64,000 nucleotides of DNA from Marsupella aquatica (lineage: Eukaryota > Plantae > Marchantiophyta): NCBI GenBank assembly GCA_973895155.1, contig OZ316894.1, positions 13,449,580 through 13,513,579 on the forward strand, in the 5' to 3' direction. Position 1 is the first letter of the stretch; every line of letters starts with the position of its first letter. The notes below the pieces were generated by a model. It was given only the letters and a program-made list of their open reading frames with translations, did not search any database and was not told where the DNA came from. The translations under genes and the position numbers were made by a program. Positions 1 to 64,000 of this stretch are shown one piece after another.

Positions 1-603
1 TCGAGCCACGCTGCCCAGGTTTTTATCCTTGCAACACATCCACGAGAATCAGCGGAAATCTAAACCACCAATCACGGCCTTCCACCGTGATAATCCTGCT
101 AATAAACTAAAACAAAACAACTTGGCAAAACTGGAACCCTCAAGGACCCGGACACCTAATACTACCTAAGCCGACAGGACGCTACTTGCCCTGACCCTAT
201 CCTACAACGGCCGCGCCCTTCTGGCCCAAGCCCTTCTCCTTCTGCCACGTCCTCCCTCCAACCGACGACTGGCCCTCCTTACTTGTCAGATGACAAGGGT
301 AAACCCAAATCTTCCGACTCTGCACCTTCTCCTGCAATCGGCCCCGGCTTGCTCCCTTCGGCTTCCTTGACTTTGGGTTCTGGATTAGCGACATCGGCTT
401 TGGCAGCATCCTCCTGGGAAATGGCTTGGATAGCATTGGCCTTCACTTCCTCAATCCAAGCCTGCTTTCCAATGCGCTCGGTCTTGATCTTCCATGGCTT
501 CACATTCCGGTAGTCCATGGTGGCTGTACCTGTGTCTGAACCTGTTACCGTAGCTCCAAGTTTATCGGCATTACTTATCTCAACCACGGCTGCCTTTGTA
601 GCA
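1..603 (-). mobile_element. Possible fragment of a diverged relative of the ORF-bearing LTR (ORF C-terminus plus downstream sequence)
   Basis: Acidic, low-complexity ORF end (279-587) followed on the minus strand by a G-rich tract, as after the family-1 LTR ORF. gctgcccaggtttttatcct (10-29) resembles gctgcccaggtacttatcct (1301-1320). Similarity is patchy. Confidence 0.3.
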
Positions 604-659
604 TGTCAGACCCTCACTTCTGAGCTAATAAGCCTTATTGTACTAAAAGCTTGCACTTG

Positions 660-3600
660 TGTGGTGCGTCCCATGGCTCCCTAAACCCAAGAAACCCCCC
701 AGCTCAAGCCGATTCCCGCAGGTTTCGTGCTTGGCGAGGCCGTTTCCGCGGCTTAGCGGCATGGGACGCTGCTAACCTTCTACTACTACTATTAACATTT
801 TACACACATATACTGGACAGATCCTTCATCGGGTCATGAGATACGTAGCCGGCCTAATATAGGCCTTCCCCTGTCTTCCCCTGTCTTCCCCTCCGTCTTG
901 TTAGGTATGTTTGGATTCCGCCGCCGGAATGATCCCCAATAGGCTTGGTTAAGCCGCTAAGACCTCTCTCAGCTCGACACATCCAACTCTCACTCCCCTG
1001 CTTACTTTCCTTCCTTCTGTTGATGTGGGCACTCTTCACACAAGTTAATGCGACACACAAATAGCAAAATGACTCATTCTGACTGAGTCATACCATGCAC
1101 TTGCCATACAAACAGTACATCTCATACACAAGTTCTGCGAACTAAGCCGTGAGGCCAACTCTATTCAGCTCTTAGGCATGAGGAAACATGAATATACACA
1201 AGGGTCACTGTATGACTAACCGAGAGCTTCTTGTACTACTTGATCCCAGCCCGGCTGGTGCAAACTAAAAACTTGCTAAAGAAGAGGCCCTGAGCTCCCC
1301 GCTGCCCAGGTACTTATCCTGGTAGTGGATCCGCCATTCTTTGCATCGTAAGCCTAATCTACCTGACAGTAATCTACTTGCCCGAATCTACCTATGTACA
1401 GCAAGGCAGGAGCACAAGTGTTGCTCCTACCAGTGGGACCGCAATCCCACTAAGCTAAGTGTCAGGGCCGCTCCTGGTTCTGATCCTAATCCTAAACGTG
1501 GAGATCCGCGCCCGCCCTGCCCACTCACGCCTCCTCCCTCCACGTCCGCCCTCCCTAAAAGGAACGGCGCCCTTGCACCGTCATGACACCGGTGGTGGAT
1601 CCTCAATGGACGCCCCCAACACTTCCTCCTCAGTCACTGCCGTTGGCCCGCCTACTGACAGATTACCTGCCCTTGACCGAGTCAACTCTCCATCGGCCTG
1701 ACTGGGTCCACCTTCGGCTTCAGCCTCGACACCGGCCTCGGCAATACCCACGGCTTCGGCCTCAGCCACTCCCACGGCTTCGGCTTCAGCCACTCCCACG
1801 GCTTCGGCTTCAGCCACTCCCTCGGCTTCGGCCTCAGCCACTCCCTCGGCTTCGGCCTCAGCCACTCCCACGGCTTCGGCTTCAACCACTCCCTCGGCTT
1901 CGGCCTCCCCTTCCCCTAGGGTAGTTGGATCCTTAGCCGTGACCCTGTCTGGGGTCGGTGCTGGGTCTACCTCCTTGATCACCACGGCCTGTGAAGTCGT
2001 ATTACTCCTTGACCCTGAAGGTTTCCGCTTCTTCTTCGTTGGTGGCTCGGCAGCTGGTCCCTTCCCCTTCCCACTTACGTCCGGCACTGGTGCAGTTGAC
2101 GCGGCTTGTCCTTCGGCAATTACCACCCCTGGTAACTGGTTTGTCCCAACGGGAGATGGACCTGCTGCAGCTAAGCATTTAAATACTGCGGCTTGTTTCT
2201 TCAGCCGCTCTGTTTGGTTGTCGGCCCGCCGCTGTAGGTTCTCCATCTTCCTCGTGATTTCCTCCAACTCCTCTTGGGTTTCATCCAGGTCCTTACGTGC
2301 CCCCTCCAGCTCGTTTTTGGCCTCCTCCTGCTCCCTGTGGGCTTCCTCCAATTCCTTCTTCAAGGTAGCCCTCTCCTCCTGGGTTGCTCTTAGCTCTTTG
2401 TCGAGCTCTGCAATGATGACAGACTCCATCTGGTTCATCTTGGCGTAAGTCTGTTCGAGCATCTCGTCCTTCTCCCTTAGGTCGGCCTTGAAGCTGGCCG
2501 TCAGGGACGCAAGCTCCTGCTGCAGCGCCATAATCCCTTGATAGGATTTCCCTAACTCGACCTCCTTCTGCTCAAGGGCTCCGCGGATTTTCTCGAGCTC
2601 CCCTTTCAACGCCCATTCCTTTCTTTGGGTCTCCGCCATGGCCCGGCTGTTGGCTGTTATGTGGGCCTCCTCTGTATTCTTCAGCTCTTGCTTCCACTTC
2701 TCCCTCTCTTTGATCGTGTCGGCCAACTCTTCCTGCGTCTGAGTCAGTTTATCCTTGATATTCTGATTATCAGCCTGCACGGTGTCCAACTGCCCCTGCA
2801 TGATGTTCAGCTCATGTCGTTTAATCCGTAGTTCATCTTGGGCTTTCTTGGCCGCCCTTAGATCTTCAATCTCGGCTTCCATCCTCCTAAGCCGCCGAAT
2901 GACCTCGTCCTTCTTGCTTCTCTCTAAAGCCACCGCTTCTTCTAATTGGTGCTTCTCCAACTGCTCCCTATGGAAAAAGGGTCCTATCTCCAACTCCTCT
3001 CCAAAGATGTCGAGCGCAAGTTCCCCACACATCTCACCATACTCCATGGCTCTATTCTTAGCGTAGGTGGAGTAAGTAGAAGTGATCGGCATCGCCCATC
3101 GTGGCCTCTGCTCCCAAGCCGTCCTGCGGATCTCTTCAATCGTGGCTAGAGGTTTGCTTCCTTTTTCGGCTAGCCGCCTGATGTCCTCCGGCCAATCTCC
3201 TCCTGGTAAATCCTTTTCCTTAGCCAGGGCGGCCTCTTCCTCCTGCTTGATTCGCTCCTGAAATTCCTGCACCGTCTGTTTTATGCCGTCGAAGCTCGGG
3301 GGAGCAACATCTGGTGGGGGAGACTCAGGGCTACTCTGCTGGTTGGGGTCCCCTCGCACTACCCTTGGAAGTGTGGGGACAAACCGGCCACAGGTCCTTA
3401 CTCCTGGAACGTGATGGTCCGACCCATAGCCGGAATTATCATGGCTGCAGTCCTCCACTGCCTCCTCTACCTCTTGGACGTCCGGCTTCTCCCTCTCCTC
3501 TTCCTCGGTAGGAGCTTCAGGCAATTCTGCCTCAGATTCGGAGCTTGAGGTTCCCACGTACATTCGAACACCTGGCTTGGATTCCGGCCTGATTCTCTTC

Positions 3601-5414
3601 TTGTCTCCAGCAAAGGGGTTTTCTCTTGTGGCCGGTGTAGGCCTACCTCTGTAGTAGTGTCCTGCATTGTTGCCGTTGCCGTTGTTGTTGCCGATGCCGA
3701 TTTCTTTTCTTTCTCCAGTAGTTTCAGCAGACTCTGCATGCCTGGTTGCTGCATCGGCAAGTCTTCCTTCCTGGGCCTAAACACCTGCTCGATCGTAGGA
3801 CTAACAGGTGGTTGAGGCTTCTCAGCCAACGGCCTCGGCGTTGGAGCTTCCTCGGGTGCCCTTACCTGCAGGGGAAGTACCGGGGCAAAAGTCTGTCCTC
3901 TGGCATACCGGCACAACAGCGGCATGTGATAGCCAAGCCGCGACACGCTCCCCATGCCGATTACCTGCTGCTCCTCCTTTAAGATCTTCTTCAATTGGTT
4001 GAGGAGGTACCCGTTGTAGTCCCGGCTTGGGTCTGGCCTTTCTGCCAGATAGACCTGTGCCTTGCCGATCTCTGCCCTCGGCAAGTTACAATGCATGGTC
4101 ACCCGCAAGAAGTCGATCATCTCTCCTATGTGCGGGTTGGTGCAGGTGTTCCGGAAGAAGCCATTCTTCGTTGATGGCCCGGGGAACGACCGGAACTCCT
4201 TGTCAGGCAAGGTCTTCCTGGTATCAACTTTGGTCTTATTGCCTATCGGCAGGCCAAACACTTCGGCAATTACCTTGGGAGTAAGATAGAAATCCTTCCC
4301 ATATATCCTCGTGCAATTGGTCTCGGGTTCCCATGACCCCACGAATTCTAATAGGTCTGACTCCGGTACCTCCGGCTTCAGCCATGGTAATCTTACAAAG
4401 GCCTCCAAGCCGGATCCGGCCATGAAGCCTTGGTACTTCTTGGTCTGCATGGCCGTAAAGCATGCATCCTCCTCCCGTGCAAAATGTAGTTGCACCTCCA
4501 CCGGTAGGGTTGCCGCCCAGCCCTTCCAGGTGTCATCCCTGGTTGGAATGGCCTTGATGGGATCGACCTCCTCCTCTTCGGCTTCTCCCTGCCTCCTGCT
4601 CTGCTGCTCGGCTGGCTTCTTTGGTGCCGCCGACCTCGTTCTTTTTGCCGGGGTGGCTTCATCGTTGACGGCTCCCTTCCTTTTCATCTCTGCTGCCGTG
4701 GAGGTTTCTCCTAGCACCGTTGCCCGGGTCCACCTTTCCGTGCTACCCTTTAATTCCCAGTGTATGTCGTTGCAGTTCTTGATGGCCTCTCGGATGCCGA
4801 CGACGCTGTCTTTGCAAAACAGAAGATCGTCGAGTTGATTGGAAGTAGGCGTCCACAGGAACTCGTCCTTGATGAGTTCGCCTCCTAAGAAAGCCATCTT
4901 CTGCAGCTCCCACAATCGAGCGAACTCCTGCCATTCTCGAGCTGCCCTTTCTGACTCCTCGTCCTCGTAAGTCTTGATGTACTCAGTTGCCCGTTCGAAC
5001 AGGCATCCCCAGAAATGTGCCGCTTGATTGACGTTGCTCATACCCTCCTTAGGTCGATCGTCGGTATCTACTCTCTCCCCGAGTGCTTGCCTAAGCAGCT
5101 GACAGTAGTTGGCCTCCCGTAGTCGTCTGCCTAGTTCGTGCTCGCAAATGAGCCACCATCTCCTGCAAGCGCTCCTTACCCCTCTCCTCTGCCGGTCCTT
5201 CTTCCCGTTGATCCTTCCTAGCCGCCGACGCTTAACACGCCCTAACCCTAATCGGGTTTTCACCCTCAGCCTTACCTCCGGCCTCTGCCCGGGTTCCATG
5301 GTTGCCCCTAATTGTTTATATTTTCCTTGTTTTGTCACTATACTAAGGTGTTCCTAGGGTGCCTTCCTGCTTTACCCACTTAACCGGCCGAGTGATTCCT
5401 GTCTAGGCATCACA
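660..5414 (-). repeat. 3' LTR of element A (4755 bp)
   Basis: Begins TGTGATGCC (minus) right after the PPT and ends ...GCACCACA at the TSD; direct repeat of 11639-16387 with roughly 20 differences seen by eye. Confidence 0.95.
1581..5338 (-). pseudogene. LTR-encoded ORF, 3' LTR copy, split by a 1-bp deletion at ~3630
   Basis: ORFs 3467-5338 and 1581-3563 together match the 1252-aa ORF of the 5' LTR; cttgtg|gccgg here versus cttgtgagccgg at ~14602. Confidence 0.9.
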
Positions 5415-8400
5415 TAGCTCCCCACTTAATTGTGAAGCGTCCTCGCGAACAACTTCATCTTCGTCCATATAGTATTTCTTGAGGCGGTCATAATGGATGC
5501 AAACTGGATATACCTCCCCCGTAATGTTGGCCAATTGTACGGAGCCATTGGGGAACATCATGGTTACTCTAAAGGGTCCTAACCAGCGAGTGTAAAGCTT
5601 TCCTGGGAACCTACTATACCTACTGTCATAAAGTAGCACAAGATCACCGGTATGAATACTAACTACTTTTAACCTTTTATCATACTGCTGCTTCATGATA
5701 TTCTATCTATATTCTACTCTCTCGGCTGAAATCATTCTCGCTTCCTCTAAAGCTTCTAACCTATATTCTCGCTCCTTTAGGCTCTCCTCCGCTGAGGCTC
5801 TTTCCTCAATTGTAACTTGAAATGTCGGTATCTCAAGTTGCATGGGTACCAGGGCTTCTTGTCCAAAGGTTAAGAAGAAGGGTGTATGACCAATAGTGGA
5901 TTTATAGGCAAGATTGTAAGCAAAAATAGCAGCAAACAATTTATCATCCCAATCGAGTTTGTTCTGAGCTACTGTCTTGTTCAATATATTTCCTATGATT
6001 CCGTTTGCTCGTTCTGTCAACCCGTTTGCCTTTGGATGGTAGGGAGTAGTAGGCCTATGTTTAACTAAATACTGCTCATTTAAACGACTAATTATATCAT
6101 TCAAAAAATGGGTTCCTCTATCACTAACTAATTCTAGGGGTGCTCCATACCTGGTGAAGATCTGCTCATACATGAATCTAGCCGTAGTAATTGCATCATC
6201 CTTCGTTGTTGGTCTGGCCTCTACCCATTTAGTTGCATAATCCGTAGCCAGGATTATGTACTTGTTCCGTCGAGGGTGGGTCAGTGGTTTCAGAGGTCCA
6301 ATGTAATCAATACCCCACTTCTCGAATGGTGCCAGAGGTAGAATAGGGTGCAGTGGATGCCTGGTGGACGCCCTTGGTCCTCCCGCTCGTTGACAAGGAT
6401 CGCATTGTTTGATAAACTGATAGACATCTTTGTGCAAGGTGGGCCACCAGTAACCGGCATTTAATATCTTCTTAGACGTGGTTACTGGGGCAAAATGTCC
6501 TCCGGCCTCCTCTCCATGCATGGCCCGTAGGACTCGTTTTACCTCTCTCTTTTCCAAACACCTTTGAATCGTGCCGTTGATTCCATGCTTGTGCAGTATG
6601 CCTTTAATGCACTGATACTGTCTGACCTTCCGCACAAAGACTGCGGCTTGCTCTCGGCTTAATCCTGGCTGTAATCTGGAAGTGCTGAGAAATTGTAAAA
6701 TCTCAGGGTACCATGTACCAGCTATTTCCACAACGAATAGCTCCTCGTCGGGGAATCGATCATCGATGCAATCCGTGGCAGGTTTACCTGTGATCCTTGA
6801 AAAGAAGTCGGCATTGGCATGTAACTTTCCCGGCTTGATCCTCAGCTCATAGTCAAACTCCTGTAATAGCAAAATCCATCTTGCTACTCTGCCTGTAAGG
6901 TCCGGCTTATTGACTAGGTACTTCAAACTTTCATGATCAGTATGAAAGATTACCTTGTACCCTAGTAAATAATGCCTAAACTTTTTACAAGAATAAATGA
7001 CTCCTAATGCTTCTCTTTCCGTGGTAGAGTAGTTTCGTTCGGCATCGGCAAGCTGACGGCTTGCGAAGTATATGGGATGGTCCCTTCCTTTCTCATCCAA
7101 CTGACTTAGTACTGAGCCAATACAGAAGCCCGAGACATCTACAAAAACATGAAAATCTTTGTTCCAGTCCGGTGCTATCATGACTGGGGCCTCTACTAAC
7201 ATCTGCTTCAATTCTACCACCGCTGTGACTCGTTCGGGTGTGGGTTCGAAGTCTGCTCCTGCCTTGAGCATATTGGTTAATGGTAAAGCCAGCTTGGCAA
7301 AATCCTTGATGAACCGGCGATAGTAACCAATGCATCCCAAGAAGGATCTTACATCCTTTATGTTCTTAGGTTGCATGATATCTAGCCATACTGCTAGCTT
7401 ACCTTTGTCAATCTCAATGCCCTTCCTTGATACCTTGTGACCTAGTAGCACCCCCTCGGTTACTGCAAAAAAACATTTATCTGGGTGTAACTTGAGACCC
7501 ACCTCTCTACATCTCATGAAGGTTTTCCTGAGGTATTTAGCATGTTTCGATGCCTTCCCGAATACTGCAAAGTCATCAATGAAGATTTCCATGAACTTTC
7601 TCAAGTAATCATGAAAAATGTTCACCATTAATCGTTGGAACATAGCTGGTGCGTTGCAGAGTCCAAACGGCATACGATTGAAGACATAGATCCCCCATTC
7701 CGTGATGAAGGCCGTCTTGATTTGGTCTTCTTGCCGAATCCTGATTTGGTTATAACCAGAGTATCCATCCATGAATGAATATAGTTCATGACTGGCTACC
7801 ATGTCTAGTACCATATCAGTAAACGGTAAAGGAAAATGGTCTTTTAATGTTGCTTCATTCAGCTTCCTGTAATCCTGACAAACCCGGATCTTGGGTTTAC
7901 CATCGGGTCCAGCTTTCTTGGGAACTATCACAATTGGAGACACCCAGTCTGAATGCAGGACTGGAGTGATGAATCCAGCTTCCACTAGTTTGTCGATTTC
8001 TGTTTTGACCAACAGGGAATACTTCGGGTTCATCCTTCGAATTGGTTGTCGAAATGATTTGGCTCCTAACATGAGATCAATTCGATGTTCCCCTAGTGTT
8101 GGATCTACTCCCTTTAGATCTTGGTGACTCCATGCAAACACATCCTGAAATTCAATCAATAAGTCACTGATCTCTTTCTCGAGCTCAGGTGCTAGGTTTC
8201 TCCCTAAGTTCAGTTCTCTTCCCTCTCCTAAGTCGAGCTTCCGATATTGCCGTGCTTGGATCATATTAATCTGCTTCTTCAAATTCGGGTCCAGTTCGGC
8301 TTCCAGTCTCTCTAATCTCATACCTCCATAAACTGGGATCTCGGCTGGACTAGCCGAGTCGGTCCCTTCCTTGGTGTCCATAGATTGTCCCCTTACTGGT

Positions 8401-8669
8401 CTATTCGGTTTTGAATTAGTGGTCGGCTCCCCTTCCTGCCTTGGCTCTAGATCGTGTATGTCCATCTCATCCACCTCTTGCTCCTGAGAGTTAGGCCGCT
8501 GTGCTCTCTCGGCTTCTAATAGGGCCTCAATTTGTTCTGCCCTCGTAATCGGCTTGTATGCCGATCCCTTGGTATTTAATTCCTTGCCGATGATCGATGG
8601 CGTTGTGGACCCCGTCGGCTCTGCCACAACGCCTGCAGAAAATCCACTGTCCCTGCTACTGCTCCCCAC
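5403..8669 (-). CDS. pol: pol (RT, RNase H, integrase with GPF tail) of element A; one in-frame TAG at 5703-5705
   Basis: RT motifs DHFPLPF, DGYSGYNQI, MPFGLCNAPAMFQR, FIDDF; RH FVDVS, NYSTTEREALG, TDH; INT HHCC and WGIDY, VSDRGTHF, NGLTER; ORF 5403-5696 (KLYTRWLGPFRV) is in the same frame; element B has CAG at the stop position. Confidence 0.93.
5415..5427 (-). promoter_or_regulatory. Polypurine tract (AAGTGGGGAGCTA) of element A, inside the last integrase codons
   Basis: Purine-rich tract directly before the 3' LTR TG; identical in element B (37114-37126). Confidence 0.8.
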
Positions 8670-11377
8670 TTAGCCGTTTCATCCAATTGGTCTACATCCT
8701 TTACTTCCTCCGGAATTGCAGCTAAAAAGGTGGATTCTATTGTAAAGCAGTCCTCGACCTCTTCGTCTTCTTCTTCCAAGTCACCTTCCATTGGTTCTTG
8801 CCATAATCCGCTGGGGGGTACCTCTGGTCCAAAGACACCTTCTTCGGTTAGGTTAGTGAGGCATTCTAACCAACGTACTTCATCGGCTGACTCCAGTCCA
8901 CTGTCGTACCCATCTACTTCCCTTATGCTTTTCCTACGGTCATCCTTAGTGTCCCAGGATACCGTGATAGAGGGGGTCCCGAAAGTGAACTGCTTTTTAC
9001 CCCAATCTTCTATTACCTCGGCTAGGTACAGCCATGGCCTACCAATCAATAGCCGGAATGACGTAGGATTTACCGGCTTCATTACTACATAGTTAATGCT
9101 AAAGAAGATACCTCCTATCTCTGTCTTGATGCCGGTTAACACTCCCGTCGGAACGACCTGATATCCATTGGCCATGTTCAACACTCTTCCAGTCATCTCC
9201 GGTGTTAGACCCCACCCTTTTGCTGTTGAATCAATCATAATACATACCCCTGATCCTCCATCGATGGGTACCCGTAGTAATAATTCTCCTTGAATCATTA
9301 ATGGTAATGCTGGGGCTCCTTGATCTTCTTCTATCATTAGTACGTCAGATCTGGTTGCTACCTTGGGTAATCTCGGCTTGCCGAGAATAGCCTTCCTTAA
9401 TTGCTTCCGGAAGTACGGGCTATTTTTCAATAGTTGACCTACTGTTGCCGAGACTCTAGATTCTAGTACATCTTTAGCCAGGTCATAGGGAACAATCGGC
9501 TTCTCTTCTGGTGGTGTTTCCGTCTTGGATTCGGCCAGTTTTGCCACGCTAGTCTCCACAGTTGTTGGGTCTTCCGAAGCAAACAATGCTTTTGCTCGTT
9601 TTACATCCTTGGCAATGGCTTCGGTATTCTCCAGGGTTTCTAATTCTCTTAGTTGTTCCTTAACACTAGCCGTAACAAAGGGGTAGAACAACTTAGGATG
9701 ATCTCGATTGAAGTCGCTATCTTGTGAAGGATTGGTTTCACTGGTGGGCTCATGGCTTACCTGTATTGCCGGAGCCCTCCCTTCTCCTTCTGTTGATGTT
9801 GACGAAGAGTCGATCCTTTCCTCCGTAACCTTCCCTTTATTTTTGGCCAGCCCATCCCACCTTTCCTTCCTTCTGGTAGATCGAGTAGAGACCCGGTAGC
9901 AATCATGATCTAAATCCTCCTCTGAGAAGGTTGATAGGGCTTCGGCCTCATCATCAGATGGTACGAACTCTGCCTCGGCATCCTCTTGCCATCCTAGTTC
10001 GATCTGGTTGATTTGAACTCCTCCGGGGGTAGTACCTGGCGGTAAGATCTTGATCGGCAAAAGCTTATGATTTGCGGCCAGGCCTGCCAACCAAGTAGGA
10101 CATTGCCCTAGCATATGACCTTCCTGTCGGCATCCCATACATAGCTGAGCTGGTTGTCCATCACCCTGTTTGCGTGCATTCAGGCATTCTCTAGCAAAAT
10201 GGCCAGGTTGACCACAATTATAGCACGCCGCAAATCTTTGCACATTCGGCCTAGGAGGTACTGACGGGTTCTGAATAATCCGAGGATACATCTCTCCTGG
10301 ATTGTTCCTTAACCCTGACCACAGAGATGCAGGTCTGTTGGATAGGTCTCGTGCTCCAGTCTCACTGATGCCGAAAACACTATCAGCGGCATCTCCCAAA
10401 AAGTACTCTACTTCTCCCTGACATGGTCTGATCTCGGCCACATGCCGAACATGATTAGTATTAAGCTTAGGACACGCATCTTTATGGTGTCCGGTTTTAT
10501 AACATAAGGCACACCATACAGAGCTATCCTCCTGTACTACCTTCTTCTTTGGTTTTACCTCTGCAATGATAGCCTTAAGTTGCTCGGTAAGGGCTACGAT
10601 GTTATCTGGTGGCTTAGCCTCCATCTTGACTTTCGTCTTCCCTCTCCTTCTGCCCTTCCTTTTCCTAGTTTTTTCTTCTTCAGAACTAGAAGATGACTCA
10701 CTCTTGCTACTCCCACTATCCGAGCTTGACTTATCACTTCTAGACTTCTTGGAATGTTTCTTCTTCTTATCTTTTTTCTTATGGGGTGATCCCTCCTCTG
10801 ATGAGGAACTCTCAGACTTAAGCTGTTTCTTCCGGCTTGTGATATCTGCATTAATGTATAATTGAATATCCTTAATTGCTTCGGCTAAAGTCTCCGGGTT
10901 CTCCTTCCTAATTGCAAAACTCATCTTCTGTGGCAAAGCATTCACCAACCATTGAAGTTGCATACCTTCAGATGCATTGGTCTTTGTACGTCTTACCAGT
11001 TTCTGAAAGCATTGCAAGAACTTCCTGAAGGATTTGTTCTCCTTGAACCGAAGTTGTCCCAACTTCAGCACTGCTAGTTCTGAAGTTCCAATGGGTCGAA
11101 ACTCCTTAACAAAGAGCGTTTTGAAGATATCCCAGATGGCTTGATCTTCCACATCTAATGCTCTGTACCAAGGCCTAGCCTCACCCTTGAACAGGCCGGG
11201 AAGAATCTGCATCTTGATGGCCGATTCTCCATTTGCTGCAGCGGTTCCCTCGAAATCATCCAACCATTCGTCCAGATCCTCATCTCCTCTCCCATGAAAT
11301 GCCTTGTAATGTATGCGCGACCGCTGGCTCAATCTGGTCCCTGGCCTCTCGTCTGGCCGTGCCTCTGGTTCCCCCAT
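8576..11377 (-). CDS. gag: gag-protease ORF of element A (933 aa)
   Basis: Retrotransposon gag core (FHGRGDEDLDEWL...GEARPWY); three CCHC knuckles (CALCYKTGHHKDAC, CYNCGQPGHFAREC, CMGCRQEGHMLGQC); aspartic protease IDGGS and LLIGRPWL. Confidence 0.93.
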   Translation of the reverse strand: MGEPEARPDERPGTRLSQRSRIHYKAFHGRGDEDLDEWLDDFEGTAAANGESAIKMQILPGLFKGEARPWYRALDVEDQAIWDIFKTLFVKEFRPIGTSELAVLKLGQLRFKENKSFRKFLQCFQKLVRRTKTNASEGMQLQWLVNALPQKMSFAIRKENPETLAEAIKDIQLYINADITSRKKQLKSESSSSEEGSPHKKKDKKKKHSKKSRSDKSSSDSGSSKSESSSSSEEEKTRKRKGRRRGKTKVKMEAKPPDNIVALTEQLKAIIAEVKPKKKVVQEDSSVWCALCYKTGHHKDACPKLNTNHVRHVAEIRPCQGEVEYFLGDAADSVFGISETGARDLSNRPASLWSGLRNNPGEMYPRIIQNPSVPPRPNVQRFAACYNCGQPGHFARECLNARKQGDGQPAQLCMGCRQEGHMLGQCPTWLAGLAANHKLLPIKILPPGTTPGGVQINQIELGWQEDAEAEFVPSDDEAEALSTFSEEDLDHDCYRVSTRSTRRKERWDGLAKNKGKVTEERIDSSSTSTEGEGRAPAIQVSHEPTSETNPSQDSDFNRDHPKLFYPFVTASVKEQLRELETLENTEAIAKDVKRAKALFASEDPTTVETSVAKLAESKTETPPEEKPIVPYDLAKDVLESRVSATVGQLLKNSPYFRKQLRKAILGKPRLPKVATRSDVLMIEEDQGAPALPLMIQGELLLRVPIDGGSGVCIMIDSTAKGWGLTPEMTGRVLNMANGYQVVPTGVLTGIKTEIGGIFFSINYVVMKPVNPTSFRLLIGRPWLYLAEVIEDWGKKQFTFGTPSITVSWDTKDDRRKSIREVDGYDSGLESADEVRWLECLTNLTEEGVFGPEVPPSGLWQEPMEGDLEEEDEEVEDCFTIESTFLAAIPEEVKDVDQLDETAKWGAVAGTVDFLQALWQSRRGPQRHRSSARN
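8586..8645 (-). promoter_or_regulatory. Predicted -1 ribosomal frameshift signal (G GAT TTT plus pseudoknot) between PR and RT
   Basis: Heptamer at 8639-8645 in the gag frame; 5-nt spacer; 10-bp stem GGCGTTGTGG/CCACAACGCC; loop GCCGA complementary to downstream TCGGC; pol is in the -1 frame; conserved in element B. Confidence 0.8.
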
Positions 11378-11615
11378 GTCGGTTGGAGACTCACTTCTCC
11401 TTACCGACTATTCTTCGGGTATGTCTTCTTCGATGCCACTTCCAGTTTCGGAGCTACCAGCTCTTTCTGCCCCTCTCAGTCGCTGTGTATCATGCCACCC
11501 GGCGAGCTGCTGCAGTCGAGCTCTCTCCCGTTGAATCACTCTTTCTTCCCTCGGCGTAAGGTCAGTCATTACCTACGCTTCCGTTCTAACTTCATATCTC
11601 ACGGCTTAAGAAATG

Positions 11616-11634
11616 CCCCCTCCATCTAGCGCCA
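11616..11634 (-). promoter_or_regulatory. Primer binding site TGGCGCTAGATGGAGGGGG, probably tRNA-Asn
   Basis: 4 nt after the 5' LTR end; near match to the reverse complement of the plant tRNA-Asn(GTT) 3' end (...CCCCTCCTTCTAGCGCCA, recalled from memory). Confidence 0.8.
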
Positions 11635-12552
11635 AAAATGTGGTGCGTCCCATGGCTCCCTAAACCCAAGAAACCCCCCAGCTCAAGCCGATTCCCACAG
11701 GTTTCGTGCTTGGCGAGGCCGTTTCCGCGGCTTAGCGGCATGGGACGCTGCTAACCTTCTACTACTACTATTAACATTTTACACACATATACTGGACAGA
11801 TAGGGTCATGAGATACGTAGCCGGCCTAATATAGGCCTTCCCCTGTCTTCCCCTGTCTTCCCCTCCGTCTTGTTAGGTATGTTTGGATTCCGCCGCCGGA
11901 ATGATCCCCAATAGGCTTGGTTAAGCCGCTAAGACCTCTCTCAGCTCGACACATCCAACTCTCACTCCCCTGCTTACTTTCCTTCCTTCTGTTGATGTGG
12001 GCACTCTTCACACAAGTTAATGCGACACACAAATAGCAAAATGACTCATTCTGACTGAGTCATACCATGCACTTGCCATACAAACAGTACATCTCATACA
12101 CAAGTTCTACGAACTAAGCCGTGAGGCCAACTCTATTCAGCTCTTAGGCATGAGGAAACATGAATATACACAAGGGTCACTGTATGACTAACCGAGAGCT
12201 TCTCGTACTACTTGATCCCAGCCCGGCTGGTGCAAACTAAAAACTTGCTAAAGAAGAGGCCCTGAGCTCCCCGCTGCCCAGGTACTTATCCTGGTAGTGG
12301 ATCCGCCATTCTTTGCATCGTAAGCCTAATCTACCTGACAGTAATCTACTTGCCCGAATCTACCTATGTACAGCAAGGCAGGAGCACAAGTGTTGCTCCT
12401 ACCAGTGGGACCGCAATCCCACTAAGCTAAGTGTCAGGGCCGTTCCTGGTTCTGATCCTAATCCTAAACGTGGAGATCCGCGCCCGCCCTGCCCACTCAC
12501 GCCTCCTCCCTCCACGTCCGCCCTCCCTAAAAGGAACGACGCCCTTGCACCG

Positions 12553-15500
12553 TCACGACACCGGTGGTGGATCCTCAATGGACGCCCCCAACACTTCCTC
12601 CTCAGTCACTGCCGTTGGCCCGCCTACTGACAGATTACCTGCCCTTGACCGAGTCAACTCTCCATCGGCCTGACTGGGTCCACCTTCGGCTTCAGCCTCG
12701 ACACCGGCCTCGGCAATACCCACGGCTTCGGCCTCAGCCACTCCCACGGCTTCGGCTTCAGCCACTCCCACGGCTTCGGCTTCAGCCACTCCCTCGGCTT
12801 CAGCCTCAGCCACTCCCTCGGCTTCGGCCTCAGCCACTCCCACGGCTTCGGCTTCAGCCACTCCCTCGGCTTCGGCCTCCCCTTCCCCTAGGGTAGTTGG
12901 ATCCTTAGCCGTGACCCTGTCTGGGGTCGGTGCTGGGTCTACCTCCTTGATCACCACGGCCTGTGAAGTCGTATTACTCCTTGACCCTGAAGGTTTCCGC
13001 TTCTTCTTCGTTGGTGGCTCGGCAACTGGTCCCTTCCCCTTCCCACTTACCTCCGGCACTGGTGCAGTTGACGCGGCTTGTCCTTCGGCAATTACCACCC
13101 CTGGTAACTGGTTTGTCCCAACGGGAGATGGACCTGCTGCAGCTAAGCATTTAAATACTGCGGCTTGTTTCTTCAGCCGCTCTGTTTGGTTGTCGGCCCG
13201 CCGCTGTAGGTTCTCCATCTTCCTCGTGATTTCCTCCAACTCCTCTTGGGTTTCATCCAGGTCCTTACGTGCCCCCTCCAGCTCGTTTTTGGCCTCCTCC
13301 TGCTCCCTGTGGGCTTCCTCCAATTCCTTCTTCAAGGTAGCCCTCTCCTCCTGGGTTGCTCTTAGCTCTTTGTCGAGCTCTGCAATGATGACAGACTCCA
13401 TCTGGTTCATCTTGGCGTAAGTCTGTTCGAGCATCTCGTCCTTCTCCCTTAGGTCGGCCTTGAAGCTGGCCGTCAGGGACGCAAGCTCCTGCTGCAGCGC
13501 CATAATCCCTTGATAGGATTTCCCTAACTCGACCTCCTTCTGCTCAAGGGCTCCGCGGATTTTCTCGAGCTCCCCTTTCAACGCCCATTCCTTTCTTTGG
13601 GTCTCCGCCATGGCCCGGCTGTTGGCTGTTATGTGGGCCTCCTCTGTATTCTTCAGCTCTTGCTTCCACTTCTCCCTCTCTTTGATCGTGTCGGCCAACT
13701 CTTCCTGCGTCTGAGTCAGTTTATCCTTGATATTCTGATTATCAGCCTGCGCGGTGTCCAACTGCCCCTGCATGATGTTCAGCTCATGTCGTTTAATCCG
13801 TAGTTCATCTTGGGCTTTCTTGGCCGCCCTTAGATCTTCAATCTCGGCTTCCATCCTCCTAAGCCGCCGAATGACCTCGTCCTTCTTGCTTCTCTCTAAA
13901 GCCACCGCTTCTTCTAATTGGTGCTTCTCCAACTGCTCCCTATGGAAAAAGGGTCCTATCTCCAACTCCTCTCCAAAGATGTCGAGCGCAAGTTCCCCAC
14001 ACATCTCACCATACTCCATGGCTCTATTCTTAGCGTAGGTGGAGTAAGTAGAAGTGATCGGCATCGCCCATCGTGGCCTCTGCTCCCAAGCCGTCCTGCG
14101 GATCTCTTCAATCGTGGCTAGAGGTTTGCTTCCTTTTTTGGCTAGCCGCCTGATGTCCTCCGGCCAATCTCCTCCTGGTAAATCCTTTTCCTTAGCCAGG
14201 GCGGCCTCTTCCTCCTGCTTGATTCGCTCCTGAAATTCCTGCACCGTCTGTTTTATGCCGTCGAAGCTCGGGGGAGCAACATCTGGTGGGGGAGACTCAG
14301 GGCTACTCTGCTGGTTGGGGTCCCCTCGCACTACCCTTGGAAGTGTGGGGACAAACCGGCCACAGGTCCTTACTCCTGGAACGTGATGGTCCGACCCATA
14401 GCCGGAATTATCATGGCTGCAGTCCTCCACTGCCTCCTCTACCTCTTGGACGTCCGGCTTCTCCCTCTCCTCTTCCTCGGTAGGAGCTTCAGGCAATTCT
14501 GCCTCAGATTCGGAGCTTGAGGTTCCCACGTACATTCGAACACCTGGCTTGGATTCCGGCCTGATTCTCTTCTTGTCTCCAGCAAAGGGGTTTTCTCTTG
14601 TGAGCCGGTGTAGGCCTACCTCTGTAGTAGTGTCCTGCATTGTTGCCGTTGCCGTTGTTGTTGCCGATGCCGATTTCTTTTCTTTCTCCAGTAGTTTCAG
14701 CAGACTCTGCATGCCTGGTTGCTGCATCGGCAAGTCTTCCTTCCTGGGCCTAAACACCTGCTCGATCGTAGGACTAACAGGTGGTTGAGGCTTCTCAGCC
14801 AACGGCCTCGGCGTTGGAGCTTCCTCGGGTGCCCTTACCTGCAGGGGAAGTACCGGGGCAAAAGTCTGTCCTCTGGCATACCGGCACAACAGCGGCATGT
14901 GATAGCCAAGCCGCGACACGCTCCCCATGCCGATTACCTGCTGCTCCTCCTTTAAGATCTTCTTCAATTGGTTGAGGAGGTACCCGTTGTAGTCCCGACT
15001 TGGGTCTGGCCTTTCTGCCAGATAGACCTGTGCCTTGCCGATCTCTGCCCTCGGCAAGTTACAATGCATGGTCACCCGCAAGAAGTCGATCATCTCTCCT
15101 ATGTGCGGGTTGGTGCAGGTGTTCCGGAAGAAGCCATTCTTCGTTGATGGCCCGGGGAACGACCGGAACTCCTTGTCAGGCAAGGTCTTCCTGGTATCAA
15201 CTTTGGTCTTATTGCCTATCGGCAGGCCAAACACTTCGGCAATTACCTTGGGAGTAAGATAGAAATCCTTCCCATATATCCTCGTGCAATTGGTCTCGGG
15301 TTCCCATGACCCCACGAATTCTAATAGGTCTGACTCCGGTACCTCCGGCTTCAGCCATGGTAATCTTACAAAGGCCTCCAAGCCGGATCCGGCCATGAAG
15401 CCTTGGTACTTCTTGGTCTGCATGGCCGTAAAGCATGCATCCTCCTCCCGTGCAAAATGTAGTTGCACCTCCACCGGTAGGGTTGCCGCCCAGCCCTTCC

Positions 15501-16311
15501 AGGTGTCATCCCTGGTTGGAATGGCCTTGATGGGATCGACCTCCTCCTCTTCGGCTTCTCCCTGCCTCCTGCTCTGCTGCTCGGCTGGCTTCTTTGGTGC
15601 CGCCGACCTCGTTCTTTTTGCCGGGGTGGCTTCATCGTTGACGGCTCCCTTCCTCTTCATCTCTGCTGCCGTGGAGGTTTCTCCTAGCACCGTTGCCCGG
15701 GTCCACCTTTCCGTGCTACCCTTTAATTCCCAGTGTATGTCGTTGCAGTTCTTGATGGCCTCTCGGATGCCAACGACGCTGTCTTTGCAAAACAGAAGAT
15801 CGTCGAGTTGATTGGAAGTAGGCGTCCACAGGAACTCGTCCTTGATGAGTTCGCCTCCTAAGAAAGCCATCTTCTGCAGCTCCCACAATCGAGCGAACTC
15901 CTGCCGTTCTCGAGCTGCCCTTTCTGACTCCTCGTCCTCGTAAGTCTTGATGTACTCAGTTGCCCGTTCGAACAGGCATCCCCAGAAATGTGCCGCTTGA
16001 TTGACGTTGCTCATACCCTCCTTAGGTCGATCGTCGGTATCTACTCTCTCCCCGAGTGCTTGCCTAAGCAGCTGACAGTAGTTGGCCTCCCATAGTCGTC
16101 TGCCTAGTTCGTGCTCGCAAATGAGCCACCATCTCCTGCAAGCGCTCCTTACCCCTCTCCTCTGCCGGTCCTTCTTCCCGTTGATCCTTCCTAGCCGCCG
16201 ACGCTTAACGCGCCCTAACCCTAATCGGGTTTTCACCCTCAGCCTTACCTCCGGCCTCTGCCCGGGTTCCATGGTTGCCCCTAATTGTTTATATTTTCCT
16301 TGTTTTGTCAC
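12553..16311 (-). CDS. Intact LTR-encoded protein (1252 aa open frame; likely ATG start at 16014, 1153 aa, or at 16272): plant-transposon/env-like domain, long coiled coil, acidic repeats
   Basis: Uninterrupted 3.76-kb ORF entirely within the LTR. The motif GLEAFVRLPW...DLLEFVGSW...IYGKDFYLTPKVIAEVFGLP resembles extra-ORF domains of plant retroelements (ATHILA ORF1 / Transposase_32-like; by eye). It also has a heptad-rich E/K/Q segment of ~250 aa and a KKKRK NLS-like motif. Confidence 0.85.
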   Translation of the reverse strand: MTKQGKYKQLGATMEPGQRPEVRLRVKTRLGLGRVKRRRLGRINGKKDRQRRGVRSACRRWWLICEHELGRRLWEANYCQLLRQALGERVDTDDRPKEGMSNVNQAAHFWGCLFERATEYIKTYEDEESERAARERQEFARLWELQKMAFLGGELIKDEFLWTPTSNQLDDLLFCKDSVVGIREAIKNCNDIHWELKGSTERWTRATVLGETSTAAEMKRKGAVNDEATPAKRTRSAAPKKPAEQQSRRQGEAEEEEVDPIKAIPTRDDTWKGWAATLPVEVQLHFAREEDACFTAMQTKKYQGFMAGSGLEAFVRLPWLKPEVPESDLLEFVGSWEPETNCTRIYGKDFYLTPKVIAEVFGLPIGNKTKVDTRKTLPDKEFRSFPGPSTKNGFFRNTCTNPHIGEMIDFLRVTMHCNLPRAEIGKAQVYLAERPDPSRDYNGYLLNQLKKILKEEQQVIGMGSVSRLGYHMPLLCRYARGQTFAPVLPLQVRAPEEAPTPRPLAEKPQPPVSPTIEQVFRPRKEDLPMQQPGMQSLLKLLEKEKKSASATTTATATMQDTTTEVGLHRLTRENPFAGDKKRIRPESKPGVRMYVGTSSSESEAELPEAPTEEEEREKPDVQEVEEAVEDCSHDNSGYGSDHHVPGVRTCGRFVPTLPRVVRGDPNQQSSPESPPPDVAPPSFDGIKQTVQEFQERIKQEEEAALAKEKDLPGGDWPEDIRRLAKKGSKPLATIEEIRRTAWEQRPRWAMPITSTYSTYAKNRAMEYGEMCGELALDIFGEELEIGPFFHREQLEKHQLEEAVALERSKKDEVIRRLRRMEAEIEDLRAAKKAQDELRIKRHELNIMQGQLDTAQADNQNIKDKLTQTQEELADTIKEREKWKQELKNTEEAHITANSRAMAETQRKEWALKGELEKIRGALEQKEVELGKSYQGIMALQQELASLTASFKADLREKDEMLEQTYAKMNQMESVIIAELDKELRATQEERATLKKELEEAHREQEEAKNELEGARKDLDETQEELEEITRKMENLQRRADNQTERLKKQAAVFKCLAAAGPSPVGTNQLPGVVIAEGQAASTAPVPEVSGKGKGPVAEPPTKKKRKPSGSRSNTTSQAVVIKEVDPAPTPDRVTAKDPTTLGEGEAEAEGVAEAEAVGVAEAEAEGVAEAEAEGVAEAEAVGVAEAEAVGVAEAEAVGIAEAGVEAEAEGGPSQADGELTRSRAGNLSVGGPTAVTEEEVLGASIEDPPPVS
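12688..12880 (-). repeat. 24-bp in-frame tandem repeat encoding (GVAEAEAE/V)n
   Basis: Repeated cggcttcggcctcagccactccc units; also at ~1715-1905; shorter or absent in the older LTR copies. Confidence 0.85.
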
Positions 16312-17473
16312 TATACTAAGGTGTTCCTAGGGTGCCTTCCTGCTTTACCCACTTAACCGGCCGAGTGATTCCTGTCTAGGCATCACAACTTGATAGCTCT
16401 TTATCACTAGGAACTACGGGAGGGACGCTCCATAAGAAGGAACTACCTCTATTTCCATTAAGCCTTTGCTTCTCCTTGAGACTATGCAGATGTATTTGGT
16501 TTCCGTCACCAGAAATGGGTATTCTTTGGTTTCCACCGCTGGAAATGTCCCCCTACCCGGCAAGACAACTAATCTAGGTCTCCTCCATCCAAAGAGAAGA
16601 CTTCTGGACTCACAAATATCATATGAGCAACATGCTAATCACAAGGGCCTCAAGATTTCAGATGAGTGCACATCAACAATTTCTTTCCCAGAAACGCGCT
16701 GAAATTTCATAAGAACTTCAAAGGAAGTACATGGGTAGGTTGTCACTACCTACTTGCTATACTTTAGCTTCTTCAACTTCTACTACTTAACACTATGGTC
16801 CTTTCAAGCCTCAAGGCATACACTTGAGTTCTAGTACCCCTAGAACATCTACCTTAGTTCCCCTAAGGTCTCTTAGTGCTACTCCTTGATTCTCCATACG
16901 TGGACCCACACAAAGTAACTCACACCAACTTAAGTACTCCTTGCTTGGCTCCAACTCATCACAAAGTCCAAAACCACCCCAAAGGCCAGCAAGTGACTCA
17001 CCACTAAAAAAAGACCAGCCCACCTTTCAAGGGGGTCAAAGATCCTTACTTATCCTCCTAACTATCTCACTAACTCACTTGTTTGTCTTACCTAACTAAT
17101 GAGCTAGTTGGTGGCCTTTTGAAAGCCTAAATCAACTCCTTGATTTCAGCCCTTCATTCAGGTCCACCTCACCTTCTGACTTGGCTGTCCTATCCCTCCA
17201 AATCAGGGACTAAGTCAGCCTCCAAAGTACAATCATCCCTATCTACCAAATAGCTCTAAAAATAGTAGAGGGATCAACTTCCAATGGCCCTCCAAGTTCC
17301 TCCAAGTTCCTCCAAAGTCTCCATATAACTCAGGTCCTTAGGTACCCTCCATGTTGGCTTTAAGGACTCCACTCCTTAACCTCCTTATTCCTGGACTCCA
17401 GAACCAGCCTAGGTCCCCTTGACATGAAAGAGCCCTTCTCCAGGCCTCACTCATCCGATTAGGGCCTTGCGAA

Positions 17474-20400
17474 TGTGATGCTTAGCCAGGAATCACTAGG
17501 CCAGTTTAAATGATAAAATAAGGAGTAAACCCTGGAAACACATTAGTGTAGTAGCAAAAATATGGAAAACATAAACAATTAAGGGTGGCTATGGAACCCG
17601 AGCCGAGGCCGGAAGTAAAAACGTTGGGGGAGGGAACACGATTAGGGTTAGGGCGCGCTAAGTGCCGGCGGCTATAGGTAACTAACGGGAAGGAAGTCCA
17701 GTCAGGAAGGGGTAAGGATCGATCGCAAGGAATGGCGGCTCATTTGCAAGCACAAACTAAGCAGAGGACTATGGGAGGCCAACTACTGTCCGCTGCTCAG
17801 GCAAGCACTCGGGGTGGAAGCAGATACCGACAATCAACTCAAGAAGGGTATGAGCAACGTCAATCAAGCTGCTCATTTTTGGGGATGCCTGTTAGAACGG
17901 GCAACTGAGTACATTGGGACCTACGAGGACAAAGAATCAGAGAGAGCCGCTCGAGAATGGCAGGAGCTCGCTCGACTGTGGGAGCTGCAGAAGTCTGCCT
18001 TCTTAGGAGGAGAACTCATTACGGCTGAATTCTTGTGGACGCCTACTGCCGACGAACTCGACGATCTTCTGTTTTGTGAGAACAGAATAGTCGGCATCCG
18101 GGAGGCCATCAACCGCTGCAACGACATACACTGGGAGTTGAAGGGTAGCACGAAGGGGTGGACGAAGGCAACCGTGCTAGGAGAAACATCCACGGCATCC
18201 GCTATGAAGAGGAAAGGGAACATCAATGAAGAGACCACCCCTGCAAAGAGAACGAGGTCGGTGGCACCAAGGAAGCCAGCCGAGCAAGGGAGCAAGAGGC
18301 AGGAAGAAGCCAAAGAAGAGGAGGTCGACCCCATCAATGTTGTTCCAACAAGGGATGACACCTGGAAAGGTTGGGCGACGACCCTCCCCAAGGAAGTGCA
18401 ATTACACTTTGCACGCGAAGAGGATGCATGCTTTACGGCTATGCAGACTCGGAAGTACCAGGGCTTGATGGCCGGATCCGGCTTGGAAGCCTTCGTAAAG
18501 TTACCATGGCTGAAGCCGGAGGTGCCGGATTCAGACTTATTAGAATTTGTGGGATCGTGGGAGCCCGAGACCAATTCCACAAGGGTGTATGGGAAAGAAT
18601 TCTATCTCACTCCCTGAGTGATTGCCAAAGTGTTTGGCTTCCCGATGGGCAATAAGACCAAAGTAGATACTCGGAAGACCTTGCCAAACAAGGAGTTCCG
18701 ATCGTTCCCAGGGCCATCAACAAAGAATGGCTTCTTTCGAAACACCTGCACCAACCCGCACATAGGAGAGATAATTGATTTCTTGCGGGTAACCATGCAC
18801 TACAACTTGCCGAGGCCAGAGATCGGCAAGGCACAAGTTTACCTGGCGGAGAGGCCAGACCCCAGCCGGGACTACAACGGATACCTCCTCACCCAATTGA
18901 AGAAATCTTGAAGGAGGAACAACAGGTGATCGGCAAGGGAAGTGCGTCCCGACTTGGCTATCATATGCCATTTTTGTGCCGGTATGCCTGAAGTCAGATA
19001 TTCACCCCGGTACTTCCCCTACAAGCAAGAGCACCAGAGGAGGTTCCGGAACAGAGGCCGGCAATAGAGAAACCGACCCAGCTCGACAGTCCTACAATCG
19101 AGCAGGTGTTTAGGCCGAGGAAGGAGGACTTGCCGATGCAACAACCAGGCATGCAGAATCTGCTGAAATTGCTGGAGAAGGAAAGGAGAACGACAACGGC
19201 AACGGGACCGGTACAAAATACTGCTCCCAAAGTCGGCCTAAGCCAACTTACCAGGGAAAACCCCTTTACCGGGGTCAAGGAGAGAAGGAGGCCGGAACAC
19301 AAGCCGGGAGTCCGAATGTATGTAGGAGCCTCAAGTCCCGAAGCCGAGGAAAAGCAGCTCGAAGCTCCTGGTCGCGACAGGGAGAAGAAGAGATCAACGT
19401 GGAAGCCGGAGGAACCGGGACCCGTGATCTGTGATCTGTGAGGCCGTGTTCACGGCAAAACCAGGAGAGCAGCGGGGGGAGTCGGTAGTCCAAGCCATAG
19501 AGGAGGCGGTAGAAGACTACGAACATGATGACTCCGGCTACGGGTCGGACCATCATCTTCCAAGAGTAAGGACCTGTGGCAGGTTCATCCCCACTCTTCC
19601 AAGAGTAGTTCGAGGGGACCCCACCCAGCAGAGCAGCCCCGAGTCTCCCCCACCAGATGTCGCTCCCCCAGCTTTGACGGCATAAAACAGATGGCACAAG
19701 AGTTTCAGGAGTGACTCAGGGAGGAAGAGAAGGCAGCCCTGGCTAGGGAGAAAGATTTACCAAGGGGAGAATGGCCAGAGCACATCAGGCAGCTTGCAAA
19801 AAAACGAAGCAGCCCTCCAACCATGATAGAAGAAATCTGCAAGGCGGCTTGGGAACAAAGGCCGCAATGGTTGATGCCGATGACTTCTAGTCACTCCACC
19901 TATGCTAAAGAAAGAGCCATGGAGTATGGGGAGATGTGTGGAGAACTTGCGCTCAGCATCTTTGGGGAGGAGTTGGAGCAGGGACCCTTTTTCCAGAGGG
20001 AGATGTTGGAGAAGCGCCGATTAGAAGAAGCGGTGGCTTTGGAGAGAAGCAAGAAGGACGAGGTCATCCGTTGGCTTAGGGCAAGGGAAGCCGAGGTAGA
20101 AGACCTAAAGGCGGCCAAGAAAGCCCAAGATGAGCTACGGATTAAGCGGCATGAGCTAAACATCATGCAGAGGCAATTGGATACCGCGTAGTCTGATAAT
20201 CAGATTATCAAGGATAAACTAACTCGGACCCAAGGAGAGTTAGCCGATGCGATCAAGGAGAAGGAGATGTGGAAGCAAGGGCTGAGAGACGCAGAGGAGG
20301 CCCACATAGCAGCCAACAACCGGGCCATGGCGGAGACCCAAAGAAGGGAGAGGGCGTTGAAGGGGGAGCTCGAGGATATTTGCGGAGCCCTTGAGCAGAA

Positions 20401-22201
20401 GGAGGCCGAGTTAGGAAAATCCTATTAGGCGATCATTGTGCTACGACAGGAGCTTGCATCCCTGACGGCCAGCTTCAAGGCCGACCTCCGTGAGAAAGAT
20501 GACCAGCTTGACCAGACTTATGCCAAGATGAATAAAATGGAGTCTGAGGTTGTAACGGAGCTCGACAAGGAGCTAAGAGCAACCCAGGAAGAGAGGGCTA
20601 CCTAAAAAAGAAGCTAGAGGAAGCCCAGACAGTTGGAGGAAGCCCAAAAGGAGCGGGAGGAGGCGCGCAAGGACTTGGACAAATTGCAGGAGGAGTTGGA
20701 GGAAAGCACGCGGAAGATGGAGAACTTATAGCGGCGAGCCGACAACCAAACGGAGCGGCTGAAGAAACAGGCCACAATATTTAAGTGCTTGGCTTCCTCA
20801 AGTCCAACTCCAATAGGGGCAACCAAGTTGCCAGGAGTAGTACTGGCCGAAGGAAAGCCGAGACACTCGCACCGGTGCCGGAGGTAAGTGGCAAGGGGAA
20901 GGGACCAGCTGCCGAAACAAGGAAGAAGAAAAAGCGAAAACCCTTTGGGTCGGGGAGTAACACGGCTTCTCAAGCCATCGTGACCAAGGAGGTAAACCCG
21001 ACACCAACCTCAGGCAGGGTCACGGCAGAGGATCCAACTGTCCTATAAGGCGGGGATGGCAAGGGCGAAGCTAGAATGCTTAGTGATGAGGCCGGTGTAC
21101 CAAATCCACCACTAGAACAGGCCGGGGAAGCTGTAACCATATCGGAGGCCATGGCCGATGCTGAGGCCAAAGCTGAGGGTGGACCCAGTCAGGCCGATGG
21201 AGAGTTGACTCGGTCCGGAGCAGGTAATCTGTCAGAGGACGGACCTACGGTAGTGGTTGCGGAGGAAGTATTGGGGGCGTCCATTGAGGATCAGCCACCG
21301 CTACCATGATGGTGGTGGAGGGCCGCTCCTTTTAAGGAGGGCGGATGTGGAGGGAGGAGGCGTGAGTGGGCAGGGAGGGCTCAGATCTCCAAGTTTAGAA
21401 TTAGGATCAGGACCGGGAGGCGGCCCTGACACTTAGCTTAGTGGGATTGCGGATCCACTGGTAAGAGCAACACTTGTGCTCCTGCCTCGCTGTACATAGG
21501 TAGATTACGGTCAGGTTAGATTAGGCTTACACTGCAAGGAATTGGGCGGATCCACTGCTAGGAGAAGTACCTGGGCAGCGGGGGGGTTCAGGGCCTTCTT
21601 CCTTAGCAAGTTTTTAGTGCACCAGTAGGGTTGGGATCAAGTAGTTAAAGAAGCTCTCGATTAGTTATGCTGTGACCCCTGTGTATATTCATGTTTCCTC
21701 ATACCTAAGAGATGAATAGAGTTGGCCTCACGGCTTAGTTCGCAGATCTTGTGTATGAGAAGTACTATTTGTATGGCAAGTGCATGGTATAACTCAGTCA
21801 GAAGGAGTCATTTTGCTATTTGTGTGTCGCATTAACTTGTTTGAAGATTTCCCACATCAACCAAGAAGGGAGTAAGCAAGGTAGTAAGAGTTGGATGTGT
21901 CGAGCTGAGAGAGGTCTTAGCGGCTTACCCAAGCCAGTTGGGGATCATTCCGGCAGCGGAATCCAAACATACCTAAAGGGAGACCAGGAGAGGAGGACAA
22001 TGGAAGGCATCAAAGAAGCCGGCTACACATCTCATGACCCGATGAAGAATCTGTCCAGTATATGCGTGTAAAATGTTAGTCAAAGTTAGCAGTGTCCCAT
22101 GCCGCTAAGCCGCAAAACCGGCCTCGCCAAGAGCGAAACCTGCGGGAATCGGCTTGTGCAGGGGGGTTTCTTGGGTTCAGGGAGCCATGGGACGCACCAC
22201 A
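17474..22201 (+). repeat. 5' LTR of element B (4728 bp)
   Basis: TGTGATGC...GCACCACA, followed by tttt and the PBS. Confidence 0.92.
17850..21309 (+). pseudogene. Degenerate LTR-encoded ORF in the 5' LTR of element B
   Basis: Fragments (17814-18617, 18618-18911, 19106-19441, 19823-20191, 21076-21309) colinear with the 1252-aa ORF. Confidence 0.88.
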
Positions 22202-22205
22202 TTTT

Positions 22206-22224
22206 TGGCGCTAGATGGAGGGGG
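22206..22224 (+). promoter_or_regulatory. PBS of element B (tRNA-Asn-like)
   Basis: TGGCGCTAGATGGAGGGGG, identical to element A. Confidence 0.8.
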
Positions 22225-22435
22225 CATTTCTTAAGCCGTGAGATATGAAGTTAGGAAGCAGCATAGGTAATGACTGAACCTACGCCAAGGGAGGAAAGAG
22301 CGATTCAACGAGAGAGAGCTTGTCTGCAGTAGCTCGCCGGGTGGCATGATACACAGCGACTGAGAGGGGCAGAAAGAGCTAGTAGCTCCAAAATTGAGAG
22401 TGGCATCGAAGAAGAAATACCAGAAGAGGAGTCGG

Positions 22436-25400
22436 TGTGGTGCGTCCCATGACTCCCTAAACCCCAGAAACCCCCCTTCACAAGCCGATTCCCACAGGTT
22501 TCGCGCTTGGCGAGGCCATTTTCGCGGCTTAGTGGCATGGGACCTCCTTCTACTATTACTATTAACATTTTACACACATATACTGGACAGATCCTTCATC
22601 GGGTCATGAGATACGTAGCCGGCCTAATCTAGGCCTTCCCTTGTCTTCCCCTCCTTGTTAGGTATATTTGGATTCTGCCGCCGGAATGATCCCCAATAGG
22701 CTTGGTTAAGCCGCTAAGACCTCTCTCAGCTCGACACATCCAACTCTCACTCCCTTGCTTACTTTCCTTCATCTATTAGTTGATGTGGGCACTCTTCACA
22801 CAAGTTAATGCGACACACAAATAGCAAAATGACTCCTTCTGACTGAGTCATACCATGCACTTGCCATACAAACAGTACATCTCATAGACAAGCTCTGCGA
22901 ACTAAGCCGTGAGGCCAACTCTATTCAGCTCTTAGGCATGAGGAAACATGAATATACACATGGGTCATTGTATGACTAACCGAGAGCTTCTCTTACTACT
23001 TGATCCCAGCCCGGCTGGTGCAACTAAAAACTTGCTAAAGAAGAGGCCCTGAGCTCCCCGCTGCCCAGGTACTTATCCTGGTAGTGGATCCGCCTAATTC
23101 TTTGCAGCGTAAGCCTAATCTACCTAACTGAATCTACCTAACTGAATCTACCTATGTACAGCGAGGCAGGAGTACAAGTGTTGCTCTTACCAGTGGAACC
23201 GCAATCCCACTAAGCTAAGTGTCAGGGCCGCCTCCTGGTCCTGATCCTAATCCTAATCCTAAACTTAGAGATCTGAGCCCGCCCTGCCCACTCACACCTC
23301 CTCCCTCCACGTCCGCCCTCCTTGAAAGGAGCGGCCCTCCACCACCGTCATGGCAGCGGTGTCTGTTCCTCAGTGGACGCCCCCAACGCTTCCTCCTCAG
23401 CCACTGCCGTAGGTTCGTTCTCTGACAGATTACCTGCCCTTGACTGAGTCAACTCTCCATCGGCCTGACTGGGTCCACCCCCGACATCGGCATCGGCTTC
23501 AACATCAACCTCGGCTACGGCCTCAGCCTCGGCTACGGCCTCAGCCTCGGCTACGGCCTCCCCCGCACACTCAAGTGGCGGATTGGGTACCTCGGCTTCA
23601 TTACCGAGTATCCTGGCCTTGGCTTTGTCATCCCCTTCTTCTAGGGTAGTTGGATCCTCTGCCGTAACCCTGCCTGAGGTCGGTGCTGGGTTTACCTCCT
23701 TGGTCACCATGGCCTGTGGAGCCGTATTACTCCCTGACCCTGAAGGTTTCCGCTTCTTCTTCTTTTCTGGTTCGGCAGCTGGCCCCTTCCCCTTCCCACT
23801 TACTTCCGGCACTGGGGCAAATGGCGCGGCTTGTCTTTTGGCCAGTACCACTCCTGGTAACTTAGTGGCCTCAATTTGAGTTGGCCCTGATGAAGCCAAG
23901 CACTTAAATACTGCGGCTTGTTTCTTTAGCCGCTCCGTTTGGTTGTCGGCTCGTCATTGTAAGTTCTCTAGCTTCCGCGTGCTTTCCTCCAACTCTTCCT
24001 GCACTTCGTCCAGGTCCTTGCGCGCCTCCTCCAGCTCCTTCTGGGCTTCCTCCATCTCCCTTTAAAATGCAGCTCTCTCCTCCCGGGTTGCTCTTAACTC
24101 CTTGTCGAGCTCTGCAATGATGACAAACTCCATCTGGTTCATCTTGGCGTAAGTCTGATCGAGCATATTGTCCTTCTCACGCAGGTCGGCTTTGAAGTTG
24201 GCCGTCAGGGACGCAAGCTCCTGCTACAACGCAATAATCCCTTGATAGGATTTCCCTAACTTGGCCTCCTTCTTCTCAAGGGCTCCGCGGATAACCTCGA
24301 GCTCCCCCTTCAATGCCCTTTCCCTTTTCTGGGTCTCCGCCATGGCCCGGTTGTTGGCTGTTATGTGGGCCTCCTTTGCATCCCTCAGCTCTCGCTTCCA
24401 CTTCTCCCGCTCCTTGATTGCATCGGCCAACTCTCCTTGGGTTTGAGTCAGTTTATTCTCGATAATCCGATTATCAGATTGTGCGGTATCCAATTGGCCC
24501 TGCATGATATTTAGCTCATGTCGCTTAATCCGCAGCTCATCTTGGGCTTTCTTGGCCGCCCTCAGGTCTTTGATTTCGGCTTCCCTTGCCCTAAGCCGAC
24601 GGATGACATCGTCCTTCTTGCTTCTTTCCAAAGCCACCGCTTCTTCTAATTGGCGCTTCTCCAACATCTCCCTCTGAAAAAAGGGTCCTTGCTCCAACTC
24701 CTCCCCAAAGATGCTGAGCGCCAGCTCTCCACACATTTCCCCGTACTCCATGGCTCTATCCTTAGCATAGGTGGAGTAACTAGAAGTCATCGGCATCAAC
24801 CACCGCGGCCTCTGCTCCCAAGCCGTCTTGCGGATTTCTTCTACGGTGGCAAGAGGGTTGCTTCGTTTTTCTGCAAGCCGCCTGATGTCCTCTGGCCATT
24901 CTCCTCCTGGTAAATCCTTTTCCCTAGCCAAGGCTGCCTCCTCTTCCTCCCTGATTCGCTCCTGAAATTCCTGCGCCGTTTGTTTTATGCCGTCAAAGCT
25001 CGGGGGAGCGACATCTGGTGGGGGAGACTCGGGGCTGCTCTGCTGGCTTGGGTCTCCTCGAACTACTCTTGGGAGCATGGGGATGAACCGGCCACAGATC
25101 CTTACTCCTGGAACATGATGATCCGACCCGTAGCCGGAGTCATCATTGCTGTAGTCCTCTACCGCCTCCTCCTCGGCTTGGACTACCAGCTTCTCCCGCT
25201 GTTCGTAAACATGGCTTCACCTCTCACCGGTCTTGGTTCCTCCTCCGGCTTCAGTGTTGATCTCTTGTTCTCCTTGTCATGGCCGGGAGCTACGGCCTGC
25301 TTTTCCTCGGCTTCGGGACTTGAGGCTCCTACATACATCCGGACTCCCGGCTCGTGTTCCAGCCTCCCTCTCTCCTTGACCCTAGTAAAGGGGTTTTCCC

Positions 25401-27199
25401 TTGTAAGCCGGCTTAGGCCTACCGCTGGAGCAGTGTCCTGCATTGGTGTCGTTGTCGTTGTCGTTGCCGTTGCCGGAACCGGTCTCCTTTCCTTCTCTAG
25501 CAATTTCAGCAGATTCTGCATGCCTGGTTGCTGCATCGGCAAGTCTTCTTCCCTTGGTCTAAACACCTGCTCGATCGTCGGACTGTCGGGCTGGTTGGGC
25601 TTCTCTGGTGCCGACCTCTGCTCCGGGACCTCCTCCGGTGCTCTTGCCAATAGGGGAAGTATTGGGGCAAAGATTTGACTTCTGGCATACCGGCACAACA
25701 GCGGCATGTGATAGCCAAGCCGGGACACTCTTCCCACGCCGATCACCTGCTGTTCCTCCTTCAAGATCTTCTTCAGTTGGTTGAGGAGGTACCCGTTGTA
25801 ATCCCGGCTTGGGTCTGGCCTTTCTGCCAGGTAGACCTGAGCCTTGCCGATCTCTGCCCTCGGCAAGTTATAGTGCATGGTCACCCGCAAGAAATCGATC
25901 ATCTCTCTAATGTGCGGGTTGGTGCAGGTGTTCCAGAAGAAGCCATTCTTTGTTGATGGTCCTGGGAACGACCGAAACTCCTTGTCAGGTAAGGTCTTCC
26001 TAGTATCAACCTTGGTCTTATTACCCATCGGCAAGCCAAACACTTCAGCAATCACCCGGGGAGTGAGATAGAAATCCTTCCCATACACCCTCGTGGAATT
26101 GGTCTCGGGTTCCCATGATCCCACGAATTCTAACAAGTCTGAGTCTGACACCTCCGGCTTCAGCCATGGTAATCTTACGAAGGCTTCCAAGCCGGATCCG
26201 GCCATGAAGCCTTGGTACTTCTTGGTCTGCATGGCTGTAAAGCATGCATCCTCCTCCCGTGCAAAGTGTAATTGCACTTCCTCTGGTAGGGTCGCCGCCC
26301 AGCCTTTCCAGGTGTCATCGTTTGTTGGAATGGCATTGATGGGGTCGACCTCCTCCTCCTCGGCTTCTCTCTGCCTCCTGCTCTGCTGTTCTACTGGCTT
26401 CTTTGGTGCCGCCAACCTCGTTCTTTTTGCCGGGGTGGCCTCTTCGTTGTTGTTCCCCTTCCTCTTCATCTCGGCTGCCGTGGATGTCTCTCCTAGCACG
26501 GTTGCCTTTGTCCACCCCTCCGTGCTACCCTTCAACTCCCAGTGTATGTCGTTGCAACGTTTGATGGCTTCTCGGATGCCGACGACTCTGTCTTCGCAAA
26601 ACAGCAGGTCGTCTAGCTCGTTGCCAGTAGGCGTCCACAGGAATTCAACCTTGATGAGTTCTCCTCCTAAGAAGGCAGCTTTCTGCAGCTCCCACAATTG
26701 GGCGAGCTCCTGCCGTTCTCGAGCTGCTCTCTCCGATTCTTCGTCCTCGTAAGTCCCAATGTACTCAGTTGCCCATTTGAACAGGCATCCCCAAAAATGT
26801 GCCACTTGATTGACGTTGCTCATACCCTTCTCGAGTTGATAGTCGGTATTTGTTCCCACCCTGAGCGCTTGCCTAAGCAGTTGACAGTAGTTGGCCGCCC
26901 GTAGTCGCCTGCTCAGTTCATGCTTGCAAATGAGCTACTATTCCTCGCGAGCGGTCCTTACCCCTCTCCTCCTCTGGTTCTCCCTCCCGTTGGTTACCCC
27001 TAGCCGCCGGCACTTAGCTTGCCCTAACCCTAATCGTGTTCTCTCCCCTGGCGTCCTTACTTCCGGCCTCGGCTCGGGTTCCATAGTCACCCTTAATTGT
27101 TTATATTTTCCTTATTTATGTAACTATACTAAGGTGTTTCTAGGGTACACTTCCCTTTTCCCCTTAAACTAGCCCAGTGATTCCTGGCTAGGCATCACA
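22436..27199 (-). mobile_element. Family-1 solo LTR (4764 bp) inserted in the 5' UTR of element B
   Basis: TG...CA; TSD GTCGG (22431-22435) / GTCAG (27200-27204, one transition); flanks rejoin to the UTR seen in element A. Confidence 0.9.
23348..26823 (-). pseudogene. Degenerate LTR-encoded ORF in solo LTR
   Basis: ORFs 25183-26859, 24224-25078 and 23348-23899 are colinear with the 1252-aa protein. Confidence 0.88.
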
Positions 27200-28417
27200 G
27201 TCAGTAAGGAGAAGTGAGTCCCCAACCGACATGGGGGAACCGGAGGCACGACCAGAAGAGAGGCTAGGAACCAGACTGAGCCAAAGGTCGCGCATTCATT
27301 ACAAGGCATTTCATGGGAGAGGAGATGAGGATCCAGACGAATGGTTGGATGACTTCGAGGGAACCGCTGCAGCAAATGGAGAATCGGCCATCAAGATGCA
27401 AATTCTTCCCGGCCTGTTCAAGGGTGAGGCTAGGCCCTGGTATAGAGCATTGGATGTGGAAGATCAAGCCATCTGGCATACCTTCAAATCACTATTTGTA
27501 AAAGAGTTTTGACCCATTGGAACGTCAGAGCTAGCAGTGCTGAAGTTGGGACGACTTCGGTTCAAGGAGAACAAATCCTTCAGGAAGTTCTTGCAACGCT
27601 TCCAAAAGCTGGTAAGACGTACAAAGACCAATGCGTATGAAGGTATGCAAATTCAATGGTTGGTGAATGCTTTACCGCAGAAGATGAGTTTTGCAATTAG
27701 GAAGGAGAACCCAGAGACTTTAGCCGAGGCAATTAGGGATATTCAATTGTACATTAATGCAGATATCACAAGCCGGAAGAAACAGCTCAAGTTTGAGAGT
27801 TCCTCATCGGAGGAAGGATCACCACATAAGAAAAAAGATAAGAAAAAGAAACATTCTAAGAAGTCAAGAAGTGATAACTCAAGCTCGGATAGTGGAAGTA
27901 GCAAGAGTGAGTCATCTTCTAGTTCTGAATAAGAAAAATCCAGGAAAAAGAAGGGCAAAAGGAGGGGGAACTTGAAAGTCAAGCTAGAGGCTAAAACGCC
28001 AGATAACATCGTAGCTCTTACCAAGCAGCTTAAGGCTATAATAGCAGAGGTAAAGCCAAAGAAGAAAGTAGTACTGGAAGATAGCTCTGTATGGTGTATG
28101 TTATAAAACCGGACACCATAAAGATGCATGTCCTAAACTCACTACTAGTCATGTTCGGCATATAGCTGAGGTCAGACCGTGTTAGGGAGAAGTAGAGTAC
28201 TTTCTAGGGGATGCCGCTGATAGTGTTTTTGGCATCAGTGAGACTGGAGCACGAGACCTATCCAACCAACCTGCATCTCTCTGGTCAGGATTAAGGAACA
28301 ATCCGGGAGAGATGTATCCTTGGATTATTCAGAATCCATCAGTACCTCCTAGGCCGAATGTGCAACGATTTGCAGCATGCTATAATTGTGGTCAACCTGG
28401 CCATTTTGCTAGAGAAT

Positions 28418-31400
28418 TGTCACGTCGTAGGCTTCGGCCTTAACTCAGACTTCAGCTTAGACGGGCACATCCCTCGTAAATCTGAGGGTTCGGGCAGGAA
28501 GGGAAGCACGTAATGCACCTTATTCTCGTAAACTAGCGCTAAGTGCGCATACTGCTAAATACGGACACCTCCTAGGTATGGTTTGTGTTCTGCCGCCGGA
28601 ACATACCTTAGTCGATAGCAGGATCGACCCCGGCTTAAGGGCTTCTAAGTCTTTGTGCTGTCCGCCTTCGATCCGGATTCGATGATACAGGTCCTCAACC
28701 CGTGCTCGCAACCACTTACCCGCAAGCTGCACCCTGTGCACGTCTCGGGTAGTGCATTCGGCCTGGCGCTGCCACCCATATACGAGAAACCCACACACAT
28801 ATGCGCACACATGCATACAATCTCGATTTACACGAAGGAAAATGATGGGAAAGGATTTTACTACAAAGGGAACATATGCGTACACTTAGTTGACCCGACA
28901 GCCCTGGAATGAACAGGTTCAAGGCCGAGGGTGCACACTACAATGGAGCCCGGCTCCGCACTCGCCCGGCGAGCTTAGTCCTACCCCCTCCCCTTGGTAC
29001 TCTTTCATTCCCAAAGGTCGGGACTCCCCGCATATCCCACGGATGTCCGACTCTTAAACTAAAAACCCCCCCTGCCTCTACCGAGGGGCGCACTAAATAC
29101 TAAGAGCCGAGGGACGGGGTGTCCTCTCGCCGAAGATTCGCTGACTAAGGTCCTAACTAAGCTGACAGTCAGGCCGGAAAACGGCTGTGTCTTATTAGAA
29201 GATCCTAATCTACGCAGGCTGGATAGCAGGGCAGCGCTGCTGTACCTAAGGCAGGTGCCTGTCCCAAGAGCCTGACTAAGCCAATCCTAATCCTAATCTA
29301 TTCCTACTCCACCGCTAATGCCTGGCACGCTTGCCAGAGCCGCCCGAATGGGAACGGCCATCCCGCTGCCTTCGAAGCCTGTCATTGTCCGCTTTGAGGA
29401 GCTGGACCTGGTCCAGCAGAGATTCGTTCTCTCGCCTCGCCGCATCCGTCTCCTCTGCTGCCTCCTGACATGCCTCCTCCAGCTGCTGGGCGTCGCTCGT
29501 CAGTTTAGCCGCCAGCTGATCCTGCTTCTCGGCCTCGGTTTGGAGCCGCGCTATCTCGGCCTGCAGTGTGGCTATCTCCGCCGTGTCCCGCTGGGCTCGC
29601 TCCTCGGCCTCCTCCAGGTCTTTCTGCCAGGTGACAGCTTGTTTCTTCAAACTGTCAATCTGGTTCCGGAGTCGTGTAATCTCGGCCTCGTTCCCAGCTT
29701 TGGCCTGTTCGGCTAGGATGGTAAGAGCGTGCGCCTTTGCTAACAACTCATCGGCGGCTGCAACCTTGGGTCGTAGTTGCAGAAGCTCAGCCTCTTGAGC
29801 CGCCACTTCGTTCTTTAGGTACACGGACTCCACCCGGTACCGCTCTATCCTCTGAAGGGCCTCCGACTGGGCCCAACCTGCCTTTATGGCGGCAACCAAC
29901 TCCTGATTGAAGAAACAGGCTACCTTCCGGGCCATGAACTCCCCGGTATCCCGAGCAATTTGATGAGAGAAATCTCCCAGAAGCCCATTCAGAAACGTAC
30001 CCTGTACAAATAGTTCCGGGTGGTCCAAGTTGTGCCTGTCCGGATTTGGGCACGGGCAGACGTCAACACGCGCGGGGGCCGGGGCAGTGACGTCCAGCCC
30101 TGGGGACATAACGTTGAAAGGGGCTGGAGTGTCCTCCTGCAGCAATGTCCGGTTCTCTGGAATTGCCACCAGTGGGTCCTTGGGAGACCCGGGTTCGGGT
30201 AAGACCTCTGCCGTACCAACTTCTGTACTTAGCCCGGCTAGTTGGGTCATATCAACGGTTGCGACAACCGACCCCTCCGGCGCCTCCTTGGTTACGATTA
30301 CAGCTATTTGTGGAGGTGGGGTGGGTGAAGCTGGCGTGTCCGCTGGACTTCGGGCCTCGGGTTGGGGCCGTCTCTCCAATGCCGGAAAAACCCACCTAGT
30401 TGGGACCAACTTTGTAACGTTGATGCGGGGAAGGGTTCGTCGATCAAACCGGGCGTACCACTCAAGAATGATTTCGATGTGGCTAGCGAAATACGCCTTC
30501 CCGCCAATGTACAGCGTCTTCCTTCGCCGCTCCATCTCTTCATGGAATTTCTTAGCGAAGTACGACGCCCATTTCCTAGGTCTATAGTTCTCGACCTGGA
30601 TAACCTGGGCGGCGGAGATCTCCCCCGGGGTTCCATCATGTGGAGAGCGTACCTTTGGAACTCCAGCCGCTCAGCTATCTCGGGCATGAGGCAGGTCATC
30701 ATCACGAACCCGTTGTCTACTGCTCCCTCTGAGGGAAAACTTGAAGATTGGTACTTGGCCCCCTTGCCCCCGGGAGCCCGTGATTCGACTCGATGGTCAC
30801 CTTCGGGTAACCCGAAGATCATCTTGAGCCGTTCTTCTGTGAGGGACATATTCCTTCCCCGCAGCCGAGTCTGTTGACGTACGTCGTCATAATTCTTGAC
30901 GAATTCTGTCATGTCCTCCCCGTAGTACCTGCAAGTGTTCCAGGGGAGAGAGGTGAGGTGCTCAAATCCCTGAGTCTTCAGGTACACCGCATGCTTGGGA
31001 TGGAGGATGTTGCTGTGAACGTTTTCCCCCATGCGGTGCATCGTCACCTTGGCTACGGCTACCGTGGCCAACGGTAACCCGGATACAGTGGCGGATTCCT
31101 TCCTCTTCTTTCCCCGTGACTGACTCGGGGAAGGTGATACTTCCCCATCCTCCCGGTCGGGCCTGGGGAGTGCCACTGCCGTTGGTAACGGGCCCGGGGC
31201 GGCCACGGTCACCATGTTGTCTGCTGGGGCCGCTCCTAGGGTCATAGCAGGGGGTGGGGACAATATAGTGTCGGCCCCCCGAGCGCTTGTTCCTCTGGGC
31301 CGCCTGGTCAAGGGTGGGATAGCCTCGTCGTCATCGCTAAGATCCACAGCGTTGATGACGGAGCGTACCTGTGCTGGTTGGGTGATAGGTGGTGGGGTTT

Positions 31401-32434
31401 GGCTAGGTTGCGGCTGAGGCTGAAGCTGAAGCTGAGCCTGAGGTTGAGGCTGGGGTTGCATGGGCACGGGTACGGGTACGGGCACGGCTGAGTTGGTCAT
31501 GTTGGTTGATGGCCGAGTTCCCATGAAGCTCTGCAGGTGCTGGTAGAAGTTCTCCGAAGCGAGTGCGGACGCCCTTGTTGAACGGTTGGTATTGGACTCG
31601 CCGTTAATGACAGCCCGAACCCGGGCAGGGATGTGGTCGAAGTGATGTCGCTACAGGTCGATTGTAGCCGGGATGTTGAAGACCTCGTCCGGAAGCCGAA
31701 GCAATGCTTCCCAGAACCCGATATATTTGTCTCCGTTGAAGAAGTACCCAGATACCTCTGCTGGTCGGTAAAGCTCGCTCTGAGACGGGTAGTCAAAGTT
31801 AAGGACGTAGTGGTGTCGTCCTGCTAGGCGGATGGCTCTCTCGTATTCGCGTTCGATTTCGTATCGGCGCGGGTTGGCGTGTTTCAATGAATCGGCCAAG
31901 TGCCTTCCGGTAGATAGGAACTGCATCCAGAATTGAATGGCCGAGCTGGAGAGGATCGTGTGCGACATTCAGAGGAGATAGTAGTGGCGACCTAGAGAGA
32001 ACGAGAGAGCTGGGGTCGAAGCTGGCGTGCGGACTGATGGACTGGTGCACTACAAAGGGTTGGCTCCCCTTTTATACTTTGAGGGCTTGTCGATCCCCGA
32101 CGTCTCCTCGACGCCCATAGGCTGAACCGCTCACGCTTGTGGTGTACCGGCCACTCCGCCGGTCTGAGTCAGCGTGCGTCAGTGGCCGCTTCCTTAAGTT
32201 CGTTATACGGACCCGAGGGAGGGGCCCTTCCACGCTCGTAACCCGGGTGTGCGAATAGCGACCCGCCGCCAGCCCGAACCTGAAGTCCCCCTTATTGCCT
32301 AATGATGTCCTACCCCTAATGATTACCTAAATACTGTCGTTATGCTAATAATAGCGGCCTAAGACCCACCTAACGCACGTGCCGAGCGCAGTTAGACTGA
32401 ATCACTCATTAACCGCCATACCGGCAGCGTCACA
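28418..32434 (-). mobile_element. Family-2 solo LTR (4017 bp) carrying a homologous long ORF
   Basis: TGTCACG...CGTCACA termini; TSD AGAAT at 28413-28417 and 32435-32439; no gag/pol, PBS or internal direct repeats seen. Confidence 0.85.
29315..31968 (-). pseudogene. Family-2 LTR-encoded protein (~880 aa reconstructed) with one in-frame TAG (31651) and one 1-nt frameshift (~30625)
   Basis: 31651-31968 and 30304-31524 share a frame. GFEHLTSLPW...DMTEFVKNY...LRGRNMSLTEERLKMIFGLP aligns with the family-1 domain. Adding one G gives PRGEISAAQVIQVE (family 1: PRAEIGKAQVYLAE). C-terminal coiled coil. Confidence 0.82.
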
Positions 32435-33954
32435 AGAATGCCCGAATGCACGCAAACAAGGTGATGGACAACCAGCTCAGCTATGAATGGATGCCGCCAG
32501 GAGGGTCACATGCTAGGACAATGTCCTACTTGGTTGGCAGGACTGGCCGCAAATAATAAGCTCTTGCCAGTCAAGGTCTTGCCATCAGGTACTACCCCAG
32601 GAGGAGTTCAAATCAACCACATCGAACTCGGATGGCAAACGGATGCCAAGGTTGAGTTTGGACCATCTGATGATGAGGCCGAGGCCCTATCAACATTTTC
32701 AGAAGAGGATTTGGATCACGATTGCTATCGGGTTTCTACTTGATCCACCAGAAGGAAAGAAAGGTGGGATGGGCTGGCCAAAAATAAAGGGAAGGTTAAA
32801 GAAGAAAAGATCGACTCTTCGTCAACATCAACGGAAAGAGAAGGAAGGGCGCCGACAACACAGGTAAGCCATGAGCCCACCAGTGAGCCCAATCCTTCAC
32901 AGGACAGCGACTTCAATCAAGACCACCCTAAGTTGTTCTACCCCTCTATTACGGCTAGTGTTAAGGAACAACTGCGAGAATTGGAAACCCTGGAGAATAC
33001 CGAAGCCATAGCTAAGGATGTGAAACGAGCAAAAGCGTTGTTTGCTTTGAAAGATCCAAAGGCTGTGGAAACTAGCGTGAAAAAACAGGCCAAATCCAAT
33101 ATGAAGACACCGGCAGAAGAAAAGCCGATAGTCCCCCACGACCTGGCTAAAAATGTACTAGAATCTAGAGTCTCGGCAATAGTAGGTCAACTGTTGAAAA
33201 ATAGCCCTTATTTCCGGAAGTAGTTAAGGAAGGCCATTCTCGGTAAGCCAAGATTACCCAAGGTAGCAACCAGATCTGACATGCTGATGATAGAAGAAGA
33301 TCAAGGAGCCCCAGCATTACCATTAATGATTCAAGGAGAAATATTACTAAGGGTACCCATCGATGGAGGACCAGGGGTATGTATTATGATTGATTCAACA
33401 GCAAAAGGATGGGGACTAATGTCGGAGATGACTGGAAGAGTGTTGAACATGGCCAATGGGTATCAGGTCATTCCCATGGGAGTGTTAACCGGCATCAAGA
33501 CTGAGATAGGAGGGATCTTCTTTAGCATTAACTATGTGGTAATGAAGCCGGTAAACCCTACGTCATTTCGGCTATTGATTGGCAGGCCATGGTTGTATCT
33601 AGCCAAGGTAATAGAAGATTGGGGGAAGAAGGAGTTCACTTTTGGAACCCCCGCTATCACGGTATCTTGGGACACCAAGGATGACCATAGGAGAAGCATC
33701 AGGGAGGTAGACGGGTATGACAGTGGACTGGAGTCAGTAGATGAGGTATGTTGGCTAGAATGCCTCACTAACCTGACCGAAGAAAGTATCTTTGGACCAA
33801 AAGTGTCCCCCAGCGGACTATGGCAAGAACCTCTGGAGAGTGACTTCGAGGAATGTGAAGCAAAAACCGAGGACTGCTTTGCCATAGAGTCCACCTTCTT
33901 AGCTTCAATTCCGGAGGAAGCACAAGAGGTGGACCAGTTGGATGAAATGGCTAA

Positions 33955-36900
33955 GTGGGGAGCTGCACTCGAGACAGTGGATTTTCCTCAGGCGTTGTGG
34001 CAGAGCCGGCAGGATCCACAACGCCGTCTATCATCGGCAATAAATTAAAAACCAAAGAATCGGCATACAAGCCGATTACGAGGGCAGAACAAATTGAGGC
34101 CCTATTAGAAGCCGGAAGAGCACAGCGGCCTGACCCTCGGGAGGCAGGATTGGATGAGATGCACAGAAACAAGCCAGAGCCGATGCCGGAAGGGAAGCCA
34201 ACCACCAATTCAAAACCGAATAGTCCAGCAAGGAGACAATCTATGGATAACAAGGGAGAAACCGACTCGGCTAGTACAACCAAGATTCCAGTTTATGGAG
34301 GTATGAGACTGGAGAGGCTAGAGGCCGAATTGGACCCAAACTTGAAGAAGCAGATTAATATGATCCAAGCACGGTAATACCGAAAGCTCAACTTAGGAGA
34401 AGGAAGGGAACTGAACTTAGGACGGGACCTAGCACCTCAGCTTGAGAAAGAAATTAGTGAATTATTGATTGAATTTTAGGATGTGTTTGCATGGAGTCAC
34501 CAAGACCTGAAGGGAGTAGACCCAAAATTAGGAGAACATCGAATTGATCTCATGTTAGGGGCCAAATCATTTCAACAACCAATTCGAAGGATGAACCCTA
34601 AGTATTCCCTGATGGTCAAAACTGAAATTGACAAAATAGTGGAAGCCGGATTCATCACTCCAGTCCTGCATTCAGACTGGGTGTCTCCAATTGTGATAGT
34701 TCCCAAGAAAGCTGGACCCAATGGTAAACCCAAGATCCGGGTTTGTCAGGAGTACAGGAAGTTGAATGAGGCTACGTTAAAGGACCATTTCCTTACCCTT
34801 TACTGATATGGTACTAGACATGGTAGCCAGTCATGAACTATACTCATTCATGGATGGGTACTCTGGTTATACCAAATCAGGATTAGGCAGGAGGACCAAA
34901 TCAAGACGACCTTCATCACGGAATGGGGGATCTATGTCTTCAATCGTATGTCGTTTGGACTCTGTAACTCACCAGCTATGTTCCAACGATTAATGGTGAA
35001 CATTTTCCATGACTACTTAAGAAAGTTCATGGAAATCTTCATTGATGACTTTGCAATATTCGGGAAAGCATCAAAACATGCTAAATACCTAAGAAAGACC
35101 TTCATGAGATGCAGAGAGGTAGGTCTCAAGTTACACCCAGATAAATGTTTCTTTGGAGTAATAGAGGGTGTGCTGCTAGGGCACAAAGTATCAAAGAAGG
35201 GCATTGAGATTGACAAGGGTAAGCTAGCAGTATGGCTTGATATCATGCAACCTAAGAACATAAAGGATGTAAGATCCTTCTTGGGGTGCATTGGGTATTA
35301 TCGCCAGTTCATCAAGGATTTTGCCAAGCTAGCTTTAACATAACCAACATGCTCAAGGCAGGCGCAGACTTTGAACCCACACCAGAAAGAGTAACAGCTG
35401 TGGTGGAATTAAAGCAAAAGTTAGTGGAGGCCCCAGTCATGATAGCACCAGACTGGAACAAGGATTTTCCTGTCTTCATAGATGTCTCAGGCTTCTGTAT
35501 CGGCTCAGTACTAAGTCAGTTGGATGAGAAAGGAAGGGACCATCCCATATACTTTGCAAGCCGCCAGCTTGCCGATGCCAAACAAAACTACTCGACCACA
35601 GAAAGAGAAGCATTAGGAGTCATTTATTCCTGTAAAAAGTTTAGGCATTATTTGCTAGGGTACAAAGTAATCTTTCATACTGATCATGAAAGTTTGAAGT
35701 ACCTAGTAAATAAGCCAGACCTTACAGGCAGGGTAGCAAGATGGATTTTGCTATTATAGGAATTTGACTACGAGCTAAAAATCAAGCCAGGAAAGCTACA
35801 TGCCAATACTGACTTCTTTTCAAGGATCACAGGTGAACCTGCCACAGATTGCATTGATGACCGATTCCCCGACGAGGAGCTATTCGTTGTGGAAATAGCT
35901 AATACATGGTACCCTGAGATTTTGCAATTTCTCAGCACGTCCAGATTACAGCCAGGGCTAACCCAAGAACAAGCCGCAGTCTTTCTGCGGAAGGTCAGAC
36001 AGTATCAGTACATTAAGGGTGTGCTACACAGGTATGGAATCAGCGACATGATTCAAATGTGTTTGGAGAAGGGAGAGGTAAAACGAGTCTTACGGGCTAT
36101 GCATGGGGAGGAGGCCGGAGGACATTTTGCTCCAGTAACCACGTCTAAAAAGATATTAAATGCCGGTTATTGGTGGCCCACCTTGCACAAAGATGTCTAT
36201 CAATTTATCAAACAATGCGATCCTTGTCAGCAAGCGGGAGGACCAAGGGCGTCCACAAGACATCCTCTGCACCCTATTCTACCTCTGGCACCATTCGAGA
36301 AGTGGGGTATTGATTTCATGGGACCTCTGAAACCATTGACCCATCCTCGGAGAAACAAGTACATAATCCTGGCCACGGATTAGCAACTAAGTGGGTAGAG
36401 GCCAGGCCAACGACAAAGGATGATGCGATTACTACAGCTCGATTCATGCATGAGCAGATCTTCACCAGGTATTGCGCACCCCTAGAATTAGTTAGTGATA
36501 GAGGAACCCATTTTTTGAATGATATAATTAGTCGTTTAAATGAGCAGTATTTAGTTAGACATAGGCCTACTACTCCTTACCACCCAAAGGCAAATGGGTT
36601 GACAGAACGAGCCAATGGAATTATAGGAATAGCCTATAAATCCACTACCGGTCATACACCCTTTTTCTTAACATTTGGGCAGGAGGCTCTGGTACCCATG
36701 CAACTTGAGATACCTACATTTCAAGTTACAATTGAGGAAAGAGTCTCAAAGAAGGGAAGCCTAAAGGAGCGAGAATATAGATTAGAAGCCTTAGAAGAGG
36801 CAAGAATGATTTCAGCTGAGAGAGTAGAATATAGACAGAATACCATGAAGCAACAGTATGATAAAAAGTTGAAACCAGTTAGTATTCACACAGGAGATCT

Positions 36901-37138
36901 TGTATTACTTTATGACAGTAGGTATAGCAGGTTTCCAGGTAAACTTTACACTTGCTGGTTAGGACCCTTCAGGGTAACCATGAAGTTCTCCAATGGCTCC
37001 GTGCAATTGGCCAACATTACTGGAGAGGTCTACCCCGTTCGCATTCATTACGACCGCCTCAAGAAATACTATATGGACGAAGATGAAGTTGTTCGCGAGG
37101 ACACTTCACAATTAAGTGGGGAGCTATGTGATGCCTAG
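33955..37138 (+). pseudogene. pol: pol of element B (RT-RH-INT), multiple stops and frameshifts
   Basis: Fragments nearly identical to element A pol, ending SQLSGELCDA inside the LTR. Confidence 0.92.
33979..34038 (+). promoter_or_regulatory. -1 frameshift signal of element B
   Basis: GGATTTT, 5 nt, GGCGTTGTGG...CCACAACGCC stem, loop GCCGG pairing with TCGGC (G-U in place of A-U). Confidence 0.75.
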
Positions 37139-38912
37139 CTAGGAATCTATGATGCCTAACCAGGAATCACTAGGCCGGTTAAGTGGGAAAATGGAAGTGT
37201 ACCCTAGAAACACCTTAGTATAGTTACAAGAATGAGGAAAATATAAACAATTAAGGGTGACTATGGAACCTGGGCCGAGGCCGGAAGTAAGGACGCCGGG
37301 GGAGAGAATACGATTAGGGTTAGGGCGCACTAAGTGTCGGCGGCTAGGGGTAACCAATGGTAGGGAAGACCAGAGGAGGAGAGGGGTAAGGACAGCTCGC
37401 GAGGAATGGTGGCTCATTTGCAAGCACGGACTGGGCAGACGACTACGGGAGGCCAACTACTGTCAGCTGCTTAGACAAGCACTCTAGGCAGGAGCAGATA
37501 CCAATGAACGACTCAAGGAGGGTATGAGCAACGTCAATCAAGCAGCACATTTTTGGGGATGCCTGTTCAAACGGGCAACTGAGTACATTGGGACTTACGA
37601 GGACAAAGAATCGGAGAGAGTAGCTCGAGAATGGCAGGAGCTCGCTCGACTGTGGGAGCTATAAAAATCTGCCTTCTTAGGAGGAGAATCCATCAAGGCC
37701 GAGTTCTTGTGGACTCCTACTGCCAATCAGCTTGACAACCTTTTGTTTTGCAAAAACAGGATCGTCGGCATTCGGGAAGCCATCAACCGCTGCAACGACA
37801 TACACTAGGAGTTGAAGGGTAGCACGGAGGGGTGGACAAAGGCAACCGTGCTAGGAGAAACATCCACGACAGCCGAGATGAAGAGGAAAGGAAACAACAA
37901 CGAAGAGGCCACCCCGGCAAAAAGAACGAGGTCGGCGGCACCAAGGAAGCCAGCAGAGCAGGGAAGCAGGAGGCAGGCGGAAGCCGAAGAGGAGGAGGTC
38001 GATCCCATCAATGCCATTCCAACAAAGGATGACATCTGGAAAGGCTGGGCGGCGACCCTACCAGAAGAAGTGCAACTGCATTTTTCACGGGAGGAGGATG
38101 CATGCTTTACGGCCATGCAGACCAAGAAGTACCAGGGCTTCATGGCCAGATCCAGCTTGGAAGCCTTCGTAAAATTACCATGGCTGAAGCTGGAGGTGCC
38201 GGATTCAGACTTATTAGAATTCGTGGGACCATGGGAGCCCGAGACCAATTCCACAAGGGTGTATGGGAAGGATTTCTATCTCACTCCCCGGGTGATTGCC
38301 GAAGTGTTTGGCTTGCCAATGGGCAATAAGACCAAAGTAGATACCAGGAAGACCTTGCCAGACAAGGAGTTCCGGTTGTTTCCAGGGCCATCAACAAAGA
38401 ATGGCTTCTTCTGAAACACCTACACCAACCCACACATAGGAGAAATGATCAATTTCTTGCGGGTGACCATGCATTGTAACTTGCCAAGGGCAGAGATCGG
38501 CAAGGCACAGGTTTACCTGGCGGAGAGGCCAGACCCAAGCCGAGACTACAACGGGTACCTCCTCACCCAACTAAAGAAGATCTTGAAGAAGGAACAACTG
38601 GTGATCGGCATGGGAAGCGTGTCCCGGCTCGGCTATCACATGCCGCTGTTGTGCCGGTATGCCAGAAGTCAGATCTTTGCCCCAGTACTTCCCCTACAGG
38701 CGAGCCCAACCAGCCCGCCAGTCCTACGATCGAGCAGATGTTTCGACCAAGAAAAGAAGACTTGCCGATGCAGCAATCAGGCATGCAGAACGTGCTGAAA
38801 TTGCTGGAAAAGGAGAAGAGAATGGCACCGGCAACAGCACCGGTACAGGACACTGCCCTAGAGGTCGGCCTAAGCCAACTCAGGAGGGAAAACCCCTTTA
38901 CCGGAGCCAAGG

Positions 38913-41672
38913 TGTGACGCCGATGACATGGTCCTTATTCTATAATCTGAGTAACTAGGTTGCTATATGCAAGGAGTAGCTATTGATACCACATAACAAT
39001 TAGCAAGCTGGCAAGAATAAGGGCAATCATGGCGTTAAGAGTAGGGATAAAGGTATTTCAGCTTGAAGACTGCACAACCAAGGCAGACACAGTTGAGGTA
39101 GTCACTGTCAAGGCCACAAAGGAGGAAGCTGGGGAAGAGAGGAGGAAGCGAGTCTCCATAACTGAATATGAAGCTGTGTGGTATGGTGATTGTTCTCATG
39201 ATAAAATCTGAATGTCTTGGGTGTGTAGCTTCATGTTGTTAGTTAGGTTAGTGGTTCATAGTCTAGTCTTAGAATGTTAGGGAAATAAAAAGCTATGTCG
39301 CGGGTGGTCGGCGACCATATCTCTTTCAATATGTCACCAAATCCGGATCTGTAAAGAGCATTGGAAAGATCTGGTCAAGGCGAGTAAAATTGATATAAAA
39401 CACTCTCAAAATGGAGGTGTATTAGGAAAGATATGATCTTATTAGTGTGATGGGTTAGTGTGTAACCCGAGACAGCGGATACGGATAGAGGTTAGCGGAC
39501 ACGGATAGCGGATACGGATAGAGGTTAGCGGACACGGATAGCGGATAGTGGCTAGTGGCTAGCGGATTTAGATTGGGGTTAGACTGAACCCGGGACAACG
39601 GATAGCGGACAACGGACATGGACAACGGACATGGACAACGGATAGCGGACAACGGACACGAACAACGGATAGTGGACAACGGACACGGACAGCAGACATA
39701 GATAGCGGACACGGATAACGGATAACGGACACGGACAACAGACACGGATAGCGGACACGGACAACGGACACGGACAGCGGACACGGATAGCGGACATAGA
39801 CAATGGACATAGATAGTGGACAACGGACACGGATAGCGGCTTAGCCCGAGGCCACGGGTTAACTCTTCTCAGGTTAGATAGGATAGCTAGGCTAGCCAAA
39901 CTCGGGTTAGCTATGTAACTCGGGTTAGCGCAGGAATGAGTACCCCCTCTCGGTTGCGGGGGCATAACTCTCTGTGTATTTGACCAAATCGGCTATAATT
40001 GACCTCGTTGGAAAGAGGAGCTCAAGCCGCTTCCAACGCTGCTATCCACGCAGCAAATGGTTGAATAGAGAAATCGGGAGAGGAGGCGCAAGCTCGCAAA
40101 AACCATGGAGGAGGGCCAAATCCGAAGTACATAGCCAATTCGAGATAGAAATAAAGTTGCGAGTTAGGGTTCAGTAGTTAGAGATAGTGGCGGCTCTATT
40201 AGGGCTGGGATGGGGCTCCAGCAGCGTAGTATCCACCCATTTGGGCTCAGTATGAGAGTATATAGAGCAGCCCCCTGGTAGAGGCAGGGGGGACTTCAGT
40301 TGTGTGATCTCGCTTAGACTGAGCAGCAGGGAGGAGCTCTGTGCAAGCAAGGCTAGACTTGGATGCTGCGTGTTGGGGAGAGCTTGGTTGTGCTATTACT
40401 CAGGGAGTAATCAGCCAAGCTTCACAACTGCAACGGGTTGCTAGGTTTGCGAGCTGGATTGTGGCTCTTTCTAGTGGGCAGCACAACTGGGTTCTTTTCC
40501 CCCGATATAGAGCCTTGGTGATAGGTGATGTATTGGTGATTGTAAACTGTGGGGAGGATGTCAATTTGATTTGTGGTGAGCACATAGGGAGGTTGAGATA
40601 CTGATTGAGGGGCAGCAGGAGGAGCATTTACAGTTCAGTCTGGCAAGGCTACGTGATCCATGGGGAGTCCCGGCCTTTGTCTGGTAGAGAGCACTAAGGG
40701 ATTTATGGCCAGAGCAAAGCTTGCAGGGCAAGCGTGAGGCCGGGCCTCATTGCAGTCTGGGATAGATCGTCGTTAGGCCTGGTACCAGCTTTGAAGTCGA
40801 GTCAACTATGCATGCGTAACTTGACGTTCTGAATTGGAAGTGTGAGATCTGTATGTGCCCCCAAGAATGAAGTGTAGTGAAGGAGGTTGAGTTCAGGATT
40901 GAGTTTGCAAGGCAAGTACGGGATTGGTTCGAGTCCGATCTGCCGTTGCAATCTGGAGTGAGCCGGGCTCAGGTTCAGGATTGAGCTTGCATGGCAAGCA
41001 CGGGGCTTGCGGGGCAAGCACTTCGCAATCTGGAGGAGACAGCCTTTGGGCCTAGTGTTCGGATCAAGTGTTCTCAATGAACTATTGTGCATATCTTTGA
41101 ATCTAATTGAGTTTTCCTCTTCGGCCTCATTTCTCTCATGGATGTGTGTGTGTATGAGGCAATCTGAGTGTATGATGGGACTAGCAGCGCCACTGAGAGG
41201 TGTACAGGGTGCATTGAAGCGGGCTGGGTGAGGACTGTGATAGCTCTGATTGCTGAGAGTGGAATGGCAGAGTGGTGGGGCAATGGCTTAGAAGTCCCTA
41301 AGCCGGGAATCAGTCAAGAGTCACTGGTTTATGGGTACATTCCGACGGCGGAATAGAAACATACCTATGACAGTAAGCATACGTATAGACCTATGCGCAC
41401 CGTAGTGCTAGGCCCTGTGTGTACGGGCCCGATATGAAGACCCCTTCTCACCAGAACTATCATGAGCGCAGATCTGATCCCCAACCTTGGTTCCTTGGGA
41501 TTGAGCTTGGGTGATGTGTGATAGAGTCTTGCTATGATAGTCTGGTGTTAAGGGCATAAATTGGTGTTTCCCGGCCTTCACAACATCCCTTCATGATCCT
41601 CAGGTATAAGGAGATGGTTTTGGCACCCATAGTGATGTTTTTGGTGTTAAGACCCATGTCAATCGCGTGACA
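38913..41672 (+). mobile_element. Family-3 solo LTR (2760 bp, no convincing ORF; orientation tentative)
   Basis: TGTGACG...CGTGACA; TSD CAAGG at 38908-38912 and 41673-41677; second copy inverted at 51732-54200. Confidence 0.88.
39470..39840. repeat. Minisatellite of cggaca/cggata(g) units inside the family-3 LTR
   Basis: Directly visible degenerate 6-8-bp units. Confidence 0.85.
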
Positions 41673-44596
41673 CAAGGTGAGAAGGAAGCCAGAACACGAG
41701 CCGGGAGTTTGAATGTATGTGGGAGCCTCCAGCCCCAAATCGGAGGCAGAGCAGCCTAAGGCTCCTGCCCATGGAAAGCAGAGGGAGAAGACAACCTGGA
41801 AGCCAGAGGAGGAACCAGGGCCCGTGATCTGTGAGGCCATTTTTATGACGAGACTAGGAGAACAGAGGGGGAAGCCGGGAGTCCAAGCAGTGGAGGAGGC
41901 GGTGGAGGACTACAGCAATGATAACTCCGGCTATGGGTCGGATCATCATGTACCAGGAGTAAGAACCTGTGGCCGCTTTATCCCCACGCTTCCAAGAGTA
42001 GTTCGAGGGGATCCCACCCAACAGAGCAGCCCCGAGTCCCCCCCACCAGATGTCGCTCCCCCGAGCTTTGACGGCATAAAGCAGACGGCACAAGAGTTTC
42101 AGGAGCGACTCAAAGACGAAGAGAAGGCAGCCCTGGCTAGGGAGAAAGATTTACCACGAGGAGATTGGCCGGAGGACATCGGGCGGCTTGCCGAAAAAAG
42201 AAGCAACCCTCTTGCCACCATAGAAGAAATCCGCAAGGCGGCTTGGGAACAGAGGCCGAGGTGGTTGATGCCGATGACTTCTACTTACTCCACCTATGCT
42301 AAAGATAGAGCCATGGAGTACGGGGAGATGTGTTGGGAACTTGCGCTCAGCATCTTTGGGGAGGAGTTGGAGCAGGGACCCTTTTTCCAGAGGGAGATAT
42401 TGGAGAAGCACCAATTAGAAGAAGCGGTGGCTTTGGAGAGAAGCAAGAAGGACGAGGTCATCCGGCGGCTTAGGGAGATGGAAGCCGAGGTGGAAGACCT
42501 AAAGGCGGCCAAGAAAGCCCAAGATGAGCTACGGATTAAACGGCATGAGCTAAACATCATGCAGGGGCAGTTGGATACTGCGTAGTCTGATAATCAGATT
42601 ATCAAGGATAAACTGACTCAGACCCAAGGAGAGTTGGCTGAGGCAGTCAAAGATAGGGAGAAGTGGAAGCGAGAGCTGAGAGACGCAGAGGAGGCCCACA
42701 TAGCAGCCAACAACCGGGCCATGACGGAGACTCAGAGAAGGGAGAGGGCGTTGAAGGGGGAACTCGAGGATATCCACGGAGCCCTAGAGCAGAAGGAGGC
42801 CGAGTTAGGGAAATCCTATCAGGCGATTATCGTGCTGCGGCAGGAGCTTGCATCCATGACGGCCAGCTTCAAGGCCGACCTCCGCGAGAAAGACGACCAG
42901 CTCGACCAGACTTATGCCAAGATGAATAAAATGGAGTCTGAGGTCATTATGGAGCTCGACAAGGAGCTGAGAGCAACCCAGGAGGAGAGGGCTACCTTAA
43001 AGAAAGAGTTGGAGGAAGCCCAAAAAGAGTTGGAAGAAGCCCAGAAGGAGCTGAAGGAGGTAAGGAAGGACCTGGATGAATTGCAGGAGGAGTTGGAGGA
43101 AAGCAGGCGGAAGATGGAGAACTTATAGCGGCGGGCCGACAACCAAACAGAGCGGTTGAAGAAATAGGCCGCAGTATTTAAGTGCTTAGCTTCATCTGTT
43201 CCAACTCCAATTGTGGGAACCCCGTTACCAGGAGTGGTACTGGCAGAAGGACAAGCTGAGACACACGCCCAGGTGCCGGAGTTAAGTGGCAAAGGGAAGG
43301 GACCAGCTGCCGAAACAGGGAAGAAGAAGAAGCGGAAACCTTCTGGGTCTGGGAGTTATACGGCTCCTCCAGCCGTTGTGACCAAGGAGGTAAACCTGGC
43401 ACCAACCTCCGGCATGGTCACGACAATGGATCCACCTATCAAGGAAGGTGGGGATGGCAAGGACGAGGCCGGGACAACTATTGATGAAGCCGTGGTAGCA
43501 AACCCACCATTAGTGCCAGCCGAGGAAACCATAGCCGGGGAGGCCATGGCCGATACTGATGCCGAAGCCGAGGGTGGACCCAGTGAGGCCGATGAAGAGT
43601 TAACTCGGTCCGGGGCAGGTAATTTGTCAGAGGAAGGACCAACGGCACTGGTTGTGGGGGAAGCGTTGGGGGCGTCCATTGAGGATCCACCACCGGTGTC
43701 GTGACGGTGCAAGGGCGCCGTTCCTTTTAGGAAGGGCGGACGTGGAGGTAGGAGGCGTGAGTGGGCAGGGCGGGCTCGGATCTCCAAGTTTAGGCTGAGG
43801 ATCAGGACCAGGAGACGGCCCTGACACTTAGATTAGTGGGATTGCGGATCCACTGGTAGGAGCAACACTTGTGCTCCTGCCTCGCTGTACTTAGGTAGAT
43901 TACAGTTAGGTAGATTACAGGTAGGATAGATTAAGCTTACACTGCTAAGAATTGGCGGATCCACTTCCAGGATAAGTACCTGGGCAGCGAGGAGTCCATG
44001 ACCTCTTTCTTAGCAAGTTTTTAGTTGCACCAGCAGGGCTGGGATCAAGTAGTAAGAGAAGCTCTCGGTTAGTTATACAGTGACCCTTGTGTATATTCAT
44101 GTTTCCTCATGCCTAAGCTGAATAGAGTTGGCCTCACGACTTAGTTTGTAGAACTTGTGTATGAGATGTACCGTTTGTATGGCAAGTGCATGGTATAACT
44201 CAGTCAGAAGGAGTCATTTTGCTATTCGTGTGTCGCATTAACTTGTGTGAAGAGTGCCCACATCAACTAATAGATGAAGGGAAGTAAGCAAGGGAGTGAG
44301 AGTTGGATGTGTCGAGCTGAGAGGTCTTAGCGGCTTAACCAAGCCAATTGGGGATCATTCCGGCGGCGGAATCCAAATATACCTAAAGAAAAGGAGGGGA
44401 ATACAAGGGAAGGCCTAGATGAAGGATCTGCCCAGTATATGCGTGTAAAATGTTAATAGTAGTAGTAGAAGGAAGTTAGTAGCGTCCCATGCCGCTAAAG
44501 CTGCGGAATTGGTCTCGCCAAGAGCGAAACCTGCGGGAATCGGCTTGTGAGAGGGGTTTCTTGGGTTTGGGGAGCCATGGGACGCACCACAGAATC

Positions 44597-45551
44597 ACTA
44601 GGCCAGTTTAAATGATAAAATAAGGAGTAAACCCTGGAAACACATTAGTGTAGTAGCAAAAATATGGAAAATATAAATAATTAAGGGTGGCTATGGAACC
44701 CAAGCCGAGGCCAGAAGTAAAAACATCGGGGGAGGGAACACGATTAGGGTTAGGGCGCGCTAAGTGCCGGTGGCTATAGGTAACTAACAGGAAGGAAGAC
44801 CAATTAGGGAGGGGTAAGGATCGATCGCAAGGAATGGCAGCTCATTTGCAAGCACAAACTAAGCAGACGACTACGGGAGGCCAACTACTGTCCGCTGCTC
44901 AGGCAAGCACTCGGGGTGGAAGCAAATACCGACAATCAACTCAAGAAGGGTATGAGCAACGTCAACCAAGCTGCTCATTTTTGGGGATGCCTGTTAGAAC
45001 GGGCAACTGAGTACATTGGGACCTACAAGGACGAAGAATCGGAGAGAGCCGCTCAAGAACGGCAGGAGCTCGCTCGACTGTGGGAGCTGCAGAAGTCTGC
45101 CTTCTTAGGAGGAGAACTCATTACGGCTGAATTCTTGTGGACGCCTACTGCCGACGAACTTGACGATCTTCTGTTTTGTGAGAACAGAATAGTCGGCATC
45201 CGGGAGGCCATCAACGGCTGCAACGACATACACTAGGAGTTGAAGGGTAGCACGGAGGGGTGGACGAAGGCAACCGTGCTAGGAGAAACATCCACGGCAT
45301 CCGCTATGAAGAGGAAAGGGAACATCAATGAAGAGACCACCCCTGCAAAGAGAACAAGGTCGGCGGCACCAAGGAAGCCAGCCAAGCAAGGGAGCAAGAG
45401 GTAGGAAGAAGCCGAAGAAGAGGAGGTCGACCCCATCAATGTCGTTCCAACAAGGGATGACACCTGAAAAGGCTGGGCGGCGATCCTCCCCAAGGAAGTG
45501 CAATTACACTTTGCACGGGAAGAGGATGCATGTTTTACGGCTATGCAGACT
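44597..45551 (+). repeat. Remaining part of the element B 3' LTR (truncated)
   Basis: Matches 17495 to ~18449, then ends abruptly at an AT-rich tandem repeat. Confidence 0.88.
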
Positions 45552-45670
45552 ATTTGTTCACCTTGCATGCGCATAAAACAACTAAGGCATGCAAATAAAA
45601 CAATTTGTGCATCCACCTTGTGGCTTGCACATTTGTTCACCTTGCATGCGCATGAAACAACTAAGGCATG

Positions 45671-48604
45671 AGTCACGGAACTCGACTACCTTAACACTTA
45701 GCTCCTGCGTTGCTGACTCCGACGCCGAGCTCCCTTATGGTCCAGGCGTGGATAGGCCATCCGGGGAGGACTTAGCATGGGGAGACTAGTGGGCAATGAG
45801 ACGTGGCACTAGCAAAGGCAATCGGCCAAGCTGGTGACACATACTAAGGACTTACTTAGGCAAGCTGAGAGCTGGTCGGGTCAAGGGGAAAGGGGCTGGA
45901 CTCAAGGTCAATCGTTCGGGCCCCCAGACGGAATTTGAGTTCTGAGGGCTTGAGTGTGAACTCCTCTTGGGCCCAAGGCCAATGGAGTTGACGCCATGGG
46001 CAACGGACGCTCGGGGCGTGAGTTAGGGCCCAATCCAAGTTTGGCCGATCAGGGACTCCAAGCGGCGATGAGACCTGAGGGCCTAGGCATGAGCACTGGG
46101 TCGGCCCAATCACAACGGGCTAAGGCATTCCGCTTGCAGACGCCTAACGAGAAAGTTATGGGCGTTGCTAGTTGGTGGCGCGCCCACTATGCGCGTTAGG
46201 ATCCGGGTTGGAGGCCAAATGTTTAGGGACCAAAGTTGGTCCGGGGGTGGAAGGTCTCCACAAGCATATATGAGGGGAGTGGTGTCTCCCTGGGGGCCAA
46301 GGGCAAGCCAAAGTCGTAAGCCGCGACGGTCGCGACACTAAGGGAAAGCACCAAATGGAAACGGTGATATCTTCCCAACGGGAAGTCCGTTGGAGGACTT
46401 CTTGGGTGTGTTGGAAATCTCTCGAGGAGGGCTACGTCCTCCTGAGATCATCTGGGTCTGGGGGTGCCATGGGTTTCGAGGTTTATGGGTGTTAGCTCGC
46501 CGACTTGCCAAATCCTGCCGAACAGCAGCCAAACCAAGTTCAGTATCCAAAGGGAGCTTGCATTGGGAAGGCAAGGCCAAGTAGGCATGGAGGTTGAGTT
46601 CCTTGGGTGCTTGGCCCCTAGAACATCAGTGAGGCAAGAACCGGGAGTTGGTTGCTAGAGTCGGGGCCATTCTGGTCCCGATGTGTTGTGACAAGCTTTA
46701 GGACAAGCTACGCTATTTGGGCCATGAGCATGTCCTGGGGTCAGGGCAGTCAATTGGTGATGGATAGGTACGAGGGAGAACCCATGCCGCGCCTAAGGAA
46801 GGAGTTGTTCTGGATGAACAGTGGGCGTGGGTTCTGGTTCCGGCTTATGGCATCGGGAGGACCTATCGCTGACCTATTTACCAATGTCTGTTGAGCTTGA
46901 GTTAGGATGCTAGACTTGGCGAGTTCTAGATCCTGAAGGGTTACTTACCGAGGTGCTTGGTTGCTTGTGCAGACAGTAAGGATTGTTAAGTAGCGGTCAT
47001 GTTGGAGAGCAAGTGCGGCTTTGTATGGGAGGAGCCACGGACGGTGCAAAGGGCACTAGGTTGCTTGCTCTAAGTATTCCATGGAGGCGTTTGGGCACCA
47101 GGGGCACTTAGGCGTGAGTGTTGGGATTGGTGAGGGCGTTGGGTGGCAAGGTCCACCACTTGTGGTATCAGAGCGATTGCCGGCATAGACACCGGGCCAA
47201 AGTTGTGCTAGGTCGGAATCCAAAAAATCTTAACGGATTTTTTCGGGGACTTAGTGCTTCAACGTGCCCAGCGGATTGACTGCGGGCAGAATTGCTCGCT
47301 GGGAACATGGCTAAAAACACTCAATCAAAGAGTGGCAAACAAGCTCCCTCCGCCAAGGAGCGAGCCCAAGTTCAAGACAAACAAAAGGAGGATGGGTCAA
47401 CTTCCCTAGACAAACGTTACAAGCAGGACAACAAAGACGTGGCGGCCAAATCGTCAACCGCCGTAGCAAACACGTCAAGTGCAAAGCGCCGTTGACTTAA
47501 AGGAAAGGAGGTGGCCGATCCTTCAGAGGACGGGTTGGACAATGACGGCTCCAACGCGGATGGAAGCAAAAATGATGCAAAAGCTGATTTGGAGGAAGAG
47601 GGTGAGGACCCGGAGGAGGAATTGATCCCAGCCTTGAGAGGGTTGGATGCGGAATCAGAGGATGATGTTGAGTCGGACGTCATTGTGGATAATTTGACCA
47701 AGCAAAACCAGGGCGATGCGGGTGATGCCTCAGCCCCGAGAGGTCACGGTGCTCGCCACAAAGGAACCTAAGGACAGGCGGCCTGCAAAGGAAAGATGGT
47801 TGGAGAACCGTCCTCATACAACCCGCAAGGGCCCAGCTGCTTCCGCCAGTTTGAGTCCGTTGACTCAAGACCAACAACTCATTTATGAGCAATTGGAACA
47901 CAACAAGGGGGCCCAGATTAAGTACTTACTTAGTCTGGGTAGTTAGAGTGCGACGCGTCTCGAGGGGGGAATGGTAGTTGGACGGGGTATGTTCCAAGTG
48001 AACCAGCTACCGACTCCTCCAACTTACGACGGGGCCTACGAGCAAAATGGATAAAAGTTCCTGAGTTGGCTCTCCACAATGGAGATTCACCTCCAAGCAT
48101 GTGTCGAGCGTTCCACTTGGGCTACCGCAACTGCTCCTTACCTGAAAGACTATGCCTTGACTTGGTACAAGTCTTGGAAGAAGTCGCGGGCGGTCAGTTG
48201 GTGATGGATAGGTACAAGGGGGAACCCGGGCCACGCCCAAGGAAGGAGTTGTTCTGGATAAACAGTGGGCATGGGTTCTGGTTCCGGCTTATGGCATCGG
48301 GAGGACCTATCGCTGACCTATTTACCAATGTCTGTTGAGCTTGAGTTAGGATGCTAGACTTGGCGAGTTCTAGATCTTGAAGGGTTACTTACCGAGGTGC
48401 TTGGTTTCTTGTGCAGATAGTCAGGACCGTTGAGTAGCCATCGTGTTGGAGAGCAAGTGCGGCTTTGTATGGGAGAAGCCACGGGCGATGCAAGGGGCAC
48501 TAGGTTGCTTGCTCTAAGTATTCCATGGAAGCGTTCGGGCACCAGGGGCACTTAGGCATGAGTGTTGGGATTGGTGATGGTGTTGGGTGGAAAGGTCCAC
48601 CACT
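45671..48604 (+). mobile_element. Internally deleted LTR element with AGT...ACT termini: LTR 45671-47160, tRNA-Met PBS, degenerate 5' ORF, partial 3' LTR ~48190-48604
   Basis: TSD GCATG at 45666-45670 and 48605-48609; ~410-bp direct repeat ending GGTCCACCACT at 47160 and 48604; TGGTATCAGAGC at 47163-47174. Confidence 0.78.
47163..47174 (+). promoter_or_regulatory. PBS, initiator tRNA-Met
   Basis: TGGTATCAGAGC 2 nt after the LTR end. Confidence 0.85.
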
Positions 48605-49954
48605 GCATGCAAATAAAACAATTTATGCATGCACCTTGTGGCTTGCACATTTGTTCACCTTGCATGCACATAAAAAAACTAATACAACAAATAAAACAAT
48701 TTGCACATGCATCTAAACAATTTGTGCATGCATCTTGTGGCTTGCATAGTTGTTTACCTTGCATGCACATAAATAATAGTCAAACTATTTAATTATCCCA
48801 TAATAAAATATAAACCTAATCTATATATTTAATAATATACTTAGTGATAGTAATTTCATCATGAATAATTGAATTATTACGATAGTGTCTTTGGCGTCCT
48901 CCCTATGGCCAACACAAATGATGCAAACCCCGTCGCCAAATGTTTGGTTGAGTTATACCTAAACTCGACCATTGTTAAATGCTTTGCCCAATCCTTTTGA
49001 TTGGCCGTCACAAAGTGATTGTGGAATGGCTCAATGGAGGCTTGAGTAGGAAATGCGTCAGTTTTTTGCTTTCAAGGAATAGTAATTACATAGTTTTAAT
49101 GATTAGCGGAGTTGTTAGGTTTAGGGTAACTTAATAACTAAGGAAGTAGAGTAGGGCAATAAATTGAGGAGAGGACATGTTTCTCTAAGAAGTATCAAGA
49201 GTTGAGTAAGTTATTTGGTAAGGGCGGAAAAAAGTTATGGTAGTCGGCAAGTCGGGCCGAAGGCATGACCGATACTTTTGAGTGATAAGTTTTGCTAAGA
49301 CTCACCCTATAGGTGCTAGGTAGTCCCTAGACCACACATAAAAGTCACAAAGTCAAGTGGGGTCTTAACCTAGGAGTTGTAAGTATTTTGGCAAAACTTA
49401 AAGTTACCAAATAGCGGGTCTCGGGAAAAATAGCTGATGGGAAAAAGTAGGGGTTCCAAGTTTCAAAGTAGGTTAAATATGGTCTACTCTATCCCTGGAA
49501 ACTTGTGGGAGAACTTGGTTACCTTTGGTTACTTTTTGGGAGCATCTCAAAGTTGAGAAGAATTTTGGAAAACATAAGAATTAACCCTCTTTACCTAATT
49601 TTAGCAAATTGGTTATAGGGTTTTGTTTAGATCTTAGTAAACCAAGACATAGCCCTGTGTCCAGAGAATCTATGGATCTACTCAAAAGTTGTTTTGGCCT
49701 TATGGGTGAGTTTTGGCGGTGGGTACAATATGGGTCGGGGAATTATATTTTTTCCAAAATAACGAAATCCGACTAAATGTAAAAACGCTTCGACGAGGCT
49801 ATCACAAGGCAGGAATAAGTCAAGCACAAGGGCGGCTAGGAGATGGTTGAATAGACCAGGCAATCACAAGGTGAAGGAGCTTGAGTGGGAGTGGTAGTTA
49901 GTTGGACTTTTGTTGTAGTGTGACTTTGGTAGTTAGGAGGACATTGGTGATTGG

Positions 49955-50170
49955 ACCTTGGTCCATGGTCCTCCACTTTGGTCCTTGGTCCTTGGTCCTT
50001 GGTGGGCTATCTTGGTCCTTGGTCCTCCATTTTGGTCCTTGGTCCTTGGTGGGCTACTTTGGTCCTTGGTCCTTGGTGGCTACCTTGGTCCTTGGTCCTC
50101 CACTTTGGTCCTTGGTCCTTGGTGGGCTACTTTGGTCCTTGATCCTTGGTCCTTGGTGGGCTACCTTGGT
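49955..50170. repeat. CTTGGTC-based minisatellite
   Basis: Many cttggtc 7-mers interleaved with ggtgggctac and ctccact variants. Confidence 0.85.
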
Positions 50171-51731
50171 GTGGTGTGGAAGGAGAATAGTATATAAGGA
50201 AGAAGTTTTCATTTGTTAGGGACCGGGAGTCTCATCTCTTAAGTGGAATCTCTACCTTGCCAAGGTAGGGCTAAGCTTGAGAAGGGAGAGGTGGTCCATG
50301 CTTAGTGTGGAGAATGTGTAGTGAACTTTTATTGTAAAGGTGATACAATAAAAGGAGACTTGTCAATCTTCATTGTGACCATTAAGTGTGAGTGCATTTG
50401 AAGTGTATGGGAGCAAGAGAAGAGTCCATGCTATGGTGTAATCTTGGTCTAAGCTCAAAGGGGATGTGCTAGTACAAAACCAAGGCCAAGGAGGCAAGGT
50501 TAAGGTAGAGCACTACTTTGAGACTTAGAGAGGATTATAGCTTGAGGGTGGAAAGTACTTTGCTTGGTGTGTGACCGTGTTAACAAAAAGTAAGTACAAG
50601 AGGAAGAGTCTTTAGATAGAGGAGCCTTCTCTAGAGCTCAAAGGGGATGTGTGGACCCAAACCAATGCCAGGGGGCAAGGTTGAGGGGTAACACTACTTT
50701 GAGGGTCTTGAGGAGACTTAAGCTTGAAGAGGAAAGTACTTTGGGTTCTTGGGTGTTTGTGTGAGAATCTACTCTAAGGTGACAGCTTGGAGCGGAGATC
50801 CCCCTTGCTGATCCTTGGAGTAGAGGAGAGGGGAAGGGTGTGAGTACAAAAGTAGTCAAGGGGACTACCTCTCTAGAAGTGGAGAGTTACAACTACTTAT
50901 GTATGGAGTGATTAGACATTGTAGGCACATTTCAGAAGTTTTGTCAATCCTTTGTGACCCTGGTATGATATGGAGCAGGTATTAGGTAGTTTTTTGGGGA
51001 GAAAAACCGCTTAAGCTCCTTGACAAGTGTTTGACAGTGATGCAAGTAGTCCTCCACGATACCATTCACTTGTTTTGTTTGGCCATCCACCTCATGATGA
51101 TACGTTGATCCTCTGGTAAGGTCTGTTCTGGATAATCGAAACAACGCCTTCCAAAAATGGTGTGTGAACTTGGTATCGCAGTCGGACAAGATATGCAACA
51201 GAAATCCCCATTGTTAGAAGACATTGTCAAACATTAGACCGAAACCTCTCGGGCCGAAACCATTTTTGTAGCCGGCAAGAATTATGTCATCTTGGAAAAA
51301 CGATCCACGATTGTTAAGATGGAGTTACTGTTGTGGGACTTAGGTAACCCCATAATGAAGTCCATAGAGATGGACTTCCATGGAGCTGCAACTACTGGTA
51401 AGGGTTGCAGAAGTCCTCTTTTTGCCCTATAGACCGTTTTGGCACGAGTAACACTTTGCACATGGTGAAGAACCAATTGCTTCATGTCCTGCCAATACAC
51501 ATCTCGTGACATGCTCCAATATGTAGCAGCTTTTTTGCCATGCCCTCCCCATGGCTAGTCGTGGTACTTTTGTAGAACCTCCAATCTTAGAGACTCTAGG
51601 ATGTACACACGCCTTTGCTTGTATCGCTAGAACTGGACATTATGCGTGGTATCCAACCCCAAAGAAACGTGCCTTACCTTGCCTTGGCTACCCCCATTGC
51701 TTTGCCATTCCTTGGCTATTATGTCATCCCC

Positions 51732-54200
51732 TGTCAAGCGGTTGACATTGGGTCTTGACACCAAAGCTGTCACTATTGGGTGCCAAAACTATCTCATTGT
51801 ACCTGAGGATCACGGAGGGATGTTGTGAAGGCTGGTATACACCGGTTTATCCCCTTAACGCCAGACTATCAAAGCAAGACTCTGTCACACATCATCCAAG
51901 CTCAATCCCAAAGGACCAAGGTTGGGAATCAGCTCTTGCACTCATGATAGTTCTGGTGAGAAGGGGGTCTTCATGTCGGGCCCGTACACACAGGGCCTAG
52001 CGCTACGGTGCGCATATGTCTATACGTATGCTTACTGCCATAGGTATGTTTCTATTCCGCCGCCGGAATGTACCCATAAACTAGTGACTCTGACTGATTC
52101 CCGACTTAGGGACTTCTAAGCCATTGCCCCACCACTCTGCCATTTCACTCCCAGCAATCAGAGTTATGATAGCCCTCACCCAACCCACTTCAATGCACCC
52201 GGTACACCTCTCAGTGGCGCTACTAGTCCCATCATACACTCAGATTGCCTCACACACACACACATCCATGAGAGAAATGAGGCCTGAGAGGAAAACTCAA
52301 TTAGATTCAACGATGTGCACAATAGTTCACTGAGAACACTTGATTCGAACAATAGTCCTGAAGGCTGTCTACTCCAGATTGCGACGTGCTTGCCCCGCAA
52401 GCCCCGTGCTTGCCATGCAAGCTCAATCCTGAACCTGAGCCTGAGCCTGAGCCCGACTCACTCCAGATTGCGACGGCAGATTGGACTCGAACCAATCCCG
52501 TACTTGCCTTGCAAACTCAATCCTGAACTCAACCTCCTTCATTCTTGGGGGCACATACAGATCTCACACCTCCATTTCAGAATGTCAAGTTACGCATGCA
52601 TAGTTGACTCGACTTCAAAGCTGGTACCAGGCCTAACGGCAATCTACCCCAGACTACAATGAGGCCCGGCCTCATGCTTGCCCTGCAAGCTCAGCTCTAG
52701 CCATAAATCCCTTAGTGCTCTCTACCAGACAAAGGCCGGGACTCCCCATGGATCACGTAGCCTTGCCAAACTGAACTGTAAATGCTCCTCCTGCTGCACC
52801 TCAATCAGTGTCTCAGCCTCCCTACTGTGCTCATCGTAAATGCAATCAAAATCCTCCCCACAGTTTACAATCACCAATACGTCACCTATCACCAAGGCTA
52901 TGTATCGGGGGAAAAGAACCCAGTTGTGCTGCCCACTAGAAAGAGCCACAATCCAGCTCGCAAACCTGGCAAACTGTTGTTGTGAAGCTTGGCTGATTAC
53001 TCCCTGAGTAATAGCACAACCCAGCTCTCCCCAACACACGACGTCCAAGTCCAGCCTTGCTTGCACAGAGCTCCTCCCTGATGCTCAGTCTACGTGAGAT
53101 CACACAACTGAAGTCCCCCCTGCCTCTACCGGGGGGCTGCCCTATATACTCTCACACTAAGCCCAAATGGGTGGATGCTACGTTGTTGGCGCCCCATCCT
53201 AGCCCTAACAGAGCCGCCACTATATCTAACTACTAAACCCTAACTCACAACTTTATTTCTATCTCAAACTGACTATGTACTTCGGATTTGGCCCTCCTCC
53301 ATGGTTTTTGCGAGCTTGCGCCTCCTCTCCCGATTTCTCTATTCAACCATTTGCTGCGTGGGTAGCAGAGTTGGAAGCGGCTTGAGCTCCTCTTTCCAAC
53401 GAGGTCAATTATAGCCGATTTGGGCAAATACAGAGAAAGTTATGCCCCCGCAACTGAGAGGGGGTACGCACTGTTGCGCTAACCCGAGTTACATAGCTAA
53501 CCCGAGTTTGGCTAACCAAGCTATCTATCTAGCCCGAGTAGAGCTAACCCGTGGCCTCTGGCTAATCTGCTACCCGCTAGTCTGCTAGTCTGCTAGTATG
53601 CTATCGCTAGTCTGCTAGTCCGCTAGCCACTAGTCTGCTATCCGCTAGTCTGCTAGTCTGCTATCGCTAGTCTACTAGTCTGCTAGCCGCTAGTCCGCTA
53701 GTATGCTAGTCCGCTAGTCTGCTATCCGCTAGTCTGCTAGTCTGCTAGCCGCTAGTCTGAGCCCAAACCTGAGCTGACCTATGCTAACACGGGCCCGAGG
53801 TCAGGCTAACCCAAACTTGGGCTAAGCCTAAGCTGAAGCCGGGATGACCTAAGCTAAGCCGTGGCCAAGCTTAGGTTAACCCGAAACCGAAGCCAAACCC
53901 GCTAATTCCGGCCACAAGTTAACCCGACACACTAACCAGGCCGTATCTTTCTTAATACACCTCTGTTTCCCGAGTGTTTTATATCAATTTTACTCGCCTT
54001 AACCAGATCTTTCCAATGCTCTTTATAGATTTGGATTTGGCGACACATTGAAAGAGATACGGTCACCAACCACCCGCGACATATGATTGCCCTTATTCTT
54101 GCCATCTCGCTGATCGTTCTACAGTCTCACAGTTACTTACTGTGCACAACATACCAATTCCATCGTATTATTGAATAAGGACCATGTCATCGGCGTCACA
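51732..54200 (-). mobile_element. Family-3 solo LTR (2469 bp)
   Basis: TG...CA; TSD TCCCC at 51727-51731 and 54201-54205; inverted homologue of 38913-41672. Confidence 0.88.
53560..53760. repeat. GCTAGTCT-type 8-bp minisatellite in the family-3 LTR
   Basis: Directly visible. Confidence 0.85.
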
Positions 54201-56599
54201 TCCCCATACGCCTCAGCCAGAACCTTCGGCCACTCGGATTCAAACATTGTGATCCCATTGACATGATGATGGTTCCTACGCAATAACGCGTCAGCTACCG
54301 TGTTTGTCTTCCCAGGATCATGACGGACTTTGAAATCAAAATCCACCAAGAACATCTGCCAGCGCATTTCCTTGGGGTTCAGCCTTGGCTTACAACTGAA
54401 GTACCTTGTCGGCAAGCTATCCGTGTGTATTACCACTTTAGGACCGTTCTTAAGGTAATCTCCCACTTCTTCAACGCGTAGATCATTGCATACATTTCCC
54501 TTTCCAGCGTGATCCATTGATTTTCTAACTTACATGACTTAAAGGCCACAAGACGCCCATCTTGGTGAAGATAGGCGCCAATGGCGTAACACTTGTGTCT
54601 GTCCAAATCTCAAACGGCTTCCCCATCTCAGGTAACTTTAGAACCAGCGGTGTTACCATCAACCGCTTAAGTTCTAGGAATGCTAACTCGCAATCTTGTG
54701 TCCACACAAACACTTTGTTTTTCATTGTTAGCGCGTTTAGGGGTCTTGTGATCCTCGCATAGTCTTTCATGTATCTTCGATAGAACCCCGTAAATCCCAA
54801 GAAATCTCTAACCTGCCTTACATTGGATGGGCGCTCCCATTCTTTGATCTCCTTAAGCTAGTCCTGACTAGGCGTAATCCCCTCTAGGGTAAAGGTATGG
54901 CCAAGGAATTGAATCTCGCTCATCGCAAACTTGCACTTGCTAGGTTTAGCAAAGAGACAAACCTTACAAAAGCGAGAGAACACTTCTTTGAGCAACTGCT
55001 CATGTTCCTCCAACATTTTTGAGTAGATTAGGATGTTGTCAATAAAGACGACCACTCCTTGGTCCAACAAGTCATGAAAGATGGTATTCATCATCTTCAT
55101 GAACGTTGCGATTTCATTACACAGCCCGAACGGCATAACCAAAAATTCATAGGATCCGAACCTTGTGCGCATCGCGGTCTTATACTCGTCTCCCTTAGCC
55201 ATGCGGATCTGGTAATACCCAGACCGCAAGTTCACCTTTGAAAACTTCTTAGCCCTAGAGGCAATCGAAGATGTCATCCATATGAGGTGATGGGTACTTG
55301 TTCTTTACCGTTTGCTTATTGAGGACCCGATAATCTGCGCACAATCTCAAAGTACCATCCTTTTTGGACACAAACAGTGAGGGCGCCCCATAAGGACTCT
55401 TACTAGGATGAATGAACCCCTGGTCCATCAGCTCTTCCAAGGCGTTCTTCAACATCATTTGTTTGTTCAGGTTTAGACAATAAGGAGCTTTAGCCTAAGG
55501 AGCCAAACCTGGCTCTAGCTCAACTTGGTGATCCACTTCTCTTTGTGGGGGTAAACCTTTAGGTACCTTCTGCAAGAGCACATCATTGAATTCCTCTAAA
55601 ATTTCAGTGAATTCCGCAGTCGGGCCCGACCTTAGTTGACTTAACCTTCGGCTGCGAAGCAGCCTCCTTAACTAGATGGAGATGAAAGAAGAAACATTCA
55701 TGTCCACCCTTGAAGTTTTTCCACCATTGCTTTGCCGATACACACGGAGACAACCACAACACTTTACTTACTTTGAGAAATATTTCTTTATTTTGGTAAT
55801 TTCGTGTACAACGATGGGCTCACCGCCCTTATTGGGAAAATTGAGCACCTCATCCCTTGGTTTCAAGGTAACATTGTGCTTTCTAAGATAACCTACTGAC
55901 AAAATGAAGTCTACGGCTAGACCATCTAGAACGTAGAACATCTCCTGACTAATAAAATTTTGTTGTTTGCCTATGACCTCTACCCAAAATCTATGTACCA
56001 CTCTTGACACTATCCTTTTTGTGTCGCTGGCAAACTTGCACACTAACGGTTGTAGCAACTCTTGCATGCCCACCCCAAGACGTGCCACCGCCTGCCCACT
56101 TGTGAAGCAAGCGGTTGCGCCTGTATCCACCAAAGCAACACCTAGATTACCATTAGAAGTGACATTCACAAAAATCAGCTTTTCAGGATCCATTGTCTTA
56201 ACCTTAGGTATCTTCTCTTGCAACAACACCTTCTCTCCGGCAGGAACATCCCCTACAGGGACCTCGTCAACTACTAAGGAATTGGTTAGAGCGATACTTA
56301 CCTTTATGCCTTTCTGCCCTCCATCTCCGCTCGGCTTGCCACCTTTCTTGGGACAATCCTTATTTTGATGGCCCATGGCGCCGCATGTGTCGCACGAACC
56401 TTCAGCCCGCCTTTGCTCCATGAGCGCCCGCTTCTTTGCTTTTTGCGCCGATGAGGTTCCTTTCTTGAAGTTGTTGGCCTTCCGGTTACACTTCGCTTCT
56501 CCATTCTGGGGTTGAGGATCCGAACCACCGGCCCGCGCCCCCTTAGGCTGCTTGCGCTTCTTCCCGAGAAGAGCTTCCCCCTAAGATCCCTTGCCACCC

Positions 56600-56975
56600 A
56601 CTTCACCAAGTGGAATGAACTAGTTGCATTGCCGGATATAGCTAGTGGAGGAGTTATTGCCACATTTTTGGATGGAGTACTCTATCATTTTGGAGCACCA
56701 ATTGAGGTATTGACTGATCAGGGCACAGAGTTTTGTGGAGAGTTTGAGAGTTTGTGTGAGCAAGCTCTCATTGACCATCATACTACTTGTTGCGATCATT
56801 CTGAGGCAGATGGATTGATTGAGAGAGTTGTACAAATTGTGAAGGGAGTATTGTACAAGTATGGCTTGTAGGTTGGTCATATAGGCTACCATTTCAGCTG
56901 CCAAGCATCACTTGCATCCTTCTCACCTTACTTTTTGCTTCATGGTAGAGAGCCAGATTTACCAGCAACTAGGTG
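56600..56975 (+). pseudogene. Retrotransposon integrase core fragment
   Basis: FGAPIEVLTDQGTEFCGEF...HSEADGLIERVVQ. Confidence 0.7.
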
Positions 56976-57249
56976 AGATGGTGGAATATTAGTACACTTT
57001 CTCTCTCTCTTGCATCTCACTTGCAGTTGGCCTCCTGATCTTCACACCTAAAAAGATGTATATCAACTTTGTAAAACTCATGGCTAGCTAGAGTTAGGGG
57101 ACCTTACTCCCAACTAGGGGGGTGATTGTGACTTTTGGACATGAATGGAGATGAATTCCACCTGTAGCTCATTCTCCACATAAGTCATTATATTGAATAA
57201 ATTGAATTTGTATGGAAAAACCTTAATATGAGGCAAAATGAAAGAATCT

Positions 57250-57930
57250 ACTAAAATAATTTTGCCTTTTTATGGATTTCTCCAAAGCATTTGATAGTAT
57301 GCAGATCCAAACTTTGGGCTAGGATGGTGGACTTAGGAGTGTTTGAATAGATCAGGCTGTACCAAGAAGTGCACATCAAACTCTCAAAAGACATATCTAA
57401 AGAAATCTGGAGCACTCTTGGTGTGATCCAAAGTTGTACTCTCCCACCTACTCTCTTTGGCATCTTCATTGATTAAACACAATATTGTGGAGGAGCATGG
57501 TGGAGTTGGTACTCAATTGGGTAGCTTCCTCCTCCAACTTCTAATATTTGGAGATGACATGGTCTTATTTGCTCATGATCAAGAAGCCTTGCAAAAGACA
57601 TTTCAATGCTTTGGAAGAATTTTGCCAAGCGACAGGTATGACAATCAACCTTAAGAAGACCAAATGTTTGGGCATTGGCACACAACAAAATCCATTGCTT
57701 TGCTTCCAAGGAAATCCAGTGGAATTTGTGAACACCTACAAGTACCTTGGAGTGGAGTTCTCTCAAAACTTGATACCTGTCAATCAACCTTAAGAAGACC
57801 AAATGTTTGGGCATTGGCATGCCACAACAAAATCCATTGCTTTGCTTCCAAGGAAATCCAGTGGAATTTGTGAACACCTACATGTACCTTGGAGTGGAGT
57901 TCTCTCAAAACTTGAGTTGGGCCAATGGGT
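57250..57930 (+). mobile_element. Degenerate LINE reverse transcriptase fragment with a ~139-bp internal tandem duplication
   Basis: FMDFSKAFDS, GVIQSCTLPPTLF, LIFGDDMVL, INLKKTK, YKYLGVEF motifs across frames; ~57642-57773 repeated at 57781-57913. Confidence 0.7.
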
Positions 57931-58090
57931 ATGACGACCGTGAAAGGAAACAACAAAAAGAAAACAGGTAACAGTAAATATGGTCATGAAAGGCACTAAT
58001 ATTGCCAAAATAACATCTAAAACTACATATTCCTGGAATCATTTACACATCTTCATTCCTTTCCAGGACCTTTCCATTATTTATGTGAGA

Positions 58091-58186
58091 CCAAATTTGG
58101 GTCTAGCTTCAAAACTTTTGGTCAAGGCTCGAAAATCTACCAAATTTGGGTCTAGCTTCAAAACTTTTGGTCAAGGCTCGAAAATC
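58091..58186. repeat. ~50-bp tandem duplication
   Basis: ccaaatttgggtctagcttcaaaacttttggtcaaggctcgaaaatc twice. Confidence 0.85.
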
Positions 58187-59152
58187 ATAACTGACAATCT
58201 CAACTTACTCACTGAGACCAACGCACCCTAAACCCCTAAAGCACTGCCTAGCTTAGGGAAGACCTTGACCTCCTCCCACAGCTTTAAGATAGTTGATTGG
58301 ACTCGCCATGGTACTCACCCGTGACCTGGCACAACCTTTGGACCTGGACTGTTTCATCATGGCAGACCATAGTTCTGGGTCCGGAGAGCCCGTTTCGATT
58401 CACTTTAGTGTCTGGCTGAAATTGGAAGTTAGTCCCTGGATATGGATGTTCAATTGCAATGGTGGAGGACTTGATTGGACCTCAGGTTCGGAAATTGTAT
58501 TCACCGGGTAAATGCACGACGATGAAATACACATGATTCTTGACAACATCTGCCAGAAGATCCAATGCATGCCATTGTCTGTCCTCCGCAAGACAAATCC
58601 ACACAAGTGTAAAACAAATTCATAATGGGACTCCTCTCATCCCTACACGAAAAGTTTCGTGTAGAAATCATTTATCCAAACCCGAACGCCTCCTCAGCCA
58701 ACGCTCTGGCGCTCCAACCTCATACTCCCGATCTTGAACGAAGAACTTGCTCTCCTCAAAAACATTTTCATTTACTCAAAACTTGAACATATTGCCAACA
58801 GGCTTGTTCAAAGAAGATACAATGGAAAATTGTAACTATAGTGCTTGATCATAAACTAAAAACCAAATGAAAGTCAGGGATTATTGAGCGACATAGACCA
58901 TTTGGCTAACGCCAGGCACTATCTAAAATATATGTACCAGGTCACCTAGTGGTCAAACGGTAATTGTCCTGTGGGAAGTTTGTAAACATAGAAACACGTA
59001 TGAATGTTTGTAAACATAGAAGCAAGTATGAATATTTGGCAATCGTCAGGCGCTATCTAAATAGACCAAAAGATAATGTATTCAAAGGAAGATTGACAAC
59101 AAAATAAACTCAAAGGGAGATGTTTATTACTGTACTTCAAGAGTAGCGCCAT

Positions 59153-59303
59153 GAGCTATTTTGCAAGAACATCCATTTCTTGCGGATTGGACTCCGTAAA
59201 TTACTTTGTTGCTAAGACCATAATGGAGGAGCTATTTTGCAAGAACATCCATTTCTTGCGGATTGGACTCCGTAAAATACTTTGTTGCTAAGACCATAAT
59301 GGA
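59153..59303. repeat. ~76-bp tandem duplication downstream of the ADK gene
   Basis: gagctattttgcaagaacatcc...gaccataatgga twice. Confidence 0.85.
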
Positions 59304-59762
59304 CATTCTTGCCAAAGTCATCTAGGAGGAAGTCAAAAGAGTGGGATCTTGCAATTGAGATAACATGACCAACCACCTTATTCATTAACTCTTAATAGAC
59401 CACCATGGGTCGTAAACAATGGTATGTACAAAACAATTACTCTAAACTATCATCAATACGTTTCTATCGGAAGAAAGGGACCAGTAGTAGTGACGAAGTA
59501 GAGAGCTTTCATCCAAGCTACACCTAGCGTAAGCTCTGACGAGTGGTTACAGTGATACTGCTGATTTTGGATAGCGAACTCCAACCACACCGTTACGATT
59601 CCGATTGAGTAGACCCTGAATTTGATTTTCAATGCCTAAATTTTCTCGGCCTGAACATTCAAAATAGGGTACGGTGTAATAATCTGATGCCATGCGCGAA
59701 TAAAATCACGCTGAAGCGAAAAAATGCCTCACAACAATGACAACTTACTAGCCGCAAGAAAA

Positions 59763-61764
59763 TCAGGCAGCCACCTTATGCACGGCTTCGCGGTTGTAGT
59801 CCTTGATTCGTAGATTCAACGCGGCCAGCAAGTTCGGCCAGGTTTCCGGGATGCCTCCACCGACATTGAAATCAAGCAATTTGCCTTTCTCCCGATAGTA
59901 GCCTTCCACTGGAGCGCTCTGCTAAGAATGACGGGCGCACGTTACAAATGCCTAATAAATCTTCCCTCTCGTCTTCAAGGAATAGCATGATACAAAAAGG
60001 AACTGGAAGGGAAGGAGGGGGGGGCGGGAATTTTTGTGCCTAGAAGTCGCAGGGAGGCCTTAGCTAACATCGAGGAGGCGGGACCCTTAGAGAGCACTCT
60101 CAAACAACCTGGGATCAATACTGGTAACATCTAAGTGACTTAATATGGGCCTTCTAAGTGTCCAACAAGCAAAATTCAATCCGTAAAATAATAAATCGAT
60201 CCAAAATAAGAGCTGACGAACTCTCATTCAAAAATTCATGGAGCGAAGCCCACCTCCTCGTGGTATACACGGAGCCTTGTCCTGACCGCTTCGTCGGTAT
60301 CGTCAGCACGAATAGTCATTTTGTCGGAACAACCAGGAGGGGGTAAAAGAGGGGGCATCAATATTCTCGGCTCTCCGTTGGTCCCCTCCACGTCAATTTT
60401 CGCGACGTTGAAGTTACCACCGCATTGACTGCAAATCCTCCTGCCCAAACATTTGGCGATTAAAACGTCCTCGCGCAGTCTCAAGTTCACAACGAGGTCT
60501 AACTCGGTAATATCCTCGAGAACCTCCTGAAATTACGTAGACATTAGATGCCGAACTGTCATGCCAAGATAGAAAGGGCATCTCATGGCAGAAAACCTCT
60601 AGTGGGATTCATTCAAAATTGCAAGGATGGAGTTCAGGATTCAGTAAACATTTATTGCTCCAAGGGGACTAAGAGGACGAGCTTGAAAGCATATTCATTG
60701 AATGTTAATAGGAATGATGACAAAAATCATCATGCATGATTCATTTTGACATACATACATTCCATAGTTCTTTCCATCTGCGAACTTTGGTGAGGCCCTA
60801 GAGTCACTGTCTAGAGGCTTCAGTCTAGAAGCTAAGACCCCAACTCTAGCTTCTGTTCGCGATTTATTAGTAAAATGGGAGCATCTCCCTGGAGAATAAC
60901 CTTACCGCTTGGCTGATAGTTCGAGGAAACCCGTCCAGTATGAATCCTCTTACACCTGCCGAATTTTCTTGCTCGAGGCGCCTAGACAAGAGGTTGAAGA
61001 TAACTTCATCAGGGAGCAACTTCCCTCGGGTCATTGCATCAAATAGCTGCATCGCGAACAACCAACGATTACATATTGTTAATAGTTCGGACTTCTAAAA
61101 TGTAATGATATACTTGATTCACATGGTTGGTTCAGAACGGCAACAAACAGAGATAAGAACAATTGAAATATGTGGTTTGTTAATGGTGCACAAGAGCACA
61201 AGTGAGTGGAAGGAGAAGTACCACCTACATAAGGTCTAAAGTTCGACTGCTTTCAAACCCTCTTTGGCACAGTAAGCCATTTCCGTTGAAAACCTAAGTA
61301 ACCGTTGTTCATTTTAGACACTGACTACCAAAAACAGGAAGACTTCGATCTGCCAAACTTGCGCGCTAAATTATACGTTCTAAACGACAGAAACAATTCG
61401 ATGGTCGAATTTACACAGGAGAAAAAATAAGAACTAGGTAACGCACCTGCTTGGACATCGCTGATGTGCTCTTTAGCTCCTGTCTGACGAGATCACCCAT
61501 GGCGATGTGCGGAACATCGAGCAACTTCGCAAGACGACTGGCGTACGTTCCCTTGCCCACGCCAGGACATCCTAAGAACACCCACTGCGGACCCGACCGT
61601 TCCTCCTGCCTGTGCACATCCTCTAAGCTAGTCAAAGGAACGGAATAAAAATCCGCATCCACGGTTGCTTGAGCTGCCCCTCTAACTTCTCGGATAGAAC
61701 GGTACCTAGTCGCTCCAAGAAATTGCCGCAATCCAGATCGCGAAGGACGGCTAAGAGCCGTCAT
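59763..61764 (-). CDS. ADK: Adenylate kinase, plant organellar type, ~295 aa; exons 61764-61447, 61046-60906, 60526-60254, 59918-59763
   Basis: P-loop WVFLGCPGVGKGTYASRL, GFILDGFPRT, LID region KCLGRRICSQCG, RADDT; three phase-0 GT-AG introns; R/S-rich N-terminus resembling a transit peptide. Confidence 0.93.
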
Positions 61765-62201
61765 CGTTACTGGACGAATCGTCCGAGAGTTTTCTCTCAC
61801 GTTTACACCCTGCGGCCTCCCCACCGCCCAAATCAAAAGGAGTGAATAGACAACGAATAGGCAGCTTCTGCAGCCGTGGTGTGTTCAGAAAACCTTTTGC
61901 TGAGCCCGGACTGGAGGGCATATGTTACTCCATTAAGTACGCAAAATCGCAAGCGATCTAACAATCGACCACCTAGCAAATCTAGGTCTCCACCTACCGT
62001 AGTTCGTAGTGTTGCATTTTTTTACTGTCTCCAGCGTTCGGAGAACATGCGTTGAGTGCCAGCCCGGTGAAGAGGAAACTCCGCCACAAAGCTCGAAAAT
62101 GCAGAGGTGCAGGCGGACGAGCCTTCGCGAGGAAGAGAGGCCGCCGCAAGCAGCCCACTAGCAAAAGTCGAACCCGGAATACGGTGCCGCACAGCAACAT
62201 A

Positions 62202-62297
62202 TGGCAAAACTTACCGGACTAGCGCTGTGTCGAGTGTTACTAGGACCAGTGGCAAAACTTACCGGACGAGCGATGTGTCGAGTGTGACTAGGAGCAG
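62202..62297. repeat. 48-bp tandem duplication upstream of ADK
   Basis: tggcaaaacttaccggac...actagga twice. Confidence 0.8.
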
Positions 62298-62805
62298 TGA
62301 GTAGTAGGGGGCCTCAAACTTTAGGCTCCTGAAAAAAATTTCGAAAGAACAGCTTCTTACTCTGCTTTTTATTTCCGAACTGACCTAAATTTTTAACCTA
62401 CCCCCATTAGTATATATGAGTTACTTTGAGTTCACCCCAGGTGATTTCTCATTGGTGTATTAACACAAGGTGAATCCACCTTATCCTGACCAAGTTTACC
62501 CTCACCTGGCTGGCTCCTTCCCCTTTTTTAATGAGCACTACACATGGTTGGCATGCCCCCCTCTCAAGTTTCAATCCCAATGACCCACCTTGAATCGGGC
62601 AGTAAGCCCAAATGTGGGTTTGTTTACACATGGAAAATATGTATATTTTGGGGGCCACTTTCCTTTAGAGAAGTGGGAGTAGGGTGGGTCATTGTTGTGC
62701 GAGAGTGCATGGTGATCATTGCCCACCACCATGCCCTGTGCACGCCCATTAAGATATTATGGTAGTTTAGGTTCGTCATTTAGAGGCCATATATGCAAGC
62801 TATAG

Positions 62806-63158
62806 TGTTAGGATTTACTCTTAGATTTAGAGTTACAACTTTACCGTAGTCAAGGCTAACCTTAGTCGCAGACTTGGTTAGGTTAGTCATGTTGTGTACA
62901 CTCTATACCTAAGCGGTGTTTGCTTGGAGAGTGGGAACTCAGGCTCATTGTTACAAAGCTAGTTGAGAGATAGCTTGCGTCGTGGATGCATGGTATGGCC
63001 GGTCGGCCGAGAGTACAGTAAAGCTCTTGTGTGTTCCCGTGGACATAGCCTCATGTGGAGGTGAACCACATATCTCTTTGTGTCAACTCTTGTGCGTTTG
63101 ATGGTTCATGGGCTTGTCGTTGTGATTGTCGTCTATACTCAATAATTGGTATCAGAGC
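62806..63158 (+). mobile_element. Degenerate Copia-like 5' LTR (~62806-63144) with tRNA-Met PBS (63147-63158); internal region decayed
   Basis: TGTTAG start (tentative); Copia-type LTR motif cccgtggacatagcc...ggtgaaccac; TGGTATCAGAGC. Confidence 0.55.
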
Positions 63159-64000
63159 ATGACTGGTAGATGACGAGGTTTTTTTGTGACGGTTTTCCAA
63201 CGTTCATTGTCGATGTTGCATTCGGAGTTTTTTGCATGAAACTCAAATGTGTGTGGCTGAGCCGATAGATTAGTGAGAGTGCTTTCTATCGGTGTTTAGA
63301 ACTCATTGATCGGTATCCGTGGTGCGGAGGAATCGGAGTTTGCGTCGTTCTGGATTTTTTGTGCTCGACGGTATTTTGGGGGGGAGGGACCAGAGTTTGT
63401 TTTTGCAATGGTGTGAACTGTGCGGTGTGGGAGGTGTTGCATGTTATAGCTCAAGTTGAAGATTAAGGCAAGCTGGTCGTTTTGGTAGCTGAGGTGCTAC
63501 CAAGTGTTTACCGAGTGCAACGCAACGACTGAAAGAGGCGTTCAGATTTTTTCATAAACTATGGAGCTTATTCTCATCTGAATCGGGTTTCTTGTCGTCG
63601 CATCCAACTGGAAGCAGCAAACACGAAGTGCTAGGGCTCAATGGTGACATCGCGACAATGCGGTCATTTTGAGTCCGGGATTGGCACTTGACGTGGAGAA
63701 AGTGTGACCCGGTGGAAGGTTTTTTTCTCTGTTGAGCTTGCAGACTGTGCCGACACAATTTGACAACATTTCCCGTCCACAGTCATCATTTTAATTCATG
63801 GAATTGGCGGCGGCAAGGTGTGTAATCGGCAAATTTTGTCTTCAAAGTCAATTTTTGCTATTAAAGGGGTTTAAGGGCCTCTTTTGGTGTGCTTACACAC
63901 CAACAGGTGTGTACACACCTCTTGGCCCCGACATACCCCGCATACCCCCTTTCACCCCGCATATCCCCCCTCCCAAGCCTGCATACTCAACCGCAAAGCG

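Follow-up and report, generated by a model that had tools for sequence, protein, structure and literature searches.

A gene under purifying selection in the long terminal repeats of a liverwort Ty3/gypsy retrotransposon family, with a predicted VANC/PMD-like fold

Genes located within long terminal repeats (LTRs) are found in retroviruses, where MMTV sag, HIV nef and foamy-virus bel lie in U3 and are copied to both ends in each cycle. In the plant Ogre/Retand (Tat) elements, the extra ORFs are of the plant-mobile-domain, Transposase_28 or SMC-like type and are mostly antisense and internal (PMC6317226). Athila4 and Calypso have a second polypurine tract (PPT) in the linker (PMC2829016). The primer binding site (PBS) of the Athila clade corresponds to tRNA-Asp (72%) or tRNA-Asn (12%), and the target site duplication (TSD) of Phygy and Selgy is 4 bp (PMC6317226). 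VANC binds DNA motifs and removes silencing (PMC5735166), is structurally homologous to MAIN/PMD (PMC13547354; 10.1101/2024.09.27.615353) and was described as dicot-specific (PMC13547354). For both VANC and ATHILA products, oligomerisation via coiled coils has been modelled in the literature. One study left open whether retrotransposons gave rise to plant-mobile-domain genes or captured them (PMC5418596).

The window, meaning the whole stretch of 64,000 nt that was analysed, is from Marsupella aquatica (OZ316894.1, 13,449,580-13,513,579; GCA_973895155.1). Positions 660-16387 of the window form one Ty3/gypsy insertion of 15,728 bp on the minus strand, here called element 1. Self-alignment of 660-5414 with 11639-16387 showed 99.4% identity over 4756 columns, and the termini are TG..CA. 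The LTRs differ at 21 places in total: 19 substitutions (17 transitions and 2 transversions; K2P 0.004), one indel of 7 nt and, at ~3630, a deletion of 1 nt. In three contigs of the public run X2, position 654 is joined directly to 16388, and five letters are shared at the junction; this is the pre-insertion site with a single ACTTG. The LTR limits that the first-pass annotation had placed by the TSD, the TG/CA ends, the PBS and the PPT were borne out by the self-alignment and this empty site, and its estimates of ~6.2 kb for the internal region and ~60% for the LTRs agree with the measured 6224 bp and 60% of 15,728 bp. The features of element 1 are as follows.

655-659: left TSD ACTTG, from the self-alignment and the empty site in run X2
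660-5414, minus strand: 3' LTR, 4755 bp
5427-5415, minus strand: PPT, AAGTGGGGAGCTA, abutting the LTR
5703-8666, minus strand: pol (RT-RNase H-integrase), by Pfam
8576-11377, minus strand: ORF of 933 aa for gag-protease, in a different frame from pol, which it overlaps
11634-11616, minus strand: PBS, starting TGGCGCTAGA, after a 4-nt spacer from the LTR
16387-11639, minus strand: 5' LTR, 4749 bp
11888-11901, minus strand: core of a predicted hairpin motif (~30 nt), 180-350 nt from the LTR end
16388-16392: right TSD ACTTG, from the self-alignment

The TG..CA LTRs, the TSD, the PBS, the PPT and the order gag-PR-RT-RH-INT identify element 1 as Ty3/gypsy; the protease has no Pfam match and was assigned solely from the motif D-G-G-S-G within the gag ORF. 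The PBS is one that we take to be tRNA-Asn-like. The overlap between gag-protease and pol is also present in element 2, a second member of the family, which lacks the premature stop found at 5703-5705 in the pol of element 1; the pol frame of the family reads through the PPT and stops at LTR nt 10-12. Pfam gave no match for an extra archaeal-type RNase H between or after RH and INT, and none for a chromodomain in pol. There is no internal ORF between pol and the PPT; the extra ORF sits in the LTR. The predicted hairpin motif is common to three LTR families, and 0/200 shuffles reached its score in each of the two comparisons that involve element 1.

The gene in the LTR fills 73% of it. As first annotated, it is intact in one LTR and frameshifted in the other, but the intact copy has no ATG at 16311, which was given as its outer limit. 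Its frame is free of stops from 16326 onwards, and the first ATG at 16272 would give 1239 aa (16272-12553). This ATG was rejected as the start, since codons 1-86 showed no clear selection (dN/dS 0.36-1.28, with 5/6 intervals spanning 1) and contained stops in all three other copies. Over codons 87-1239 the dN/dS was 0.22-0.26 in all six pairs, with upper 95% bounds of <=0.32, and not the ~1 that the first-pass annotation had named as telling against its reading. The gene therefore probably starts at Met87 (16014) and is likely ~1153 aa long, because coding selection begins only there. Within the gene, the core domain had a dN/dS of 0.09-0.15, comparable to pol (0.118), and the coiled-coil region 0.17-0.26; the shifted and antisense frames gave 0.69-1.35 in four diverged comparisons.

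16014-12553, minus strand: LTR gene from Met87, intact, ~1153 aa, copy in the 5' LTR
5041-1581, minus strand: LTR gene from the Met87 equivalent, copy in the 3' LTR, first ATG at 5299
16287-16294, minus strand: putative TATA-like box upstream of the LTR gene, ATAAAC kept in 4/4 LTRs
16064-16152, minus strand: predicted 5'-UTR intron of 89 nt, GT..AG ends kept in 4/4 LTRs
14833-15552, minus strand: core domain (aa 241-480), globular, with a fold predicted to be VANC21/PMD-like
13123-13932, minus strand: long coiled-coil-like region, aa ~781-1050

These sequence features make it likely that the accessory gene has a promoter of its own at the LTR start, and the predicted intron would excise two upstream ATGs. 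The copy in the 3' LTR is split by the 1-nt deletion near 3630, so that one copy in element 1 is frameshifted already at 0.4% LTR divergence. If the ORF lies in U3, the 3'-LTR copy alone would be inherited, and in element 1 this is the frameshifted copy.

Three more LTRs of ~4.75 kb, ~84% identical, were found within the window, and two of them are solo LTRs with their own TSDs. Short-LTR copies, which had also been named as evidence against the layout, were not seen. The LTR of element 2 is the same, and its PBS and PPT lie at the ends equivalent to those in element 1. A further solo LTR belongs to a second family.

17474-22201, plus strand: element 2, 5' LTR, of the element 1 family at ~84% identity, with a decayed LTR gene and followed by the PBS
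22436-27199, minus strand: solo LTR A, 4764 bp, TSD GTCGG/GTCAG, decayed LTR gene
37148-44591, plus strand: solo LTR B, nested 21 nt inside the 3' LTR of element 2, with TSD GAATC
38913-41672: insert D, interrupting solo LTR B
28418-32434, minus strand: solo LTR C, second family, 4017 bp, TSD AGAAT, TATA box at ~32076
31650-29315, minus strand: gene of solo LTR C, homologous to the LTR gene of element 1, one frameshift

A DNA comparison found no similarity between solo LTR C and element 1. The gene-in-LTR arrangement is thus present in two DNA-unrelated families, and what would be new is an LTR-resident accessory gene in plant retrotransposons; as the first reading had supposed, no description of such genes was found in the open-licence literature. 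The three older LTR copies of the family each have 5-8 in-frame stops in the LTR gene. The expectation that the gene survives solo-LTR formation held for its presence as sequence, but all solo copies in the window are now disrupted by stops or frameshifts. The family also inserts heavily into itself and into other repeats within the window. Such nesting is frequent in repeat-rich DNA.

A homologue of the LTR gene is internal in a relative, the metagenome locus L001 (HH probability 94%, E 1e-7), where it occupies the env position and is flanked by two identical PPT motifs, GGGGAGCTA. The LTR of L001 starts with TGTGATG, as in the family of element 1, and showed no similarity to the tail of the element 1 LTR. 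The LTR tail shows no conserved relic of a second PPT, which is present in 2/4 copies only. L001 was the one locus among 80 metagenome loci with the domain, most of the others being angiosperm elements or too short, and no pol relatives were found in viral contigs. A quick RT-RH tree of 76 rows, built without REXdb, Phygy, Selgy and Tat references, showed element 1 as sister to Calypogeia elements (support 100), with the liverwort elements and apart from the angiosperm clade containing the ATHILA-ORF element; the base of the tree was unresolved relative to the angiosperm Athila-like clade.

The structure model of the core domain had a pLDDT of 82; that of aa 87-240, built without an alignment, was poor (pLDDT 51). 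In a Foldseek comparison with the PDB, the Arabidopsis transposon anti-silencing protein VANC21, which is the sole solved relative of the fold, came out on top (TM 0.47, E 0.87; other matches listed <=0.17). It was also the sole chain with Z>=5 among 48,161 (Z 8.4, next match Z 2.0), a value to be read with the tool's own warning that models lacking any clear match typically peak at Z 7-8, and the superposition aligned 213/240 residues at an rmsd of 4.1. VANC21, PMD, DUF1985, ATHILA and Transposase_32 showed no sequence or profile match to the LTR protein, and an HH comparison with the Arabidopsis ATHILA ORF gave a probability of 1%. Atlas leads stood at 0.84-0.85. A word-based search with aa 60-480 found no match among proteins of 681-2169 aa, and a profile search, which covered a band of 1303-3720 aa, also found none and is uninformative. 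No transmembrane segment was detected, the best 19-residue Kyte-Doolittle mean being 1.11 in an Ala/Glu/Val repeat, and viral structures gave no match at E<=0.001. Basic nuclear-signal-like runs were predicted. No 5-7-mer rose above shuffles in the LTR heads and tails of the two families, as a tandem-amplified target motif would, although a low-copy motif may be present. The model suggests that the core shares a VANC/PMD-type fold. The claim that this gene differs from known accessory genes stood with respect to its location in the LTR, but was weakened by the predicted fold and the internal homologue in L001. The fold does not set the direction of the effect, because host PMD proteins that share it act in silencing or against Polycomb.

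In our judgement the balance is about even on whether the selected ~1153-aa LTR gene of this non-chromovirus Ty3/gypsy family encodes a self-promoted anti-silencing factor, a reading that draws on the modelled fold. The product would be a nuclear, oligomeric DNA-binding protein with a predicted VANC/PMD fold, whose likely role is to bind the element that encodes it and, in trans, to counteract silencing by the host. The gene may have entered the LTR when plus-strand priming moved from one to the other of two identical PPTs, which flank the gene in relatives; the direction of this shift is not fixed. Reverse transcription would then place a copy in each LTR, and recombination between LTRs would leave solo LTRs as complete transcription units. 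We are sceptical of a stronger version, in which the solo LTRs of a bryophyte retrotransposon lineage are promoter-gene-terminator cassettes that de-silence the family in trans, and in which the VANC/PMD fold has served retrotransposons as an accessory domain since ancient times. If it were true, LTR-LTR recombination, the host's main deletion route, would spare the counter-defence gene, and the VANC/PMD fold would be the env-position domain of Athila-like elements and predate dicot VANC.

The position in the LTR could instead be a by-product of the priming shift, with a functional gene of which one copy per element counts and with solo LTRs as dead passengers. This is a serious possibility, though we lean against it: L001 works with an internal gene, the stops have accumulated in three of three older LTR copies and one copy in element 1 was frameshifted early, but two DNA-unrelated families retain the layout, with TATA-like boxes upstream and at a price of ~3.8 kb more per LTR. 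The predicted fold and the nuclear-signal-like runs would also fit a DNA- or chromatin-binding factor that serves the life cycle, as an LTR trans-activator or integration tether, and does not erase marks. Nuclear regulatory roles for extra ORFs were proposed by Vicient and Casacuberta, the amplified target motifs that VANC needs were not found and the family nests heavily in the window; however, nesting is ordinary in repeat-rich DNA and those proteins of the fold that have been characterised, VANC and MAIN/MAIL, work on silencing, and we regard this role as unlikely.

A role in the virus-like particle, as an env-like structural or movement protein, would agree with the homology to the env-position ORF of L001 and with the long coiled coil, yet it is improbable for a protein without a transmembrane segment or a viral structure match at E<=0.001, whose fold is matched best by a DNA-binding protein. 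A single window was studied, and the long repeat might be an artefact of tandem or recombinant short-LTR elements or of an assembly duplication. This is very hard to reconcile with TSDs around the entire element 1 and two full-length solo LTRs, with the equivalent ends of element 2, with an empty site in independent contigs and with LTRs that differ at 21 places, and we give it almost no weight.

The anti-silencing reading would provide a testable function for the long-unexplained 'env-like' extra ORFs of Athila/Tat-type elements, since it ties one of them, by predicted fold, to the single structure so far solved for a transposon anti-silencing protein. It also bears on whether plant-mobile-domain genes arose from, or were captured by, retrotransposons (PMC5418596). 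The twin PPT of L001 suggests a simple route for genes into or out of LTRs. The usual view is that LTRs do not code for protein and that a solo LTR is an inert scar or a spare promoter; in two families of this window, a selected gene makes up most of the LTR, and such genes and the LTRs around them are easily overlooked or wrongly annotated as host genes.

Compared with known systems, the retroviral U3 genes share the location, but their products have a few hundred residues, belong to animal retroviruses and are unrelated to the one ~1150-aa protein of element 1. Retrosat2, RIRE3 and RIRE8 (Tekay) have LTRs of >3 kb and one additional ORF, of unknown role; this ORF0 is described as lying upstream of gag-pol and outside the LTR, in a different lineage (PMC3485330). 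Ogre/Retand are similar in their large size, LTRs of up to ~5 kb and gag-PR apart from RT-RH-INT (PMC6317226), and in having an accessory ORF of the PMD/VANC structural kind with a coiled coil, if the model is correct; unlike Tat, element 1 has no extra RNase H by Pfam and carries the gene in the LTR. The Athila clade (Athila4, Calypso, Bagy-2) likewise lacks the extra RNase H and chromodomain and has a 5-bp TSD, a near-LTR PBS and an extra sense ORF 3' of pol; Athila4 and Calypso also have a twin PPT, as L001 does. In contrast to Athila, the ORF of element 1 lies beyond the PPT within the LTR and has no ATHILA ORF-1 match, and gag-PR and pol are in different frames. VANC, from the VANDAL Mutator-like DNA transposons, differs in sequence, with 8-11% identity and no profile match, in its tandem target motifs, which were not found here, and in the location of our gene in a retrotransposon LTR, but the LTR protein resembles VANC and host MAIN/MAIL (PMD-C) in the predicted fold of aa 241-480, the coiled coil and the accessory role.

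The first-pass annotation had bounded element 1, a Ty3/gypsy insertion, by ~4.75-kb LTRs with an ACTTG target-site duplication (TSD), TG/CA termini, a primer-binding site (PBS) and a polypurine tract (PPT), and these limits were borne out. In a window self-alignment, equivalent to the dot-plot it had proposed, 660-5414 and 11639-16387 were 99.4% identical, differing by 19 substitutions, a 7-nt indel and a 1-nt deletion near 3630. The K2P distance between the two LTRs was only 0.004, and the insertion is thus young. The LTRs make up 60% of the 15,728 bp, and the element was laid out as follows:

660-16387, minus strand: element 1, TG..CA termini with ACTTG on both sides
4 nt beyond the 5' LTR, minus strand: PBS, from sequence
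Adjoining the 3' LTR, minus strand: PPT, from sequence
11377-8576, minus strand: gag-PR, with the expected Pfam matches
8666-5703, minus strand: RT-RH-INT (pol), with the expected Pfam matches

No Pfam match to an extra RNase H or a chromodomain was found in element 1. For comparison with public sequencing runs, four were taken from 15 listed, under four organism codes, and 30, 30, 30 and 29 of the 30 bins of the window were covered. No run contig crosses the whole LTR, so the runs show the presence of the family under four organism codes and not the layout there; run X1 may stem from the source sample. Three contigs of run X2 connect 654 directly to 16388, with five letters in common. The flank is itself repetitive, and this junction represents either an allele without the insertion or a different copy of the repeat that was targeted; under either reading it fixes both ends of element 1 and a single pre-insertion ACTTG.

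Further LTRs were located in the window:

17474-22201, plus strand: 5' LTR of element 2, 4728 bp, followed by the same PBS as in element 1
37118, plus strand: PPT of element 2, the same as in element 1
22436-27199: solo LTR A, TSD GTCGG/GTCAG, inside the leader of element 2
37148-44591 minus a nested insert: solo LTR B, TSD GAATC, 21 nt within the 3' LTR of element 2
28418-32434, 4017 bp: read as a solo LTR (C) of a second family, known from the lone LTR; TG..CA, TSD AGAAT

The element 2 LTR and solo LTRs A and B were each ~84% identical to element 1 and terminated at the same bases. Because they share its ends, the long LTR is the transposing unit, and these further copies with TSDs rule out a tandem artefact; when checked for short LTRs, all copies of this family in the window had the ~4.75-kb form. 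Solo LTR B resembles element 1 at the ORF end (12553-12600 against the 44591 region) and other subfamilies elsewhere, a mixed affinity that suggests recombination between subfamilies. In both elements the pol frame runs on through the PPT and stops at LTR nt 10-12 (window 5403-5427). Also in both, gag-PR and pol overlap in different frames (window 8576-8669) with a strongly conserved stretch immediately downstream, and the overlap is a candidate programmed frameshift or splice.

Each LTR carries a sense ORF, intact at 12553-16272 on the minus strand, which had been taken for a complete gene of >1100 aa. dN/dS was estimated by Nei-Gojobori counts with codons mapped onto the intact frame and with bootstrap intervals; the six pairs from four LTRs share branches and are not independent. 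Over codons 87-1239, dN/dS was 0.22-0.26 in 6/6 pairs, far from ~1, with bootstrap upper bounds <=0.32. It was 0.09-0.15 for aa 241-480 and 0.17-0.26 for the coiled-coil region, and an Ala/Glu/Val repeat close to the C-terminus was weakly constrained. Controls gave 0.118 for pol and 0.11-0.19 for gag, and shifted and antisense frames gave 0.69-1.35 in diverged comparisons. The LTR-resident gene is almost certainly under selection. Against a start at the first ATG (1239 aa), codons 1-86 showed no selection signature (5/6 intervals span 1) and contained stops in 3/3 other copies; the coding signature begins at codons 85-96, which corresponds to Met87. The selected gene is probably ~1153 aa long, starting at Met87. 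Each of the three older LTRs has 5-8 in-frame stops. Judged from these sequences, the gene decays once inserted and selection acts in the replicating lineage.

Ahead of the gene, all four LTRs keep a TATA-like box (LTR nt ~94), a donor-like GT (nt 236) and an AG (nt 324); from these, a promoter and a 5'-UTR intron are predicted in the LTR head. A telobox-like 16-nt block with two TTAGGG units (16212-16227) is identical in 4/4 LTRs within a variable leader. The 0.9-kb LTR tail shows 7-12% differences compared to a dS of ~0.4-0.5, and its conservation above that of synonymous sites is as expected for LTR signals. A ~30-nt predicted-hairpin motif, 180-350 nt from the LTR 3' end, is common to three LTR families with otherwise little or no DNA similarity (11888-11901, 28601 and the LTRs of a third, D family) and is a candidate signal for packaging, dimerisation or priming. 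The D family has two solo LTRs of 2.5-2.8 kb (38913-41672 and about 51738-54200; TSDs CAAGG and TCCCC) with the tail motif, short tandem repeats and no long ORF; they may represent this LTR type without its gene. A D-family LTR breaks a decayed gag-pol of another Ty3/gypsy lineage (54140-56580, minus strand). An ORF at 61411-61884, in which a P-loop like that of adenylate kinase was recognised by eye, is probably a host-gene exon beside the repeat cluster.

No Pfam family matched the LTR-gene protein above the cut-off. When aa 1-524 were searched against 1.84 billion representatives, 23 proteins were found at E<=0.001, mostly covering aa ~250-470, and two of the ten examined were from Calypogeia fissa. 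An AlphaFold2 model of aa 241-480 (19 sequences) had a pLDDT of 82. Foldseek against the PDB placed VANC21, an Arabidopsis transposon anti-silencing protein, at the top (E 0.87, TM 0.47), with the other listed rows at 0.17 or less. VIA-align against 48,161 chains gave VANC21 as the sole chain above Z 5 (Z 8.4, rmsd 4.1, 213 aligned, 8% identity; next match Z 2.0); this Z is a level that VIA-align calls common, yet it was isolated from other matches and covered the whole domain. A VANC/plant mobile domain (PMD) fold is predicted for aa 241-480. A profile search of PDB sequences returned nothing relevant. Viral structures gave no match at E<=0.001, and for named families the atlas offered no more than leads below 0.9 (Transposase_32, ATHILA). 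The N-terminal part is helical in a poor model, and elsewhere the protein has acidic linkers, a coiled-coil-like region of ~270 aa and runs of basic residues (KKKRK among them).

VANC proteins bind short motifs and remove silencing from the transposon family that encodes them (PMC5735166). They share structural homology with MAIN/PMD (PMC13547354), PMD-C proteins counter Polycomb silencing at DNA motifs (10.1101/2024.09.27.615353) and PMD-A is Gypsy-encoded (PMC5418596). On the predicted fold, we give an even chance to an anti-silencing-type DNA-binding role; no amplified target motifs were found in the LTR heads and tails of the two families. A trans-activator or an integration tether seems rather unlikely. 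No transmembrane stretch was found in the protein, and an env-like product is highly improbable. If the ORF lies in U3, standard reverse transcription would transmit the 3' copy only; alternatively, genomic RNA would start near LTR nt 125 and the gene would lie within a giant R. In element 1 the 3' copy is frameshifted, the 5' copy is intact and pol has a premature stop. Given the pol stop and, under the U3 reading, the frameshift, element 1 has probably lost its autonomy despite its intact 5' gene copy.

Solo LTR C had no blastn match to element 1 DNA, and no internal direct repeat was found in it. Its sense ORF is 29% identical to aa 263-409 of the LTR gene (E 2e-11). A TATA box precedes it, a coiled coil lies downstream, and the LTR ends in a 0.9-kb tail. 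A very large selected gene is present within the LTRs of two retrotransposon families. Among metagenome loci retrieved by pol, the LTR-gene domain was present in one of the best 80 of 576. This locus, L001, is a complete circularised 10.7-kb element with a pol 56% identical to that of element 1; its gag-PR and pol are parted by one stop, unlike the different-frame overlap of elements 1 and 2. The L001 homologue (742 aa; HH probability 94%, E 1e-7, 165 columns) is internal, which suggests a route of the gene into the LTR. It is flanked by two identical 9-nt PPT motifs, GGGGAGCTA (L001:3750-6580), and the downstream motif and the ORF precede a ~990-bp LTR beginning TGTGATG, exactly like the element 1 LTR. 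The first motif is followed by GGATG and resembles a decayed LTR start. The element 1 family has a single GGGGAGCTA, at the pol end; Athila4 and Calypso are reported to carry an additional PPT (PMC2829016). Were plus-strand priming to move from the downstream PPT to the upstream one, the ORF would be drawn into the LTR; a move in the opposite direction would expel it. Counting against a simple PPT shift, a relic PPT in the element 1 family tail was not conserved (2/4 copies), and the L001 LTR had no similarity to the element 1 LTR tail.

The closest named pol matches were from Calypogeia fissa (63-64%, over part of pol), Riccia (49-53%) and Marchantia (48%). In a quick RT-RH tree (76 rows, hits with <330 aligned residues excluded), element 1 grouped with Calypogeia rows (support 100) in a set with Riccia and L001, apart from an angiosperm clade that includes an ATHILA-ORF element. 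The host is probably a leafy liverwort. Judged by REXdb features, element 1 looks like an Athila-type OTA element, with no additional RNase H; this is a likeness and not a clade assignment.

The retroviral genes to be compared with an LTR-resident ORF are MMTV sag, nef and bel. In the openly accessible literature, as far as its text was available, no description was found of LTR-resident ORFs or of a VANC fold in retrotransposons. The available parts of the papers on Diaspora (PMC1142308) and the Apopellia genome (PMC12885004) contain nothing on LTR-resident ORFs. Neither do the available text and supplements 4 and 5 of Neumann et al. (PMC6317226), whose per-element table and sequence file may hold cases; the same source gives LTRs of up to ~5 kb and a PMD in 57% of Ogre elements. 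Additional ORFs are placed in the internal region by Vicient and Casacuberta (PMC7264820), and ORF0 of Retrosat2 is described upstream of gag-pol in the available part of PMC3485330.

Follow-up and report, generated by a model that had tools for sequence, protein, structure and literature searches.

A likely solo LTR with a gene for a predicted VANC/PMD-like protein in the liverwort Marsupella aquatica

What is a 4017-bp unit with TG...CA termini that holds a long open reading frame (ORF) and neither gag nor pol, and what would its protein do? Here, we describe such a unit from a window of Marsupella aquatica DNA (the whole stretch analysed, 64,000 nucleotides of contig OZ316894.1) together with the retrotransposon families around it. 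We give an even chance to the full reading that it is a solo LTR left by a second family of Ty3/gypsy elements (family 2), carrying an ~884-codon gene for a predicted VANC/PMD-like DNA-binding protein that would likely loosen the silencing of its own family. The unit and the duplicated target site lie as follows:

28413..28417: left copy of the TSD, AGAAT
28418..32434, minus strand (the element orientation): family-2 unit, TG...CA, likely a solo LTR
32435..32439: right copy of the TSD, AGAAT

Length, termini and the perfect 5-bp TSD are as the preliminary description of this DNA had them. The insert sits within gag of a Ty3/gypsy element of another family (family 1, element B); its flanks (27199-28417 and 32435-36629) align to the contiguous gag-pol of an intact element of that family (element A, 11409-5990), and the empty-site joint (28412->32435) is present in read contigs from two of four public runs. 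Inside the insert, tblastn found no gag or pol and no transposase was matched; internal direct repeats reach at most 25 nt, terminal direct or inverted repeats of at least 14 nt are absent, and none of 17 inverted pairs of at least 14 nt is terminal, in agreement with the earlier claim of an insert lacking gag, pol and internal repeats. The unit was covered in 30/30 bins in all four runs, at a depth like that of the family-1 gag flank, and its terminus at 28415-28418 makes up 11 of the 23 loose ends listed (of 30), with nine different flanks. The unit occurs in multiple copies, and its terminus is fixed at the one end closely examined. Among those 23 loose ends, there was no PBS junction of the family-2 LTR (short branching contigs may escape) and no copy beside a PPT or gag-pol.

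Family 1 is a non-chromovirus Ty3/gypsy family (gag, RT-RH-IN order, without chromodomain or archaeal RNase H), and its gene is found in both of the 4.75-kb LTRs, 99.6% identical, of the full-length element A:

660..16387, minus strand: full-length family-1 element A, with gag-pol, PBS-like and PPT-like sites and TSD ACTTG
12553..16014, minus strand: intact 1153-aa family-1 gene within the 5' LTR, starting at MSNV

The window also holds two family-1 solo LTRs with TSDs, and units of a third family (family 3) that are non-coding, end in TG...CA and carry tandem arrays. No tRNA genes for PBS typing occur in the 64 kb. The gene of the family-2 insert has these parts:

29315..31968 (read 31968->29315), minus strand: accessory gene, ~884 codons (2654 nt), a pseudogene in the insert copy
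31606..31968, minus strand: conserved N-terminal domain, ~120 aa, helical in the model of a homolog, matching no known family
30404..31068, minus strand: conserved core, ~220 aa, with a predicted VANC21/PMD-like fold
29348..29971, minus strand: long coiled coil

As first described, an ORF of ~880 aa is broken by one TAG and one loss of frame, now placed at codon 106 (31651-31653) and near 30621-30625, within the conserved core, and the insert's own copy is a pseudogene. Reads from the public runs, inspected at these two sites, revealed other family-2 copies without the stop, and many of them without the frameshift. The protein has basic NLS-like patches and lacks the TM segment of an env-like aORF (maximum 19-residue hydropathy 1.26).

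The family-2 and family-1 proteins are homologous, as had been proposed: their cores align by BLASTP with E=3e-13 (44/151 identical), with a local score of 187 (the best of 500 shuffles reached 56), and the pre-coil/coil stretch aligns with E=2e-4. The N-terminal match, originally made by eye, had to be dropped as pairwise evidence, with 51/500 shuffles scoring equally well, and was recovered with a profile of six family-2-like N-termini (23.4 bits; 0/1000 shuffles, best shuffle 7.2), which also supports MSNV (16014) as the start of the family-1 protein. All three domains are kept in the same order at 27-30% identity. Searches found 72 homologs at E<=1e-3, and there is an intact homolog of 906 aa; an organism was named for 8 of the 20 looked up, and all eight are liverworts. 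Homologs are known from Calypogeia (CAM6122807, CAM6086215, CAM6102936, CAM6082161) and Riccia (KAL3685530, KAL3679715). For the family-1 copies, on which selection was measured, dN/dS is 0.08-0.11 in the core, 0.14-0.17 in the N-domain and 0.12 in pol, and for family 2 the evidence is the open frame in other copies and the intact homolog. The family-1 gene is under purifying selection, its core conserved as strongly as pol, and the view of an old and selected architecture is supported.

The DNA of the two families had been called unalignable by eye, which does not hold throughout: both have a 29-nt motif in common near the 3' end (score 36, 0/200 shuffles):

28573..28601, minus strand: motif conserved close to the 3' end in each of the three TG...CA families; in families 1 and 3 it can form a hairpin

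Using a search pattern picked after the motif was seen, there are seven matches in the window, all within TG...CA units of the three families, and none in shuffles. The layout is also similar, with 466 nt (family 2) vs 373 nt (family 1) 5' of the ATG and 897 vs 914 nt past the stop. Because gene placement and the 3' motif match the family-1 LTR, the family-2 insert is very probably a solo LTR, a reading that termini, TSD, layout and motif support, short of proof. A family-2 element would have inserted into the gag of element B and later lost its internal region as its two LTRs recombined.

The role of the protein was approached through its predicted fold. When the family-1 core model (pLDDT 92) was compared with 48,161 PDB representatives by VIA-align, a single chain reached Z>=2, namely VANC21 (9lnk_A; Z 8.7, rmsd 4.1, 205 aligned), which Foldseek also placed first (TM 0.49; other listed rows at most 0.18). 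For P0197, an intact family-2-like homolog, Foldseek again placed VANC21 first (prob 0.99, E 0.032), and residues 314-537 gave Z 8.3 by VIA-align. The models therefore represent the core of family 1 and a homolog at 30% identity rather than the insert's own protein. Their match to VANC21 is of moderate strength, with Z 8.3-8.7, rmsd 4-6, an identity of 7-11% and Foldseek E values above 0.001, and best Z values of 7-8 are common with VIA-align. In a viral fold library, nothing matched at E<=0.001 (top row A0A890CAY5, prob 0.75, rmsd 18.6). PDB sequence profiles gave weak matches only, mostly outside the core and none to VANC21, and neither DUF1985 nor PMD (PF10536) was matched by Pfam search in the window proteins or 49 homologs. 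PF20167 (Transposase_32) matched weakly in 4 of 40 aligned members (best E=1.6e-5, 25.3 bits vs a cut-off of 45) and in none of the window proteins. Word-seeded protein searches returned 0/404 candidates for the family-1 core and 0/5630 for longer fused forms (weak evidence), and metagenome scans for homolog loci returned 0/157 and 0/74 stretches. The core of the protein is predicted to have a VANC21-like fold, and this predicted match for the core of an LTR gene is what is new here.

VANC21 is described as binding a short DNA motif and removing methylation (PMC5735166), and as predicted to oligomerise via a coiled coil (PMC13547354). By analogy of predicted structure, the chances that the LTR-borne protein has an anti-silencing role seem evenly balanced: the protein, with a helical domain at its N-terminus, a core predicted to bind DNA and a coiled coil for oligomerisation, would act in the nucleus, in trans, on short motifs of cognate elements. 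There is a real possibility, short of an even chance, that the solo LTR carries a genuine accessory gene with another job, such as transactivating the LTR, tethering to integration sites or chromatin, bringing the integration complex into the nucleus, or self-limiting silencing of the MAIN/MAIL1 kind. MAIN/MAIL1, with the same fold, are described as promoting silencing (PMC5418596), and as the fold occurs in silencing and anti-silencing proteins alike (PMC13547354, PMC5418596), it gives no direction of effect. It has been proposed that the accessory ORFs found in plant LTR elements are general regulators of their life cycle (PMC7264820). VANC targets are tandem motif arrays, and the LTRs of families 1 and 2 have no such arrays, nor any over-represented 7-9-mers in their non-coding parts. 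Set against another job are that the sole solved structure matched is that of a DNA binder with an anti-silencing role, that the build of core plus coiled coil parallels VANC as described in PMC13547354, and that a DDE_Tnp_4 stretch is annotated in two homologs from Riccia; the domain may therefore be used by transposons of unrelated types, which is more in keeping with a host-facing role than with a retrotransposon-specific one. One candidate target, GTATTTAG, occurs three times in the non-coding parts of the insert and resembles the VANC21 motif YAGTATTAY; it was rejected, as the k-mer test was not significant, the pattern was chosen post hoc, and 4/7 window matches fall in family-1 pol DNA.

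Where the gene lies within the LTR depends on which of two TATA-like sequences would start the genomic RNA:

32070..32076, minus strand: TATA-like box TATAAAA followed by a CT-rich leader, ~100 nt 5' of the ATG; candidate gene promoter
29067..29101, minus strand: TATA-like block common to the non-coding family-3 units; candidate genomic-RNA promoter

With the block at 29067..29101 as genomic-RNA promoter, the gene would fall in U3, which we consider probable, an assignment that depends on one 36-nt motif. The gene would then have its own upstream TATA box, and reverse transcription would copy it to both ends of the element, so that it would persist in solo LTRs. A position in R/U5 is rather unlikely; there the box at 32070-32076 would start the genomic RNA, the gene would be the first cistron, and gag-pol would be expressed via splicing or internal initiation. 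That box is the best consensus TATA in the insert, and the downstream block has the weaker TATTTAG and no equivalent found in family 1. Yet the R/U5 arrangement would require a 3.6-kb strong-stop cDNA, and the family-3 version of the shared block has TATATAG, 1.4 kb from the 3' end.

It is quite improbable that the unit is a TG...CA mobile unit in its own right, either an internally deleted element or a non-autonomous DNA transposon like Ginger or GingerRoot. The 23 of 30 loose ends listed include no paired copy or PBS junction, related cores occur with DDE_Tnp_4 in Riccia predictions, and GingerRoot is described from bryophytes, with TG...CA ends possible and sizes from ~3.9 kb (PMC6839031). 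However, the insert lacks any terminal repeat of at least 14 nt, against the 100-150 bp TIRs described for Ginger/GingerRoot, and its TSD is 5 bp, against 6 (GingerRoot, Ginger2) or 4 (Ginger1) in the same source (PMC6839031). It also has no match to an integrase-like DDE transposase, which a non-autonomous copy could lack, and it agrees with a bona fide LTR in its gene, layout and 3' motif. It is highly improbable that the ORF was captured and is carried as a passenger without function: the insert copy has its stop and frameshift and the three older family-1 LTR copies have 3, 6 and 7 stops, but the core-to-pol parity in dN/dS largely refutes the idea for family 1, the stop site is a sense codon in other family-2 copies (99-100% of depth, 4/4 runs), and the order of the three domains has survived such divergence.

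As proposed for the LTR gene here, MMTV sag and lentiviral nef are host-facing accessory genes within or overlapping an LTR, but they belong to animal retroviruses and encode much shorter, unrelated proteins. VANC21, from the Arabidopsis MuDR element VANDAL21 (PDB 9LNK/9LNJ), shares the predicted core fold, a transposon origin, a coiled coil and a conserved domain among variable regions; it differs in that VANC is described as MuDR-encoded and dicot-specific (PMC13547354), not from a liverwort LTR retrotransposon, and in the 7-11% identity, the lack of a DUF1985 match and the lack of tandem target arrays in the LTRs of the coding families. PMD-A of Gypsy (Ogre) elements is likewise a Gypsy-encoded accessory domain (PMC5418596), and PMD probably belongs to the same fold superfamily, since a structural similarity between PMD-C and VANC is reported (PMC13547354). 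However, PF10536 is not matched here, PMD-A is reported from angiosperms, the present gene lies within the LTR, and family-1 pol, unlike that of Tat/Ogre, has no archaeal RNase H. Athila ORF1/Transposase_32 is linked by the weak PF20167 match in 4/40 members and by a domain also predicted to be a coiled-coil oligomeriser (PMC13547354), but the Athila aORFs described lie in the internal region and the best PF20167 score, 25.3 bits, is below 45. Rice Retrosat2/RIRE3 have very long (>3-kb) LTRs, an extra ORF (ORF0) and many solo LTRs, although ORF0, compared here by description, is placed upstream of gag-pol and apart from the LTR (PMC3485330).

Extra ORFs are common in plant LTR retrotransposons, mostly without known function, and are described in the internal region (PMC7264820). 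Here, most of the LTR is taken up by a gene of 880-1150 codons, as seen in family 1 and likely the case in a second, deeply diverged family; LTR annotators that seek ORFs solely between LTRs would overlook such genes. Pol-like conservation of the core together with the structural lead to VANC21, the one anti-silencing protein of a transposon that has been studied well, makes it a testable question whether retrotransposons encode sequence-specific anti-silencers. Solo-LTR formation is the usual genomic route to disarm a retrotransposon, and the finding bears on whether solo LTRs are inert. It is conceivable, though less likely than not, that a VANC-like gene for anti-silencing has long been part of the U3 of Ty3/gypsy elements in liverworts, so that solo-LTR formation would leave behind a working counter-defence able to reactivate relatives in trans; if true, its targets might include the non-coding family-3 sister LTRs with their fast-changing tandem arrays. 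The finding is also relevant to where VANC came from, for which the capture of a MAIN-like host gene in dicots has been proposed (PMC13547354). If the anti-silencing reading is true, sequence-specific anti-silencing would be encoded by retrotransposons too, and the VANC/PMD fold would occur in transposons well beyond flowering plants.

Ty3/gypsy insertions are nested within one another across the window, with the following principal features:

660-16387, element A, a full-length family-1 copy with two 4.75-kb LTRs (99.6% identical) and the TSD ACTTG
from 17474, element B, a family-1 copy with LTRs 96% identical over 960 nt
28418-32434, minus strand, family-2 insert, 4017 bp, TG...CA, with AGAAT on both sides
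38914-41672, plus strand, family-3 unit copy, TG...CA, without a long ORF, TSD CAAGG
51733-54200, minus strand, family-3 unit copy, TG...CA, without a long ORF, TSD TCCCC

Element A has a TGG-starting PBS-like site 4 nt past the 5' LTR, a purine tract ahead of the 3' LTR, and the coding order gag-RT-RH-IN, with chromodomain and archaeal RNase H both absent. Its 5' LTR carries an intact 1153-aa ORF, and its 3' LTR the same ORF split over two frames; the frame change lies at 3611-3629, despite the near identity of the LTRs. In a quick RT-RH tree (98 of 120 matches long enough, plus family 1; midpoint root only), family 1 falls in a group with three proteins, two of them from Calypogeia fissa (SH-aLRT 100). 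The host is probably a liverwort. Nested in element B are the family-2 insert and two family-1 solo LTRs, one of which in turn contains a family-3 unit; solo LTR formation is therefore common in the window. One family-1 solo LTR (TSD GAATC; beginning TA rather than TG) splits the element B 3' LTR (37127-45551) at its 21st base, and that LTR is cut off at 45551. Elsewhere are degraded remnants of other Ty3/gypsy elements with 29-39% identity to family-1 pol (RT/RNase H, 54278-55614, minus strand; integrase, 56590-56964, plus strand), a minisatellite built on TTGGTCC (49951-50170), and a direct repeat pair of 417 bp (46744-48604; spacing 1444 nt, 93% identity).

The family-2 insert, whose coordinates, length, ends and 5-bp TSD are exactly those of the preliminary description, sits in gag of its host: both flanks align to contiguous element A sequence, and the empty site is present in contigs of two of four public runs. 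As had been claimed, it holds no gag/pol similarity; its longest internal direct repeat measures 25 nt, and 0 of 17 inverted pairs are terminal. The ORF described as about 880 aa with one stop and one frame lesion runs on the minus strand from 31968 to 29315 (~884 codons), with a single stop at codon 106 and a single frame change near 30621-30625; a full-length protein cannot be made from this copy. Family-2 sequence covers 30 of 30 bins in all four runs, at a summed depth close to that of the family-1 gag flank, which is not a copy number. Reads at the two lesions, proposed earlier for inspection, give a sense codon at the stop in 99-100% of depth in every run and a one-base-longer form at the frame change in 38-56% of depth, and the homologous protein P0129 passes the latter place in a single frame. 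The lesions are mostly private to the window copy; since the longer form reaches only that share of depth, further frameshifted copies are possible. Among the 31 best-supported substitutions listed in the insert (with 403 further entries), 24 are C-to-T-type losses in the window copy, 12 of them in CG context (CG accounts for 558 of 2279 cytosines), a pattern that fits a methylated, decaying copy. The 28418 terminus accounts for 11 of the 23 loose ends listed, with 9 distinct flanking sequences; none of these loose ends has a PBS-like reading, and branching contigs of short length may have gone undetected. Family 2 is thus shown to be many insertions sharing one sharp end, which does not itself demonstrate a full-length element.

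The family-2 unit is likely a solo LTR because of its LTR-type termini, 5-bp TSD, family-1-like layout (466 vs 373 nt ahead of the ATG and 897 vs 914 nt past the stop) and shared 3' motif. All three families have this motif, at a distance of 184-332 nt from their 3' ends; it scores 36 between families 1 and 2 and 47 between families 1 and 3 (0 of 200 shuffles each), and all 7 matches to its core in the window, by a pattern chosen post hoc, fall within units of these families. Metagenome scans gave no locus with two family-2 units around gag-pol. A TATAAAA box and then a CT-rich leader precede the ATG (box ~100 nt upstream), and downstream of the stop is a 36-nt TATA-like block common to family 3 (score 45; 0 of 200 shuffles), where short tandem arrays stand upstream of it in place of the gene; no equivalent was found in family 1. 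The simplest reading would put the gene, under a promoter of its own, in U3; a position in R/U5 is possible. Genes in retroviral U3 regions (MMTV sag, nef) are a precedent. A Ginger/GingerRoot DNA transposon is argued against by absent TIRs, a different TSD length and the lack of a transposase.

Families 2 and 3 also have the terminus TGTGACG in common. The two family-3 copies carry differing arrays at the same place (13-bp unit x17 vs 8-bp unit x26), a fast turnover resembling that of VANC target arrays. One array (39593-39833) repeats CGTTGTCC, one base off the VANC6 motif AGTTGTCC; the likeness is probably coincidence.

The proposed alignment of the family-1 and family-2 proteins is borne out in the core (E=3e-13; score 187 vs shuffle maximum 56). 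The N-terminal match failed pairwise (51 of 500 shuffles as good) and stood by profile: six family-2-like N-termini match family-1 residues 5-106 (0 of 1000 shuffles), which supports MSNV (16014) as the family-1 start. A complete HMMER scan yielded 72 homologs; a look-up of 20 gave Calypogeia fissa for 6, Riccia sorocarpa for 2 and no organism for 12. The homolog P0197 is intact (906 aa), with all three domains in order and 30% identity to the N-half of the insert protein. In two Riccia sorocarpa proteins, P0168 and P0172, the homologous core is predicted alongside a DDE_Tnp_4 (Harbinger-type) fragment; DNA transposons may also carry the domain, or the gene models may be chimeric. For the family-1 gene, dN/dS of the core (0.08-0.11) is about that of pol (0.12), with higher values for the N-domain (0.14-0.17), the coil (0.19-0.25) and the tail (0.53-0.87), from three pairwise comparisons with the same copy on one side of all. 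The nearly unconstrained tail, (EAEAVGVA)n, is encoded by a 24-bp tandem repeat (12705-12879 and 1733-1907). Pfam matches on the window's LTR proteins were all sub-threshold coiled-coil or chance-level; among the 40 members aligned, 4 showed weak similarity to Transposase_32. The protein has basic NLS-like patches, and no transmembrane stretch was found in it.

The family-1 core was modeled at pLDDT 92, and among 48,161 PDB representatives the sole chain with Z>=2 was DNA-bound VANC21, the anti-silencing protein of Arabidopsis VANDAL21 (Z 8.7, rmsd 4.1, 205 of 215 residues). VANC21 also ranked top in Foldseek for this core (TM 0.49, E 0.57) and for a family-2-like homolog (prob 0.99, E 0.032). 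With VIA, it was the homolog's sole core-covering match among 50 rows (Z 8.3, rmsd 6.0), the remainder matching the coiled coil. The match, of moderate strength, covers the whole domain, is isolated, and was repeated by a second model from an overlapping alignment. Having a fold in common does not by itself establish function. The accessory protein likely belongs to the VANC/PMD (plant mobile domain) fold superfamily, being neither VANC nor PMD by sequence.

Extra ORFs are well known in plant Ty3/gypsy elements and lie, in the accessible text of these reports, in the LTR-gag or pol-LTR interval (PMC7264820, PMC6317226, PMC11728184, PMC3485330, PMC12786077). Gypsy-encoded PMD-A and a structural VANC-MAIN link have likewise been published (10.1101/2024.09.27.615353, PMC13547354, PMC5418596). 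A full-text literature search of partial coverage turned up no description of a plant retrotransposon whose LTR encloses a large gene, and none of a VANC-like fold in liverwort elements; the accessible part of a survey of liverwort LTR lineages mentions neither (PMC12885004).

Family 2 is a TG...CA unit present in many copies, and its conserved three-domain gene has a homolog under selection inside true LTRs. VANC21 is described as binding short motifs and loosening silencing of its own family in trans (PMC5735166, PMC10398659), the related MAIN/MAIL1 fold as first characterized as silencing-promoting (PMC5418596), and PMD-C proteins, in later work, as counteracting Polycomb (10.1101/2024.09.27.615353). 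An anti-silencing role is weakened by the MAIN/MAIL1 link to silencing and by the lack of tandem target arrays, none having been found in family-1 and family-2 LTRs. Given a solo-LTR origin, a gene located in U3 and driven by its own promoter would be copied to both ends each cycle and, because of that position, would outlast loss of the internal region; its product, a predicted nuclear oligomer binding short motifs, would by analogy with VANC21 loosen silencing of its own family in trans.
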